Positions 1 to 64,000 of a stretch of DNA of 64,000 nt are shown one piece after another; positions within the stretch are counted from its first letter, which is position 1, and every line of letters begins with the position of its first letter. The translations under genes were made by a program, and so were the position numbers. Under the pieces are notes generated by a model that had not been told where the DNA came from, searched no databases, and saw only the letters and a list, made by a program, of their open reading frames with translations. The stretch comes from an uncultured virus (IMG/VR IMGVR_UViG_3300008108_000264) (lineage: Duplodnaviria > Heunggongvirae > Uroviricota > Caudoviricetes), in IMG/VR virus record IMGVR_UViG_3300008108_000264. One strand, 5' to 3'.

Positions 1-256
1 TACCTTTAATAAAATCTAATTTCTCTTTAGCTTCTTCAGATGCAATATCTTCTAAAGGATCTTCGATTTTATAATTAGGAGTTTCACTTGTAATTGTTGC
101 AATATCTTGCTTAACTTCATCATAAGTTAAAGTTAAATTCTTGATAATCTCATCAATTTCATTTAACTCTTCAGTAGTAAGTTCAATTTGATTTAATGGA
201 ACAGGTTGTTCTTCTACTATTACAGGTTGGTTTTTTTTCTTAAACATATTAAACAT
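1..256 (-). CDS. Hypothetical protein, partial (runs off the window)
   Basis: ATG at 254-256 opens a frame MFNMFKKKNQPVIVEEQ... that stays open to the window edge. Confidence 0.6.
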   Translation of the reverse strand, partial: MFNMFKKKNQPVIVEEQPVPLNQIELTTEELNEIDEIIKNLTLTYDEVKQDIATITSETPNYKIEDPLEDIASEEAKEKLDFIKG

Positions 257-312
257 AAATTGAAATTTAAATTGGTTAAATAGAGGTAACAAAAATAGTA
301 TACATCAAAATA

Positions 313-1767
313 TTAGTAATTTTCTTTAATGTATTCTACATTATCATAAACTGTTTTAACTTCTTCAGAATAGTCAAAAGCTGCAGTAATCATTTCTTTT
401 ACAGATAGACCAAGACGCTCATTGTTAGTAAGCATTTTCTTAGGTTTAGCAAGCTCTTGATGTTTTCTTGATGTCTCTGCAGCAGATACAATCATTTCAG
501 GTTCAACAAAAGTTGCTTGTCTGTTAAGACGATACTCCTTAGCTTTCTGAATGATGTCATTAGCAAATGCTGGAACAATACCAGACAAAGCTTCAGCAGC
601 AGAAATATAATCAGAATCAGAGTTTAACAAAGATACACCATCTTTAGTCTTACAGAACTGATTAATAAATCTTAGTGCTGTTTTTTCATTCAAAGGATCC
701 ATAATGATACAAGTATCAATACGACCCGCACGCATCATAGTAGCATTAATATTCTCTAAGTGATTAGTAGTGAATACTGTGATAATTGCTTTATCTTTAG
801 TATCAATACCATCAAGAGTATTAAGAATAGCGTTTACAGAGTCTTTAGAACGATCTGTTACTACGCGGTCAATATCCTCTGCGAATACAACTGCAGGAGC
901 ATAGATCTCAGCGAGACGGAGAGCCTCTTTAGTTTGAGAAGAATCCTCAATGTAAATAAATGTCCAACCATTATCATTTGCAATTTTTGCTGTAAGTTTA
1001 GCAAGTAAAGTTTTACCAGTACCGTATTGTCCAGCAAGAACGCAACCATGCTTTAATGAAATACCTTCACGAATACAAGCAGCGCTATCTCTCAAACGAA
1101 GGAATATACCAGAATACTCATTAAGATTTCTCTCACTAAGGATTACAGTTTCTTCATCTATTTGTGATACATTCATGAATTCAGGATCAACAGGATTACC
1201 ACCTTTGATAAGGAACTCAAGATTAACCTTGAAAGATTTAGCTTTGTAAATAGAATTCAATCTCAAAAATTCTTGAGTACGAAGACATACTAAGTTTACA
1301 AGCTTCTCATTCTTCTTCTTGATTTCACCACGAATGATAAAAGAAAGATCCTTAGCATTGTAAGAAGTCTCAAGATACTCATGCTCTTCAAATCCAGGGA
1401 ATTGAATACGACCCCAAGGTACGTTTTTAATTTGACCATTTTGTAATTTAATACCGATCATTTGAGGTGGTTTAACTCCAGATGGACCTTTCTCACCAAC
1501 AGTATCAGCATAGCCAAATACTTCAGTACACACCTCAAATAGTGCATTAGCACCATCAAAAGGAAAAGCTTTCATTTCATGAAATATAGAAATTATTCTT
1601 TCTTCTTCATTCTTTTTACGCTCTAACCATTTGATACCCTCTTCAATAGTCATACCCTCAGGTAATTGAATTTTACCTCCTTTGATTCTTTCAACTTCTA
1701 CACTTGAGAATTTATCCTCTTGTTCAATAGCTTTTGTAAGTTTTTCGAGTAAAGATTTCTTAGCCAT
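313..1767 (-). CDS. AAA+ ATPase
   Basis: Walker A GQYGTGKT, Walker B-like VVFAEDID, sensor TTN, arginine-finger region MRAGRID. Confidence 0.85.
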   Translation of the reverse strand: MAKKSLLEKLTKAIEQEDKFSSVEVERIKGGKIQLPEGMTIEEGIKWLERKKNEEERIISIFHEMKAFPFDGANALFEVCTEVFGYADTVGEKGPSGVKPPQMIGIKLQNGQIKNVPWGRIQFPGFEEHEYLETSYNAKDLSFIIRGEIKKKNEKLVNLVCLRTQEFLRLNSIYKAKSFKVNLEFLIKGGNPVDPEFMNVSQIDEETVILSERNLNEYSGIFLRLRDSAACIREGISLKHGCVLAGQYGTGKTLLAKLTAKIANDNGWTFIYIEDSSQTKEALRLAEIYAPAVVFAEDIDRVVTDRSKDSVNAILNTLDGIDTKDKAIITVFTTNHLENINATMMRAGRIDTCIIMDPLNEKTALRFINQFCKTKDGVSLLNSDSDYISAAEALSGIVPAFANDIIQKAKEYRLNRQATFVEPEMIVSAAETSRKHQELAKPKKMLTNNERLGLSVKEMITAAFDYSEEVKTVYDNVEYIKENY

Positions 1768-1771
1768 AATT

Positions 1772-2077
1772 TTAATTTTGAAAATTGTTTTTAAATTGAT
1801 TTGAATATTCTATAGCAGTTTCATAAGTTTCGAAACCAGGTATAGTTAATTGATTATTATGAAGAAGAGTTTCACATTTTTTAACTGCATCTTCAAGTTG
1901 AGTTCTTGTACCTTCTAAACAAGCAATGTTAACTTTACTAGAGTCTAAGATACTATCTTTAATTTCTGATCTTTGATCTAAGAAACCAAAATAATTGATT
2001 TCTCTGTGATTGTATCGATTAAGAAAAGCACGAGCTTGTTTATAAGAGCCAATAACTCCTTTACACGCTACAAGCAT
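1772..2077 (-). CDS. Hypothetical protein
   Basis: 101-aa ORF packed in the minus-strand gene run; frame stays open about 22 codons further upstream. Confidence 0.6.
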   Translation of the reverse strand: MLVACKGVIGSYKQARAFLNRYNHREINYFGFLDQRSEIKDSILDSSKVNIACLEGTRTQLEDAVKKCETLLHNNQLTIPGFETYETAIEYSNQFKNNFQN

Positions 2078-2136
2078 GTCATCATTTGAAACTGTACAAA
2101 CAGCTTCTATTGGATACTCACCAAAAGTACCAACAA

Positions 2137-3093
2137 CTAATTTTTATTCCATTCTACAAAAGTTGATTTTAAAAATTCAGTTACTTTAAGTATTTGTACA
2201 TCTTCAATTATAGGACTAAATAAAAATTGCGAATTTTCAAGAAAAGTATAAATCTCTGAGGATTCTTCTACTATAAATTGACAATTATTGTGCAACGTAA
2301 AAGAATCATTCATAGATATTAATTCAAACATTCTTACTAGAGATTCATGTTCTAAAACTGATTGTAAATTAGATAAATACAACATTCCAGTTTTTATAAA
2401 AACAGTAAATACAATAGAACATAAAGATACTATAATTTTTAGTTCTTTATCTTCATCAATAGTAATAGATGTTGAAGTGTACGCAAATCTTACACTTAGT
2501 TCATTTTCATCATTAAAAAATATTTCATTAACATTATAACCTAAATATTTAAAAAAGTCAATAAGAAAAAGTTTGTAGGTTTCAAAATCTTTTATCATAT
2601 TGATACTTATATCAAAATATTTATCAACTTGTATTTGATTTAAACAATCAAATGTAAAAATATTATTGAAATAATCAGATAGTTTTTCTGGTATTTCTGG
2701 TACAAATTTACCAGAATTTTTTGTTCTGATATTTATATCATTTAATATTTCTTTTACTATTCCATTTTCATTAAAGATTAAATGGTAATTTACAAGTTCA
2801 TAATTACTTTTTTCACTGTCATAATAATAAAACTCAATGTTAATTTTTGAATTGTTATTAGGACAATGAACTGATTTACAAATATCTGGAAAATATTCCG
2901 TATTCATATAACTTAATAATACAAAAGAAAGTAGTATACCAGTAGCTTTTAAATCGTTTTCTGAAGTTACTAGCATCATATTATAAAGATTTTCATTATT
3001 AAGCTTTGTTGTAGTTTTTTTATTGACTTTAGCGTCAAAATGCATTTGAAAACTTAAATATGCTATGTTAGCAACTTTTATACTTTTTATCAT
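2137..3093 (-). CDS. Hypothetical protein
   Basis: 318-aa ORF overlapping the helicase stop; no intact motif recognised. Confidence 0.6.
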   Translation of the reverse strand: MIKSIKVANIAYLSFQMHFDAKVNKKTTTKLNNENLYNMMLVTSENDLKATGILLSFVLLSYMNTEYFPDICKSVHCPNNNSKINIEFYYYDSEKSNYELVNYHLIFNENGIVKEILNDINIRTKNSGKFVPEIPEKLSDYFNNIFTFDCLNQIQVDKYFDISINMIKDFETYKLFLIDFFKYLGYNVNEIFFNDENELSVRFAYTSTSITIDEDKELKIIVSLCSIVFTVFIKTGMLYLSNLQSVLEHESLVRMFELISMNDSFTLHNNCQFIVEESSEIYTFLENSQFLFSPIIEDVQILKVTEFLKSTFVEWNKN

Positions 3094-4538
3094 ACTAATA
3101 TACTTACATGAGTTTGAGCTCTAGTTACAGCAGTATATAAACTTTGTAATTTCTCTTTACGTGTTATTGGTTTTACATTAAGAATATCTCTAAAATTTAC
3201 AAATACTTTATTATAAGTATCTCCTTGTACTACATAGGTATTAACTACATAAGCAGGATCAAAAGGAATAAAGAAGTCATCTATTTGAAAATAGTCTTTC
3301 CAATCTTCTTTAACTTTTTGACATCTATTGTAGATTAAACCTTTAAAGTAATTAAATTTTTTATTAAAAGAATTATCAATTACTGGAATTTTAAATTCTA
3401 AAGGATTACCTTGAATATCAGCTAGTGATAAGTAGTAACCATCAATAAAAACAACGGTTGAGTTTTTAAATTTTTCATTAATATATCTTTCAGAATCATT
3501 TTCAGACATTTCAAAACAAGTGATTAATTTACCTTCTTTTGTACAAACAAATACGAATTTTGTGTATTCTTTTTTAAGAATGGTATATAAAGAGTTGTTT
3601 TGAATTATTAAAATATTATCTAAAAAATAAGAAGCTTTAGCTACTATCTTTTCACCAATAGTGTAAGGCTTATCTGTATTTAATATTTGCTTTTTAAAAT
3701 ATAAATTATCATTGTAAGCTGTTTCGTTTTTATAACAAACAACTACACAATTTTTAAGAGTATCTGATGATTTAAAACAATTAATTGCTTGTTCTTTAAA
3801 GTCATCTTCATTTCTATAAAATTTATAAGAATCAGATTCTTTGTTTACAAAGTTTAGAAGAAACTTAAAATCACACTCTCCAGTGTCATTAAATTTATCT
3901 ATTTCTAAAGCAATTGCATTTGCTAGATCTTCTAATTCACCTTCATATCTAAAAGGAATATTAAGATTAACATGTGGTATATCAAATGTCAAAGAATCTT
4001 TATTTGTATTCTTTTGATCATCTTCAATAGGTGGAGTTTGATGTGAATCTCCTAAGTAAATAATTATAGCATCAGTTTTCTTGTATAAATCAATTAAACT
4101 TTTAGTCTTTTTATTTATTTGACTACATTCATCTATAATTATTATATCAGCATACTTAATAGGAGGTGTAACTTTCTTAGTTTTACCATTAATTATTTTA
4201 TAAGAATCATCAGGTAAAAAATCAATATCTCCAGTTAAAGGGTCAATAACCTTCTTTAACTGTAACATTGAAGCCACAGTCATTACTTCTATTTCATTAC
4301 CTAAAGTTTTCTTTAAAACATTTTTAGCAGAATGAGAAATAGCTGCACCTATAATTATTAAATTCTTTTTATCTAAATCAGACTTAATAAGATCCGTTAG
4401 TTTCTTGGCTGAATAAGTTTTACCTACTCCAGCTTTACCAAAAAAACCTACTTCTTTATTACCTTCTTTATATAAATCAAATAATTGTTCTATTTTCTTT
4501 TGCTGATCTTCTTGAGCTTTTAGTTGTTGATCAGTCAT
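3090..4538 (-). CDS. SF1 (Dda/RecD-like) DNA helicase
   Basis: GKAGVGKT, IIIDECSQ, LGDSHQTPP, QGDTY and YTAVTRA motifs. Confidence 0.88.
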   Translation of the reverse strand: MTDQQLKAQEDQQKKIEQLFDLYKEGNKEVGFFGKAGVGKTYSAKKLTDLIKSDLDKKNLIIIGAAISHSAKNVLKKTLGNEIEVMTVASMLQLKKVIDPLTGDIDFLPDDSYKIINGKTKKVTPPIKYADIIIIDECSQINKKTKSLIDLYKKTDAIIIYLGDSHQTPPIEDDQKNTNKDSLTFDIPHVNLNIPFRYEGELEDLANAIALEIDKFNDTGECDFKFLLNFVNKESDSYKFYRNEDDFKEQAINCFKSSDTLKNCVVVCYKNETAYNDNLYFKKQILNTDKPYTIGEKIVAKASYFLDNILIIQNNSLYTILKKEYTKFVFVCTKEGKLITCFEMSENDSERYINEKFKNSTVVFIDGYYLSLADIQGNPLEFKIPVIDNSFNKKFNYFKGLIYNRCQKVKEDWKDYFQIDDFFIPFDPAYVVNTYVVQGDTYNKVFVNFRDILNVKPITRKEKLQSLYTAVTRAQTHVSILV

Positions 4539-4544
4539 AATAAA

Positions 4545-4808
4545 TTAATCTGATATTAATTTGCTATCATAAGTTTTAGCAATCTCGTAATCTTTATCTC
4601 CTGATAGAGGATGGACATTAATTACTCTTTTTTCTACAATAATAGTTTTACCGTCTAGATCTTTTCCTTCTTTTACTATTGTAATTCTTCTATTAATAGA
4701 TGAACTAAAAATGTTACTTTCACCAGTTACCATTTTTCTATAAGTATAATCAAGATCATTAAATCTTTTTTGAGATTTCATCATATTTTTGTAACTATTT
4801 TTTGACAT
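4545..4808 (-). CDS. Hypothetical protein
   Basis: 87-aa ORF tightly packed in the gene run. Confidence 0.6.
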   Translation of the reverse strand: MSKNSYKNMMKSQKRFNDLDYTYRKMVTGESNIFSSSINRRITIVKEGKDLDGKTIIVEKRVINVHPLSGDKDYEIAKTYDSKLISD

Positions 4809-4809
4809 A

Positions 4810-5622
4810 TTACATTGTTTTTAAAATTATATAATGATCTCCTTTCTTGTTTTTAAATTGAAGACCTTTACCTTTAATCCTTATTTTTTGATTATTTTTA
4901 ATTTTATCAGGAAGTTTTACATCAACTTTCCCATCTACAGTTTCAACTCTCACTGTAGAGTTAGCATCAGTACTATATAATTTTAGTTCTGAGATTACTG
5001 CAGGTTGATCGTTTTCAACTTTTTCAATCCAAAACTCTTCTCCTTTTTTATAAATAGGTTTTATTATTAAATTACCCATTGGAAGATTTTTTATTAAATC
5101 TCCAAAAGTATAATAAACTAAATTACCATCTTCATTCATTACGTCTGCTGTAATATTAACCTCAATCATTACATCTTGATATAATACTCCAATATTACCA
5201 CAATTAGAACATCCTTGGTTTTTACACTCTTCACAGGATATCCTTCTTGTATACATTACCATTGTTTTAAAAGTATCATTAATTTGTTGAACTGTCAGTT
5301 CCATATCTATTACAATATCAACTGAAGGTCTTCTTTTCATCCTTTTCTTTACGTTAAAAGTATTAATACTTTCTATAAATTCATCTGAATCGTAATAAGG
5401 ACGTGGTGCATTTAAATACTTTACATACTCCTCTTGATGTTTTTTTATATAATCATGAGCAGAATTAATTTTTTTAAATGTCTCTTCATCTCCACCTTTC
5501 TTGTCTGGATGATGTTCAATTGCGAGTTGTTTAAAAGTAGATTTTAATTTTTCATCATTTAAAGAATCTACAAGACTTAGTTTAAGAATTTTACAAGATT
5601 CTTCATAGGTTTTAAGAAACAT
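4810..5622 (-). CDS. dnaJ: DnaJ-like co-chaperone
   Basis: J-domain HPD motif (HHPDKKGGDEETFKKINSAHD), partial Zn motif CEECKNQGCSNCGNIG, C-terminal RIKGKGL..GDHYI. Confidence 0.85.
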   Translation of the reverse strand: MFLKTYEESCKILKLSLVDSLNDEKLKSTFKQLAIEHHPDKKGGDEETFKKINSAHDYIKKHQEEYVKYLNAPRPYYDSDEFIESINTFNVKKRMKRRPSVDIVIDMELTVQQINDTFKTMVMYTRRISCEECKNQGCSNCGNIGVLYQDVMIEVNITADVMNEDGNLVYYTFGDLIKNLPMGNLIIKPIYKKGEEFWIEKVENDQPAVISELKLYSTDANSTVRVETVDGKVDVKLPDKIKNNQKIRIKGKGLQFKNKKGDHYIILKTM

Positions 5623-6010
5623 TTTTTTCTTTTTTAATTAATTTTATAATTATAGGATTCATTTCCAATCTAATAATAAAACCAACTATAGAAGCTATAG
5701 TGTTTGGAGTTTCTAAACTATCAGTAATTGGCATAAATCTATTTTCAAAACTTTCATAATAATTAGCTTTTTCACTTGTCGTAATATAACAATCAGGATC
5801 TACTTCAAACCTTCCTAAATTTGGAACAAATATCTCAGGATGAGTAGAATTCCAAAAAGAATTATTTTTTCGATAGTAATTATATACTCCTGATTTAGGA
5901 AATATTTCATTAGCAAACAATCTAATTAAACCTATAACATTATTATAAGCATCTACTTTATAAGCAATACAATCTCTAATTATTTTTATATAACCGTGAG
6001 TATTATTCAT
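5612..6010 (-). CDS. Hypothetical protein
   Basis: ORF; start more likely ATG 6010 (MNNTHG), because the upstream ATG lies inside a T-loop hairpin. Confidence 0.55.
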   Translation of the reverse strand: MNNTHGYIKIIRDCIAYKVDAYNNVIGLIRLFANEIFPKSGVYNYYRKNNSFWNSTHPEIFVPNLGRFEVDPDCYITTSEKANYYESFENRFMPITDSLETPNTIASIVGFIIRLEMNPIIIKLIKKEKNVS

Positions 6011-6024
6011 TATCTTATTGTTTT

Positions 6025-6098
6025 GAGCGATGGAGAGATTCGAACTCTCCATACTCCCTATGAGTATCGCTATAGAAGATTACAGAGCTCCATAGCTC
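6025..6098 (-). ncRNA. tRNA-like T-loop element at the 3' end of the aaRS-like gene
   Basis: TGGAGAG-TTCGAAT-CTCTCCA T-arm, TACTC-ATAGG-GAGTA hairpin, closing stem AGCGA/TCGCT. Confidence 0.5.
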
Positions 6099-6915
6099 TA
6101 ATTAATCTTGTAATTCCAACTCCAGCACCAACTCTTGGAAAGAATTTGTTGCTAAGAAATTCATTTAATTCATTTATTACTCTTTCATATCCAAATAAGT
6201 CAAATAGCTTTTCAGCATATTTACCATCTTCAATATTAAAGAATGTATCTCTCATTTGTTCAACATTACAAGAACGTTCAGCTGAACCAATAGTTTCTTG
6301 ACCACAAAGAATAACATCTATTTTTTTAGAGTTACCGTTATTGTATCTTTTCATATTCCAGAATGGATTAGTTCTTTCTGGGAAGTTCATTATAAATAAA
6401 GCATTTGAAATAGTTTCACCTAGCTCGTTTTCTAATTCAGAATTAATAATATCTACATCATAAGTTTGACATATATCTTCATAATTCATCATTTTATAAT
6501 CATCAAATCCTAAGAAATCAAGTAATTCAGTTTCAACTAAATGAAGATCTGTCATATCACCTGGAAACTCAAATTCAAACATTGGAAAGATCATACAATG
6601 ACGACCTTCTATTGGATTCTTTTCTGCTCTGTATGAGGTACTGAGACAATAAAAACCTGGTACTTCAGGATTGTTTAATAATTCGTGTTCAAGCCACATT
6701 TGACCAGTTTGAGGTAATGGCCATACCTTACCCGCATAATCGTATGTACGAACATTAAACGGGTCTTCACAAGCTGCAAGAATAGATAATCTATTCTGAG
6801 TGTGTACTTCTAAAAATCCTTTTTCATCAAAGAATTGTCTTAATTTTTTTACAACTTTTGTAAATTTATCAGCATCAATATGCGGATAAAAAGAAGAGTG
6901 TAATGAGTGCTTCAT
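6070..6915 (-). CDS. Class IIb aminoacyl-tRNA synthetase-like protein (Asn/Asp-RS catalytic domain only)
   Basis: LPQTGQMWLE, motif 2 SYRAEK..GRH..FPMFEFE, ETIGSAER, motif 3 GAGVGITRL; no N-terminal anticodon-binding OB domain. Confidence 0.8.
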   Translation of the reverse strand: MKHSLHSSFYPHIDADKFTKVVKKLRQFFDEKGFLEVHTQNRLSILAACEDPFNVRTYDYAGKVWPLPQTGQMWLEHELLNNPEVPGFYCLSTSYRAEKNPIEGRHCMIFPMFEFEFPGDMTDLHLVETELLDFLGFDDYKMMNYEDICQTYDVDIINSELENELGETISNALFIMNFPERTNPFWNMKRYNNGNSKKIDVILCGQETIGSAERSCNVEQMRDTFFNIEDGKYAEKLFDLFGYERVINELNEFLSNKFFPRVGAGVGITRLIRAMELCNLL

Positions 6916-6973
6916 TCAAATAATTTTAATCATTAACAATTTTAAATCTCTTTAATTAATCTTTTCGATTATG

Positions 6974-6981
6974 CAAAGTTA
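6974..6981 (-). promoter_or_regulatory. Bacteroidota-type -7 promoter box TAnnTTTG
   Basis: TAACTTTG(CA), intergenic, about 60 bp upstream of the aaRS-like gene. Confidence 0.5.
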
Positions 6982-6997
6982 AGAAATTAATAAATAA

Positions 6998-7666
6998 TTA
7001 TAGTAACAATTTATCAGTTTCCCAAGCTTTTAACGTGTGTTCGAAGGGGTTACCTTCTATTTCTGAAACTAATTTTAGCATCTCTTGTGCTATCTCTCTA
7101 ATTTCAAGTTGAGCATGTTCTGAATTTCTAAGTTTAAGAAAGTTAGCAAAACTTCTCATATTAAACGATACATCAGATTGTATCTGAGAGTTATACGTTT
7201 TAAAATATCTTGCTGATTCTTTTGCTCTTTTTCTACCAAGTATAGGAGTTAATTGCTCAAGACATTGATGGTAAAGTTTATTACCTTGTTTTGTATATTT
7301 TTCCAAAATTAATTGCCAATCTTCACCTATCAAAGGATCTAATTCACTATCTCCAGCATTACTCCAATCTTGAGGAATATAAAACTTATCTTCTTTTAAC
7401 TCTTTATATCTTGCACTTTCTGCATTAAGACTTGAGATTCTATGCTTTAATAAATGTATATGTGATGCAATATCACAATCAACAAGAAAATGAACTATAC
7501 CTTTTTCAAAAGGTGTTTCATGTCCTTCTGACCAAAGCATATTTATTAGTTTAGGAATTCTATCTTTTTTATCTTCTGTTAGTTCTCTTGATGTAGATGT
7601 CCAAGCTGAACATGCTATTATTTCATCAGAACCGTAATGTCCAATTAATTCTACTTTATTTTTCAT
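6998..7666 (-). CDS. thyX: Flavin-dependent thymidylate synthase
   Basis: GHETPFE, variant ThyX motif KHR..SLNAESARY, NFLKLRNSEHAQLEIR; start likely MKNKVEL. Confidence 0.9.
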   Translation of the reverse strand: MKNKVELIGHYGSDEIIACSAWTSTSRELTEDKKDRIPKLINMLWSEGHETPFEKGIVHFLVDCDIASHIHLLKHRISSLNAESARYKELKEDKFYIPQDWSNAGDSELDPLIGEDWQLILEKYTKQGNKLYHQCLEQLTPILGRKRAKESARYFKTYNSQIQSDVSFNMRSFANFLKLRNSEHAQLEIREIAQEMLKLVSEIEGNPFEHTLKAWETDKLLL

Positions 7667-7667
7667 A

Positions 7668-9237
7668 CTAAATAAATATTTTCTTTTTAACAATAATGGG
7701 AAATACTTCTACCATTACCGTGTGATATTGAAGAGGATCCACTTTATGATTAACAAATAATTTATTAACTTTAAATATAATATTCTTTGGATCTATACCA
7801 TGATTTATATATCTCATGTAAAACTTATTATCCTTTTTAAAGATACCTCCAGCACTAAACAAACCATCGTATTCACTTTGATCAATAATTTGTTCAAAGT
7901 TTTTTTGTTCGTTATTACATAAAAAAATGACTTCCCGAAGGAAGCCATTCTCATCTTTTTCTTGTTTAATTAACATTATATAAATATGTAATTTTCTATA
8001 AAAACTTTTTCGTTTTTTATTTCATTTAAATAATCATCAAAATGTTCTTTGTAATAATTCATTTTAGAATCTAATTCTGTTGAATTAATTACAATTTCTC
8101 TAGAGCTAAGAGCATCAGATCTATTTAAAATGATGATCATCATTTCTTTTTTTGAGTTTTCAAAATCAAATAAGAACTGATCTTTTATTGTATAATCTTC
8201 ATCTTCTAATTCAAATTCGTCATCATCAACATTATACTTTCTTTTAATGTGTTCTGATAAGCATTTACTACATTCAGATTCAAAATCTTTATTAATATTA
8301 ATTTCTTTATTAAGATGTTTACACCACATACTTAAATACGTTTGTTTTCATTATCATTATTATATTTGTCTTTAAGTTCATCTCTGCAGATATGGCAAAC
8401 TATAGAATCAATGCACATAAAATTTACCACAAACCATCTTGCTAGATGAGAACAATATTTACCAATCTTGGTTTTATGTTGTCTAGTTTTCATTATAACT
8501 GTAAAATTCTTCTTCTTTATCAATAGCTGGATATATTTCTATATTATCCAAATCTAGAATAGGCTTTTTAAAAGCTTTCTTTATTTCTTTAAATTCATCA
8601 TCTAAAACTTCTTCAGAATAGATTTCTTTTAAAATACCTTCTTCTGACCAACCTACAATATTATTTTCATTGTCATAATAAACTTCTGCAATAAAATACT
8701 TTGTAGTTTCAATATCAAAATCATCAACTTCTTTTTGTTTACATCTTCTGTAATTCCAATAACCTATCATAACTTATATTGTTATTTTAAAGAATACGGC
8801 TGTTTTTCTATAAAAGTTAAATGTTTGTATGGATCAAAAATATTGTAAAGTCTATAACCTTTATCGTCAGAATGAAAACCAGCAAAACCTAAATCATATA
8901 AGATTTCCATTACAAACTTTTCTTCAATAAGTATAGCATTATCTACACCTTTTAACTGAGTTAAATAATCTTTTATATTATACTCACGATCATTTATATG
9001 AAAATACATAGGTAATCCAGTAGATAATATGAATTGATGCATATTATTCCAAGGATTAAACATCTTTTTCTTATCAGTAAATATTGAGTATTTGCCTATA
9101 TAAGGATCAGTTAAAGTTTCTTTTGGTGAAAAATCTATAAAATCTTCCATGTATCTTTTGTTTTTAGAAAGACTAACTAGTAGTAATTCACTTTCTATTG
9201 CTTCATTTCCATCAGGTAAAGCTAAATAACCTATCAT
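7668..9237 (-). CDS. Run of small hypothetical ORFs (7668-7976, 7976-8329, 8483-8770, 8782-9237)
   Basis: Closely spaced minus-strand ORFs; 8483-8770 shares a (W/F)N(Y/F)R...EVYY domain with 23087-23581. Confidence 0.55.
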
Positions 9238-9299
9238 TTTTATTGTTTTAAATTGTTAAAAATCCAACAATTTAATAAAATAATTATTAATACTAACAG

Positions 9300-9587
9300 T
9301 TATATTTCAACTTTAGCATATATTTTTTTAGTCCAACCAATCATAAAATTTTTACCATCGTTAATTTGTACTCCTCTTGCTGCATTCTTTTTTGATACAA
9401 CCCCATATTTATAAGATTTATCAGACTTATATAGTACCATATCACCTTCTGCTGCAGTTTCTAAACTACAAGGTACTAATTTAATCTTTTGATTAAGTCT
9501 TATTCTAGGTTCAAGAGTGTTATTCGTTATCTTTACAAAAACTTCGTTATTAGTTTGCAATTCTTTTATAATATCTTCTTTATTCAT
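9300..9587 (-). CDS. S24/S26 peptidase-like protein, probably inactive
   Basis: NNTLEPRI resembles GNSMxP without the Ser; GDMVLYK. Confidence 0.4.
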   Translation of the reverse strand: MNKEDIIKELQTNNEVFVKITNNTLEPRIRLNQKIKLVPCSLETAAEGDMVLYKSDKSYKYGVVSKKNAARGVQINDGKNFMIGWTKKIYAKVEI

Positions 9588-9598
9588 ATCTATAAAAT

Positions 9599-9635
9599 AA
9601 AAAGCAGCTAAAGCTTTTACACTTTAACTGCTTTT
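9599..9635 (-). terminator. Intrinsic terminator-like hairpin
   Basis: AAAAGCAGTTAAAG/CTTTAGCTGCTTTT inverted repeat with T tract. Confidence 0.55.
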
Positions 9636-9641
9636 AGTTAA

Positions 9642-10841
9642 TTAGAATGTATTTTTTTTACTTTTAAACTTATGTTCAAACACAAAGTTTACATCATTTC
9701 TACATGATACTTTAATTAAATCGTGATTGTTAAAATCAATGCTTTCAATAATCATATCACTATCCTCATGACTTTCATAATTAAGGATTAGTGAACAACT
9801 TGAATAATTATTGCTACTAGCATAATTGTAATCATCTAGTGTCATCAATTGATTATCCATAACATAGGTTTTAACTTGTTCTCTATCTTCTCTGCTCAAA
9901 TCACCAAAATATCCGTGCTTAAATATTTTTGCTGTTGCTAAATTTAAAACACGCATTAAAGAACTATGTTGAGTACGGAATATATCTATATATAATTGAT
10001 CATCATGTAAATTAGTATAAACTTCATTACATTTATATAATGAATCGCCAAATTTCTCATGCGTTACATAATGTGAAGCCTCAGAAGAAACGTTAAGATG
10101 TTTTACAACTGACTTAGCGTCTTCTTCAAATAAATTCATATCTTTAATAATAGTAATAAGTATATCAAATGTTACAATACCTAATTTTTTAAGTTGTTTA
10201 AGTAAATCATCCCTATTATCTTTATTGATGAGTAAATCATCAATTACCTCATTAATAGTATTTAGTTCTAAATTCTCATAATGTTTTCTGTATTTAATTC
10301 TACCTGGTCTGTTAATCATAAAATCACTTACGAGATTAACATCGTTAACTGTAACTAGAAATACTAGCTTAGTAGTTAAATTACCATCGAATAATGATAA
10401 GAGATCAATAGGCATTTTATCCTTAGGATAAATCTTTTCGAACTCATCAATAAATACAATACATTCTTCAAATACAGGACTAGATAAAAATTCTATAAAG
10501 TTTGATCCGTAAAAAGCTTCTGTTAATATTAAAACAGGCTTCTTAGAGTCTACACAAAACTTTTGAGCAAGAATTGTTTTACCTGAACCCTTAAGACCAC
10601 TTAAGAGTATACCTAAATTCTTATGTGAATTTTGTTCATAAGATTTTAACCATCTTTCAGTTATAGACACATCACCATACACTTTGGACGGTAATTTAAA
10701 ACCAGTTGTTTCTACAAGATAGAATTCATTATTTCTATCCTGTTTAATCAAATAATTTTTAGGTCCAACATTACTGAGTTTGTCACCTATACCTGATACG
10801 GAACCAATTCTTATTTGGCCATCACCTAATTTGTAAAGCAT
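9642..10841 (-). CDS. AAA ATPase
   Basis: GLKGSGKT, VFIDEFEK, NRPGRIKY. Confidence 0.85.
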   Translation of the reverse strand: MLYKLGDGQIRIGSVSGIGDKLSNVGPKNYLIKQDRNNEFYLVETTGFKLPSKVYGDVSITERWLKSYEQNSHKNLGILLSGLKGSGKTILAQKFCVDSKKPVLILTEAFYGSNFIEFLSSPVFEECIVFIDEFEKIYPKDKMPIDLLSLFDGNLTTKLVFLVTVNDVNLVSDFMINRPGRIKYRKHYENLELNTINEVIDDLLINKDNRDDLLKQLKKLGIVTFDILITIIKDMNLFEEDAKSVVKHLNVSSEASHYVTHEKFGDSLYKCNEVYTNLHDDQLYIDIFRTQHSSLMRVLNLATAKIFKHGYFGDLSREDREQVKTYVMDNQLMTLDDYNYASSNNYSSCSLILNYESHEDSDMIIESIDFNNHDLIKVSCRNDVNFVFEHKFKSKKNTF

Positions 10842-10843
10842 TT

Positions 10844-11460
10844 TTAATCTTGTTTGTCGGTTTGTAAATTTTGATTCATAGCTAAACTTTCGTTATAAGT
10901 TTTAAAGAAATCATTAAAAATAACGGATGCTAAAATAAATGATAAATCATCTCTTGTAACATCAGTATTAACTATAGTTTCTAATACTTGCGTAAAAGAT
11001 AAACTTTCGTTACTTTTTATTAAAGTATCAATTGAAGACTCAATTAATGCTCCTTTGACCTCAAGTTGATCAAAATCTTCTTCAGAAATACCTAAATTAG
11101 GTTCATCAAATTTAAAATTCGTTTCCATTAGTTTTTATTTAAATTGTTTAATAATTCTTCAGATAGTATAATTCTTATCATATCTATATTGTTTTGGTAA
11201 AAAGATATAATATCATCTTTTAATTGAATAGCTAATACAACGGCTAATTCTTCTTTAGTTAAATCAGTATTTAATTCTTCTACTATTTGAGATAAAGAAT
11301 AAGTATCTTTTTGATTTTTGTTAACAAGTTGAGATGATATATTTAGAATAATCTTCTTTTTTAAATACTCAAATTTTACTTGTAACTCTATCAGTTCTTC
11401 TGGTGTAATACCTAAAGATTGTGATATGTCGTTTTCAGTGTGTTTAAAATTAAAAGTCAT
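10844..11460 (-). CDS. Two tandem paralogous small proteins (10844-11128, 11128-11460)
   Basis: Shared pattern NFK..E...LGI(S/T).E....L.VK...S(F/L)(T/S)Q..E..NTD(V/L)T. Confidence 0.6.
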
Positions 11461-12473
11461 TTCTTTTTAATGTTTAATTGTATATTAATAAATAATAATT
11501 CTAGACTAAGTCTTTTATTATGAGATAAATGATACCTTACAGAACACTCATCTATCAAACTTAAAACCTTAAATAAAGAGGCAGAACCTATTTTATCAAA
11601 CTGGTTTTTCATTCTTTGTTTTTGTTCTTCAGGAATGTACACTAATTCAGAAATTTTATCATTTTTTAACATGAATAATTTTCTAAAATAGACAGCACTG
11701 TTTGTCATTATATCTTTTATATCATTACCTTCCTTGATTAACCTATCAAGTAGAAGCATCATGTCATCCATCTTACCATCAATCATAAAGTCTGTTAATT
11801 CTGTAAAAATAGAATCATCAATGTAATTTAACACAGATTCTAATTCTTTTAAATTAAGAGAATCATTAGTAGAAAACATACATTTTTCTAATAATGTCAA
11901 AGCATCTCTCATAGATCCATTAGCTTTCTCAGCTATAATGTAAAGTAACTTTTCTTCATAATCTTTGTTATAATCTTTACATATTCCACTCATAGTATTA
12001 ACTATTGAGTTCATGCTAATATTATTAAGATTAAAAACAGTACACCTTGATTTTATAGTATCAGGTATTTTATTAACTTCTGTTGTGCAAAGAATAAATA
12101 AAACATGCTTATATGGTTCTTCTAAAGGTTTTAAAAGAACATCAAAAGCTGCTTTACTAAGCATATGTACCTCGTCAATAATATAAACTTTTCTCTTAGA
12201 ATCATAAGGAGGTATCTTTAATTGTAAAACTAAACTCCTTACATCATCTATGCTGTTATGAGATGCAGCATCTATTTCATGAATATCTATATTAGATGTT
12301 TGAAGTTCATTAGCAACAATTCTTGCTAAAGTTGTTTTACCTGTACCGTGTTTACCAGTAAAAATGATATTAGATATTTCATCTTTTTCTATCATCGATT
12401 TTAAAACTTTGATAGTAAATGATTGATCTTTAACATCATCAAAAACTTTAGGTCTATATTCATTATATAACAT
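11457..12473 (-). CDS. dnaX: DNA polymerase III gamma/tau-like clamp loader
   Basis: YRPKVFDDV, GKHGTGKTT, EIDAASH, IIDEVHMLS, TIKSRC, GSMRDAL. Confidence 0.9.
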   Translation of the reverse strand: MLYNEYRPKVFDDVKDQSFTIKVLKSMIEKDEISNIIFTGKHGTGKTTLARIVANELQTSNIDIHEIDAASHNSIDDVRSLVLQLKIPPYDSKRKVYIIDEVHMLSKAAFDVLLKPLEEPYKHVLFILCTTEVNKIPDTIKSRCTVFNLNNISMNSIVNTMSGICKDYNKDYEEKLLYIIAEKANGSMRDALTLLEKCMFSTNDSLNLKELESVLNYIDDSIFTELTDFMIDGKMDDMMLLLDRLIKEGNDIKDIMTNSAVYFRKLFMLKNDKISELVYIPEEQKQRMKNQFDKIGSASLFKVLSLIDECSVRYHLSHNKRLSLELLFINIQLNIKKK

Positions 12474-12651
12474 TAAAGTTTATCTTGAATTTTAACCTTC
12501 TCAATATTATACTTTTTCATTTGAAAGTTAATATTTGAGAGTATTTGAAATCTATCAAATCTGTGATAAGAAGTTTCAACTACTTCTAAAAGATTACTGT
12601 ATGCGTGAGCGTCACGAACTTCATTTAAAGTTTTGTAGATTTGCTTTTTTG

Positions 12652-13653
12652 TCATCGATTAATTGTTAATAATTGTTTAATTTGATCATCAGTTATTTCT
12701 ACACCTACTTTCTTTAAATTATGAACCATATTTATAACTTCTGATATAAGATAAGGTTTATTATAATTATTTAAATTATTTTGATCTTTATATAAAACAG
12801 TATTACTTAATTTAGCATTTTTTATTTCTTTTAACATTTCATCTAAATTATAACTGACATTATTTTTATCTAATAAATCTGTTATATACTTAAGATCATA
12901 TAATGATCTGAGTGATGCATTAGACGGTGTTGGTAAAGATTTTAAAAATGGTATTTTATCAAATAATACAGTTTTTATTCTTAACCTTGCTGAAATATTT
13001 CTTTGTAGATAATATATCAATATTATATTAAATAAAAAACATTCAATATTTTTATCTTTTAATATAGTAAGTCCTATTTCTACATTATTAATATCTGTGC
13101 TGGTTAACAGTTCTTTTACTGCATCGTAATTAAAGTCATTTACATTATCTTTAGTTGGATTTTCTAAATGATAATGTAACTTAGCAAAATATAAATCAGA
13201 CATAATTATTTTATCTTTAACTTTACTTAACATGTCAATACTGACATTTTTAAATTTTTGATCAATTATAATACATCTTTTATACTTATCGCTACTATTT
13301 ACATAATAGTAAATTTTGCCAGTTTCTTTATCTTTATATTGTTGTTGAATAAAATAATAAGAACTTGACCATTCACTCTTAAATGAAGCGTAAGAAGGAA
13401 ATATTAATATATCTGCATCATCAGAATTATCTACTACATTAAACTTATAATGTTTACTTATTTTCTTTAATTTAGTTTTACTTATATTATTACCTGACAC
13501 AAGATAAACTTTAGAGTTTTCTTGTATCTGTATATTATTATAATCTATATCAGTAAAACTTGTATTTTTAAGACCTAATTGTATCTTTTTATTTAGAGCT
13601 ATAAGATCATCAAAAGAAACGTCTCCAGTATACTCTGTGCGTTTAAAACTCAT
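12652..13653 (-). CDS. Hypothetical protein
   Basis: 333-aa ORF. Confidence 0.65.
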   Translation of the reverse strand: MSFKRTEYTGDVSFDDLIALNKKIQLGLKNTSFTDIDYNNIQIQENSKVYLVSGNNISKTKLKKISKHYKFNVVDNSDDADILIFPSYASFKSEWSSSYYFIQQQYKDKETGKIYYYVNSSDKYKRCIIIDQKFKNVSIDMLSKVKDKIIMSDLYFAKLHYHLENPTKDNVNDFNYDAVKELLTSTDINNVEIGLTILKDKNIECFLFNIILIYYLQRNISARLRIKTVLFDKIPFLKSLPTPSNASLRSLYDLKYITDLLDKNNVSYNLDEMLKEIKNAKLSNTVLYKDQNNLNNYNKPYLISEVINMVHNLKKVGVEITDDQIKQLLTINR

Positions 13654-13685
13654 TTCAAAAGTTGTTGTGTAATGTTTTAAAAGAT

Positions 13686-13730
13686 AAAAAACATATAGAA
13701 AAAATAATACATACTTTTGTACTGTTTCTT
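13686..13730 (-). ncRNA. Minimal Y-like stem element (variant)
   Basis: AAGAAACA-GTACAAAA...TGTTTTTT; same stem plus TACAA layout as the family at 20.7-28.2 kb. Confidence 0.4.
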
Positions 13731-13787
13731 CCGCTATCGGTTTGTTTTCCGTACTTTCTTTCTTAATGGGTAGATCTCCGTAAAGAT

Positions 13788-14234
13788 CTATCCATTTTTT
13801 ATTTTATTTATTTTCTTAGTTACGTCTTGAACTTGAGAACTTCTTTTACTGATTAAATACTTTGTAAGATCAGCAAGATTATGACCTATTACTTTTTTAT
13901 CTTCAGAACTAAGAATCTTTGTACAAATACCGATTAAAATCCTTTCCTCAATTAATGATAATGGTTCATTATCTAAACGAGTATCACTCACATCAAATTT
14001 ATTTGAAAGATTTTTATACAAAGAAGGATAATTTCCTTTTAATATGTATATTAAATACTTTGTCCAATGATTTCCTGTATCATCATATCCACTGATAAAA
14101 TGAAAATCAGGATAGTAAATATTTATAATATAAAGTCCTACCAATTCATTAGATAAATAAGCTTTTAAATCAGAGTCAAATATCTCAGATTTATAAAAGA
14201 TTAATAAATCTTCTAAAGTTTTCAAATCAGACAT
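13788..14234 (-). CDS. Hypothetical protein
   Basis: 148-aa ORF downstream of the TROVE gene and tRNA-like element. Confidence 0.6.
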   Translation of the reverse strand: MSDLKTLEDLLIFYKSEIFDSDLKAYLSNELVGLYIINIYYPDFHFISGYDDTGNHWTKYLIYILKGNYPSLYKNLSNKFDVSDTRLDNEPLSLIEERILIGICTKILSSEDKKVIGHNLADLTKYLISKRSSQVQDVTKKINKIKNG

Positions 14235-14250
14235 GATTGTAAAAATTCAT

Positions 14251-14324
14251 AACTACGAAAGGATTTGAACCTTCACCCACTAAACAAAGAACATTTAGTA
14301 TTCTTTCTATTAAACTACGTAGTT
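14251..14324 (-). tRNA. Degenerate tRNA-like element, no assignable anticodon
   Basis: Acceptor AACTACG/CGTAGTT, T-arm GAAGG-TTCAAAT-CCTTT, stem ACTAAA/TTTAGT with 9-nt loop, D-loop lacks GG. Confidence 0.6.
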
Positions 14325-14332
14325 TATATAAA

Positions 14333-15109
14333 CTAAAATACATTTGGCTGAATTATTATTGATTGTATATCTGATCTTAGATTTTCTACATCAAAATCAA
14401 TACCATTATTAAATAATTCTTGTTCTTCTTCATTATAACTATCTTTAGATTTTATTATATCATAAAGAATAGCGTGAAATATATCTATTTCATACTCATC
14501 ATTTACAGAATTTTTTATAGCTTTATCAATCTCTTTAGAATATTTATCTCTATCATTAAGATGACTTAGATATTCTGTAAGAGATATTTTCTCTATAGCT
14601 ATTGAGTTTTTTGGATTAGGATGAAAGTATTTTATAACATCCTTCAGTTTTATACCTGATTCAAAATTATGATTATAATAATCAACAAATTCTGACCATT
14701 TAAAGTTTTCAAGAGCAGACTTTAAACCTTTTCTCATTGAGTTAGGATAAGGAATATTTTTTACATCTTCTCTATTTCTCTTTTTTGATTCGTTTTCGTG
14801 GTAATAATTAATAATAGTAATTATATCTTTTACTTCATTAATTAAACCTCCCTGTTTGTTTATTCTCCTTGTAAATAAAAATTTAGCAAAACTCTCCTTC
14901 TTAAGATTTTTAATCAAATAAGATGAAGCCTGTAAGCATTTATTCCTATTAAAATGATGATCTCTTGCATAAATAATAAGTTTGGCTGTATATTCAACTC
15001 CAAATTCATTTACGCAATCATCAACCAGTTTTTCAACATCATGATCATTTTCTGATCCATTTAAATAAGAATAAAGAAAAGTGTCAGTTTCTAATTGTAA
15101 GGTATTCAT
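14333..15109 (-). CDS. TROVE (Ro60-like) domain protein without a vWA domain
   Basis: YTAKLIIYARD...R, IPYPNSMRKGLKSALENF...YN...IKLKDVIKYFHPNP match TROVE-family patterns. Confidence 0.72.
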   Translation of the reverse strand: MNTLQLETDTFLYSYLNGSENDHDVEKLVDDCVNEFGVEYTAKLIIYARDHHFNRNKCLQASSYLIKNLKKESFAKFLFTRRINKQGGLINEVKDIITIINYYHENESKKRNREDVKNIPYPNSMRKGLKSALENFKWSEFVDYYNHNFESGIKLKDVIKYFHPNPKNSIAIEKISLTEYLSHLNDRDKYSKEIDKAIKNSVNDEYEIDIFHAILYDIIKSKDSYNEEEQELFNNGIDFDVENLRSDIQSIIIQPNVF

Positions 15110-15134
15110 GTTACTTAGTATTTGAAAAATATAA

Positions 15135-15166
15135 AAAAAGCCTATCTCTTTTTTGAGACAGGCTTT
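15135..15166 (-). terminator. Intrinsic terminator-like hairpin
   Basis: AAAGCCTGTCTC/GAGATAGGCTTTTTTT. Confidence 0.6.
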
Positions 15167-15170
15167 AGTT

Positions 15171-15914
15171 TTAAATATAACTTTTATTTTTTTCAGGAAA
15201 TTCTAGATCTAATAAGCGTAAGAATCCAACTCTATACCTGGGATTACAATTCATGTAAGTTTGTTTTAGAGTTTCCCTAATTAAAGCATAAGCTTCTATA
15301 GGATCAGATTTACTTTTGTCGATAACGACACTCATCAAATCTTTACTATCTTTTACATTTAAAGCTCTTTGTACTACTCCAAGATTTCCAAAATGTAGCT
15401 TAATGTGAAAAATAATATTTGCAACATCTTGATCGGATATTTCATACATTTTCATGTCATCCCACCAACTTTTAAATATTCTTTTTACGTCTTCTTCTGT
15501 AAGACTTCTAAGATCTTCAACAGTTGCTGGTCTTTTTAGCATATGAGTCATAGCGCATGCGCTAACGTCTCTGTATGTTCCAACAAGATTACCTTGTCCA
15601 CAACCACAACCAGTCCAATTACCAGCGTCATGAGGATCAGGGTTAACGGTATCATCATTCAAAGATGAAGTTAATTTTTTACGTACAGGTAGTTCCATAT
15701 AAGAATTAAAATTTATATCTTTTAATTGTACTGTTGGTACTAAATTAACCTTTCTAGGTTGAATAACCGGTTTCTCTTTCAAAGCAGTGTCTTGTTTTAT
15801 TACCTTTACTTCTTGTCTTATTTGTTTAATTTCTGGTAAAGAACTGCTCTGAGATAAACTTGCTATACCAAATAACATGGTAAAACAAATTAATAAATCA
15901 AAAATTTTTGTCAT
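15171..15914 (-). CDS. Membrane-anchored or secreted GH108-like lysozyme
   Basis: N-terminal hydrophobic segment; VNPDPHDAGNWTG..VGTY, TVEDLRSLT, WWD, VANIIF, VQRALN. Confidence 0.6.
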   Translation of the reverse strand: MTKIFDLLICFTMLFGIASLSQSSSLPEIKQIRQEVKVIKQDTALKEKPVIQPRKVNLVPTVQLKDINFNSYMELPVRKKLTSSLNDDTVNPDPHDAGNWTGCGCGQGNLVGTYRDVSACAMTHMLKRPATVEDLRSLTEEDVKRIFKSWWDDMKMYEISDQDVANIIFHIKLHFGNLGVVQRALNVKDSKDLMSVVIDKSKSDPIEAYALIRETLKQTYMNCNPRYRVGFLRLLDLEFPEKNKSYI

Positions 15915-15965
15915 TTTGTTAATTTTTAGTTAATAATGATGAAAAAAGGTTACATCTTATGTGCT

Positions 15966-16034
15966 AAATTTAGCTATACAAAAGTTTCGTTTCGGTCTCG
16001 TCAGTAGCCGATTTTATACTCTCCCGAAATGAGT
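15966..16034 (-). ncRNA. Hammerhead ribozyme (type I) with kissing-loop tertiary contact
   Basis: GGCTA-CTGACGA-G(ACCGAAA)C-GAAAC-TTTT-GTA-TAGCT; loop II CCGAAA is complementary to the upstream hairpin loop TTTCGG. Confidence 0.75.
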
Positions 16035-16076
16035 TAAAAGTAAAGATATGGAATATATCCTTCTTTTTATGCTAAA

Positions 16077-18014
16077 TTATTCATTTTCTAAATTAACACC
16101 AAAGATTTCTTCAGATTTTACGTTTAAGAAAAACATATAATCAAACTCTGAAGGATTTAATATAAAAACTGATAATTTAAACATTAATGATTTTATAGTA
16201 TCAGTTCTAAGTTCAATTAGGTGAGGTGTAACACCACAAGATATTACTAAATGATGAATATTATCATCATTTACTAATTTAAATGTGCTTATTTGACTTG
16301 TATTAATTGCTAAAGTGTGATTATTTTTATCTTTAGCAAAAATAAGTCCAAAATTTTTATCTTCCATAGGTTTTTTAATTAAAAAAGGAAGAGGAAATTT
16401 ATCCCCTTCCTTTTGATGTGTAAATTATATTTTTTTCCAAACTTGATTTTTAAATAAAAACCATGAATTATATTTTTCAATATCTTTCATAATTTCCATA
16501 GTTATTAATTCTTTTTCATCTACAGGATCTTCATTTATAATTGAAGAATCAATTCTATTTGCTTGAACTATTTGAGAAACATTACTCAAAAGACCAACAA
16601 AATAATTTTTAACAAATTCAGCTGCTGATGTTTTAGCTTCAGAGTGAAACAACATAATAATTGTTTTCTCTGCTTCTGTCTCAGCATTTACTACCCATCT
16701 TAAATCTTTTCTCTGTCTTGCATCAGAATCTTTTACTTTCTTATAGACAGTTTTAACTACAACTTCAGGTTCCCAACCTGCATTTAAAAGATGAATATGT
16801 AAATCATGACCATTCTGGGTATAATTGGTTCTTACATGATAAGTATTACCATTGATATACCAGGTTAAAACTTCTTTCATTTGTAACCATAGGCTTTTAA
16901 AATCCATTTCATGAGCTTGCTCATCAATCTTGATAGAATGTTTTACAATAGCTCTTAATTGAGTTACAAGGTTTTTTGTTAGTAACATTTCAGTTTTCAT
17001 AATAAAATTATTTAAATTGATAAAAAATTGAGTTAATATCTACAAAATTTGAGTTCCTTAAAGTTTCAGTTATAGCAGCCATAGCTTCTTTAGCTTTAAA
17101 TTCATCAAGAAGATTAATTTCAAATATACTGGTCTTTTTACCATGAATATATCCTTTTATAAAAGAATCTTCTCTAATAATTTGATCCGCTTTAACTACT
17201 TCATCATTATTTACTTTTACTATCATTAAAATATTAAATTTGTTGAAATGAAATTATTTACATCTCTTTGCGGTAACAAATATGTTAATGGCCAGAATAT
17301 ATCAGGATTAGTAATATTTCTTATTTCTAAATCAAAAGTTTCTGGATTATAATATATTTCATATTCACCTTCATATACTCTTTTTAAATTAAAGAGATTT
17401 TGTATTTCGCTAAAATCAAAGTTTTTGTATAACAAGTTTTTTATACATTTGCTTAGTTTTACCATATAAGATTCTATTGTATATGAACCAATAGTTACAG
17501 AATTTACATTTATGTTATTTACTTTAGCAATAACATCCTTAGAATTAATTGCATTATTTCTAATAAAATTGACAATTCTTTTGAGTAAAAAGTTATCACA
17601 AAAATCTTTATGATAAGCTTTTAAATTTGTAGAAGATAAAATATAAGTCATAAAAGATGATTCTGATATTTCATTTGTTTCTAGTTCTTTGTCAATTAAA
17701 TAGTTAATTAATGTTTGTAACCCGGAATGTTTATGATAAACATATAGTAAAGAACATATAAAGTCTGTTTTTTTAAAAATATGATCATAAGTATGAATAA
17801 AAATACTTATGTTGTCAGATGACATCTTATCAAAAAAATTATACAGTAAATCTTTAGCATCTACTCCACTTTCAAGAAATATAGGTAAATCGTTAACCAT
17901 CCACATATTAGCAGCTTTATCATGATCACAGATATCATCAAAAGTTATACTTTTTAATAATAATCCATCTAAACTTAATAAGATTGCTGTTGTGGGAGAT
18001 ACTTCTACTTGCAT
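16077..18014 (-). CDS. Run of hypothetical ORFs (16077-16367, 16425-17000, 17008-17226, 17226-18014)
   Basis: Closely spaced ORFs; terminator-like hairpin at 16381-16414. Confidence 0.55.
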
Positions 18015-18015
18015 T

Positions 18016-18132
18016 TTATCTTTGATTTGCAATATCAGTACTAATAGTTAAACTAGGAGCTTCCCGCGGTTCTTCTATTTCTCTGGGAGCTTCACGAGGT
18101 TCTTCAATTTCTAGTGGTAGAGTTTGTGTCAT
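18016..18132 (-). CDS. 38-aa ORF with a tandem EIEEPREAP repeat (not in the ORF track)
   Basis: MTQTLPLEIEEPREAPREIEEPREAPSLTISTDIANQR*; the repeat copies differ at synonymous sites. Confidence 0.55.
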   Translation of the reverse strand: MTQTLPLEIEEPREAPREIEEPREAPSLTISTDIANQR

Positions 18133-18709
18133 AAGTTGGTGAATGATTTCTTGCTATTTGAAACGCTACTGGGTTTAAAACCTTAAGACAATATTCAGAT
18201 AATTCATCTTTACTTTCAAATTCACCTGAATGATACATTTCTTGTAATAAATAATTTAATTTATTATAAATTTGATCTTCTGGAAAATTTAAAATGTCTT
18301 CACAAAAATACAAATGAATAAAATCTATTGCTAGATTAGATACATTATGTTTTTCGATTTCATCTTTAAAATTAAAATGAAGTAAACCTCTTAAATAGTT
18401 ATGAAATAAAGAAGAATATAAAGTACCAAATATAGAAGCAGTTAAATGTTCTTCATCTAAATTTAACAACTTTATTTGATCCTTCATATGACTTAAATTA
18501 AATCTACCAGTAGCTTTTTTCTCTGTATCATCATAAATGGTGGATGAAAATCCATATTCAGATGGTTCAAAGTTATCACTAATTTCAATATCAAATTTAA
18601 ACCCATACTCTTTTAAAGCTTTATGTTTTAACTTAGTAAACACATAATAATATTCTTGTAAATGTGAATCAGGAATATGAGAAAACTTACTTTTTATATC
18701 TTTTATCAT
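18104..18709 (-). CDS. Hypothetical protein
   Basis: 201-aa ORF. Confidence 0.6.
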   Translation of the reverse strand: MIKDIKSKFSHIPDSHLQEYYYVFTKLKHKALKEYGFKFDIEISDNFEPSEYGFSSTIYDDTEKKATGRFNLSHMKDQIKLLNLDEEHLTASIFGTLYSSLFHNYLRGLLHFNFKDEIEKHNVSNLAIDFIHLYFCEDILNFPEDQIYNKLNYLLQEMYHSGEFESKDELSEYCLKVLNPVAFQIARNHSPTYDTNSTTRN

Positions 18710-18845
18710 TTTTTTAAAAAATTTAAAATTAAAAAATGAGCTACATTATTATCTTACCTTACTCTGTTATCAACACACGGTTGTTTTTCAAGCTGATTAA
18801 ATGTAGCTCGTATCAAAAGTAGAAAACCTAGACTACTTTTTAAAG

Positions 18846-20681
18846 TTAATTAGTAGCTTTTCTGATCAGTTCATAACGATTAGATTTGTGTAATCCCCAT
18901 AAAGATTGATAGACATCAGCTATTTCAATATCTTTAAAGTTAGTTAAAAGTTGTTCAATTTGTGAAGGATTTGGTTGTACCATAAGTACATTTTCTATAC
19001 CTTCAAAGTTTCTTATATCCGATGCTGTATTATAAGCAACGTCAATTAAAATAACAAATGGTCTAAAACCAAAATACTTCTCACACTTGCTCATAAAATC
19101 AAGCATAGATGTTGTAGAATTGTATCTGTTATTAAAATTACCATCACTAATAAATGTCCATGCTGGAAATGCCATTAATAATTCAAGATTTTTAGCTCTA
19201 TCTCCAGAGTTAACCCACTCATTTAAAGAATCAGGAACAGAAGAAATATTAGTACCATTACCAGTTTGTTTTGCTCTCATAAATTGTTGAATTCTCTCAA
19301 GATTCTCAAGAAAATGTTTTTCAGGATCAAACAATGGTTCATTTATTCTTTCTTTATTCATAGCAGAAAATCTATTTAAAGCTACACCTCTTTCATCAAC
19401 ATAAGTAAAGAATCTAGCTTTTTCGCTAAACATACCCATTAATTGACGACCTTCATCTGTAGGATTCTTCATCAAACAAATAGTTGCCATAAATGCAGCA
19501 AATTCAAATGGAGTAAATCCATTTATACCACCGTAACTACTTTGCATAGATCCTGAATCATCAACAATAACAAGATTGTTAAATGGTAAATTTACTTTAT
19601 CAAGAAACGGTTGAAGTTTAACTTTATCAACAGTACCGTTAAGAATACTAGTAAACATATCCTTAAAGTTTACAGCTCCAGTAGTAACTTTAGCTTCTTT
19701 CTTAACTTTTTCAAGTTTAATCATATCATCTTCAGTCGCAAGATTTTGACGTACCTTTTCTTCTAACACTCTTTGTTCTTGTTGAGCAACGTCTTTAGAC
19801 TTTTCCCATTCAAGAAACCATTGTGAAAAATTCTTTGGCCATTTATCTTTAGGTTTATCACTACCATCTAATAAACGTCTTCTTACTCGAAAACGTGCAT
19901 CTGAAGGTAATTTGTTAAGCCAATTAATAAACTGCTCACGATCAAAATCTAGAATACGTTTTGTAGAAAATACAACAGATTCTAAATCCTCATTGTATTT
20001 CTTTCTCCATTGGTAAAATCCTGTGTATTCAGTCCATTTACCATGATCAACATATTCCCATTCTACAAGATTAGAAACCATTCTAATAAAATCAGCTTTC
20101 TTTCTGTGATTAGTTTTTGTTAAATCTTGTAACTTATTTTTACGTTTACTTGTCCTAGGACGAGTAAGAAACTTAGCTACAAGGTGTTTATCAAAATCAT
20201 CACCACTTCTAATAATCTTAGCAATGTATTCAGCAACTTGCTGTTCAACACCTTCAGTCATATCAATGACTTCTGTAATCTTTTTCTTACCTTTCTGAGT
20301 TTTTACACGCATACCAATTAAGTTATCAAAATTAGTATACTCGTTAAAAAGATTAGAAAATAAGAATTTAATATACTGTTGTGGTGCATTCTTTTTCATC
20401 CATTTAAGGACAATAATAAAATTCTGACGTGCAGCTGTACCACCAGTATCAACTTTGTTATTTTTAAAAATCTTGTGTTCACGTGCAGTAATGTCACCAA
20501 TTGAAAATAACAAAGAATAAAACATTTCTCTTTTTTCCTTAGTATCCGCTTCTTTAAATGCAGATTGAATCATTTGTTCACTTATATACTTATCAGAGTT
20601 TTGATAAAGTTGTAAACAATGTTGCATTCCATTAAATGGATTCTCCTGTTTGTTTTTTAGTGTAACTTTCTCTACTTGCAT
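18846..20681 (-). CDS. Ro60/TROVE-like (DUF2828-like) helical protein with C-terminal vWA domain
   Basis: N-terminal LLFSIGDI...GGTAARQNF, vWA MIDAS VIVDDSGSM, GNGTN, FISDGNFN; 611 aa. Confidence 0.7.
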   Translation of the reverse strand: MQVEKVTLKNKQENPFNGMQHCLQLYQNSDKYISEQMIQSAFKEADTKEKREMFYSLLFSIGDITAREHKIFKNNKVDTGGTAARQNFIIVLKWMKKNAPQQYIKFLFSNLFNEYTNFDNLIGMRVKTQKGKKKITEVIDMTEGVEQQVAEYIAKIIRSGDDFDKHLVAKFLTRPRTSKRKNKLQDLTKTNHRKKADFIRMVSNLVEWEYVDHGKWTEYTGFYQWRKKYNEDLESVVFSTKRILDFDREQFINWLNKLPSDARFRVRRRLLDGSDKPKDKWPKNFSQWFLEWEKSKDVAQQEQRVLEEKVRQNLATEDDMIKLEKVKKEAKVTTGAVNFKDMFTSILNGTVDKVKLQPFLDKVNLPFNNLVIVDDSGSMQSSYGGINGFTPFEFAAFMATICLMKNPTDEGRQLMGMFSEKARFFTYVDERGVALNRFSAMNKERINEPLFDPEKHFLENLERIQQFMRAKQTGNGTNISSVPDSLNEWVNSGDRAKNLELLMAFPAWTFISDGNFNNRYNSTTSMLDFMSKCEKYFGFRPFVILIDVAYNTASDIRNFEGIENVLMVQPNPSQIEQLLTNFKDIEIADVYQSLWGLHKSNRYELIRKATN

Positions 20682-20709
20682 AGTGTTAGGTTTTAAAAAT
20701 GAAAAAAAT

Positions 20710-20757
20710 AAAATACTATTACTAACGTTAACTTTATGAAGTTATTGTAAGTATCTT
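20710..20757 (-). ncRNA. Minimal Y-like stem element in the leader of the Ro/vWA gene
   Basis: AAGATACT-TACAATAACTTCATAAA...AGTATTTT. Confidence 0.6.
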
Positions 20758-20761
20758 TTTT

Positions 20762-21097
20762 TTAATTTCTGTAGAACATTAAGTCCTCATACTTATCCCA
20801 AAATTTTGGATCTCTAAGATTTAAACAAGACATTAATTGTGTAGAATGATAATGTTCATCTATTTCGTCATCATTTAAAGTTAGATGTAAATCGGTTTTA
20901 GCCATCTTATAACATTCATCGAAAAATTTAACCTTTTCATCGATAGTGTAATCCTCTAATGGAACAGATAGATTTTCAATATCTCGATTACGATGTACAA
21001 TTTTTCTTAAGCTATTCATAGCTATTGTGTAATTTGCGCTATTTGTAACGTTATCTGGTTGACATTCTAGCTCTTTAATAATTTCTTGAAGATTCAT
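20762..21097 (-). CDS. Hypothetical protein
   Basis: 111-aa ORF between Y-like RNAs. Confidence 0.6.
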   Translation of the reverse strand: MNLQEIIKELECQPDNVTNSANYTIAMNSLRKIVHRNRDIENLSVPLEDYTIDEKVKFFDECYKMAKTDLHLTLNDDEIDEHYHSTQLMSCLNLRDPKFWDKYEDLMFYRN

Positions 21098-21119
21098 AAT
21101 TTTTTTAATTTTAAAATTT

Positions 21120-21228
21120 AAGTTAGTGTTTTTTGCCTATTGATCTTACCAACTGATCTAATTAGATTAATCTAATGAAGGACTTGAACCTCCGACCTAC
21201 AGGGTATGTTTAATTTTGTAACTAACTT
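21120..21228 (-). ncRNA. YrlA-like Y RNA (circularly permuted tRNA module on a terminal stem)
   Basis: AAGTTAGT-TACAAAA..CCTGT-AGGTC-[GGAGG TTCAAGT CCTTC]-[ATTAGA TTAA TCTAAT]-TA-[GATC AGTTGGTAA GATC]-A-ATAGG..ACTAACTT. Confidence 0.85.
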
Positions 21229-21232
21229 GTTG

Positions 21233-21300
21233 TGAAAATGATTGGAATCGAACCAACGTCATACTTTAGAAGTACTACTCTACCACTGAGCTACATTTCC
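21233..21300 (-). tRNA. Atypical tRNA with CTA (amber) anticodon and shortened anticodon stem
   Basis: GGAAATG/CATTTTC, D-arm GCTC AGTGGTA GAGT, GTAC-TTCTAAA-GTAT, T-arm GTTGG TTCGATT CCAAT. Confidence 0.6.
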
Positions 21301-21302
21301 AT

Positions 21303-21398
21303 AAATCACTTATATAATATGCTTAACCGTTTAGCTAAAAACCCAATGGGTTTTATAGGATTCGAACCTATATGAGTATTATGTTTTGTAAGTGACTT
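21303..21398 (-). ncRNA. YrlA-like Y RNA (second permuted tRNA module)
   Basis: AAGTCACTTACAAAAC-ATAATA-CTCAT-[ATAGG TTCGAAT CCTAT]-[AAAACCC ATT GGGTTTT]-TA-[GCT AAACGGTTA AGC]-A-TATTAT-ATAAGTGATTT. Confidence 0.85.
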
Positions 21399-21405
21399 TG
21401 TTTAT

Positions 21406-21942
21406 TTATTTAATTTTTAAAGTTTTCCATATCTGAGAACAATAACCTATTTGATAATGACAATCAATTATAGCATTATGTGTGTTTTCAGGTACAGGAT
21501 ACTCTTTCTTTATAGTACGATTAAAACTAACTAAAGTTCTAACACATCTTTCATTATAGTATTTCCAGGGTATAGGTTTTTTCAATTTATTATAGGCATC
21601 ATTTAATAAGCCTAAATCAAATCTTGCACTATTACCCCAAACTTCATAATTAGCATCATTAAAGAATTTAGAAAAGTCTTCTAAAGCTTTCTCAATTGGA
21701 ACAGCTTCCTTTGTAAACTCTTTTCTTGCTTCATCAGATTGTTGCATCCACCATAATACAGTAGAAGCATCCACTGCAAGACCTATGTCTAAACAACTTT
21801 GTAAATCTATTATTGTGTAAAATTCATCGCCTGTCTTACCAGTACTAATATCAAATTTTACAGCACCAATACTAATAATTGCTGAATTTGAAGTATTTCC
21901 CATACTTTCAATATCAACCATAATGTGTTTTAACTTAGCCAT
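21406..21942 (-). CDS. DEDDh 3'-5' exonuclease (exonuclease VIII N-terminal / RNase AS-like)
   Basis: MVDIES, WWMQQS, WGNSARFD, RCVRT, HNAIIDC. Confidence 0.8.
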   Translation of the reverse strand: MAKLKHIMVDIESMGNTSNSAIISIGAVKFDISTGKTGDEFYTIIDLQSCLDIGLAVDASTVLWWMQQSDEARKEFTKEAVPIEKALEDFSKFFNDANYEVWGNSARFDLGLLNDAYNKLKKPIPWKYYNERCVRTLVSFNRTIKKEYPVPENTHNAIIDCHYQIGYCSQIWKTLKIK

Positions 21943-21957
21943 TTTATTTTAATTTAA

Positions 21958-22491
21958 TTACCAATTTAAAGGGTTAATATCATAACGCCATAGTTTATAT
22001 TTTTCAATAATACTAATTAACTTTTGTGCATAATTAGGATCAGTTGCATAGCCCGCAGATTTTAACCCATAAGCCCAAGATTCATAATTAAATTTTGATA
22101 AACTTCTAAGATGATTATATCTAGGTTTAGTCAATAAATTAGAATGATCTTGCCATGATTGATCTACATCAGAATAGAATTTAAATCTATCATTTGGTTT
22201 ATCATCAGCATAAACTACGTATTTACCTTCACCTTTCCATTTAATACCAAAGTGATTATTAGCATTTTTAGCCAAATAAGATTTACCAAATTGACTCTCT
22301 AACATTCCTTGTGATAGCTTAATAGCTATTGGTATGTTGTACTTTTTTGATTCTCTAATTGCAACATTAAGATGATCATCAATGTATTTCTGAACATCAT
22401 TAGGAAGTTCTACTTCTAACGATGAGAGATAAGTTGAAAATCCAGCTGTACAAAAGAATAATAACGAACATAGTAATAATATCCTTTTCAT
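21958..22491 (-). CDS. GH73 glucosaminidase/muramidase (FlgJ-like) with signal peptide
   Basis: QGMLESQFG, NNHFGIK, AGYATDPNYAQKL. Confidence 0.88.
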   Translation of the reverse strand: MKRILLLCSLLFFCTAGFSTYLSSLEVELPNDVQKYIDDHLNVAIRESKKYNIPIAIKLSQGMLESQFGKSYLAKNANNHFGIKWKGEGKYVVYADDKPNDRFKFYSDVDQSWQDHSNLLTKPRYNHLRSLSKFNYESWAYGLKSAGYATDPNYAQKLISIIEKYKLWRYDINPLNW

Positions 22492-22509
22492 GATTTTTAG
22501 AATTAAGGT

Positions 22510-23109
22510 TTAAAAATTAAATTTATCATATAACACTTGTATAAACTCAATAGGTAAATGAATATTCTTTATACCTACTGCTTTCTTAAAAAACGGAGCA
22601 ATGTTTACAGGATAATAACCAGCTAAACCACAACCTATTTGAGTTACTAAAAACTCCTTATCAGGGTTTTCTTTAGCAAAATCAATAAAGTCATTTACAT
22701 AAGATTCTATCTCATGTAAAGGTAAATTCTTAGTTATTAACTTATTCATTGTAGGTATAGCATAAGTTTGACCTTGTAAACCAACAGATTTACCATACTT
22801 AGCACCCCAATTCATTGCTGTTTTAGCAGCACCTAATCCATGTCTACCTGCAATATTAGAACCAAATACAAATACTTCATTATCATTTAAAGAAGTAACA
22901 TTATTAGGAGTTACTTTTATATTTTCATATAAATAGATAAGTTCCTTATATTCTTCAATTTCAGTTTCAAGTACAGTTAATTGATATTCTAATAATTCAT
23001 TAAGAATTTTATCAGGATTGCGACGATAATACTCTAAATTATGTTCAGCATTTTCTAAACGTTTAAGAGTTATCTTATACTGTAGTTCATTCTCCAATAC
23101 TTCCATCAT
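22510..23109 (-). CDS. Macrodomain-like protein
   Basis: VFVFGSNIAGRHGLGAA, YAIPT, VTQIGCGLAG. Confidence 0.7.
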   Translation of the reverse strand: MMEVLENELQYKITLKRLENAEHNLEYYRRNPDKILNELLEYQLTVLETEIEEYKELIYLYENIKVTPNNVTSLNDNEVFVFGSNIAGRHGLGAAKTAMNWGAKYGKSVGLQGQTYAIPTMNKLITKNLPLHEIESYVNDFIDFAKENPDKEFLVTQIGCGLAGYYPVNIAPFFKKAVGIKNIHLPIEFIQVLYDKFNF

Positions 23110-26100
23110 TGTTTAACATAGAATTAATAGTATTCTCCATTTCTGAAGTATTAATTAAATTATAAGGTTCCATGTAAACTCTAGCTAAACCAAATTTAAG
23201 TTTAATTTGACTATAAGTAAAGTTTGGTACGGTTTCTTTAAGCTTAGTAAATTCTTTATCAAGATAATTAATAACGTTTAAATCATGAATTGCAAGACCA
23301 TAATGACCTTTTTCTAAATGATCTTTCCATTTATTTTGAAATGTTTGTGAATCTAATAATTCTTGAGGAAATCTATCACCTTCCCAAAGGACAGGTTTTT
23401 CTAAACACTCAGTTATTTTTTCACAGAGCCATTCTAATCCATCTAAAGATTCTGCACTTATTGTAACAGGTTTTTCTATATAACCATCAGGTAATCCTTC
23501 TGAATTATAATAAACCTCACGAACTGAATAATAAAGTTCATTATCATGTTCGGTAACTAAAACTCTAAAATTAAAAGTCATTTTGAAATAGTTGGAATTG
23601 TTTGATCTGTTTTATGTTTATCATTACTTGTTGACATAACAGCTCCATTGCAGTTACAAAAGAATCTACGTTGTCCGTATGCCCAAAAAGTATAAACTTT
23701 ACAACCTTCTGCTTCAAATAATAATTTTACATCAAAATTTGAATTAGTACTTTTTATATGACCAATTGAAGGATCATCACAACTAATAAATAATATTAAT
23801 ACTAGTAAAAATGTAAAAATTTTCATATTCTTCCTTTTGATATATCGTTTAACAATAATTTACCTAAAATAAAACCAACAGTTGTTACTATAGCATTTTC
23901 AGTTCCAAATAGAACACAAGCTACCATAATAATTAACAAACCTAATAAAATAGCAAGAGCGTATATTAAAATATCATTCATAGTTTTTATTTTTTAAGAT
24001 TTAAAATATAATTCCCCTGGTTTCAAATAATCATTTGAATAATTATTTTCTACGATAGTAACCATATTACCATTTTTTAACCCATCGATATAATATTTTG
24101 CATATTGATCGTCAGATTTTTCTAATTCTTCTAATACTTTTGTATTATCTACTCTTGTACAACCATAAATTGGTGTATGAGTAAATGCAATTCTGATATT
24201 AGAATCAGATAATAAATTGCGATAGTAGCCTTTTGGTGCCATAAAATTAAGATTTTCTGTTAAATGAAATGTTTTCTAATACTTTTACATCTTTAGGTTG
24301 CCACTCCCATATTTCACCGTTATCTTGAATAACAGTAAATAGTTTGGAAGTTTCAGTACCATATTCAGTAACTAACCACATAAAACCTTTACCTTTTGGT
24401 GTAGTTACTTCTACTCTATTTTGTAATTCTAATATTATCATATTAATCTACTACTCCATTACCATAGTAAAGTTCAAATGATTTCTTTTTATAATCATCT
24501 GACTTAAGCCAATCACTATATTTATTTTCCCAATCTTTATCTTGAAATTTATAGTACGAACCATTACAGTAACGTAAACTATTATTTAATTTATAAAACT
24601 GTTCAAATAAATCTATTTCATTATCAGCTTCTATTTCTTTCTGTTTTTTAATCTCTGAGTTAACACTAGTATAACTTACTCTATCATAATAATCAAGTAT
24701 TGCTTTCATCTAATACTTTTTTTACAAGTGGAAAAATTTCTCTTGTCTCTTCTTCTGCCCATGTTATCATCTCTTCTTCTTTGTTTATATCCCAATCATA
24801 AAGCTCAAATGCTCTATGCATCATTTCATGATTTAATAATAACATAGTTTCAAAATCTGATGTACATCTACTTAGATTTATAAATACAAAGAAATCATCT
24901 CCTGTTTTATAATCTTCATCTTCTTTAGGTACATAATTAGACCAACCTGCTATGTAAGCACTTTTTGTTGTGTTCTTATGTTTTATACAATCTTTATGTT
25001 TTAATCCGTGCATTTCTTCAACACCATAATGCCAAAATATACTACATGGATTTTTACTTAACAACAATGTGTAAGTTTTTCTCTTTATTTTCTTAATATT
25101 CATTATTTAAGATATAAAATCTTATAAATTTAACTGTCTTTAAACTTTTTATCATAGTATTGTTTACCTAATTCAGGAAGAAATTCAGTTCCAAAATGAT
25201 CAGGCATCCACATTGCAGCATCTATTATTTGCTGTTTTTCCATTTCTTTAGCATCGTAACACAAATCATAAACCCAAGTAGGTATTTCACCCATATCTTT
25301 ATTATCAATTTGCTGTATCAACCATTCTACTGCTGTCATAAGTTTGCGATTTCTGTTCGAACTTGTTGCCAATATTCTTTTTCGTTTTCATCAAATAAAT
25401 GAGCACTAAGGATTTCTTCTACTGTAATCAAAGCGCATTGCTTGGCATTTTCTTTTTCAATATCTAGTCTATATCTATGTGTTTCAGGATCCGTACCATC
25501 TGTAAATTTTCTAAATATATTAACTAACTCTATTGCCTTTTCTTTCGGTGTCATTGTTTAATATCTTTACATTTTTTACGTATAAATATTTTTAGTGTCT
25601 TACCGTCATCTTGTAATTGTAATTCAACTTGATTTGTTGAATCCCAATTTACATAACTTCTTCCATTTTCATCAATAACTTCTACTCTATTTACAAATAA
25701 AGTATTAGTAATTTGAAATCTTTTTCTGATTTTATTAATAAGTTTAGTAATTTTTTTCATAATTTTTACTTTTTATTTGTTATTTAACCACATTAGTTTT
25801 TTTATTAAAAACTTTATTTCATTCTTTTTATATCTTAATTTTTTCAATCTTCTTAAAAGTATTAGTTCTTGTATTTCTTTTTTACTTTTATAAGATTTTG
25901 GTTTAGGTTTATAATTAGTAATAAAATAAATTAAACAAAATAAACTAATAGGAAAACTAAATAAAATCAATAATACTATAAATGGACCAAGAACACCAAT
26001 TATTAAGTTCATTAGAATCTATATAATTTCATTACCTCATCATCACAAGGTAAAAGTTTTTTAATGTCTGGTATAGAATATACTTTATCACCATAGTCTA

Positions 26101-26293
26101 GGACATATTCTTCACCTTTTTCCTCCCAGTGAATATAAATTGCCCAATCACCATAGTAACTTTTCTTAGCTATCCAGATGAGATTATCACCTTTGCGAGT
26201 TCTACTAGCAGTAATACCTTCGTGAGAATTAGGAACGATACCTTTAGCTATAATAGAATCATTAGGTATTTGATTGTATTCGTTTAAAGTCAT
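23087..26293 (-). CDS. Run of about 11 small hypothetical ORFs
   Basis: Closely spaced minus-strand ORFs; 23578-23826 is lipoprotein-like (LFISC); 24693-25103 has a HExxH motif (HEMMH). Confidence 0.55.
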
Positions 26294-27114
26294 TTTATTC
26301 TATTTTTATCGCCATTAGATGTTAAGTAAACATTTAAATCTTTTATTGACAAAGAAGCATCAATATTTTTTTTATCATCATCAGAAAATCCAAATTTAGG
26401 TGCTAATCTATATTGATAGTTACCTCTTTTTATCATTTCTTTGTTTAATCGTTTAATTATTCCTTTTATTTTCTTTTGAAATAACTTTATTTGTTCTTTC
26501 TTTATTACTTCTGGTTCTTGACCATTTTCATTAAGATAACCAACAGGATAAAATAAACAATTATCTAAGTATTTATTAATTTCTTCTTCATCATTAGTAT
26601 AGATTTCATGTGCTTTATCTTTTCTTTTCTTTAAAGATTCTATTAGTGTATCTTTTGATATACCTTTATAGTTATTATCAATAAATAATCTAACAGTTTC
26701 TCTAAATACTTTAGGATTATGACCACGTGCAGTTATAATACCAAAATAAGCACCACTGTTAAGAGCTTCAACAAAATCATTCCATGATGGAGCTAATTTA
26801 GAATTCTGTACAGCTACTAAAAATGGTATAATACCACATCTAAAATCTCTAAATGGTTCAAATGTTGATAATCCAACACCTACATGACCATTGTAATCAA
26901 TAGATCCTTTTTTAAGCTTTTCTTTTATTTCAGCATACTCTGCTGTAGATATAGGAATCTCTTTACCAGTAACATCCATTAAATATATTTGACAAGGCAT
27001 ATAAAGTAAATTATCATCCCAATCAAATAAATAGTATTTAAGATATACTACTGGTCGATCAAATAAAAAATAAGAAAATATTGTTATAATTATTAGTGTA
27101 ATTGCTATTTCCAT
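26290..27114 (-). CDS. HAD-superfamily phosphatase-like protein
   Basis: FDWDDN (DxD), ITARG, K, GFSDDD. Confidence 0.7.
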   Translation of the reverse strand: MEIAITLIIITIFSYFLFDRPVVYLKYYLFDWDDNLLYMPCQIYLMDVTGKEIPISTAEYAEIKEKLKKGSIDYNGHVGVGLSTFEPFRDFRCGIIPFLVAVQNSKLAPSWNDFVEALNSGAYFGIITARGHNPKVFRETVRLFIDNNYKGISKDTLIESLKKRKDKAHEIYTNDEEEINKYLDNCLFYPVGYLNENGQEPEVIKKEQIKLFQKKIKGIIKRLNKEMIKRGNYQYRLAPKFGFSDDDKKNIDASLSIKDLNVYLTSNGDKNRIK

Positions 27115-27392
27115 TCTTTTAGTATTTTATAATAAACAAATTCAGAATCGTTCTGTTCCCAAGCATTAAACCCTATATTATAAGGTTCTGTTATTCTTAT
27201 ATGACCAAGAAAACCTTTTGCAGGTTTATTTTCTTCAGTATATTTATCAGGTAATGATGGATACCACAAACCTTTATAGGTATGTTCACCATCTACATCA
27301 TTACTAATAAATTCAATTGGATATACATTATCAACAGGTAATGGATTTAAATGTCTATTTAAATATCCTTCTCTTTTTTCTAAATTCTTCAT
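27105..27392 (-). CDS. Hypothetical protein
   Basis: ORF; likely start MKNLEK. Confidence 0.55.
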   Translation of the reverse strand: MKNLEKREGYLNRHLNPLPVDNVYPIEFISNDVDGEHTYKGLWYPSLPDKYTEENKPAKGFLGHIRITEPYNIGFNAWEQNDSEFVYYKILKEWK

Positions 27393-27502
27393 AACTAAAT
27401 AATTAAATTGGATAAAAAAACTGGTAGGCAAGGTAAAAAAAGTAGCGACATAATAAATACATCGCTACTACTAAACCAAAATCTATGAAAACATTAAAAC
27501 GT

Positions 27503-27562
27503 AAGTTAGTTCCTTTTTATTCACTTTCAATAATAATAAATTTGATAAATTGTAACTAACTT
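27503..27562 (-). ncRNA. Minimal Y-like stem element
   Basis: AAGTTAGTTACAAT...AACTAACTT; same stem as 21120-21228 without the tRNA module. Confidence 0.65.
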
Positions 27563-27566
27563 GTTG

Positions 27567-27639
27567 AGGGGAATCTCGGAATCGAACCGAAATAAAAGAA
27601 TTATAAGTAACTAAATAAGTTACTACCTGACATTCCCCT
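27567..27639 (-). ncRNA. tRNA-ended element with an internal Y-like hairpin
   Basis: Acceptor GGGGAAT/ATTCCCC, T-arm TTCGG TTCGATT CCGAG, internal AGTAACT-TATTT-AGTTACT-TATAAT, no D-arm. Confidence 0.65.
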
Positions 27640-27644
27640 TGTAT

Positions 27645-27693
27645 AAATCACTATAATATTAAGCAGATATTGTTAAATCTTTGTAAGTGACTT
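27645..27693 (-). ncRNA. Minimal Y-like stem element
   Basis: AAGTCACTTACAAAG...AGTGATTT; same stem as 21303-21398. Confidence 0.65.
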
Positions 27694-27701
27694 TTTTAAC
27701 T

Positions 27702-27881
27702 TTAAGTTGTCCAACCTTTCATTGGACTTCTAAATTTCTGTTGTTCTTCACCAGTTAATTTATAACGATAAAGATACTTTTTACCTTGAATTCTTTCAAG
27801 TTTTGACTTTTGTTTCTTTGCAAACTTCCTTGTTCCTTGTCCGTTACCAGGAAGATTGTCAATTTTTTCGTAACTGTTCAT
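27702..27881 (-). CDS. 59-aa basic protein inside the RNA array (not in the ORF track)
   Basis: MNSYEKIDNLPGNGQGTRKFAKKQKSKLERIQGKKYLYRYKLTGEEQQKFRSPMKGWTT*. Confidence 0.6.
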   Translation of the reverse strand: MNSYEKIDNLPGNGQGTRKFAKKQKSKLERIQGKKYLYRYKLTGEEQQKFRSPMKGWTT

Positions 27882-27901
27882 AACAAGATAATTTAAAATT
27901 T

Positions 27902-27994
27902 AAGACAGTTAATGTGGGAATTGAACCCACTACCGTTTGATTAAAATTCAAATGCTCTACCAAATGAGCTAAATTAAATTTTTGTAACTGTCTT
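27902..27994 (-). ncRNA. tRNA-Lys(TTT)-like body with its acceptor end fused to a Y-like stem
   Basis: AAGACAGTTACAAAAATTTAATT-TA-[GCTC ATTTGGTA GAGC]-A-[TTTGA ATTTTAA TCAAA]-CGGTA-[GTGGG TTCAATT CCCAC]-ATTAACTGTCTT. Confidence 0.75.
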
Positions 27995-28000
27995 GTTTGT

Positions 28001-28115
28001 GGCGAGGGAAGGAATCGAACCTCCGTTAAAAATAATCCTCAATTTATTTGAATTTATGAAGTTATTGTAACTAGCTTTAAGAAGAACTAGTTTAAGCCAA
28101 CATTTCAACCTCGCC
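28001..28115 (-). ncRNA. tRNA-ended element with an internal Y-like hairpin
   Basis: Acceptor GGCGAGG/CCTCGCC, T-arm GGAGG TTCGATT CCTTC, internal AACTAGTT-loop-AGCTAGTT-ACAATAACTTCATAAA. Confidence 0.72.
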
Positions 28116-28122
28116 TTAAAAG

Positions 28123-28184
28123 AAGACACTTAATTTATTTATGAACATTGATATAATTAATTTATAAATGTTTGTAAGTGTCTT
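28123..28184 (-). ncRNA. Minimal Y-like stem element
   Basis: AAGACACTTACAAAC...TAAGTGTCTT. Confidence 0.65.
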
Positions 28185-28191
28185 AAATTCT

Positions 28192-30410
28192 TTATTTCTT
28201 CCAGGTGCTTTTTATTTCATACTGGACCATATAATCTATTTTCTTTTGTTCATCATACATTATTCTAAGATTATTACTAACCTTATCAATAACAATGACA
28301 TATTCTGTACCGTGCATATCTACTGCTTCAAATCTCCAACCAGTATCTTTATCATCTAATGGTTCAAACTTATTAATGAAGTAATTAAACTCAGCATCTG
28401 CACTTTTTTGATTTAAAGTAGTAAAATCTTTATTAAATTCAAATAGAAAAGGTTCATCAAACTCTTTTATAAGTTTATACTTTTCCTCTTCAAAATCATA
28501 ATAAGTATAATATGATTTATCTGAACTAAAAAAGAACTGTGCATTAACATTAAGTGCACAAATCATAAGTAAAAATAACACTTTTTTCATAACATTACTG
28601 TTTAAAAGGTCAACAATTATATAATTAATCTTCATACTCAGAATAAGAATCAAGCTGTTTTTTAAGAGCAGTAATTCTTTCTTCTGGAGTCATTTTTTCC
28701 TGTTCAAGTCTATCAATCTCAGCAGATAAAGCTTTCTTAGCTTCAATAGCTTCTGCTTTTTGAGCTTGATGAATCTTATAACCTATCAATAAAGATAAAA
28801 AGTCTTTATGATCTTGTAGATCTTTTAACTTTCTTTCTTGATACTCAGTCATAGTCCATTCATCAGAATCTTCTAATTTACGAACTTGATCTTTTAATTT
28901 AGCATGCATATCTTTTAACGTATTAATAGTTAAATCATGCATCATTTGTTGTACACTGTATTTACCAAGTGTACCTGTGAAATATGTATTAGAAAACAAA
29001 AGTTTTGCTGATACTTTTTCTAGTTGGTCTTTATGTTCTTTTGTAAACATTTTCTTCTCATTCATAATTTGAATCTTTTTTGAGTAAATAAAAATCTATT
29101 TCTTCTTCTTCATTCAGATAATTTTCAGTATCAATATCACCACAATTATATGTAGGGTATTGTATATCTCTATCATTATCATGAATTGCTTCAAGTTGAG
29201 ATGAATCTCTTGCAAATTTATCAGAAGCATTTATTCTAAAATAACATTCTTCTGATTCACACCAATACGTTTTATATCTGTAACCTAATTTCTTCATACA
29301 ATGTAATTAAAAAGGGTATAGTGTTACCTATACCCTACAAAACAAACTATTTACACACAAAATTTTTACTTTGATTTAAATACTACTTTATCGTAATTAT
29401 TTCTCATTTCAACAGCAATAACTTTATCTTCCTTTATATGGAATACAATGTTACTATTATTTTTAGCTGTAAATAAATAAGAATCACATACATCGCAATA
29501 CTTGTTTCTTAGTTTAAACTCAAATAGTCCATACCATTCAAATTTATCATTCCCTTTATCAAAGTGACCTAATAGTGTGTCACCACGTAATTCATAATTT
29601 ATGGTGTAACCGTTTACAGCAGTATCTAATACTTCCATAACGTCACCATTTTCATTTAATTGATGCATTACTGCACAATCTACTACAATAGGTTTAGGTT
29701 TAAACCCAAATAAATTACTTTTAGTAGTACAAGATACAATAAATGTAAAACAAGCTACTGATAAGTAAAATGCTGTAATTGTAAAAACTTTTCTCATTTT
29801 TGTTTTTTTAATTGAGACCAATAAATTCTTTTGTATTCATTCAACTTTTGAAGTTGAGCATCATTTAATTCTATTGTTGAAATAGAACTAGCAGCCATAT
29901 ACCATTCAGGTATTGTAACTGAAATATTAAAAGAGTTAAATTCTTCTTTAAACAGTTCAGCATCTTGTTGGGACAAGCAGATCATATAATCATCTACTTT
30001 GGATCCCCATCCTCTTTCAGATTCAATAATTTCTACTTTAAACGCATTCATAATATTCATTTTTTTAGATGAAATAAAAAGTTAATTAATTCGTTTACAA
30101 TTTTTTGAAATTTTTCTTCTTGTGTTTTTAAATCAAAATAATCAGTAAGAACTATACCATAAAAATAATATACACCATTGTATCCAAAATCTCTTGGTAC
30201 AAATGTCATCATATAAATATATTTTTTATGACTATTATCAAACTCCATTTTAAAACTATTTAAATAGTCAAATGTTAATTTTTCACAAAGATTATACTTT
30301 AAAATAGTATCATCAATTGATTGAATAATAAGTTTAACAACATCTATATTCTCTGGTACTTTTGATTTTAATAACTCAAGTAAATTTTGATACTCTGTTT
30401 GTGTTAACAT
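28192..30410 (-). CDS. Run of hypothetical ORFs (28192-28590 secreted, 28625-29065, 29058-29297, 29366-29797 lipoprotein-like, 29794-30060, 30057-30410)
   Basis: Closely spaced ORFs; signal peptides MKKVLFLLMICALNVNA and FIVSC. Confidence 0.55.
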
Positions 30411-30425
30411 AATTAAAATAATTAG

Positions 30426-30498
30426 TACACTCAACAGGTCTCGAACCTGTAACCTACAACTTAGAAGGTTGTTGCTCTTCCAATTGAGCTATGAGTGT
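30426..30498 (-). tRNA. tRNA-Arg(TCT)
   Basis: Full cloverleaf, ACAAC-CTTCTAA-GTTGT; CCA not encoded. Confidence 0.92.
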
Positions 30499-30503
30499 TT
30501 TAG

Positions 30504-30626
30504 TAGTCAGGACAGGATTCGAACCTGTATGGTGCTACCGTAGAGAGTTTGGTCTTACTTGCGTGCCTTACCATAAGTGGAGTGCTACTCCATACTCTAT
30601 GCGTCTACCAATTCCGCCACCTGACT
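30504..30626 (-). tRNA. Leu-like pseudo-tRNA with about 40 extra nt in the anticodon arm
   Basis: AGTCAGG/CCTGACT acceptor, TGGCGGAATTGGTAGACGC D-arm, ACAGG TTCGAAT CCTGT T-arm. Confidence 0.7.
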
Positions 30627-30631
30627 AAAAA

Positions 30632-30731
30632 TGCGTTTTTAAATTATCCCTTGAACGCTAACAATGCCGACATACGATTCGGAAGGTCAAATACCTTATC
30701 TTCGGTCCGTGCAGATGCACCTACAGAGGGC
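30632..30731 (-). ncRNA. Unassigned structured RNA candidate
   Basis: CCCT/AGGG, GTGCA/TGCAC, CCGA/TCGG, AAGGT/ACCTT helices plus a GCGTT/AACGC pseudoknot. Confidence 0.45.
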
Positions 30732-30898
30732 TTTTTTTCCAATTAAATCCAATTTCAAAAAATGGTGTAATGTGTAATGCATAAACATTTGTTTTGTTAT
30801 CAACATTACTTTTACTTACTCCAATAAAGAATGGAATTATCCAAAAAAATTTAGTTTCAATCTTACCTTTGTATGTTTTCATATTTTTATATTTTTAG

Positions 30899-30982
30899 TA
30901 CCTAGAGCGGGACTCGAACCCGCACGGACATTCTGTCCACAAAATTTTAAGTCTTGCGTGGCTACCATTACACCACCTAGGC
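30899..30982 (-). tRNA. tRNA-Leu(TAA)
   Basis: GCCTAGG/TCTAGGT, CAAGA-CTTAAAA-TTTTG, long variable arm GGAC AGAAT GTCC, T-arm GCGGG TTCGAGT CCCGC. Confidence 0.9.
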
Positions 30983-30986
30983 ATAA

Positions 30987-31109
30987 AGAGAGAAGTTTGG
31001 GTTTCTCAAGGTTTCTGGTTAAGTGCAATGAGTGACGCCTGTCTACTACAAACCTTTTTTCGACAATTAATACACTCTACTTCTTAACTACAGCTAACGA
31101 CTTCTCTCT
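30987..31109 (-). ncRNA. Unassigned pseudoknotted RNA candidate
   Basis: AGAGAGAAGT/ACTTCTCTCT, GTTAAG/CTTAAC, GAGTG/CACTC, TGTC/GACA; loop AAGGTTT pairs with downstream AAACCTT. Confidence 0.55.
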
Positions 31110-31415
31110 AAATCTTTTGCAAAAACAGAAGGTAAATTATTTTTTTAAATAGTTTTACCAATAACTGACGAATGAGACCTGCACGCAATTTATTAGCATA
31201 CATGGACTTTTTCCATGCTTAAAACAATAAGTTTCATAATTTATCCTTCTGCCAACTTGCAAGTTTATCTTAAACGAAGAGATTTCAGTATCCAACGCCA
31301 AAAGTTAAATTTTACTTTCTCTTCAAGGTTTTCTTTTTCATCGTACAACCAAAATTTCATATAGTTGGTTTTTTAAAAACAGTCCGACTTTTACATCGGA
31401 CTGTCAGCGTTAAGT

Positions 31416-32009
31416 TCAGTTGTTCATATCGCCCATCCATGCAAATATGATTTCTTCAATCGCATCAGAAGTATAACGATTACTAACTAAATTGTAATCG
31501 TATATATCTAACGCATAGTATATATAATACGGTAAATCCTTTATATTCATATTGGATTTATGGGATTTAATCCCTACTCTCTCTTCATATTTATAAAAGA
31601 AAGTGTTTAGAAGAAATTCCGCATCATGAGCAGATATCATTGATCTGCTATCATACTCATGTGTTTTAAAGTTATCTATTTCTTTCAATGCAAATTGAAA
31701 TTCGAATGGAAACATTCGATCAATCTGCACTTGTGATCGCATTGTTACAAATGCGTCGTAAAATTCGCGAGAATAATGTAGTTTCTTTTCCAATGCTTCT
31801 GCTTTATCTTTGCAGATAATCATAATACGGTACTTTTTCTCACCTTCATAGATGAATTCTTCTACCATAAGTTTATCTTTAGGAAAGATAGACTTAATCT
31901 TAAAGAGTTCTGGTGTTCCTGTAGACATTATTTGAATACAAGGAAAGTTGTTCTGTGAGAACGCTACTACAGAGAATAGCATAATGATTAAAGTTAATAC
32001 TTTTTTCAT
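31416..32009 (-). CDS. Secreted protein, possibly SPOR-like
   Basis: Signal peptide; KYRIMI..KDKAEALEKK...FYDAFV resembles a SPOR domain. Confidence 0.45.
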   Translation of the reverse strand: MKKVLTLIIMLFSVVAFSQNNFPCIQIMSTGTPELFKIKSIFPKDKLMVEEFIYEGEKKYRIMIICKDKAEALEKKLHYSREFYDAFVTMRSQVQIDRMFPFEFQFALKEIDNFKTHEYDSRSMISAHDAEFLLNTFFYKYEERVGIKSHKSNMNIKDLPYYIYYALDIYDYNLVSNRYTSDAIEEIIFAWMGDMNN

Positions 32010-32086
32010 GACTTAATTAATTAAAAAATTGAATAAAAAGATTAAATATATAACCCGATTTTATAAGCCAAAACCGGGTAAAAAGC

Positions 32087-32745
32087 TTAGTTCTGCGATA
32101 CAAAGTAGTTTTGATGTCTATCAGCAATTAAAGGTGCTGGTCCTACAGATACAACTTCATACTCAAACTTATTGTCAAGCATCATAATAGCTTTCCAATC
32201 AAGATCTTTTTGAAAGTCAGTGTCATGTTGTAGTTTAAACATAAACTCGTCATCAATAAGTTTATATTCTGCCATACCTTTTACTTTAATAATATAGAAT
32301 GTCATAAGATTCTTTCTTTCTTGTATCTGAAAATTTCATATACATACTCAGCAGATTTCTTAAGATGTTCTATACACATCTCGTCTGTAAGTGGTTTCAT
32401 CTTTACTACACTAGGAAGTGTTGCTTGTTCTTTCTTACGAACAATAGGAGCAGGTTTGTTCCCTTTATTGTAAGCTTTAATTCCATCATTAACATAGAAT
32501 ATAACTTCTTCAGCTATATCCATTGTAGGTTTCTTGTTACTCACCCAAGTATACCAATGACTTTTCTTGTTATTGGTTGGGTTTTCAACTTTCTCAATAT
32601 ACTTTAGTTCCTTAAGAACTTTTAAAGTATTTCGAGTGATTTTAAACTGTTCAAGAAGTTTTGAAATCTCAACTCCTTTTTCCTTTTTCATCTCTATCTC
32701 AACCATAAAGTTGAAATATCGCTGTAGTGTGTTTCCTAATTTCAT
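32087..32745 (-). CDS. Two hypothetical ORFs (32087-32305; 32302-32745 possibly winged-helix)
   Basis: Overlapping stop and start codons. Confidence 0.55.
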
Positions 32746-32783
32746 TTTGTGATAAAAATTTAATGATAAATAATATAAATTCG

Positions 32784-32855
32784 ACGCAGAGGCAGGACTC
32801 GAACCTACAACCTTTAGTTTATGAGACTAATGAACAGCCTTTGTTCTTCTCTGCA
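32784..32855 (-). tRNA. tRNA-Met/Ile(CAT) with atypical D-arm
   Basis: TGCAGAG/CTCTGCG, TTAGT-CTCATAA-ACTAA, GTAGG TTCGAGT CCTGC. Confidence 0.75.
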
Positions 32856-32898
32856 TTATATGCTCCCAACTATCTCACGACTGTTGAGAGCTAACCAC

Positions 32899-33258
32899 TT
32901 AATCTGAAATCTTATGGTCAAACACGACTTTACCGTCGTGATTACCAATTATCACCATCATTAAATCAACACTTTTTGGTGCTTTTTTGATCATTCTTCC
33001 ATACGTGTCAAATGGCACGTGTATATGGATATAATCTTTAAATTCTTTAGGGTTATACCCTGCATTTCTAACCTCAGTTAAATAATCTAACCTGTACTTT
33101 TCAAGATTACTCTCGATAACTTCAGGTCTTACGTCCCAATAGAATGCAAAACACTCTACTTCGTCATCAGATCTAATAAGATCCGACAATGATGATGCAT
33201 AAGGCGTTTGAGCCATTGCGCTAAATGAAAGCGCTAGAATAAAAAACACTGTTTTCAT
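32899..33258 (-). CDS. Secreted hypothetical protein
   Basis: Signal peptide MKTVFFILALSFSAMA. Confidence 0.6.
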   Translation of the reverse strand: MKTVFFILALSFSAMAQTPYASSLSDLIRSDDEVECFAFYWDVRPEVIESNLEKYRLDYLTEVRNAGYNPKEFKDYIHIHVPFDTYGRMIKKAPKSVDLMMVIIGNHDGKVVFDHKISD

Positions 33259-33293
33259 AAATCTACAAATTTTAGTAAGATTAAAAAAATTAA

Positions 33294-33420
33294 TTAATTC
33301 CCCTCTGCACTCAGTTGTAATAAATATATAGAAGCCGAGTTTTTACACAACAGATTTTCTACGTGTTCGTCTATTACAACTGTCAGCCCTTGGGAAGCTG
33401 AAATGATGCATTAGAATTAA
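33294..33420 (-). ncRNA. Twister ribozyme (type P1, long P5)
   Basis: TTAATTC-TAA-TGCA-TC..CAGC-TTCCCAAGG-GCTG-A-[CAGTTGTAATA..TATTACAACTG]-AG-TGCA-GAG-GGGA-ATTAA; T1 pseudoknot TCCC/GGGA. Confidence 0.8.
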
Positions 33421-33654
33421 CAATTGATGTGCTAAAAAATAGACGTGTGGCAACTATACACCAACTGACACACTTTTTCCTTCAATTGTTAAAATTAAGG
33501 TTAAGATTGTGGTGAACAGTAGAGGAATTGACAACATACCGTTCACACACAATCAAATTTAACTGAGTATTAGTTTTGGTCCCGATTGACTCAGTATAAG
33601 GACACAACTTTTTTGTTACATAGATTGAAATCTTACGGGATTTCGATTTTAAAT

Positions 33655-33855
33655 TTAATTAATCTTTTCCATCATTGTGGACAATGCCACAGCTGACAGA
33701 AAACAACCTAAAATTATTACACTACCTGTAAAATACACAAGTGGTGTTTGTACTGGAAGAAGTTGTGGTTCTCCCATTACCAGTATTGTGAGGACAATAA
33801 TCATCACAAACATACCTACAAGTAGGCTTCTCATTAAATTCCAAAATGTTTTCAT
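33655..33855 (-). CDS. Small two-TM membrane protein
   Basis: Two hydrophobic helices. Confidence 0.55.
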   Translation of the reverse strand: MKTFWNLMRSLLVGMFVMIIVLTILVMGEPQLLPVQTPLVYFTGSVIILGCFLSAVALSTMMEKIN

Positions 33856-33935
33856 AAACTACTTAGTATTATAAAATTAATAAAAAAAGGAGCGTGCTAA
33901 TATACACCAATCTTCTCCTCAATGAAAAAAACTGT

Positions 33936-34855
33936 CTACATCTTTACCCAGGCAAGAACAGTTGTCTTTGTTCCTGTCTTGTAGTGGTGATCATGCCACA
34001 ATTTATTATCTTCAGTTGTTGCACCGTAATAAGTACCATCTGTCATCAGATGAGGATGATAAAATCTCCCATCTTCCTGTAATGGAACTTCTTGGTATTG
34101 TTCATACAAAACTGGATCATTCTTTTTATACCAATTATTACCTTGGTACATTAATAAATTATTATCTGATTTAAGTAATAATGCTGTTGTTATACCTTGA
34201 TCAACTATTACACAGTCGGTTAAGAGCACTTGCTCATAACCTAACTTTTTGTATGAAGCTTCTTTTGCTTCTTCAATTGTTAAAACAGTATCAAATACTT
34301 GACCCCATGGTTTTACAATATGACCTGAAGATAACCAATAAGAATTGTCTTCAAGTGTTTGACCTGTAATTTCAGGATGTTTTATACCATGTTGGTACAA
34401 AGCACCTGAAATGTTAAACAACATCTTTAACAATGGTCTAAGACCATTTATTCTCTCGGCATATACATTTACAAAGTTTCCTTCGTGAATAAATGTACCG
34501 ATAAACTTTTTATCAGCAGTTTTATTTTTGTAAATAAGCATGACGTCTGTTGCATCCATTTCAATATTTATTTCTTCTGCTTTTTCAAGGCGATTGCCGT
34601 CTTTGTTAAAGCATTGAAACACCACCCATTTGTCTGGAGAAATCTCCATTGGGTAAGTGAACCCTTGGAAGCCACCTTTAGTAGTAGCCACGTTTCAATA
34701 TTTACGAAACATGTGTTAGTGCTGTCATACCCTTTAGTAAGGGTAAAATTGAAAGCTTTGCAAACAACTTCGCTGATTCCTTCAACAAATGTTTGTCCAA
34801 GTTGTCCTTTGTTTAAAATATTTCTTCTCATTGTGTTGACTCTTATCATCCTCAC
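33936..34855 (-). CDS. Hypothetical gene split by an apparent frameshift near 34693
   Basis: ORFs 34568-34855 and 33936-34691 join if GAAACGTG were GAAAACGTG. Confidence 0.5.
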
Positions 34856-35019
34856 ATAGGCTCGAGTTCTACCTATATGCTTATCATTATAAATATGATA
34901 TGCCTTGACGTTATACTTTCCTTGACACTATCATAAATGCATCATAACTATTTCACTCATTAGACTTTTCAGAGTACCAGACTAGCTGTTTAGTTACCAA
35001 CCTGCCGAAGCAGGTATTT

Positions 35020-36493
35020 TTAAAACTTTTCTACTATACTTTGTATAGTGTTCAATGAAGAACACTTTTCGTAAATATTCATATCACTTGGAAGCCTTTC
35101 AGCTCCACTGTAAATCAGGAAATCTTGCATTCCTGAAAAATTTGTACCTGAAGCAGTTTTATAACGACCGCTTGAGGTTTTGTAGATGAACTTGAAAGTA
35201 TCACCTACAATTTGATAGTACTTTACCATATAGAACGGCGAGATTTATTCACCGTTATGTAATTAGCTCTATCTTTAGCAATATAGAAACATACTGCTGG
35301 AAATAAGATAGAGAATATAAACACGTAAAACATTAGTAAATGGATCGGCATATTACCAAAGATCCAGAAAGAGCTTAGTCCAAGAATAAAGCTCATAATT
35401 GCCATTATACTTGCAACCAAGAATATAATGACGGAAATAAATACTTTCATGTCGTTAGATTAAAATGGTTTAATAATCGTCAGTCGTTGCCCAATAATTG
35501 TGGCAATTTTTACAACTCCATATTTCTTTCTGACGTTTAAAGAAATTGGAGCCATCATGTACAAGTGTACCGTTATCTTTTTGAATGATAAACTTATTAT
35601 CAGTCAAACAGTGAGGACAGTTAGCTTTGTCAGTATAAACTAGAGAGTTATATAAATTCTCATCTAGTTTACTGACATCCCATGGTTTACTCATAATTAG
35701 TTTTTACATGCTGGTGCTATACACCAAAATGGAAATAAAATAAGCATAACCCATGTGCCCCATGTATAATATAGGGCAAAACTGAGGATAATAAATAACA
35801 TTATTCCCCAGTTGTTACTGATAAATTCTTTTGTTTTTTCCATAAACTATTGGTATTATGAAATTAAAAAATAACCGTTTATCTGGGAACTTAGCTATGC
35901 ACTCCTGTAAAGGTTGCTAAACAAGCACGGTTTGGTAATGCTACAAGATTTGCAAACGCGCACTTCCTTGAAAGTATGGAAGAAATCTCCTTCCATAGTG
36001 TAAGAAGTTTGTACAGGACCTTGTTGAATGACCTCTGTTTTAAAATAGTCCGCATCGCAATGAGGACAATTTGTTTTGTGTGTGAATACTAGAGAATCAT
36101 AATATAATTCATCTAGTTTCGTTGGAAAACCGGGTAAGCTCATAAACAAAAGTATTATGTTGTTATAAATATATTAATACTGGATAGTACATACTACCCT
36201 TACACCTGTTAATTCAGGTTGTATTTTTACCACTGGTCCCAATTATCCCAGCTTAGATGGCATTCATAGCCAGTTATACTAGTAGCTTGTTTCCATTGCT
36301 CGTAATGAGCAGTTTCTTTTCTATTGGCTTTTCTGCAAGGTTGGTATTTGTATCGTTCTCCATCTTCAGGAGAAACACAAACAAAGATACCCATAGCTGA
36401 CTCACAAATGTGAGTCCCAGCAGCAAATGGGTTTACAATAAAGTTAAAACCGCTGATCTCATCAACGGTTTTTGTAAAGTTTGTAAAAATCAT
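35020..36493 (-). CDS. Small early-region ORFs, including two Zn-ribbon paralogs (35470-35694, 35895-36143)
   Basis: KLDE.(L/Y)Y.SLV(Y/F)T.K.NCPHC...CxxC in both paralogs. Confidence 0.55.
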
Positions 36494-37297
36494 AAACTAG
36501 TTAGTATTAAGAAGTTAGTTAATCAAATAGATATGTAAGGCCAATAATACGGTGATGTATAATTGGTAGTGAATGTGACAATGTGGAGAAATGATTGTGT
36601 GTGGGACTGGTAATATATAATATACACCAATCATTCGCATTTAATAACAATTAATCAACGAAAAACAGTTGAAATGTTATTATATTTAGTGCGCATTAAC
36701 GTTTAGTGAAACGATTTAACGTTTATTTAGGTCACTAAAGAAAATACTATGCCGCTAAATACTTGGAACGCTTGTTGTCCCCCTGCGGGCGATTATCGCT
36801 GTGCTCGCAATCGGTTGCTATGCAACGGAATTATTAGCTTGTTAAGCGTAATTCGTTCAACGCTGTAAAGTTCCCAAAAAAAAATGACACTTTTCCTGTA
36901 TGTCAACAACTTCTGAATTCAACAATAGAATTATATAGAAGCTGATATCATACCTATAGTGTTAATTTGTAATTCGAAAATGATTCGGATTAAAAAAAAG
37001 TATAGGCAAGGTAATGAAGCGAAGCGCCACGTACCGATCTTGATCAGGTAAAAAAACCTGATACATCTCTCAAGTCAACCCAACAAATTGATGGGTGCAA
37101 CTCTCTAATAGTTGCTGTGAAGCAACATATCAACTCCATATCCACGTATGGGAAGAGAGATACTTTATCTTATTACTCCACTCTGCATTTACACGGGCTT
37201 GTGACCGTCCATTGGCTGCATTAGAGTATTTATATCAACAAAACAAAGAGGGCGCCCGACGGAGGAGGGTAAGGCGCCCTTTAAACATCTTAATATA

Positions 37298-37552
37298 TCA
37301 GTATGAAATCCGAATGAAATCAGACATCTTTACGATGTCTACTTGATTCCATATATTTCCTTCTGCTGTTATTTCATCTATTTCTTCAACCGTGCTATCG
37401 ATTAGAATACCAGAGTGACGAAAATTGTTTCCATTATCCATTTTTAATTGGATTTTCCTTGCTTCTTCCGCTGATTTTGAAAGAGCAAATACTGTACAAT
37501 ATCTTTGATTGTCTTGATTTACATACCAACCAATTTCAAAATATTTATTCAT
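37298..37552 (-). CDS. Hypothetical protein
   Basis: 84-aa ORF with ATG start. Confidence 0.55.
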   Translation of the reverse strand: MNKYFEIGWYVNQDNQRYCTVFALSKSAEEARKIQLKMDNGNNFRHSGILIDSTVEEIDEITAEGNIWNQVDIVKMSDFIRISY

Positions 37553-37657
37553 AAATTTAGGCTCTGTGATACAACTACGCTCGAGCTCTACGTAGAGGTT
37601 TTTGAATAATTAGAATACCACACCCGATTAAGAGTGTGGTATATTTAAAACTAAAAC

Positions 37658-38586
37658 TTAGAACAGACCTTCAAATAGTTTCAGTTCAGCAGCTGCATCT
37701 GCCAATGGCATATTGCCATTAGCTTTTGCGTATTCTTTGACTTTTGCCATAAAGGCAAATTTCGAGTCAATTTCTGCTTCTTTAGTCAAGCGAATCTCTG
37801 TCGCTTTGTTTTCTGCGGTAACATTACCGACTTTCCTTTGGTTCTCAAGAGCTGCTTCTTTCTCAAAGTCTTCTCTATCAAGACTTGCAATGATACCCGC
37901 AAAAGTCGCAGTTGTTGTATCGTGAAAAAGTATTACTCTTTTATTACCTTGTACTTTCTGTACATATTGGGCAAGTTCCCTGTCTTTTTCCACAAGACTA
38001 ATGAATTGAGGGTCAGTCTCTGTGTACGTGGTTTTCATCGCCACGTTACCACGAACGTTTACCGCCAAGTAAACGTTTTCTGTTAGTATTTCACCCGCTT
38101 GATTAACGGCGATAATCTTTCTATCAATTAGATTACTAACAAACGCTTCGTTTACCAGGTAGCTCTGCGGTGTGTTATCAGGCAGCATTACTGCCATTGA
38201 TACCTGTTGTTGCGAGCCGCTCAATTGACCGTTTACGGTCTTCCTTACGGAAAATCTTTCGCCTTGTAAAGTAGACAAACTAATCAGTTTAACAATAATG
38301 CGACTAATTTCCGCATTATTAGAACTTTTGGTGAAGTGCTTTCTCTTAATGGTCCTGCGACCAATTTCGCCAACTACTTTTTCTGCTGCAATATTGCTTA
38401 CTGCAATATTATTGATGGGTTCATCAATATCCCCTGCTGCCGCTTTTACTGCAGCAATAAATGGTTGATATTGATTGAATAAACCAATCTCATCGGTAGC
38501 ATAAAGGCCTTTTTCAAGCTGTTGATAAATTCTGCATTTGTTAAAGTTGCAGATACTGCAGCTGTTTTGAAAGTTACTCCGTTCAT
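37658..38586 (-). CDS. About 309-aa hypothetical protein with a 1-bp frameshift near 38528
   Basis: Frame of 37658-38278 is open for more than 83 further codons; ATG 38586 is 1 nt out of frame. Confidence 0.6.
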
Positions 38587-39170
38587 TGGTAGTATGGTAT
38601 TAAAAAAGTTTACTTACACCCTAAGGTCATAGAATGTAAGCTGAAAATAATGGTATTCCTAATCGCTTTCACGATATACTTTAGGCGCATTAGGAATTAC
38701 AGTATTAAGCTGTTATTAGCAACAACGAAGTTGTATGTACTCATCTCGAAAGATTCACGCCGATTCTCGTGAGTTAAAACTTAGTCCGCTAAGTTCTCTC
38801 AAAAAGTTTCAACGACAACGTAGTTGCTACCAAAAGCTTGGCAACTGCAGTGCGATACCAACGTAGAAAATAAAATCGGCAAGAAATTTGCTGATTTCAG
38901 TCTAGCGGAGGTATGACGCACAACCTTATGACGGTGTGGGTTGTTTTAAGGCAGGTCCCACATCACCTGCACAAAATATCAAAAATAATAAAAAAAATTT
39001 TACTCGGGGGATGTTTAAATGTAAAACAAAATATTCTATTGAAAATAAATTATTTGTTATAATAAAAAAAATTTTTTTCTGAATAAGATGAACTGACAGG
39101 ATATTATAGTTTTATTTTGTTATTTTTGAAATAATGTTTGATATTGATATAAAATGTAAATTATGTTTTG

Positions 39171-39178
39171 TATCTTTG
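39171..39178 (+). promoter_or_regulatory. Bacteroidota-type -7 promoter box
   Basis: TATCTTTG about 30 bp upstream of the first plus-strand gene. Confidence 0.5.
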
Positions 39179-39209
39179 TATTATTATTTAATTAAAGAGA
39201 GAAAGAAAA

Positions 39210-39737
39210 ATGAAAACGAATTATCATAAAAAACTTAGAGTTAATAAGAATGTTACTCCTATTTTTTTTGGTAAAGCAGATGAGGTTGAAAATGAAGATG
39301 GTAGTGTTGAATTGTTTTTAGATAAGGTAATTGATGAGTATACTTTTTATTATTTGTATTGTAGTATTAATAATATTACGGCAAAGAATAAATTGGCTAA
39401 TACTCAGCTAGTTGTTTTATCTGCTATTATGACAAGACCATTAAATTTTTCTTTACCTGTGGATTCAAAAGATGGAAAGTTAACAAAGATTGCTGAGGAG
39501 TTAAGTACTCCAGATGAACCAAGAACAGCTAATAGTATTTATCAGGCTGTTAAGAGATTAAGAGATGCAGGTTATCTTATTGAGAATGAAGATAAGCTTA
39601 TTGTACCTAATGCTATTTTACAAAGAGTTAGGTATATTGTAAAGAGAGAGTTAGAAGAGAAAGGATTTTCTACTTTTGATTATTTGTTCAAATGTTATAT
39701 AACTGAAAATGGATCCGTTATTAAAAAAGATAATTAA
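39210..39737 (+). CDS. Winged-helix DNA-binding protein
   Basis: LTKIAEELS...ANSIYQAVKRLRDAGYLIE..LIVPN. Confidence 0.6.
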   Translation: MKTNYHKKLRVNKNVTPIFFGKADEVENEDGSVELFLDKVIDEYTFYYLYCSINNITAKNKLANTQLVVLSAIMTRPLNFSLPVDSKDGKLTKIAEELSTPDEPRTANSIYQAVKRLRDAGYLIENEDKLIVPNAILQRVRYIVKRELEEKGFSTFDYLFKCYITENGSVIKKDN

Positions 39738-39972
39738 TGAAATTGCTGAAGAAGAAAATATTAAAAGTGAGTTAGTAGAATTGTCTATTAGGAATGTATG
39801 TGATTGGACTAGAGAGATGTTTATTAGTAAGGAATATGCTTCCGTATTATGGCCAAAGTTTGGATCGTTTACACTGATAGAAAGAAGATTGAAAGAAGAA
39901 GACAAAGAGATAGTTAAAGATTTTAAACAAAATTTTAAAAAGAAAAAGTATGATGAAGAAGAAACCAATTAG
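39709..39972 (+). CDS. HU/IHF-like DNA-binding protein
   Basis: IINEIAEE...SVLWPKFGSF HU-like pattern; crAss-like phages carry such genes near TerL. Confidence 0.6.
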   Translation: MDPLLKKIINEIAEEENIKSELVELSIRNVCDWTREMFISKEYASVLWPKFGSFTLIERRLKEEDKEIVKDFKQNFKKKKYDEEETN

Positions 39973-40714
39973 ATCAAGATTACATTCAGCAGATAAAACA
40001 ATTGCTGTTAATAAGTTGAAAGATTTAGAAAGATTAGAGAACTCAATTAGTGAAGAGACAATAAGAACAGAAAGAAGACAAAGTGAAATAGATCAGTATA
40101 ACTTTGAGGAAGTAAATGTTATTGATGATTATTTTAGTGGTCTTAGTTTTGTTGACTCTGCTTTGATTGTAAGGTTGCATAAGGAGAATTATATTAAGGA
40201 AGTATCTGTAATGCCTAATGGTGCAGTAATGTATGATGCTTGGCTTAGTCAAGTAGATGGTAGAATGAATAAAGCTGAAAGAGAGAAGTGGGTAGATAAT
40301 CCATTACCTTATGTTTTTAGTGGTGTTATTGTTGCTATCTCACCTACTGCTCAAACTGGATATATCAAAACGAAGGAAAGTTTACCTGAAGAGTTAAGAG
40401 ATGGATATAAGGTACCTGAAGTAGGTGACATTGTACATCTTGATCATTTTATGGTTGCTGATAGAAGATTCTATCCTAATAAACAAGCAAGAGATTTTAT
40501 TAAGAATCCTGAAGAGTATCGTATTGTTCACTTTGATGGTTATGTAAAAATACATCCTTCTTTGATTGAGGCTGTTGTTACAGATAAGATTGATTTTTAT
40601 AGTAACATATCTCCTTTTCAGAATTTTATAAAATTTAAAGAAAGTGGTGGACTTGATAATATTAAAAAAGAATACGAAGAAAAATATGGCAAAGAAGAAA
40701 ATGGAATGGACTAA
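39950..40714 (+). CDS. Possible divergent GroES-like co-chaperonin
   Basis: ALIVRL, SGVIVAISP, VPEVGDIVHL resemble Cpn10 motifs with insertions. Confidence 0.4.
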   Translation: MMKKKPIRSRLHSADKTIAVNKLKDLERLENSISEETIRTERRQSEIDQYNFEEVNVIDDYFSGLSFVDSALIVRLHKENYIKEVSVMPNGAVMYDAWLSQVDGRMNKAEREKWVDNPLPYVFSGVIVAISPTAQTGYIKTKESLPEELRDGYKVPEVGDIVHLDHFMVADRRFYPNKQARDFIKNPEEYRIVHFDGYVKIHPSLIEAVVTDKIDFYSNISPFQNFIKFKESGGLDNIKKEYEEKYGKEENGMD

Positions 40715-41189
40715 TAGATTTTATGTTCCTACTATTAATGAATTTAAAATTGGATTTATCTATCAATATAAACAATTAGATGAAGTACAGTGGAATATAG
40801 ATGTAGTAAAAGGAGAAGACTATGATATTGTAAATGGTGATTGTAAAATTGCTGAAATATTCAGAGATCTTCATTCTGAAAATAAAAAGATTTTATTTAG
40901 AGTAAAGATGTTAAATGCTGATGATGTATTAAGTTTTGGGTTTAGTAAAACTACTCCTATATTTGTACATAATAAGAATTATAATATGTTTACTTTAAGA
41001 GGTAAATATAATCTTGTATTGTATAATGATGGAAGACAGTCGTCATTGAATATATCAGATAACCATGATAATATATTGTATGATGGTATTATAATGAATA
41101 TAAATGAGTTAGAAGAATTGTTAGATAAACTTGAGATTATAAGTACAGGTACATATGAAAAGAAATTCATGAATATTGAATATGAATAG
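40686..41189 (+). CDS. Hypothetical protein
   Basis: ORF; likely start MAKKKMEW. Confidence 0.6.
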   Translation: MAKKKMEWTNRFYVPTINEFKIGFIYQYKQLDEVQWNIDVVKGEDYDIVNGDCKIAEIFRDLHSENKKILFRVKMLNADDVLSFGFSKTTPIFVHNKNYNMFTLRGKYNLVLYNDGRQSSLNISDNHDNILYDGIIMNINELEELLDKLEIISTGTYEKKFMNIEYE

Positions 41190-41258
41190 TTTTAAAACAC
41201 ACAGTAGCATAAATTAATATGTTACAACAAATTTAATGTTTTTATTATATTAGAAAAA

Positions 41259-41699
41259 ATGGATGAGTATAATTTAACAAGTGGTATCAGACCAGAAATA
41301 ATGGGAATGATGAAACCACAGTCTGTAAATACAGCTAGAACACATGCAACTTTTATTAACTTAGTTTACAAAGCTAAAGAAGATTTGCACCTAGCACATA
41401 ATGTTCAAAAGAGTAAAGATCATTCTATACATACAGCATTAGGGGATATTTATGGTGCATTTGATGATATGATTGATAGTTTTGTAGAAGCTATATTTGG
41501 TGTATATGGACCTATTGAATTAGAGTTTAGTGCTTGTGCTTGTGGTGACCCTATACAGTATTTGACTAATCTTTATGATACAATTGAGAGAGAAAGAAAG
41601 TTTTTTAAAGAGTCTTGGATTCAAAATGAAATAGACTTGTTTCAAAAAGAAATAGCGTTAACGCTTTATAAATTAAAATATGTAAAATCTAATCCATAA
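41259..41699 (+). CDS. Dps/ferritin-like protein
   Basis: LHLAH...HTALGDIY..FDDMIDSFVE..G.YG, QNEID....LYKL. Confidence 0.7.
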   Translation: MDEYNLTSGIRPEIMGMMKPQSVNTARTHATFINLVYKAKEDLHLAHNVQKSKDHSIHTALGDIYGAFDDMIDSFVEAIFGVYGPIELEFSACACGDPIQYLTNLYDTIERERKFFKESWIQNEIDLFQKEIALTLYKLKYVKSNP

Positions 41700-42646
41700 T
41701 GGAAGTATTAAAATTAGGAAGTAAAGGAGAAGATGTTAAAACTCTCCAAAGAGAATTAAACATTACTGTTGATGGAGACTTTGGTCCTATTACACAGAGT
41801 GCAGTAATTAAGTTTCAAAAAGAATATGGTTTGATAGCTGATGGTATTGTAGGTCCTGTTACATGGAATGCTTTATTAGCAGATGGTGATACTGATATGA
41901 CTAAAGGTACTGAGTTTATTAAGTATATGATGAGTCCAGGTAAGTCAATGCAAGGATCATGGATTCCTAATTATTATCCAGGTCCTGTTCCAAAAAGATG
42001 GTTAATGTTTCATCATACTGCTGGTTGGGATAGTGCTACAGCTACTGTTGACTTTTGGAGTAATGATAACAACTCAATAGGAACAGAATTTGTTGTAGGT
42101 GGTCTTCATATTACTGGAAAGGATAATGGTAACAATGGTGTGACTGTACGTTGTATGCCTAAAGGATCATATGCTTGGCATGCATCAACAGGAAATACTC
42201 CATTACATAGAGAATCTGTTGGTGTAGAAATATGCAGTATGGGTGGTCTTACTAAAGGTGGATACTATAAATTTGTTAATGGTAAAAATGTATGGATAGC
42301 AGGACAAGCTAATACATGTTACACTGCGTATGGTAATCCGGTATCTGACTCAGAGGTATTTGATTTAGGATGGACATATAGATATCATAGATATTTCCAT
42401 AAGTATTCAGATAAACAGATTGTTGAATGTAAAATTATATCAGAGTATTGTAGAGATGAACATGGAATAGATATTAAAGCTGGACTTGCTGATTTAATTA
42501 GAAAGAATGGAGTAGAAAAAGCATTTGGTTATGTACTTGATCATGCAAACAAAGTACCAGGTATTTATACACATGGTAATGTATTTGAAGGTAAGAATGA
42601 TATATATCCAGATCCAAGATTTATTGATATGATAATGAGTTTATAA
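41699..42646 (+). CDS. Endolysin: peptidoglycan-binding domain plus Zn amidase
   Basis: LKLGSKGEDVKTLQ..DGDFGP..DGIVGPVTW; HHTAG, AWHA, SVGVE, YTH..KND. Confidence 0.88.
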   Translation: MEVLKLGSKGEDVKTLQRELNITVDGDFGPITQSAVIKFQKEYGLIADGIVGPVTWNALLADGDTDMTKGTEFIKYMMSPGKSMQGSWIPNYYPGPVPKRWLMFHHTAGWDSATATVDFWSNDNNSIGTEFVVGGLHITGKDNGNNGVTVRCMPKGSYAWHASTGNTPLHRESVGVEICSMGGLTKGGYYKFVNGKNVWIAGQANTCYTAYGNPVSDSEVFDLGWTYRYHRYFHKYSDKQIVECKIISEYCRDEHGIDIKAGLADLIRKNGVEKAFGYVLDHANKVPGIYTHGNVFEGKNDIYPDPRFIDMIMSL

Positions 42647-43995
42647 TGAATAAAAATATTATTTTTATTTGTATTCTTCTTGTACTGATACTAGTTAGTT
42701 ATTTATTTAATATTAACGTTAGTTCAGATTATAAGAAGCAAATAAAACAACTAAAAAAAGTAAATGATAGTTTAACTAGTAAAGTTGATTATTATGAAAA
42801 ACTATCAGATAGAATTCAAGGTGAAATAGATAGTATTCAAATTATTTATGTAGCTAAAGATTCTATTTTAAAAAAACAGGAATATAATATAGCAATCCTT
42901 AAATGGGAAATTCAAAAATTAAAAAATAAGAAAAATGAACCCAATGATATTATTAATGCTGATTCTTCTACCATTGAACGTTATAGGACAAAGTACTTTA
43001 GATTTATGCAAAAGTGATAAGTATCCTAAGACTAAAGTTGTTGATGGTGATACTGTAGTTTTATTTACACAAGCTCAAGAAAAGTGTATATACATTCATA
43101 TAACTGAAAAAGAAGATTGCAATCAAAATTTAGAGTTAAGTGAACTACTTATAAAAGAAATGAGTAGTCATGTTGATACACTTAAGTCTAAGATAAATTT
43201 AAAAGATTTAGAAATCAGTAAGTATAAAGAAAAAACTGGAGTTGATGATAAAACAATAATAACTTTAAAAGAAAAACTTATAGTAGAAGAAAAAATACAG
43301 AATGTTTATATTAGTCAATTAAAGAAAGTAAAGACTAATAGAACTAAGATATATGTTATTGGAAGTGCAATTATTGGTGGTTTATCAACTGCTCTTATTG
43401 TATCATTATTAAATTAAATATTATGGCTAAGAAACAAACAAAGAAAGTAGAAGAAATTAAACCTACACCTGCACCTGTACCTACACCTACACCTGTAGTT
43501 AAAACTAAACCTAAAAATAAACCAAAGGTTAAACCTAAGAAAGTAGAACCAGTTGCAAGTAACTTAACAAATGAAGTTAAGCTATGTAAAGATCTGTTAA
43601 CCTCATGTTTAAATGAAATGGAGATTAAACAAAAGAACATAGAAACATTAGGTAAAATCATACAAGAAAGAGAGAAAAATAAAATAGAAATTGGTGATTT
43701 AAAAAATACTTTAGAACAAAATTCTAAAGAGTTAAGTGAACTAAAAGAAAAGATAAAAAGCTTAGTAGCTTTTATAAAATACTATAAAGGAATACTTTCT
43801 ACCAAATATGGACCGACAAGAGTTAATATTACATTTAGTTTGATTATGTTTGCAGTATTCGGAATATCAATACTGACAGCATTCGGATTTAAAGATATTA
43901 TTGGTGATACTAGTAATATATCATTAGTATCAGTCGTATCTCTTTGTTCATCTGCTATTGGGTATTTCCTTTATTTAGTAAATTGGAAAAAATAA
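42646..43995 (+). CDS. Three membrane/coiled-coil lysis-region proteins (42646-43017, 42935-43417, 43423-43995); spanin or holin candidates
   Basis: TM segments and coiled coils directly after the endolysin. Confidence 0.5.
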
Positions 43996-44020
43996 CACAA
44001 CACTTTAATTAGCTAAACAA

Positions 44021-44052
44021 AAGGGTACTCGTAACACAGGGTGCCCTTTTTT
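44021..44052 (+). terminator. Intrinsic terminator
   Basis: AAAGGGTACTC/GGGTGCCCTTTTTT. Confidence 0.65.
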
Positions 44053-44065
44053 AAATTAAAAAATT

Positions 44066-44536
44066 ATGAGTAAGAAACTAACATGGAAAGATTATTTTAA
44101 TCTTAAGAATATAAAAAATTTTGCTAGTGGTTATTGGAATAAATTAAAAGATGATTCTCATTTTATGTCTTTACAACCTCATGTTAAAGAACAAGTTTTA
44201 TATAGAATGAATTTATGTAGAGAATGTTATGTTAACGGTAGTTGTTTAGAATGTGGATGTAAAACACCTGAAATGTTCTATGCTGTAGCAAAAGTAGACT
44301 CAAAAGAAAGATGGGGTAAAATGTTGAATGCTACTGAATGGGAAGAGTTTAAAATTAATAATGAACTAAATCCATTAGCATTAACAACGTTTATTGTAGA
44401 AACAAATAAAGAAATGAAAGATGACGCTAAAAGACAAAATATTCCAGATGAGAGGGGATCAACCCTACCTGAATCCCGTAGGGATCAACCTACCAGAATT
44501 CAAGAAACTTTGGACAGCGGACAAAACAACGGATAA
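44066..44536 (+). CDS. Zn-binding hypothetical protein
   Basis: CREC..GSCLECGC; position upstream of the terminase genes. Confidence 0.6.
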   Translation: MSKKLTWKDYFNLKNIKNFASGYWNKLKDDSHFMSLQPHVKEQVLYRMNLCRECYVNGSCLECGCKTPEMFYAVAKVDSKERWGKMLNATEWEEFKINNELNPLALTTFIVETNKEMKDDAKRQNIPDERGSTLPESRRDQPTRIQETLDSGQNNG

Positions 44537-45068
44537 AAGTCAATATGCTAAAGAACTTGCTTATATTTATCATATGTGTGATTATGAATCACCATATTTT
44601 GATATGCTCAATAAAAAAGAAGAAGTAGCTAAAGCATTTGTCGGAAAAGAAAATTATAATCCTCCTCAGAGAGTTGTTGATTGTATTAGTCTTTATGAAA
44701 AGATGCAGTATGGTGCAGAAAAGAGAGCTTTAGATTCAGCTATTAATTTATGTGATTCTATTACTGAGTTAGTAAGTCAATCAGAAAGTGACTCTAAACA
44801 AATGAATAGTTTAATGGCTAAGATAGATATATCAATTAGAGAAGCTGAAGATGTATTTGAAGAAATGTCATTAACTAAAGAAAAGATGACAATTAGAAAA
44901 CAAGCTGTAGATTTAGCTTCTGCTTCTACTGCTCTTGTAACTAAGATGGAACAAACAATTGATTCATTACTTAAGTTAAGAATAAAAGTTATTCAAAGTA
45001 TAATGGATGAATCATCTAATACTAAAAAGATTAGTCATTTTTTAATTAATGAATTATTAGATGAATAG
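44421..45068 (+). CDS. Putative terminase small subunit / conserved pre-TerL protein
   Basis: FKKLWTADKT.DKS..ELAYIY...SPY; directly upstream of TerL. Confidence 0.5.
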   Translation: MTLKDKIFQMRGDQPYLNPVGINLPEFKKLWTADKTTDKSQYAKELAYIYHMCDYESPYFDMLNKKEEVAKAFVGKENYNPPQRVVDCISLYEKMQYGAEKRALDSAINLCDSITELVSQSESDSKQMNSLMAKIDISIREAEDVFEEMSLTKEKMTIRKQAVDLASASTALVTKMEQTIDSLLKLRIKVIQSIMDESSNTKKISHFLINELLDE

Positions 45069-47517
45069 AGAGAAAACTAAAAACAACATAGAATACTTAC
45101 CTAAAGAAAATATATGGATTAATCCAAAGGTAGCTATTTATTTGTCAGATGAAACAATTAAAACTGAAATACCTTGGGATTCAATAAATAGAAAAGAGTT
45201 TCAAGAGGTATATGGTAAACTTAGTAAGTTATCTTTAAATAGTCCTGTTGCTAATACTAAATGGGATTATATAAGATTTGTAAATTCTAATTGCTATAGA
45301 CCTTCTGCTATTGCTTTTTTAGAATCACAGAAACAAGTTAGAGGTACTAAGCTTAGACCTTCTTATTGTCCTCATATTGAAGGTACTACTCCTTATAAGG
45401 AGTTTTGGAAAGAAGAAACAAAACGTATTAAATATGGTTATGAACCTATTATAGATGGTGAACCTTGTGGTTTAAGAATATCAGGAGAGTTTTACTTTTA
45501 TCTTAATTATTGTGTAATACAGAATATAAAGATAGATGAGAATGGTAAACAAAAGGATGAAAGAACATTTCCAGATTTTCTATCAATGGACTACTACTGG
45601 TTTAAAGAACTAGAAGCTAGAGAAAACCCTGAGATATATGAGCTAGATATGAGTTATAAAAATAGTTTAGCTGTTGCTAAGTCTCGTCGTAAAGGTTTCT
45701 CATTTAAAGCTGCTGCAGGTGCTGTTTGGATTACAGCATTTAAAAGATTCTCTAAAGTACTTATTGCTTCTGATACTGGATATGATGCTGCATTATGTTT
45801 TAAGAAATGTATGCCTATTATTGACTGGTTAACTGATTATACTCCTTTTGGTCGTGAACCTCTTGGTGATACTAAAATGAATGGTGGTTGGAAACATATA
45901 CCAGTATCATCAACTAATGACTCAGGTCATTTTATTTTTGGTTATGAAAATACTAAAACTAAAAAGAGACAAGGTAGACTATCAGAGATTATGACTGTAT
46001 CACTTGCTAATAAATTAGATAAAGCGTCAGGTGAAGGTGTACAAAGAATATACTTTGAAGAATCAGGTAAAATAAACGATTTAAAGAAAGCATGGACCTT
46101 TGCTAAGGAATCTTTAAAAGCAGGTTCACTATGGAGAGGTATTGCTATTCTATTTGGTACTGGTGGTAGTATGGTTAAAGATAATGGAGATAAAGGATCA
46201 TCTAGAGACTTCTCTGAATTATTTAATAATCCTCTTTCTCAAGACTTAGGTGTCTTTGATAATATTTATGAATACCAAGATACAGATAAACAATGTGGAT
46301 GGTTTGTATCAGATATGTGGTCAAACTTTGGTTCTAAGATAAATATTAATAATAAGATCTATGATGGTATTGATAAAAATGGTAATGCTCATTTTTGGGT
46401 AGCTGAATTATTCCTAAATAAAGAAAGATTAATTAAAAAAGAAAGTGGTAAAAAAGAAGACTATGATTCTTTTCTTACACAACGTTGTAAAACTCCATCT
46501 GAGGCATTTTTAGTTACTGAGGGTAGTGTATTCCCAACTGCTGATTTATTAGCTCGTAAAACCGCTATAGAATTAAGTAGATTAAAATATGAAGCATATA
46601 GAGTAGCTGGTGAATTAGTTGAGTATAATAATGTTGTAACTTTTAAACCTGACTTAGAAGGTAAATTACAAGCTATAGATTCGTATGTTGTAGATACTTT
46701 AGATAAAGAAGGTTGTGTATTAAGATATGAATCACCAATGAAAGTAGATGGTGTTATTCCAGATGGAGCTTATATAATTAGTGTAGACCCTATTGGTATG
46801 AATACTATATCAGGTAAATCATTAACATCTATTATTGTAATGAAAACTCCTAAGTTTGCTCATTTGTTTGGACCTGAAAAAATAGTATGTACATATAGAG
46901 GTAGAAGTAAAATTAATCCTCAAGGTTATGTACATGAACTATTGATGAAGTTATCTAAATATTATAATGCTAAGATTACATTTGAGAATGACCGCGATGG
47001 TGGTATATTACAATACTTTATAAGAAAAGGTGAAATAGGTAGATTAATGTCAAAACCAGAAATGACTCTTAATAAGTATATAAAGAATAGTGCTACAAAC
47101 TTAAGAGAATACGGACACTCAATGGGTAGTAGAAGACATAAACAAATCGGTGAAGATTTATTACTTGAGTGGTTATTAAAGAGACAAGCCAAAAAGAAAG
47201 TTGTTGATGATTCAGGTAACATAATGGAATTAGAAGGGTTAAGAAACCTTGATATGCTGGAAGACAAAGCAGTAATTGAAGAATTGATTGCTTATAATAA
47301 AGATGGAAACTTTGACACGGTCATGGGTTTAATGGGAGCTATAATACAAATAAATGAACATTTTAATGAAGATTTTATTGATGCTTCTCGAGGTGACTTT
47401 GAAAATGTTTCTTCTTTTTGGAAAGGAATTTATTTAAATAAGTTTGGTTCTGAAAGACAGAAATTTGAATATTCTATTGAAAAAAACAAAAACCAAAATA
47501 AAGAAGTAGAATGGTAA
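45061..47517 (+). CDS. terL: Terminase large subunit
   Basis: YFYLNY, KSRRKGFS, FEESG, FGTGG, SVDP, FENDR, GNFDTVM. Confidence 0.92.
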   Translation: MNREKTKNNIEYLPKENIWINPKVAIYLSDETIKTEIPWDSINRKEFQEVYGKLSKLSLNSPVANTKWDYIRFVNSNCYRPSAIAFLESQKQVRGTKLRPSYCPHIEGTTPYKEFWKEETKRIKYGYEPIIDGEPCGLRISGEFYFYLNYCVIQNIKIDENGKQKDERTFPDFLSMDYYWFKELEARENPEIYELDMSYKNSLAVAKSRRKGFSFKAAAGAVWITAFKRFSKVLIASDTGYDAALCFKKCMPIIDWLTDYTPFGREPLGDTKMNGGWKHIPVSSTNDSGHFIFGYENTKTKKRQGRLSEIMTVSLANKLDKASGEGVQRIYFEESGKINDLKKAWTFAKESLKAGSLWRGIAILFGTGGSMVKDNGDKGSSRDFSELFNNPLSQDLGVFDNIYEYQDTDKQCGWFVSDMWSNFGSKININNKIYDGIDKNGNAHFWVAELFLNKERLIKKESGKKEDYDSFLTQRCKTPSEAFLVTEGSVFPTADLLARKTAIELSRLKYEAYRVAGELVEYNNVVTFKPDLEGKLQAIDSYVVDTLDKEGCVLRYESPMKVDGVIPDGAYIISVDPIGMNTISGKSLTSIIVMKTPKFAHLFGPEKIVCTYRGRSKINPQGYVHELLMKLSKYYNAKITFENDRDGGILQYFIRKGEIGRLMSKPEMTLNKYIKNSATNLREYGHSMGSRRHKQIGEDLLLEWLLKRQAKKKVVDDSGNIMELEGLRNLDMLEDKAVIEELIAYNKDGNFDTVMGLMGAIIQINEHFNEDFIDASRGDFENVSSFWKGIYLNKFGSERQKFEYSIEKNKNQNKEVEW

Positions 47518-50189
47518 CTTTTGAACAACAAAGAGTTCCTACCAAGGATAAAACTAAACAATGGAGAATTAACCAGGTTGATGCAATTTGCTCAAGGGTT
47601 GATGAGTTTGGTAATGATTGGTACAGAATGTGGCAAAATTATAGATTAAAAAATAATCAAATAGATCAAGATGAATTTAGAGAGTATTGCGATACTCTTG
47701 GTTTATCTGAAGGTGAAGGTAGAAAATTTGTAGAACCTTTTAATAAGACACATACAATTATAGATGTATTAAAAGGTGAAGAAGCTGGTATGCCTTGGAA
47801 TTTTGATATTATCAACTTATCTTCTAAAACTACAAATGAGATATTAAGAGAAAAACAAAGAGAGTTAAAGCAATATATTGATTTTAAGGTTTCAACTGAA
47901 ATTGAGAAACAACAATTTAAAATGCAGACTCTCCTTCAAATGAAAGCTGGTGAAATGAATTCTCCAGAAGCTGAAGAAGAAATGAAAAAATTTGAACAGG
48001 AGTTAGTAGAAAAAGAAAAACAAGTTCTTAATCCTGAACAAATACAAAAGAAGTATGCTAACTATAAAAGTAAAAAAGAAATAGCAATGCATAAACTTCT
48101 TAAAGCATTAGCTGTTAATTACAATTTAAAGTGGATTAAAAATCAAACTTTTGAAGATGCATTAATTGCTGGTATTGAAGCTGTTGAAGTTGTAGTAGAT
48201 GAATATACGGGAATACCTTCAATTAAACAAATAAATGTATTAAACTTATTTTTCCATAAATCATCAGATACTCCTTTCTTACATGACTCAGATTATGTAG
48301 GATATAAAGAAGAGTTAACAATTAGTGATGCTCTTGATAAATATGCTGAGGATATGGATGAAAAAGATGTAGAAAAATTAAGACAGTATAATAGTAAGGT
48401 ATTTGGATATAATGAAAAATTCCATAGCCCTGGTGGTGAATCTGTATCTCACTGGGATAACTTAAAGAATTATGAATATACTTATAGACATCCATTATCT
48501 ACTATTCCTTCTTATGGTACAAGTAATGTATTATCTGAAGGTTTATATGCAAGTGATAGATATAGATATAAATATGAACACTACTGTGTTGTTTATACAA
48601 CATATTGGAAATCTCAAAGACGTGTAGGTAAACTTACGTATATTAATGAGTATGGTGAAATGGCTGATACAATTGTAGATGAGAATTTTCCATTACCAGA
48701 AAGAGCTACTAAAGAAACATATAAATTGCATACTTTCTCTAGAGATAAGGTAAAGTATAAATGGGAATCTGAAGAGGGTAAACCTTATTCATTAGAATGG
48801 ATATGGTTACCTGAAGTATGGAAAGGTACTAGGATTAATGGTGAAATATATGTTAAGATTGAACCATATGAAAACGCATATCAATCTTTAATGAATCCTT
48901 ATAAGACTAAATTACCTATTCATGGTTTTGTCTATAATAATAGAAATGCATTCTCTGTATCTATTATGGATAGAATTAAACCGTGGCAAAAACTATATTA
49001 TGTTGTAATGTCTAAATGGTTAAAACTTATAACTCAAGATAAAGGTGTTGTTCAGTTATTGAATGTATTAATGATGGACAAACAAATTGGTTATAAAGAA
49101 TCATTACAGATTGCAATTGATCAAGGTATTCTTCCTTATAACCCTCTTGCTCATTCACAAGGTCTAGCTAATGTAGCTGGTCAAATGAGACCATCAGATA
49201 GATTAGATTTATCTAACTCTCAACAGTTAGCTCACTATACTAATATTTTACAATTTATAGAACAGCAATTAAAATTAGCTGCTGGTATATCTGAACAACG
49301 TCTTGCTCAAACTGGTACTAATACAAATGTAACTGATAATCAAAGAGATGTAACTCAGTCTATGAATATTACTAGTGGCGTATTTACAGCTCATGATATG
49401 TTGTGGCAAGAAGTATTACAAAGTTTATGTGAGACTGCTGCTAAAACATTAGATGGTAAATCTGGATTTATTAGACAAGTATTATCAGATGAAGAAATAG
49501 CTCTTATTGACTTAAACCTTATTTCAATGGAAGATGAGTATGTAGTAAAAGTTGGTAATAATAGTAGAGCCTATAGAATACTTGAACAAGCTAAAGGATT
49601 TGCACAAGCTCTTATTCAAAATGATAAAGCTAAATTCTCTACTTTACTTGATCTTCTTGATAATGATAACTTATCTGAGTTTAAAGAAGAATTAAGAAGT
49701 ATTGAAGATGATATTGAAAAAAGAGAAGCATCCATGCAGGAACAACAAATGAAAATGCAAGAGCAACAACTTGAAGCACAAAAACAACAAGGTCAAGCTG
49801 AACGTGAACATAGACTTGATATTGAAACTCTTAAAGGAGAATACGATATTAAGAAAGCTCAAATTGCAGCTATGGCTTGGTCACCTGATAAAGATGTCGA
49901 TAAAGATGGATTACCTGATATTCTTGAATTAGAGAAACTTAGAAATCAAGCTTACAATGAAGAACGTAAGTTAGAACTTGATGCTAGGAAGATTGAAATT
50001 GAAGATAGAAAATTAATGCAAAAAGAAGGTGATGCTAGAATGAGTGCTAACTTTAAAGCTAAGGAAAATGAGATTAAAGAAAATCAATCTAATATGGATA
50101 GAATAAGTCAAGAAAGATTAAAGATGCAAGAGCTTAGAGCTAAAGCACAAATAGAAAGAGAGAAACAAAAAACTAAAAACAACAATTAA
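47511..50189 (+). CDS. Portal protein (crAss-like)
   Basis: Follows TerL; IDVLKGEE, W.PEVWKGTRI, AGISEQR, C-terminal coiled coil with DVDKDGLPD. Confidence 0.85.
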   Translation: MVTFEQQRVPTKDKTKQWRINQVDAICSRVDEFGNDWYRMWQNYRLKNNQIDQDEFREYCDTLGLSEGEGRKFVEPFNKTHTIIDVLKGEEAGMPWNFDIINLSSKTTNEILREKQRELKQYIDFKVSTEIEKQQFKMQTLLQMKAGEMNSPEAEEEMKKFEQELVEKEKQVLNPEQIQKKYANYKSKKEIAMHKLLKALAVNYNLKWIKNQTFEDALIAGIEAVEVVVDEYTGIPSIKQINVLNLFFHKSSDTPFLHDSDYVGYKEELTISDALDKYAEDMDEKDVEKLRQYNSKVFGYNEKFHSPGGESVSHWDNLKNYEYTYRHPLSTIPSYGTSNVLSEGLYASDRYRYKYEHYCVVYTTYWKSQRRVGKLTYINEYGEMADTIVDENFPLPERATKETYKLHTFSRDKVKYKWESEEGKPYSLEWIWLPEVWKGTRINGEIYVKIEPYENAYQSLMNPYKTKLPIHGFVYNNRNAFSVSIMDRIKPWQKLYYVVMSKWLKLITQDKGVVQLLNVLMMDKQIGYKESLQIAIDQGILPYNPLAHSQGLANVAGQMRPSDRLDLSNSQQLAHYTNILQFIEQQLKLAAGISEQRLAQTGTNTNVTDNQRDVTQSMNITSGVFTAHDMLWQEVLQSLCETAAKTLDGKSGFIRQVLSDEEIALIDLNLISMEDEYVVKVGNNSRAYRILEQAKGFAQALIQNDKAKFSTLLDLLDNDNLSEFKEELRSIEDDIEKREASMQEQQMKMQEQQLEAQKQQGQAEREHRLDIETLKGEYDIKKAQIAAMAWSPDKDVDKDGLPDILELEKLRNQAYNEERKLELDARKIEIEDRKLMQKEGDARMSANFKAKENEIKENQSNMDRISQERLKMQELRAKAQIEREKQKTKNNN

Positions 50190-50191
50190 TT

Positions 50192-51817
50192 ATGAATTAC
50201 GGAAAACAAACAGTGATCGGAGATCCAACAGAAACAGGAAAGCAATGGTTAGATCATCATGATGATGTAGATTATGTTAACTTAAAAACTAATCATCATT
50301 ATACTAATAGTAAAGAAGATTTAATTAAAGGTGTAAATAAAATAGCTGATGTAGTAAAAGTAACACTTGGTGCTAAAGGTAAAAACGTACTATTTAATAA
50401 TAGAGATGGTAAACCTCAAATTACTAAAGATGGTATTACTGCAGCACGTCAGGTATTTTCCATTAATCCTTTTGAGAATATGGCTATACAAATAGTTAGA
50501 GAAGCATCTGAGCAAACAGTTAAAACTAGCGGCGATGGTACAACTACAACTATTATATTAGCAAGGTATATTATTAACAAAGGATTTGAATTACTTAGTT
50601 CAGGTAAAATAAGTTACTATGAATTAGCTAAACAGATTGATGAGACTAAGGATCTTATAATTAATAAGATTAAAGAAAGATCTTTAAAAATTGAAGAGAA
50701 CTTTGATAAGCTTTTGCACGTAGCAACAATATCATCAAGTAATAAACAGATAGGTTCTTTTATATATGATATTATGGAAGAGATTGGTATATATGGATCT
50801 ATCGAAGTTAAGTCATCTAATAATACTAAAGATGTAATAGATAAAGTTAAAGGTATAAAAACATCTAAAGGTTTTTACGCTCCTCACTTTGTTACTGATA
50901 GATTAAAGATGGAGTACAGAATGAATGATGTTCATATTGTATTAATTGATGATACTGTTAGAAGTTTTCAAAATGATATATTACCATATATTGAAGAAGC
51001 TCCAGGTAGACCTATTCTATTTTTTGTTAATGATATTGAACCAACTACTTTACAAACTATTATTAATAATAAAGTAGCTAATCCTCAAATGTTTAATATT
51101 ATGTTTGTAGAACATGATGGATTTGGTGATAGAAGAATAGAAATAATGAATGACATTGCTGCAATGACTGGAGCTAGTGTTGGTAATGCAGAAGACTTTG
51201 GTGAGATGGGATTTGCTAAAGAAGTAATAGTTGATGAAAATAGTACTTCTATATTAGGTGGATCTATAGATGAAGATATTGTAAATCGTCTTGTAGAAGA
51301 AACTCAATATAAGTTAACTAATGACGAATTAGATGAAGACCAAAAGAAATATTACAGACGTAGATTAGCTACACTAAAAGGTGGTGTTGCTGTTATACAT
51401 GTAGGTGGTATTACCGAAGTTGAAATGAAAGAGAAAAAAGATAGAATAGATGATGCAGTAGAAGCTGTTAAGTCTGCTATTGATAGAGGTATTAGTGTTG
51501 GTGGTGGTTATACTTTTATAAATATCTGTAATGATTTAAATAATGAAAATAATAAGGAAGGAGAACAAGTAATAATTAATTCTTTAATCCAACCATTTAT
51601 TCAGTTATGTAATAATGCAGATTCTAATAGTAATGAAATATTAACTAAGTTAATATTTGATTCAGGCGTAGGTTATGATGTAATCAATAACGAATTAGTA
51701 CCATTAAATAATTACAATGTATATGATCCTACAGGTGTATTAATTGATGCTTTAAGTAATGCTGTTGCTGTGGCTAAAAGTATACTATCTGTAGAATGTT
51801 CATTATATAATTACTAG
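50192..51817 (+). CDS. groEL: Chaperonin GroEL
   Basis: VKVTLGAKG, ITKDG, GDGTTT, GGVAVIHVGG.TEVEMKEKKDRIDDA. Confidence 0.93.
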   Translation: MNYGKQTVIGDPTETGKQWLDHHDDVDYVNLKTNHHYTNSKEDLIKGVNKIADVVKVTLGAKGKNVLFNNRDGKPQITKDGITAARQVFSINPFENMAIQIVREASEQTVKTSGDGTTTTIILARYIINKGFELLSSGKISYYELAKQIDETKDLIINKIKERSLKIEENFDKLLHVATISSSNKQIGSFIYDIMEEIGIYGSIEVKSSNNTKDVIDKVKGIKTSKGFYAPHFVTDRLKMEYRMNDVHIVLIDDTVRSFQNDILPYIEEAPGRPILFFVNDIEPTTLQTIINNKVANPQMFNIMFVEHDGFGDRRIEIMNDIAAMTGASVGNAEDFGEMGFAKEVIVDENSTSILGGSIDEDIVNRLVEETQYKLTNDELDEDQKKYYRRRLATLKGGVAVIHVGGITEVEMKEKKDRIDDAVEAVKSAIDRGISVGGGYTFINICNDLNNENNKEGEQVIINSLIQPFIQLCNNADSNSNEILTKLIFDSGVGYDVINNELVPLNNYNVYDPTGVLIDALSNAVAVAKSILSVECSLYNY

Positions 51818-51891
51818 GCTATATAATATAAAAAAAATATCCTTTTTTAAGGAAAATCAAACTTTAATAAATAAATAATTAATATTTTTGT

Positions 51892-53142
51892 ATGGAAAAA
51901 TTTATGCCAAACTTAAGTGACTTAGCTGACACTGAAATCAGCTTAAACGATTTAGATAATATTATTGAGAAGGAATCATTTAATTTCTCACAAGAAAGTC
52001 CTAATTTTTCAAATCAATCTGTTAGTCCTATGGATATGACTAATAGCTTGGTTCCAAAAGAAGATCCTTTCCAAAAAGAAATGATAAGTATTCTTGATAA
52101 TGAAATAAATTCTTCAGGAGTTAACGATGCTCCAGAACCTAGAGTTCAAAATGAAATTCAACCTCAAGTTGATTATTATGAAAATCAAAATAATTATAAT
52201 CAACCAGATGCTTACGATGTTGCTTTTGAACTTATACAGGAGATGGATCTTCTAAGATTACCACAAGGTATTCAATCATTAACACCAGAAGAAATTCAAT
52301 TTTATAAAGAACAAACATTAATTCAACAAAGAGAAGAAGCATTAGAATATCTAAGAAGTCAAATTTCACATGATCCTTATATGTTAGAAATATTTGACTA
52401 TACTATGGCAGGAAAAGACTTTGCAGATATTACTACTTTTAAAGCTTTAAACAATGTTGAAATTAACTATGAGACACTTAACATAAATGATGAAGAAACT
52501 CAAAAAGAATTAGTAAGACAATATCTTTCAAGCGACTTAAATCCCGCAGATAAAAAAGATAGAGAATTACTTTCTTACATTCCTGAAAAGATAGAAAAAT
52601 TATTAGATTCAGGTGAGTTGAGACATAAAGCCGCTGAGGCAAGAGATCATTTTGTTAATAGAATAAGACAACAAAAAGAATTTGAATTTCAAAAAGCCAT
52701 TGAATTAAGAGAAGCAAGCGAATACGAAGCGTGGTTAGAGCAGCAAGAACAATTACAATGGGATCAAGAGTTTAGAGAGATATTACATCAAAGACCTTGG
52801 AGTGATGCTAAAAAACATCAAATAGTAAAAGAGAGTCAGTTAATAGAATTAGAAGATGGATCCAGAATACCTATCTGGGATTACAAACGTCAAATTATTT
52901 TTTCTGATCCTTACCTATTCCAACAGTTTTTAGATTTTACAGCTAAACTAGATTTACAACAAGGAGATTTTGTGGGTTTAGAATATTCTGATGAACCTGA
53001 CTTATCTAAATCTACTATAAATAAAATATTAGAACGAGCAGTTCAAAAATCACAAACCGCTAAAAATAATTCTACTACTAGAAATCCTACTTTTGAAAAA
53101 CAAAATACTAAACAAGTAGCAGATCCTAATCAGTGGTTTTAA
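51892..53142 (+). CDS. Acidic pre-capsid protein (scaffold-like)
   Basis: Acidic, helical, directly upstream of the MCP. Confidence 0.55.
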   Translation: MEKFMPNLSDLADTEISLNDLDNIIEKESFNFSQESPNFSNQSVSPMDMTNSLVPKEDPFQKEMISILDNEINSSGVNDAPEPRVQNEIQPQVDYYENQNNYNQPDAYDVAFELIQEMDLLRLPQGIQSLTPEEIQFYKEQTLIQQREEALEYLRSQISHDPYMLEIFDYTMAGKDFADITTFKALNNVEINYETLNINDEETQKELVRQYLSSDLNPADKKDRELLSYIPEKIEKLLDSGELRHKAAEARDHFVNRIRQQKEFEFQKAIELREASEYEAWLEQQEQLQWDQEFREILHQRPWSDAKKHQIVKESQLIELEDGSRIPIWDYKRQIIFSDPYLFQQFLDFTAKLDLQQGDFVGLEYSDEPDLSKSTINKILERAVQKSQTAKNNSTTRNPTFEKQNTKQVADPNQWF

Positions 53143-53172
53143 CATTAATTAAATTTAAAATTTTATAAACAA

Positions 53173-54747
53173 ATGACAAATCCTACTAGTTTTCATAACT
53201 CTCAAGTAAGTTTTGGTGTTAAACCTGTTAAGGTTACTCCAGGCTTGGGTGTTAGAGGTGAAGTAACTTCATCTCACTTACATATGGCATTTGGTGTTGA
53301 TCAACCTCATAATATTAACATGGGTTATGCTAGAGTATTCTCTGCAACTACTCGTTATTATGGTAAACCAATGGTTGGTATGACTGAAGCTAAAGGTAAC
53401 ATTAAATTGTTATCATCTCATATTTATCGTTGGAGATTATCTGGCGATATGTATCAGAAACTTCGCGTAACTCGCGTAACTACTAATGATGTACGTCCAG
53501 GTCTTAATCACTCTGCATTTACTCTTGTATTAGACAAGCCTTGGTTCCAAGTGCCTGACATTATTCAAGGTGAAGATAACAGATACAGACTTCGCGTTAC
53601 TAATGAAGAACCTACTGAATTAGGTATCAATGAATTTGAATACACAGTTGAACTTGTAACTGACAATCCTAACGAATTCTTCCCTGCTGAACTTATAATG
53701 GAAGGTATGGAATTCTGTAAAGTATCAAGTGCTGTAGCTAACGAAGGTAACCAAGATTTTGGTGGTTTCCAATTTGCTACTATCTTTGAATCTGAAGGAC
53801 AACTTGGTCAATTCGCTGTTAAATTTGAATTAAGTGACCGTGCAGCTCGTAAAGCTAAACAGTGTGCTGATGAAGGAAAACATGGTGATGAGTACTATGG
53901 TCAATATATTAACCAACTTCGCGTTCCTTTTATGTCAACAGACGAAAATGGTAACATCCAAAAATGGACTAACTTTATGTCTATGGCTGAAGCAGAAATG
54001 CACAACCGTGTATATGAAGATGTTGAAAACGCAATGATGTTAGGTAAAGCTTCTAGCTGGATGACATCTAAAGAAGGTTATATCATCACAACTGGTTCTG
54101 GAGTACGTCAGCAATTAGAGTCTGGTAATGTTCTTCAGCACAATGGTAACATGACACTTTCTCAATTGAATGACTGGTTCACAGCTATTCTTAAAGACAA
54201 ACGTGATAGAGGAGATGCTAAGATCGTTCTTTCTTGTGGTATTAAGTTTGCTGAAATGTTTGACCGTATGGTTAAAGCTGATAGCTCTACTTTCTTAACA
54301 CTTGACACTCACTTTATCCGTAAAGGTTCTGATTATCATCACATGGATTATGGTAGCTATTTTGCTTCTTACAAAGGTTTCATCGTAGAAGTACAAGTTA
54401 TGTTAAATCCTGCTTATGACAATCGTTATTTCCAACCTAAAATGCACCCAGTATATACTAACTATACTATTGACTCTTGGAGAGCTGACATTCTTGACTT
54501 TGGTTCTACCAAACAACAAGGTACAGGTCAAAGTGATCCTAACATCTCAATGGTAAAAGAATCTTACTGTGACTATCATATCTCTCACAGAGGTAAATGG
54601 GATCCTAAATCAGGTCTTCCTATTACTGACGGTGGTTATGGTTTAGCCGGTGGTATTTCAGGTTATACTCTTGTTCGTGAAAAATCAGCTGGTGTTATGA
54701 TTGCTGACGTATCACGTTGTGGAGCTATCTATTTGAATATAGATTAA
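53173..54747 (+). CDS. Major capsid protein (crAss-like)
   Basis: Position, strong codon bias, YRWRL, TGSGVRQQLE; followed by a hairpin. Confidence 0.85.
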   Translation: MTNPTSFHNSQVSFGVKPVKVTPGLGVRGEVTSSHLHMAFGVDQPHNINMGYARVFSATTRYYGKPMVGMTEAKGNIKLLSSHIYRWRLSGDMYQKLRVTRVTTNDVRPGLNHSAFTLVLDKPWFQVPDIIQGEDNRYRLRVTNEEPTELGINEFEYTVELVTDNPNEFFPAELIMEGMEFCKVSSAVANEGNQDFGGFQFATIFESEGQLGQFAVKFELSDRAARKAKQCADEGKHGDEYYGQYINQLRVPFMSTDENGNIQKWTNFMSMAEAEMHNRVYEDVENAMMLGKASSWMTSKEGYIITTGSGVRQQLESGNVLQHNGNMTLSQLNDWFTAILKDKRDRGDAKIVLSCGIKFAEMFDRMVKADSSTFLTLDTHFIRKGSDYHHMDYGSYFASYKGFIVEVQVMLNPAYDNRYFQPKMHPVYTNYTIDSWRADILDFGSTKQQGTGQSDPNISMVKESYCDYHISHRGKWDPKSGLPITDGGYGLAGGISGYTLVREKSAGVMIADVSRCGAIYLNID

Positions 54748-54847
54748 TTTTATATTATATAGCTAATTAAAGTGTTGATTTTAGAAAAGGATTGGGGGAG
54801 AAAATCCCCCTCTTCTAAATCAATGTAAAACTTTTAAAAATAAATTT

Positions 54848-55936
54848 ATGCCTAAATTAGAAACAAGAAACAATCCAAACGTAATTAAAATTGAACCTAG
54901 CCCAACTAAAAAGCCTACAGTAAAAGTTAAGATGCAAACTCTTAATATGGCAGGTGGCTCTCCAAAATTTATAACTGACGAAAGCGGTAAGAAGACTTAC
55001 CAAATGAGTTATAAGGATCCTAAAAATCTTACAAGACTTCCAGGTACTGTTGTAGAATATTCTGCATCTCTTGGTAAAAATGGTTTAAATACCGGTCTTG
55101 ATAAAAACGTAGACAATCCTTATTCAGATTTAGATTTTTATAGACAAGGTTGGGAACCTATCCTAAAGGGTAAAAAGAAAGTTCGTTTACAAGAATTATT
55201 AGAATATAAACATAATAAACCAGCAAATTATTATACAAATCAAGTTTCAGATATTCGCAGTTCTTATCAGATGGAGGAAGCTCCATTCTATCAAAGACCT
55301 GAATCAAGAATATCTTTAAGAGATGGTGTTACATATCTTGATTTAAATAATCCTATTCATGAGGTTAATTATTATATGTTACGTTCTCATAAAATGGTAG
55401 CTAATAGTTATGAAGAGTTAAAAACAAATCCTGACGCTACTCATTACATTGTAGATGAAAATGAAAAAGTTGGTCGTGAATCTGCATCTATCCGTAAAAT
55501 AAATAAAGTGGGTGCATGTCTTGAAAAACTCATTAATATGCCTGATGGTACTATCCAAGATTTCTGTAAAGCAATGCTTGTTAACAAACAAGATTTAAAT
55601 AAAGAAGAAGCTTACTCAGAACTTGATGCTGTAGTTAAAAAGTCAGATGAAAGATATGATGAGTTTATGGATCTTTATGAAATGTGGGATGATCCTGCAA
55701 CTAGAGAGAAATTCATGGCTTACGTTGAAACAGCTGAATTTATGTCTGTACCTAGTTTAATAACTGTTAGAAATAATAAATTCTTCTGGACACAACCTGC
55801 AGGTGATGGTGGTAAACGCGAATTATGGGAATGGAAATCTAAAGAAGATTTTATTAATTCATTCTTATTGGATCCTAGATATCAAGATGAAGTAGAAATT
55901 CTTAGAGCTCAATATAGATCTAAAACAAGATTCTAA
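54848..55936 (+). CDS. Post-capsid structural protein
   Basis: Gene order after MCP; LDLNNPIH. Confidence 0.55.
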   Translation: MPKLETRNNPNVIKIEPSPTKKPTVKVKMQTLNMAGGSPKFITDESGKKTYQMSYKDPKNLTRLPGTVVEYSASLGKNGLNTGLDKNVDNPYSDLDFYRQGWEPILKGKKKVRLQELLEYKHNKPANYYTNQVSDIRSSYQMEEAPFYQRPESRISLRDGVTYLDLNNPIHEVNYYMLRSHKMVANSYEELKTNPDATHYIVDENEKVGRESASIRKINKVGACLEKLINMPDGTIQDFCKAMLVNKQDLNKEEAYSELDAVVKKSDERYDEFMDLYEMWDDPATREKFMAYVETAEFMSVPSLITVRNNKFFWTQPAGDGGKRELWEWKSKEDFINSFLLDPRYQDEVEILRAQYRSKTRF

Positions 55937-55942
55937 TAAATT

Positions 55943-56707
55943 ATGTTAATAGATGAAATGCACTATAGGTTTGATTTAGAGGTTGATAGAGTTGCATCTC
56001 AAGATCGACCTGATATTCTTCCTCCTGAAAAGGATGATTATCTTAATCGTGCAATTAATATCTTTATTAAAGATAGATATGGTTTTGATAATCCTAAAAA
56101 GGAAGGGTTTGAAACCAGTCAAGAAAGAATAAGCAATTTAATGAACTTGCATATTAAATCTCCTGAATTACAACCAGCAGTAACTCCTTTAGACTTAGGA
56201 AATGGTTTGTTTGAACTGAGATTAAGTTCTTTAAATTATAGATATCTTTTTCTTACATCAGCTAAAGTGATGATAAGAAAAGGAGAATGTGTTAAAACTA
56301 TTGATAATACCATGTGGCAAATTGATGACAGGAAAACTGTATTTTCAGATGCTTCATTTGAATGGTCAAGAGTTTTAGCAAACTTTGGAAAATCTACTGC
56401 TGTAGCTACAGCTAACAATCAAATACCAAGTTTATATTTCGATACAAGAGATAAAGCAGGTAAGTCTCAATTTGACATTGATAGTGTTTATATTAATTAC
56501 ATTAAATATCCTAATAGGGTATGTATAGGTGGTTATAAACACATTGATGATAAAACGCCTTCAGCAACAACTCCTACCACAAACTGTGATATCGATGATA
56601 TATTTCATGATGAGATTGTTAGAATAGCTTCAGAGCTAGCATTCAAAGACATACAAGACCAATTTGGTTATCAATCTTCTCAATTACAAACAGAAAAAGA
56701 TAAATAA
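55943..56707 (+). CDS. Head-tail adaptor / tail ring protein
   Basis: EKDDYLNRA, GFE.SQERI, YIKYP, HDEIVRIA pattern of crAss-like ring proteins. Confidence 0.65.
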   Translation: MLIDEMHYRFDLEVDRVASQDRPDILPPEKDDYLNRAINIFIKDRYGFDNPKKEGFETSQERISNLMNLHIKSPELQPAVTPLDLGNGLFELRLSSLNYRYLFLTSAKVMIRKGECVKTIDNTMWQIDDRKTVFSDASFEWSRVLANFGKSTAVATANNQIPSLYFDTRDKAGKSQFDIDSVYINYIKYPNRVCIGGYKHIDDKTPSATTPTTNCDIDDIFHDEIVRIASELAFKDIQDQFGYQSSQLQTEKDK

Positions 56708-56721
56708 AAAAATTTAAAATT

Positions 56722-58125
56722 ATGATTACAAAACACAAAGTAGAAACTTTTATAGTTCCTCGTTTAGGTGTAGCATTTCCCATTACTCCTGGTACAACTA
56801 CATTATGGGATTCTACTACTGATGCTGATTTATTAGCTGTAGGTGGATTTGCATTTTATGAGCCAGTTGTTGGTTCTGGTAACCCTGTTTCAACACTTGC
56901 TGCTCAAACAGTAGCAAACACACCTTCATTCAAAATTATTCACCGTAGAGATGAATCTCAAGATTTAAATCCATTACAACCTAGAAAATATATCCAAACT
57001 GGCGAAATCAAAACTGATTGCTTAGTAAGTGCTAAAGGTGCTTCTGCTAGATTGAAAAATAACGGATGTTGGATCATTGGTGATTTAGTAGGTAACGTTG
57101 GTCAAGTACCTGTTGCTGATGAAACTGAATATATGGTTAATGCTGCTCTTCGTGGATGGAGAACAGACATGCAGAATGGTTATAACACTCCATTAAAAAT
57201 GGGTCGTTTTACTACTCCTGATTATACATTGTCAACTATTTACACAACTGCTGATCAACAAGTAGATCATATTCTTGGTAACGTTGCTTTTGATTTCAAC
57301 TCTGGTTCTCCAGCTGATATCGTAGCAATTTGTATTAATAGCGCCGCTACTGCAGATGTTACTAATGGTGATGTTATTGATATTACTGCAGCTGCTGCTT
57401 TAACTATTGGTGCTCAAATTGTTATTGGTTATACCAACGCTGGTCAACCTATTAAATTAACAGTTGATGCTCAATTGATTGAAATGTTTAATCTTCTTAT
57501 TAGTGTTTATGGTTTAACTGGTACTGAACAAATCGTACCTTACGCTTTAGCTACTGCTGCAAACTTAGCTGTTGCTAACAGAAACATTACTGGTGGTATT
57601 GTAGCTGCTTCTGCTACTACTGGTGTAGATAGATTATTGTTTATTTCTTTAAACAAAAAGCTTGCTTTCTACGACGAAGTATTCCAAACTAAAGAACGTG
57701 TTAACGTTGGTTTAGATGGTGGATTTGGTCAGACTACTCTTAGCCAAAGAGCTATCACTACTTCTGAAGGTCAAGGTTATGGTAGAGAATTAGCACAATA
57801 CTATGGTGACATGTTTGGTAACAGACTTTACCCAGGTGGTAAAAAATGGCAGCCTAACTCTGTTAGATATTCTAACGAGATTCAAGAGAATGCTATTTAT
57901 GACGTATATGTTATCGAATATTGTTCTAATAGAACTGCTACTAGTGGTTTAGTGAGTGTATCTCCTCAAAGAATTATTCTTGCTGTTATTAACCAAGAAA
58001 TTGGTAGCGCAGTAACTAATCCTTTCTTTACAGGTGTAGCTAACCCTCAAAAAACTTATATCGAAACAAGACTTAACACTTGGATGCCAACTACTGGATT
58101 CCCATTCACTGCGTTAGCTCTCTAA
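56722..58125 (+). CDS. Abundant virion protein (auxiliary capsid or tail)
   Basis: Highly-expressed codon bias, Thr/Ala/Gly-rich, followed by a terminator. Confidence 0.55.
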   Translation: MITKHKVETFIVPRLGVAFPITPGTTTLWDSTTDADLLAVGGFAFYEPVVGSGNPVSTLAAQTVANTPSFKIIHRRDESQDLNPLQPRKYIQTGEIKTDCLVSAKGASARLKNNGCWIIGDLVGNVGQVPVADETEYMVNAALRGWRTDMQNGYNTPLKMGRFTTPDYTLSTIYTTADQQVDHILGNVAFDFNSGSPADIVAICINSAATADVTNGDVIDITAAAALTIGAQIVIGYTNAGQPIKLTVDAQLIEMFNLLISVYGLTGTEQIVPYALATAANLAVANRNITGGIVAASATTGVDRLLFISLNKKLAFYDEVFQTKERVNVGLDGGFGQTTLSQRAITTSEGQGYGRELAQYYGDMFGNRLYPGGKKWQPNSVRYSNEIQENAIYDVYVIEYCSNRTATSGLVSVSPQRIILAVINQEIGSAVTNPFFTGVANPQKTYIETRLNTWMPTTGFPFTALAL

Positions 58126-58146
58126 GAATAACAATTTAATAATACC

Positions 58147-58181
58147 AAAAGGTGGGTGGTTAACATCATCCACCTTTTTTT
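58147..58181 (+). terminator. Intrinsic terminator
   Basis: AAAAGGTGGGTG/CATCCACCTTTTTTT. Confidence 0.7.
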
Positions 58182-58194
58182 AAAATATATAACT

Positions 58195-59241
58195 ATGAGT
58201 TGTAAATATATTCCAATGTATATAGATAGAAGAGTTTTCGTAACAGGAAAGGAATCTATTTTAAATACTCATAATTTTGTTGAAGCAGGTTTCTTACCTA
58301 GAGGTGGAGAAGCCAATGATGTACTTGTAAAATGTACAAGTAAGGATTATCATACTAAATGGGATTCACTATTAAATATATTAACACCTCTACTTCCAAC
58401 TCTACTTCAAGGTTTATACACATTTGAAAATGCATTAACAGAATCTCCCAATTTTACTGTTAAGTGGGGTGGTAATTTAACAATAAATACTTCAATAGAC
58501 GGTCTTAATTTATACGGAGTTTCATTTAAAAACTTAAATGGATTCAATGTAGGTACCAATGCATCAGATATTACATTAAGTACTACTACAGGAGATATTG
58601 TAATAGAATCTGATGATATTCTAGAATTACAAGGAAAAAATGAAATTAGAATAGTAACTCCTAATGTTACTAATACTACAGCTACTGCTGGTCAAGTACT
58701 TCAATTAATAGATCAAACTACAGGAGAATCTGAATGGCAAAGTTATATAAATAAATGTGAAGTATTACATTTCTTTGACAACCCTCTTAATGTAACAGTA
58801 CCAGATGGTACTATATTACCTTCTACGTATTTAGCTGATAATTATCTTTTATTAGGAAATACATTATCAACTGATGGTAGTTATATTGAAGTAGAAGCTG
58901 TACAAACTGTTACAGGAACATCTGGAGCTGTACCTCAATTAGTAATAGGATTGGGATTAGGACTATCACCTTTAGTTAAATATACTAGAAATCCTCCTGA
59001 TCATCAATTTACTCATATTGCTAAAGGTAAGATATTTAGAACTTCATCAACTACAGTATATCTTAGTATTGAAGGAAATATTTATGATCCTACAGGTGAA
59101 CGTATAAATTCTTATTATGATTATCAATCAGGATCTTTTAACTGGATTAGTAATGCAAATATAGTTTGTAATTTTAATTTAGGTATTGGAGATCATGTTT
59201 CTGAATTAAAACATTTTTCAATTACTAAATTTTTAAAATAA
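58195..59241 (+). CDS. Virion fibre/spike-like protein
   Basis: Start MSCKY; LPRGGEANDVLVK...TKW and AGQVLQ...EW fibre motifs. Confidence 0.55.
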   Translation: MSCKYIPMYIDRRVFVTGKESILNTHNFVEAGFLPRGGEANDVLVKCTSKDYHTKWDSLLNILTPLLPTLLQGLYTFENALTESPNFTVKWGGNLTINTSIDGLNLYGVSFKNLNGFNVGTNASDITLSTTTGDIVIESDDILELQGKNEIRIVTPNVTNTTATAGQVLQLIDQTTGESEWQSYINKCEVLHFFDNPLNVTVPDGTILPSTYLADNYLLLGNTLSTDGSYIEVEAVQTVTGTSGAVPQLVIGLGLGLSPLVKYTRNPPDHQFTHIAKGKIFRTSSTTVYLSIEGNIYDPTGERINSYYDYQSGSFNWISNANIVCNFNLGIGDHVSELKHFSITKFLK

Positions 59242-59245
59242 TAAT

Positions 59246-60823
59246 ATGTTAATATCTGAAATTACTTATACAGGTGTAACTACGGGTACTCTTAATACAC
59301 AAGCTGTAATGACTATTAGTTTAAAAGATACTTCTAAAACTAATGGTACAATTGTATCTAGAGTTTGGGCGTATGGTGTAGTAACTGGTCCTGGTACTGC
59401 AACAATATCTAATTCTTCCGATGAAGATGTTTGTTTAATAATTGATACTAAAAATATAACTGTTAATGTAACTTTAACAGTAACTGACTCAGATGGATTT
59501 ATTTGCCAATCTAGAGCTCAAATAATTAGATCAGGACTTAATACTGCATTCTATGCAATTAATGCTGATTCTTTTGTATTAGCTGGTAACTTAGTTGAGT
59601 TTACTCCTATAGATAATGTAGCAGCTATAAGTGGTTCGCCAACATTCACTACACCTGCATATACTCAATATTGGTTTGATAAAGAAAATGATAATATTTG
59701 GGATATCCAAGATACTTCAGGTTCTATTCCAACTTTTAGTTATGTTTATGGTATATCAAATTATCAAGCTAAAGTAGCAAGTACAAATGCTACAGTTTAT
59801 ACTACAATAGCTTTTAACGCTGTTACTACAGGTAAAGATCTTATTGTTACATCTATAAATGATTGTACTGAATTATCAGCATACTCTGAAAGTGAAGATT
59901 ATCTTTCAAGATTATTAGAAAGAGGAAGTTTAGATAATTCAAATATGAAGTATCTACAAGTTACATTAACTAATAACTGTTGTGCATCTGAATCTGTTGT
60001 TTGTAAAATATATCCTCTTTATGGTATATCTATCTCACAAGGACAATATACTAATACAGGAATTGATGTTCCAGCAGAAGATTGGCCATTATCAGTAGCA
60101 TGTCCTACTGTACCTGACTTTAGATTATTTACTGTACCAATAACAATATCTGGTATTACTGCATCTAATGTATTATCTATTCAACATACTGATAGAGGTA
60201 TACCTGGTTATACTACTGTTACAGGATCATTAACTTTTGATCTTGAAGTTTTATTTGAAGGATATAGTATTGGAGTTTGTGGAAATCAAATACCACAAAC
60301 TAATACAATTATATTAACTACTACAGAAGGACACATATACACAATAGTATATACTTTAGTTGATAATGGTGGCACTACTTCAATGAATTTAGAAATTGAT
60401 AGTATAACTTCACCTACTGAAGCACAATTAAATCCATGTGATATTAGCATAGTAGAAGAACCTTCTAATACAGTTATGTACTTAACTCCTGCTAATTTTG
60501 GTTTAACTTTAGATTCTTTTCCAGATGGTATTTATCAAGTTACAATTAATAATAGTGGTATAAGTAATGAAACAGTCTCAGGTTGTACATTTGTTAATTG
60601 TGAAATGTATTGTTTAATAATTAAAGCATTAGCTAATGAATGTCCTAGTACAATAAGCATATTATATGAAGCTTTAGTTTACTCTGCTAATTGTGATAAT
60701 GTTTCTTGTCAGAATCTTTGTGATTTATATGAAATGTTAGTTTCATTATTAGATGAATGTGATTGTACAATATTATCTAACACACGACCTGTAATATCAT
60801 CTAATTGTGGTTGTAATAAATAA
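59246..60823 (+). CDS. Virion protein with Ig/PKD-like N-terminus and Cys-rich C-terminus
   Basis: VTLTVTDSDG, FPDGIYQV, terminal CGC. Confidence 0.55.
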   Translation: MLISEITYTGVTTGTLNTQAVMTISLKDTSKTNGTIVSRVWAYGVVTGPGTATISNSSDEDVCLIIDTKNITVNVTLTVTDSDGFICQSRAQIIRSGLNTAFYAINADSFVLAGNLVEFTPIDNVAAISGSPTFTTPAYTQYWFDKENDNIWDIQDTSGSIPTFSYVYGISNYQAKVASTNATVYTTIAFNAVTTGKDLIVTSINDCTELSAYSESEDYLSRLLERGSLDNSNMKYLQVTLTNNCCASESVVCKIYPLYGISISQGQYTNTGIDVPAEDWPLSVACPTVPDFRLFTVPITISGITASNVLSIQHTDRGIPGYTTVTGSLTFDLEVLFEGYSIGVCGNQIPQTNTIILTTTEGHIYTIVYTLVDNGGTTSMNLEIDSITSPTEAQLNPCDISIVEEPSNTVMYLTPANFGLTLDSFPDGIYQVTINNSGISNETVSGCTFVNCEMYCLIIKALANECPSTISILYEALVYSANCDNVSCQNLCDLYEMLVSLLDECDCTILSNTRPVISSNCGCNK

Positions 60824-60830
60824 TTAATTT

Positions 60831-62030
60831 ATGAATACATTAAAATGTAAATTATTAGAATATGCAGTTTTATATTCAGGTAAATCCTTATGGGGTTTAG
60901 ATTGTGACTTAGAACAATTACAGATTGAACTTGAAAAAATCCACAGATATTTATTTTTGCTAAATTCATTGGAATCACAGAACGACTGTCCTCATATTCC
61001 AATAAAAATGCAAGAAAAAATAGATAATTATATAAAAGCATTAAATAGAAAAAGATCTACTTTTTGCAAAAATTGTTAATAATTAAAATAAAAATAAAAT
61101 GGCAATTAGAAGTACACTTGTTGGTACACCTGACAAGAATTCAATAGATGCAGCTAGAACAGTTACACATGAGTTAAGAAGAATTAAAAGTGCTCTTGTT
61201 AATGTATCTACAGCACCTAATCAAACTAGCACTATAAATTTATTAACTACTATTGATGCTAGTTTAGCTACTATTGATACAAATATTAGTTCTCTTTTGA
61301 CTTCTACTGAATTAGCAAACTGGAATTTAAAAGCTGGCAATTCAACAGAATACACTTATTATACAGGTATTGATACTGGTAATCCTAGTGGGTCTACATC
61401 TAATGTAAAATTAATAGTTTATAAAGAAGGAATAAGTACAATACTTACTCAAACTATATCTTATAACGCATCAGATTTAGTAATATCAATTGTAACAACT
61501 TAATAAAATAAAGTAAAATGAAAAAAATATATATAGATAAAAGAGTTACCGTTACTGGTAAACAAAATACATTAGATACATCTAATAATCTTGATTTAAA
61601 TAAACACATTGAAAGTGTAGTAGAAGAATTAGATTTAGGTACAAGCTTACCGTATAAAAAGTATGTTGCTGTTATTTCACAAACAGGTGAAAGTGCTCCT
61701 ACTGCTATTATTCTTGAAAATACTTTAGGTGAAGTTCCAACATGGTCATATCCTGATCCTACTAAAAAAGGTACATATACATTAACATCAGTTGATCCTA
61801 AATTATTTGAAGGACATGTTGGTGTTTTCTTTTCATCAACTGGTGAACAACCTTTTGAAGGAGTACTTGGTCAATATGCTGAACTTTCAGGTGATAAACC
61901 AAAATATGATTATCAATTAAATTTTTATTCTGCTAACGTTGATGGTACTGGAAACAGAAATCTTTCTGATGGTTTATTTAATTGTATGATTGAAATTAGA
62001 GTTTATCCTTTAACTAATATAGAAAACTAA
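60831..62030 (+). CDS. Three small structural-region ORFs (60831-61079, 61099-61503, 61518-62030)
   Basis: Closely spaced; 61518 has YKKYVAVISQTGESAPTAIILENTLG...IEIRVY. Confidence 0.6.
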
Positions 62031-62034
62031 AACT

Positions 62035-63999
62035 ATGAAAAAATTATTTATAGACAAAAGAACATTTAAATCAGGTAAAAAATCATTCTTAAATGTAAGT
62101 ACTACTCTTGATTTATTTAAATATATTAAATCAGTAGGTGGTAGTGTAGAATTTGTAGAACAAACTTATAATAGTTTACTTAGTAAAGTAAATGCTGGAA
62201 CTTTAGTACCAGGTACTTACTATGTTATAACAGATTATCAAACTTGTTATAATCAACCTGATTATGATCAATTTAAAAACCCTATTGCAGTTTCAAATGC
62301 TTCTTATGTAACTACATCTGTAGATCCAATTATAGTATTTGCTACTTCTACAAGTACACTTGCACCTGATGCATATCAACCAAGTTATCCTAATGATAAA
62401 ATTAAGTACGATATATTTTATAGTACAACTGAATCTGGAGATCCAGCGTTTGGTAGAATAACTGAAAGAATTGATGAATTTGGAAATCGTGCAGATTATG
62501 ATCATCGCACTATTCAATTTAAAAGATATATGTTATATACTTATAGTAAAGTTTTACCTTTACCAGGAACAGTTGAATTACAGAGTGATGGTACAGTACT
62601 TGGTACATTAACAACTTTTACTTCATTATTACCTAAACAAATTATAGCAATTAAAGGTAGCACTGAAACTTTTTATGAAATTGATACAATTACTGATGAT
62701 TTTACTATGACTGTAACAGGAGAAGCTATTACTGCAACTGGTGCAGGATTTCAATTTTTTAATGCAAATTCTCATAGCGATGATAGTTATTATCCAAACA
62801 ATGTTAATGGACAAGTATCGTTTACTCTTTACTATACCTTTCAAGCTTCAGTAACATTTGGTGGAGATGGTTGTATTAATACATACATTGGAGACCATGC
62901 TAAGTACGTTATAAATGAAGGTATTGGTGATTTCTTATTAGCAAATAATGTTCTTAAAGATGGTGCTTATCGGAATAATACCATTGGTGATAGTTCTTAT
63001 AATAATACTTTTAATGATGATTGTACTGCTAATCAAATAGGCTACGGCTTTAGAAATAATATTACTGATGATGACTTTGATGAAAATGTAATTGGAACTT
63101 TCTTTGAAAATAATATCATTACAGCAAATTTTTATGATAATCATATAGGTAATGATTTTAACGATAATTTTATTTTGTGTGATAGTTTTTATAGAAACCA
63201 AATTGGAAATGATTTTAGAGATAATTGGTTAGACGGTGATTTTGGTTTTGACTTCCAAAATAATCAAATTGGTAATCAGTTTAATAATAATGAAATTTAC
63301 AAAGATTTTTATAAAAATGTTATCCTTAATGGATATAATCAAAATCAAATTTGGGATCAATTTATTGGAAATAAAATAGGAAACGGTTTTAATGCTAATC
63401 AAATTTTTAATAATTTTTACGATAACCATATTTTAGATTATTTTACAAGCAATATTATTGGTGATGCTACATTTGCTGTTTTATATTCATTTAATAGTAA
63501 TATTATTAATAATTCTTTTCAAAATAATACTATTTTAGGTAATTTTTTCAAAAACAATATTGGAAATAATTTTTCTGCAAATAATATTGGATTTGAATTT
63601 AGAAACAATTTAATTGGTAGCGATTTTTCAAGTAATGATTTAGGTGATAATTTTGGTTATAATGTAATTGGTAATACTTTTCAAAATAATGTAATTGGTA
63701 ATGACTTTGGTTACGGTGGTAGTGCTACACGTGGAAATAAAATAGGAAACACTTTTGTTGGAAATAATATTGGTGAAAATTTCTATGATAATGTAATTTC
63801 TGATTTATTTATAAATAACATTATAGTTGATAATTTTAAATTTAACCATATTTCTTATTCTTTATTTGGATTTGACTTTACAACTGCTACGCATGTTTAT
63901 GCTGATTATAATTGTAAAATTATTAAATCAAGTGATACTAGCTATTATTTAGAATATTTAAATATAGTAACACCTACATATGTAGCAATAACTGCATAA
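62035..63999 (+). CDS. Tail fibre/spike with Asn-rich beta-helix repeats
   Basis: LVPGTYYVITDY...GRITERIDEFGN..YD head domain; many N.IG..F..N repeats. Confidence 0.75.
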   Translation: MKKLFIDKRTFKSGKKSFLNVSTTLDLFKYIKSVGGSVEFVEQTYNSLLSKVNAGTLVPGTYYVITDYQTCYNQPDYDQFKNPIAVSNASYVTTSVDPIIVFATSTSTLAPDAYQPSYPNDKIKYDIFYSTTESGDPAFGRITERIDEFGNRADYDHRTIQFKRYMLYTYSKVLPLPGTVELQSDGTVLGTLTTFTSLLPKQIIAIKGSTETFYEIDTITDDFTMTVTGEAITATGAGFQFFNANSHSDDSYYPNNVNGQVSFTLYYTFQASVTFGGDGCINTYIGDHAKYVINEGIGDFLLANNVLKDGAYRNNTIGDSSYNNTFNDDCTANQIGYGFRNNITDDDFDENVIGTFFENNIITANFYDNHIGNDFNDNFILCDSFYRNQIGNDFRDNWLDGDFGFDFQNNQIGNQFNNNEIYKDFYKNVILNGYNQNQIWDQFIGNKIGNGFNANQIFNNFYDNHILDYFTSNIIGDATFAVLYSFNSNIINNSFQNNTILGNFFKNNIGNNFSANNIGFEFRNNLIGSDFSSNDLGDNFGYNVIGNTFQNNVIGNDFGYGGSATRGNKIGNTFVGNNIGENFYDNVISDLFINNIIVDNFKFNHISYSLFGFDFTTATHVYADYNCKIIKSSDTSYYLEYLNIVTPTYVAITA

Positions 64000-64000
64000 T

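What the first reader, a model, noticed from the sequence alone, without database searches (positions are those of the whole stretch)
28001..28115. Inside-out Y-like RNA: tRNA acceptor and T-arm ends with the stem closed as an internal hairpin
A perfect GGCGAGG/CCTCGCC acceptor and a T-arm enclose the family stem with its strands in swapped order: AACTAGTT, loop, AGCTAGTT-ACAAT. It shares TTACAATAACTTCATAAA exactly with the element at 20710. It is a circular permutation of the same design and could be matured by RNase P and CCA addition (inference).
Basis: partly seen in the sequence, partly recalled or inferred. Interest (0 to 1): 0.78.

Follow-up and report, generated by a model that had tools for sequence, protein, structure and literature searches.

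The report
Phage tRNA-like RNA carrying Y-RNA-type arm
A lake-water phage encodes a conserved 116-base RNA shaped like a tRNA whose D-loop carries an extra hairpin arm that recurs on many tRNAs and tRNA mimics clustered beside the phage's own Ro60-like RNA-binding protein gene, so it is probably a new layout of the known Y-RNA type of tRNA mimic.

Summary
On the minus strand, 28115..28000 is a 116-nt RNA gene with a perfect 7-bp acceptor stem, discriminator A and a canonical T-arm. Inside lie an 8-bp hairpin (AACUAGUU/AGCUAGUU) followed by ACAAUAAC, a weak D-stem and an anticodon-like arm with an 8-nt loop. It is not a tmRNA. It scores 27.0 bits on Rfam tRNA (threshold 29), and ARAGORN does not call it.

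The hairpin plus ACAA is a portable "arm" (helix AAGUNNC/GNNACUU, then ACAA) that is strand-specific and covaries. In this phage lineage it projects from tRNA bodies at the acceptor end, D-loop, variable region, anticodon stem or anticodon loop. The anticodon-loop form has YrlA topology.

The arm-bearing genes cluster on the same strand next to a conserved 611-aa protein. Its predicted fold is Ro60 (TROVE ring plus vWA/MIDAS), although no sequence profile recognises it. Three relatives' contigs keep the interior of the element unchanged while flanking DNA diverges by about 8%.

Best reading: a Y-RNA-like tRNA mimic in a new, "inside-out" layout. Ro60 binding, expression and end maturation are untested. 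It is a new variant of a known kind.

The parts
28000..28115 (-). whole 116-nt tRNA-like RNA gene (5' end at 28115, discriminator A at 28000)
   Evidence: Rfam tRNA 27.0 bits, model positions 1-71; fold; identical in contigs of relatives X3 and X12
28109..28115 (-). acceptor stem, 5' strand GGCGAGG
   Evidence: Pairs 7/7 with 28001-28007. Relative X19/X20 has G7>A and A5>G here.
28001..28007 (-). acceptor stem, 3' strand CCUCGCC
28093..28106 (-). D-stem 5' strand GAA(A) and the first part of the D-loop, UGUUGGCUUA, with G18G19
   Evidence: Rfam alignment; my parse
28085..28092 (-). arm, 5' strand AACUAGUU (family Y strand)
28077..28084 (-). arm loop CUUCUUAA
28069..28076 (-). arm, 3' strand AGCUAGUU (family X strand)
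28061..28068 (-). conserved single-stranded tail ACAAUAAC that follows the X strand
   Evidence: The tail is A-(C/U)-A-A in all 85 units by the search pattern. The next positions are 40 U / 40 A of 85, then 58 A of 85.
28053..28070 (-). 18 nt identical to 20733-20750, which lies in the unit just upstream of the Ro60-like gene
   Evidence: 26 nt identical in relative X12
28050..28053 (-). D-stem 3' strand (A)UUC
28031..28048 (-). anticodon-like arm: AAUAA / 8-nt loop AUUGAGGA / UUAUU. An alternative pairing exists with AAUAACUUCA in the tail.
28008..28024 (-). T-arm GGAGG-UUCGAUU-CCUUC
28123..28184 (-). upstream 'empty' family unit: AAGACACUUA-CAA...42 nt...UAAGUGUCUU
27902..27994 (-). downstream unit: tRNA-Lys(UUU) enclosed by AAGACAGUUA / UAACUGUCUU
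   Evidence: absent from relative X19/X20
27567..27638 (-). sibling 72-nt tRNA-like RNA: acceptor, arm AGUAACU/AGUUACU plus UAUAA, T-arm
21120..21228 (-). family unit holding a circularly permuted tRNA mimic (YrlA topology)
   Evidence: no Rfam YrlA hit
20710..20757 (-). short family unit directly upstream of the Ro60-like gene; holds the second copy of the 18-mer
18846..20681 (-). 611-aa Ro60-like protein (HEAT ring plus vWA with MIDAS motif DDSGSM)

Best explanation
The element is the gene of a stable, tRNA-shaped small RNA that probably does not decode.

Its ends form a normal tRNA acceptor stem with a T-arm. That is the part read by RNase P, 3' trimming enzymes and the CCA-adding enzyme, so it would be cut out of the tRNA-cluster transcript like a tRNA (inferred).

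Its D-loop carries a lineage-specific arm: a helix AAGUNNC/GNNACUU followed by single-stranded ACAA(A/U)A. The same arm is attached to many tRNAs and tRNA mimics that cluster beside the phage's divergent Ro60-like gene. In the permuted mimics next to that gene, the arm takes the place that the Ro60-binding stem has in YrlA.

I therefore read the arm as the docking site for the phage Ro60-like protein (inferred). The 28-kb element would then be a Y-RNA-like tRNA mimic with the connectivity turned around: acceptor end open, arm closed.

Shown: the structure, its conservation, the covariation of the arm, the Ro60 fold of the neighbouring protein, and the genomic linkage.

Inferred: expression, end maturation, Ro60-like binding, and what the complex does.
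For: Architecture.

Conservation:
- Contigs of relatives X3 and X12 have 0 differences in 28000-28115.
- In X20 (about 92% identical), 0 of the 83 assessable interior positions (28026-28108) differ, against 15 of 173 in the adjacent ORF (Fisher p 0.003).
- The two listed changes inside the element both lie in the acceptor 5' strand.

Arm family:
- 62 of 113 sense-strand motifs have a 7/7 partner, against 7 of 32 on the antisense strand.
- Permuting the three variable letters gives a mean of 27.7 and a maximum of 39 in 200 trials.
- There are 85 distinct units, with 5-6 pair types at the variable pairs and G-U pairs on the sense strand only.

Orthologues:
- D-loop arms occur in AT-rich GGCGAGG elements from metagenomes, with different, complementary stems.
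- L009 9627-9738 and L006 (about 9687-9800) lie 200-260 nt upstream of the Ro60-like gene.

Non-canonical anticodon-like loops: no anticodon loop is conserved among the five closest orthologues. The window has 8 nt, L076 has 8 nt in the fold, L032 has 7 nt with C at position 33, and L031 is ambiguous.

Ro60-like protein:
- AF2 model, pLDDT 79.9.
- The Foldseek top 10 are all Ro60, E 7.8e-6 to 7.7e-4.
- The MIDAS motif is invariant in 22 homologues.

Linkage:
- 17 of 17 GACAC-arm cassettes with a T-loop payload lie in the 16 records that hold the Ro60-like gene. All are on its strand, 73-6455 nt away, and 11 of 17 are within 1245 nt.
- 12 of 12 pattern matches without a T-loop payload lie in the 11 records that have no such gene.

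Precedent: Y RNAs are encoded beside Ro60, mimic tRNA, occur in phages, and M. smegmatis YrlA is cut by RNase P and receives CCA (PMC4201824, passages read). A Thermus phage Ro60 binds two upstream Y-like RNAs (PMC12135203, abstract and passages read).
Against: - No RNA data: no listed sequencing run is on record as RNA.
- Binding was not tested.
- The Ro60-like protein matches neither Pfam TROVE nor any PDB sequence. The arm lacks the GNCGAAN0-1G motif of bacterial Y RNAs, and the Rfam YrlA model gives no hit. The link therefore rests on fold, synteny and topology.
- All arm-bearing records are related phages, so arm and gene could co-occur by descent alone.
- This element is 7.3 kb from the gene, farther than most.
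- It keeps a complete cloverleaf. Without the extra A, the loop UUGAGGA would be a proper Leu(GAG) anticodon loop, so decoding is not excluded.
- The arm also flanks ordinary tRNAs (about 14 of 61). That fits a processing or stability role as well as it fits a Y-RNA role.
Confidence: 0.45

Rival explanations
1. A working decoding tRNA, for example tRNA-Leu(GAG) with an expanded 8-nt anticodon loop. Its D-loop simply tolerates a 39-nt extra arm, as class II tRNAs tolerate a long variable arm. The arm would serve some tRNA-specific purpose, such as a tag, protection or regulation.
For: - Full-length alignment to Rfam tRNA at 27.0 bits, with U8, G18G19, G15/C48, a canonical T-loop and discriminator A.
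- Arms sit at the D-loop regions flanking G18G19 and in the variable region, where tRNAs naturally vary in length (recalled knowledge).
- Relatives carry the arm in tRNAs with canonical 7-nt loops, for example L014 GUU, L065 CAU and the L070 group GUC/GUU, and L007 and L010 Leu(UAG) read by eye.
- Engineered hairpin-tagged tRNAs can be translationally active (PMC7590224, abstract only).
Against: - The 8-nt loop is fixed in all close relatives.
- The nearest orthologues have no conserved anticodon loop.
- In the 95%-identical L070 cluster, the loop positions are among the variable columns.
- The score is below Rfam's threshold, and ARAGORN does not call it with or without introns.
Confidence: 0.2
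2. The RNA is real, but the arm has nothing to do with Ro60. It would be a processing, stability or decoy element recognised by another factor: a host or phage endoribonuclease, a toxin-type RNase decoy, or a leader-trailer helix guiding tRNA end maturation. On this view the Ro60-like gene is merely a neighbour of the tRNA cluster.
For: - The arm encloses complete tRNAs as a leader-trailer helix, including 4 of 4 UCA suppressor tRNAs in L004, L005, L009 and L010.
- 3' strands are often followed by U-rich runs.
- 'Empty' units with AU-rich payloads of 32-48 nt exist.
- The arm has no Y-RNA signature.
Against: - Tight, same-strand adjacency of arm units to the Ro60-like gene in records of 32,514-176,795 bp.
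- In permuted mimics next to the gene, the arm takes the place of the Ro60-binding stem of YrlA.
- The one candidate nuclease next door, the Rv2179c-like exoribonuclease, is present in only 3 of 15 records and is not syntenic.
Confidence: 0.2
3. The arm is an intervening sequence that is cut out and the halves ligated, giving an ordinary-sized tRNA.
For: - Removing positions 24-62 would leave a normal D-arm, GAA-AUGUUGGCUUAA-UUC.
- In L009 9500-9617 the arm interrupts the 5' strand of an anticodon stem, and its removal restores a perfect CGUGC/GCACG stem (read by eye).
- Insertion sites vary, as with archaeal non-canonical introns (recalled; PMC3978253, search listing only).
Against: - There is no bulge-helix-bulge motif at the arm base (sequence).
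- The insert is too short for a group I intron.
- No splicing endonuclease or RNA ligase was found among the 58 window ORFs scanned.
- The anticodon loop would still be 8 nt.
- The arm sequence is itself conserved and occurs outside tRNAs.
Confidence: 0.08
4. A decayed tRNA gene that happens to host a DNA-level signal (promoter, terminator or recombination site) repeated through the tRNA cluster.
For: - The conserved UA(C/U)AAU resembles a -10 hexamer.
- The tRNA-Lys unit is replaced in a close relative, showing local indel turnover.
- The 18-26-nt identity with the site upstream of the Ro60-like gene could be gene conversion.
Against: - No sigma-70-type site was called at any family motif, and the region has fewer such sites than shuffles do (47 against 56.4).
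- Where the arm encloses tRNAs, the motif sits only 4-13 nt before the mature 5' end.
- Pairing partners covary, and G-U pairs occur on the sense strand only.
- The element is under purifying selection, with changes confined to the acceptor stem.
Confidence: 0.07

Closest known systems
YrlA-type bacterial and phage Y RNAs (Rfam RF02553; Chen et al. 2014, PMC4201824; phage phiLo Yrl1/2, PMC12135203)
   Same: - A small RNA combining a tRNA-like module (acceptor, T-arm, D-arm) with a protein-binding helix.
- Encoded in arrays on the same strand near a Ro60-type gene.
- Occurs in phages.
- One member (M. smegmatis) is cut by RNase P and receives CCA.
   Different: - In YrlA the RNA ends lie in the Ro-binding stem and the acceptor is closed. 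Here the ends are the acceptor stem, and the helix is a closed arm in the D-loop.
- The anticodon-like arm is retained.
- There is no GNCGAAN0-1G/CGAA motif.
- The Rfam model does not match.
- The partner protein is Ro60-like only by predicted fold.
Canonical tRNA (Rfam RF00005)
   Same: 7-bp acceptor, discriminator A, U8, G18G19, T-loop UUCGAUU, 5-bp anticodon-like stem; lies in a phage tRNA cluster.
   Different: 53-nt D-loop holding an 8-bp hairpin; 8-nt loop in place of 7; 27.0 bits against a threshold of 29; not called by ARAGORN.
tmRNA
   Same: tRNA acceptor and T-arm ends enclosing non-tRNA sequence.
   Different: Only 116 nt, with no tag reading frame or pseudoknots. There is no ARAGORN tmRNA call, and Rfam tmRNA_permuted scores 8.7 bits.
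Disrupted tRNA genes of archaea and Cyanidioschyzon (non-canonical BHB introns, permuted tRNAs; PMC3978253, search listing only)
   Same: Inserts at varied positions of the tRNA body; permuted relatives exist in the same genomes.
   Different: No bulge-helix-bulge motif; bacterial-virus context; the insert is a conserved module that also occurs outside tRNAs.
Phage T4 stable RNAs C and D (species 1 and 2) in its tRNA cluster (recalled, not checked here)
   Same: Small stable non-tRNA RNAs co-encoded with phage tRNAs and matured with them; function unknown.
   Different: No sequence or motif comparison was made here, and T4 has no Ro60 gene (recalled).

Membership tests
YrlA / bacterial Y RNA (RF02553) | Encoded near a Ro60 (TROVE) gene, same orientation | tested here: met
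   The element lies 7.3 kb upstream of ORF 18846-20681, on the same strand. That ORF's model matches Ro60 structures over its full length. Orthologues in L006 and L009 lie 200-260 nt upstream. The protein does not reach Pfam TROVE.
YrlA / bacterial Y RNA (RF02553) | tRNA-like module with T-arm, D-arm and acceptor-type stem | tested here: met
YrlA / bacterial Y RNA (RF02553) | 5' and 3' ends pair to form the Ro60-binding stem; acceptor-like stem closed by a loop | tested here: not met
   The ends are the acceptor stem, and the family helix is an internal hairpin. The neighbouring unit 21228-21120 does have the YrlA connectivity.
YrlA / bacterial Y RNA (RF02553) | Conserved GNCGAAN0-1G motif in the Ro60-binding stem (PMC4201824) | tested here: not met
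   There is no CGAA in the 116 nt, and no G.CGAA.?G on the minus strand of 20690-21420 or 27480-28200.
YrlA / bacterial Y RNA (RF02553) | Reaches the Rfam covariance-model threshold (69 bits) | tested here: not met
   No YrlA hit at E<=10 on 27985-28135. The only hit, at 21.5 bits, covers 27920-28054, which is tRNA-Lys plus part of the element.
YrlA / bacterial Y RNA (RF02553) | Bound by Ro60 in vivo or in vitro | not testable with these tools
   Needs RIP, EMSA or similar.
tRNA (RF00005) | Covariance-model score at or above 29 bits; called by tRNA finders | tested here: not met
   27.0 bits. ARAGORN gives no call, with or without the intron option.
tRNA (RF00005) | 7-bp acceptor stem, T-arm with UUCRANY loop, G18G19 | tested here: met
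tRNA (RF00005) | 7-nt anticodon loop with U33 and purine 37, conserved among orthologues | tested here: not met
   The loop is the 8-nt AUUGAGGA. The loops of the five closest orthologues differ in length and sequence.
tRNA (RF00005) | Aminoacylated and used in translation | not testable with these tools
   -
tmRNA | tRNA-like domain plus tag-peptide reading frame and pseudoknots | tested here: not met
   No ARAGORN tmRNA call in the window. Rfam tmRNA_permuted scores 8.7 bits against a threshold of 47. Length is 116 nt.
BHB-intron-containing or split tRNA | Bulge-helix-bulge motif at the exon-intron junctions | tested here: not met
   By reading the junctions GGCUUA|AACUAGUU and AGCUAGUU|ACAAUAAC, there is no 3-nt bulge / 4-bp helix / 3-nt bulge.
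BHB-intron-containing or split tRNA | Splicing endonuclease and ligase available | tested here: inconclusive
   None was found among the 58 window ORFs scanned with Pfam. The window is only part of the genome, and the host is unknown.

The most novel reading that the evidence does not exclude
The helix-plus-ACAA arm is a portable handle for a previously unrecognised, very large branch of phage Ro60-like proteins. These phages graft it at five different positions onto true tRNAs as well as tRNA mimics, including every UCA suppressor tRNA examined. If so, a viral Ro60 particle would hold, gate or mature the phage's own tRNA pool. It could time the release of suppressor tRNAs and so the switch of genetic code. 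The acceptor-open 28-kb form would be a chargeable or CCA-tagged member of that set.
Probability: 0.25. Interest if true: 0.8.

Novelty: new variant of a known kind. Interest (0 to 1): 0.6.

Why it matters
Y RNAs and Ro60 are conserved from bacteria to humans, yet what decides which RNAs Ro60 holds, and why bacterial Y RNAs mimic tRNA, remains open.

Here a phage lineage with at least 1088 homologues of a Ro60-fold protein that no profile recognises seems to use one small arm as a movable tag on tRNA bodies. The layouts run from ordinary flanked tRNAs through permuted mimics to this acceptor-open form.

That gives a natural series of constructs for testing three things: what a Ro60-type protein recognises, whether tRNA mimicry serves maturation or protection, and whether phage tRNAs, suppressors included, are handled by such a particle.

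It also shows that tRNA finders and Rfam miss these genes.

Tried and rejected
- RNA evidence: no RNA holder was listed for 21000-30900. The two 'RNA-Seq' runs that were laid are flagged as probably DNA, so they say nothing on expression, ends or splicing.
- Close phage records: megablast of 26000-32000 found nothing. The blastn hits were only to tRNA-Lys.
- The window's own assembly is not held. G001 is near-identical and adds no variation.
- A single-protein locus search returned only G001.
- A viral scan with the element's first 19 nt as a pattern gave 33 stretches, of which only the window's own phage was relevant.
- MAFFT/RNAalifold on four orthologues did not align the interior well enough to be useful.
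- Sigma-70 promoter/terminator scan: no site at any family motif.
- Rv2179c-like exoribonuclease as a conserved partner: present in 3 of 15 records and not syntenic, so rejected.
- Sequence-level Ro60 tests were all blank: Pfam, NCBIfam, the PDB sequence profile, and Pfam TROVE over four records.
- The PHROGs hit phrog_850 'RNA-binding protein' was weak, E 6e-6.
- TAG=Q reading of 33-40 kb opened no long frames.
- Literature: three searches found no description of natural phage tRNAs carrying such an arm. Supplements of PMC4201824 (its phage YrlA lists) were not opened.
- Earlier scan notes held nothing on this genome or sequence.

Full report
**What the window is.** The window is 27% G+C and densely coded. 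It carries a phage terminase, portal, major head protein and a GroEL. Genes and six ARAGORN/Rfam tRNAs in its left 39 kb all lie on the minus strand. Public runs that hold it are freshwater or lake metagenomes. An IMG/VR record, G001, is near-identical.

**The observation.** Read on the minus strand, 28115..28000 is GGCGAGG-UU-GAAA-UGUUGGCUUA-AACUAGUU-CUUCUUAA-AGCUAGUU-ACAAUAAC-UUCAUAA-AUUC-A-AAUAA-AUUGAGGA-UUAUU-UUUAAC-GGAGG-UUCGAUU-CCUUC-CCUCGCC-A. The acceptor stem is 7/7 Watson-Crick and the T-arm is canonical.
- The MFE structure is a four-way junction: -29.7 kcal/mol, z -2.8.
- Rfam's tRNA model aligns over all 71 positions at 27.0 bits, just under the 29-bit threshold. It places a 46-nt insert in the D-loop and one extra base in the anticodon loop.
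- ARAGORN calls neither a tRNA, an intron-containing tRNA, nor a tmRNA.
- The best Rfam tmRNA score is 8.7 bits.

**The hairpin is one copy of a family arm.** The motif AAGnnA(C/G)TTACAA recurs on the minus strand at 28185, 28078 (inside the element), 27995, 27694, 27563, 21399, 21229 and 20758. Each copy pairs with a partner strand. The general form is a helix AAGUNNC/GNNACUU with ACAA(A/U)A on the 3' side of the GNNACUU strand.

I counted units in the window plus eight related loci fetched through the neighbouring 611-aa protein:
- 62 of 113 sense-strand motifs have a perfect 7-bp partner, against 7 of 32 on the antisense strand.
- Block shuffles give 12.3.
- Permuting the three variable letters among motifs gives a mean of 27.7 and never more than 39 in 200 trials.
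- Eighty-five distinct units show 5-6 pair types at the variable pairs.
- The two next outer pairs, which my search did not require, are paired in 69 and 52 of 85 units.
- G-U pairs occur that would be C-A on the other strand.

The arm is therefore a real, strand-specific, base-paired element, which points to RNA.

**Where the arm sits.** In all contexts the connectivity is body-AAGUNNC...GNNACUU-ACAA-body. Five placements occur:
- Acceptor end: the arm encloses whole tRNAs as a leader-trailer helix. This holds for window tRNA-Lys and about 14 of 61 ARAGORN tRNAs by my reading, including 4 of 4 UCA suppressors.
- D-loop: this element, plus AT-rich GGCGAGG elements from metagenomes.
- Variable region: L007 9462-9575, L010 8868-8989 and 9240-9360 (read by eye).
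- Anticodon stem: L009 9500-9617 (read by eye).
- In place of the anticodon arm of circularly permuted tRNA mimics whose acceptor is closed. Examples are window 21228-21120 and L152, L154, L166 and L174. In those four, the closed acceptor loop even encodes NCCA (read by eye). This last layout is the YrlA topology.

In the 28-kb element the far end of the arm is closed and the acceptor is open.

**The neighbouring protein is Ro60-like.** ORF 18846-20681 (611 aa) has no Pfam, NCBIfam or PDB-sequence match and only a weak PHROG 'RNA-binding protein' hit. It has at least 1088 homologues with an invariant DDSGSM MIDAS motif.
- Its AlphaFold model has pLDDT 79.9.
- Foldseek's ten best PDB matches are all Ro60/TROVE structures. 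The first is the Thermus phage Ro60 (9kop, E 7.8e-6).

I take it as a divergent Ro60 homologue by fold. This does not show function.

**Linkage of arm and gene.**
- In six of the eight related loci (L004-L009) the script finds a short unit ending within about 100 nt of the gene's start, and most other units lie within 0.7-3.3 kb upstream. In the window the corresponding unit is 20757-20710.
- As a separate test, I searched IMG/VR for one arm variant (GACAC) around a 70-100-nt payload. This gave 30 stretches. I then searched 27 of their records for the protein (one record was not held).
- All 17 stretches whose payload has a T-loop lie in the 16 records that have the gene. They are on its strand, 73-6455 nt away, and 11 are within 1245 nt, in records of 32,514-176,795 bp.
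- All 12 stretches without a T-loop payload (coding-like or other repeats) lie in the 11 records without the gene.
- Two complete genomes without the gene (G012, G016) therefore do not carry genuine cassettes.
- The phages are related, so this is linkage and not independent co-evolution.

**Conservation of the element itself.**
- Contigs of three relatives were laid on 27400-28300. X3 (4 differences in 901 nt) and X12 (11 differences) have none in 28000-28115.
- X20 is about 92% identical. It has 15 differences in the 173 nt of the adjacent ORF and none in 28026-28108, the part of the element that the table can assess (Fisher p 0.003).
- Its two listed changes in the element are G7>A and A5>G in the acceptor 5' strand.
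- The matching contig piece of X19 (27996-28069) holds two further differences that the table does not list because they lie near a joint. They are consistent with, but not shown to be, the compensating changes at 28007 and 28005.
- The same relatives lack the tRNA-Lys unit (27874-27995 is replaced by 19 nt), so units turn over while this element is kept.

**Is it a decoding tRNA?** For:
- a complete cloverleaf;
- G15/C48;
- a loop that would read GAG if one A is ignored;
- arm positions that tRNAs tolerate;
- relatives with canonical anticodon loops.

Against:
- the loop has 8 nt;
- the five closest orthologues (window, L076, L031, L032, L006) share the four-way junction but no anticodon loop;
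- L006 even has a non-canonical T-loop;
- in the 95%-identical L070 cluster the loop positions vary.

I rate decoding at about 0.2.

**Is the arm an intron?** Removing it would leave a normal D-arm, and in L009 it would mend an anticodon stem. However, there is no BHB motif, no splicing gene was seen, and the arm is conserved and also used outside tRNAs. I rate this at about 0.08.

**Is it a DNA signal?** The UAYAAU resembles a -10 box. However, no sigma-70 site is called at any motif, the spacing to tRNA 5' ends is wrong, and the pairing is strand-specific. I rate this at about 0.07.

**Comparison with what is known.** Bacterial and phage Y RNAs lie beside Ro60 genes, mimic tRNA and carry a GNCGAAN0-1G motif. 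M. smegmatis YrlA is cut by RNase P and gets CCA (PMC4201824, passages read). A Thermus phage Ro60 binds two upstream Y-like RNAs found through the CGAA motif (PMC12135203, abstract and passages read). The present element works like these in design and neighbourhood, but it fails three membership features: its ends are not in the stem, it has no CGAA motif, and the Rfam model does not hit. I therefore do not file it as YrlA. I call it a new variant of the Y-RNA/tRNA-mimic kind.

Notes of this scan on other genomes describe giant-virus tRNAs with Y-like arms and phage YrlA-like mimics. I did not test them, and they are leads only.

**The 18-mer.** Exact 18-mers recur at a low rate by chance in this AT-rich DNA. 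Here, though, both copies start at the arm's UUACAA, and in X12 the identity is 26 nt. Possible explanations are a shared protein site (autoregulation of the Ro60-like mRNA leader), gene conversion between units, or pairing. In the MFE fold the tail AAUAACUUCA pairs with UGAGG-A-UUAUU of the element's own anticodon-like arm, and the same tail sequence sits in the leader of the Ro60-like gene. This remains unexplained.

**Verdict.** The feature is real, conserved and more than chance. The Y-RNA function is plausible but unproven. Interest is moderate to high (0.6).

Noticed in passing
window 37175-37227 (-): Rfam type-P1 twister ribozyme match, 60 bits (threshold 67.2), E 4.7e-12, among small early ORFs.
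   Followed up: no
window 6070-6915 (-): A 281-aa ORF that is only the catalytic core of a class II Asp/Asn/Lys-type aminoacyl-tRNA synthetase, with no anticodon-binding domain. It could charge tRNA-like RNAs without reading an anticodon, or be an AsnA/EpmA-like enzyme.
   Followed up: partly
window 30504-30626 (-): A 123-nt class II tRNA-like gene with a 49-nt G+C-rich insert in the anticodon loop and no family arm. Rfam tRNA scores 40.8 bits; ARAGORN with introns calls it Ala(GGC) with a 38-nt intron. The near-identical record G001 has an 85-nt, insert-free and different version.
   Followed up: partly
window 27567-27638 (-): A 72-nt sibling: acceptor GGGGAAU/AUUCCCC, T-arm, and a family arm (AGUAACU/AGUUACU plus UAUAA) in place of both the D and anticodon arms. 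In relatives, changes fall in the linker 27593-27597.
   Followed up: partly
window 21120-21228 (-): A family unit whose payload is a circularly permuted tRNA: anticodon-stem 3' half, variable loop AGGUC, T-arm, closed acceptor AUUAGAU/AUCUAAU, D-arm GAUC-AGUUGGUAA-GAUC, anticodon-stem 5' half. This is YrlA topology, but there is no Rfam YrlA hit.
   Followed up: partly
window 21303-21398 (-) and 21232-21300 (-): A family unit enclosing a lone T-arm-like hairpin and a G+C-rich hairpin with a U run, followed directly by an amber-suppressor tRNA (anticodon CUA). Reading TAG as Gln opened no long frames in 33-40 kb.
   Followed up: partly
window 27874-27995: The whole tRNA-Lys unit, with its flanking arm strands and the start of ORF 27702-27881, is replaced by 19 other letters in contigs of a 92%-identical relative. 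A second replacement covers 27639-27700.
   Followed up: no
L152, L154, L166, L174 (IMG/VR records G007, G009, G021, G026): Arm-flanked permuted tRNA mimics 73-505 nt downstream of the Ro60-like gene. Their closed acceptor loops encode a discriminator plus CCA followed by a U run, as if made to be opened there (read by eye).
   Followed up: partly
window 21406-21942 (-): An Rv2179c-like 3'-5' exoribonuclease gene next to the Y-like units. It is present in only 3 of 15 related records and is not syntenic.
   Followed up: yes
window 4810-5622 (-), 50192-51817 (+): The phage encodes both a DnaJ-like protein and a GroEL-type chaperonin.
   Followed up: no
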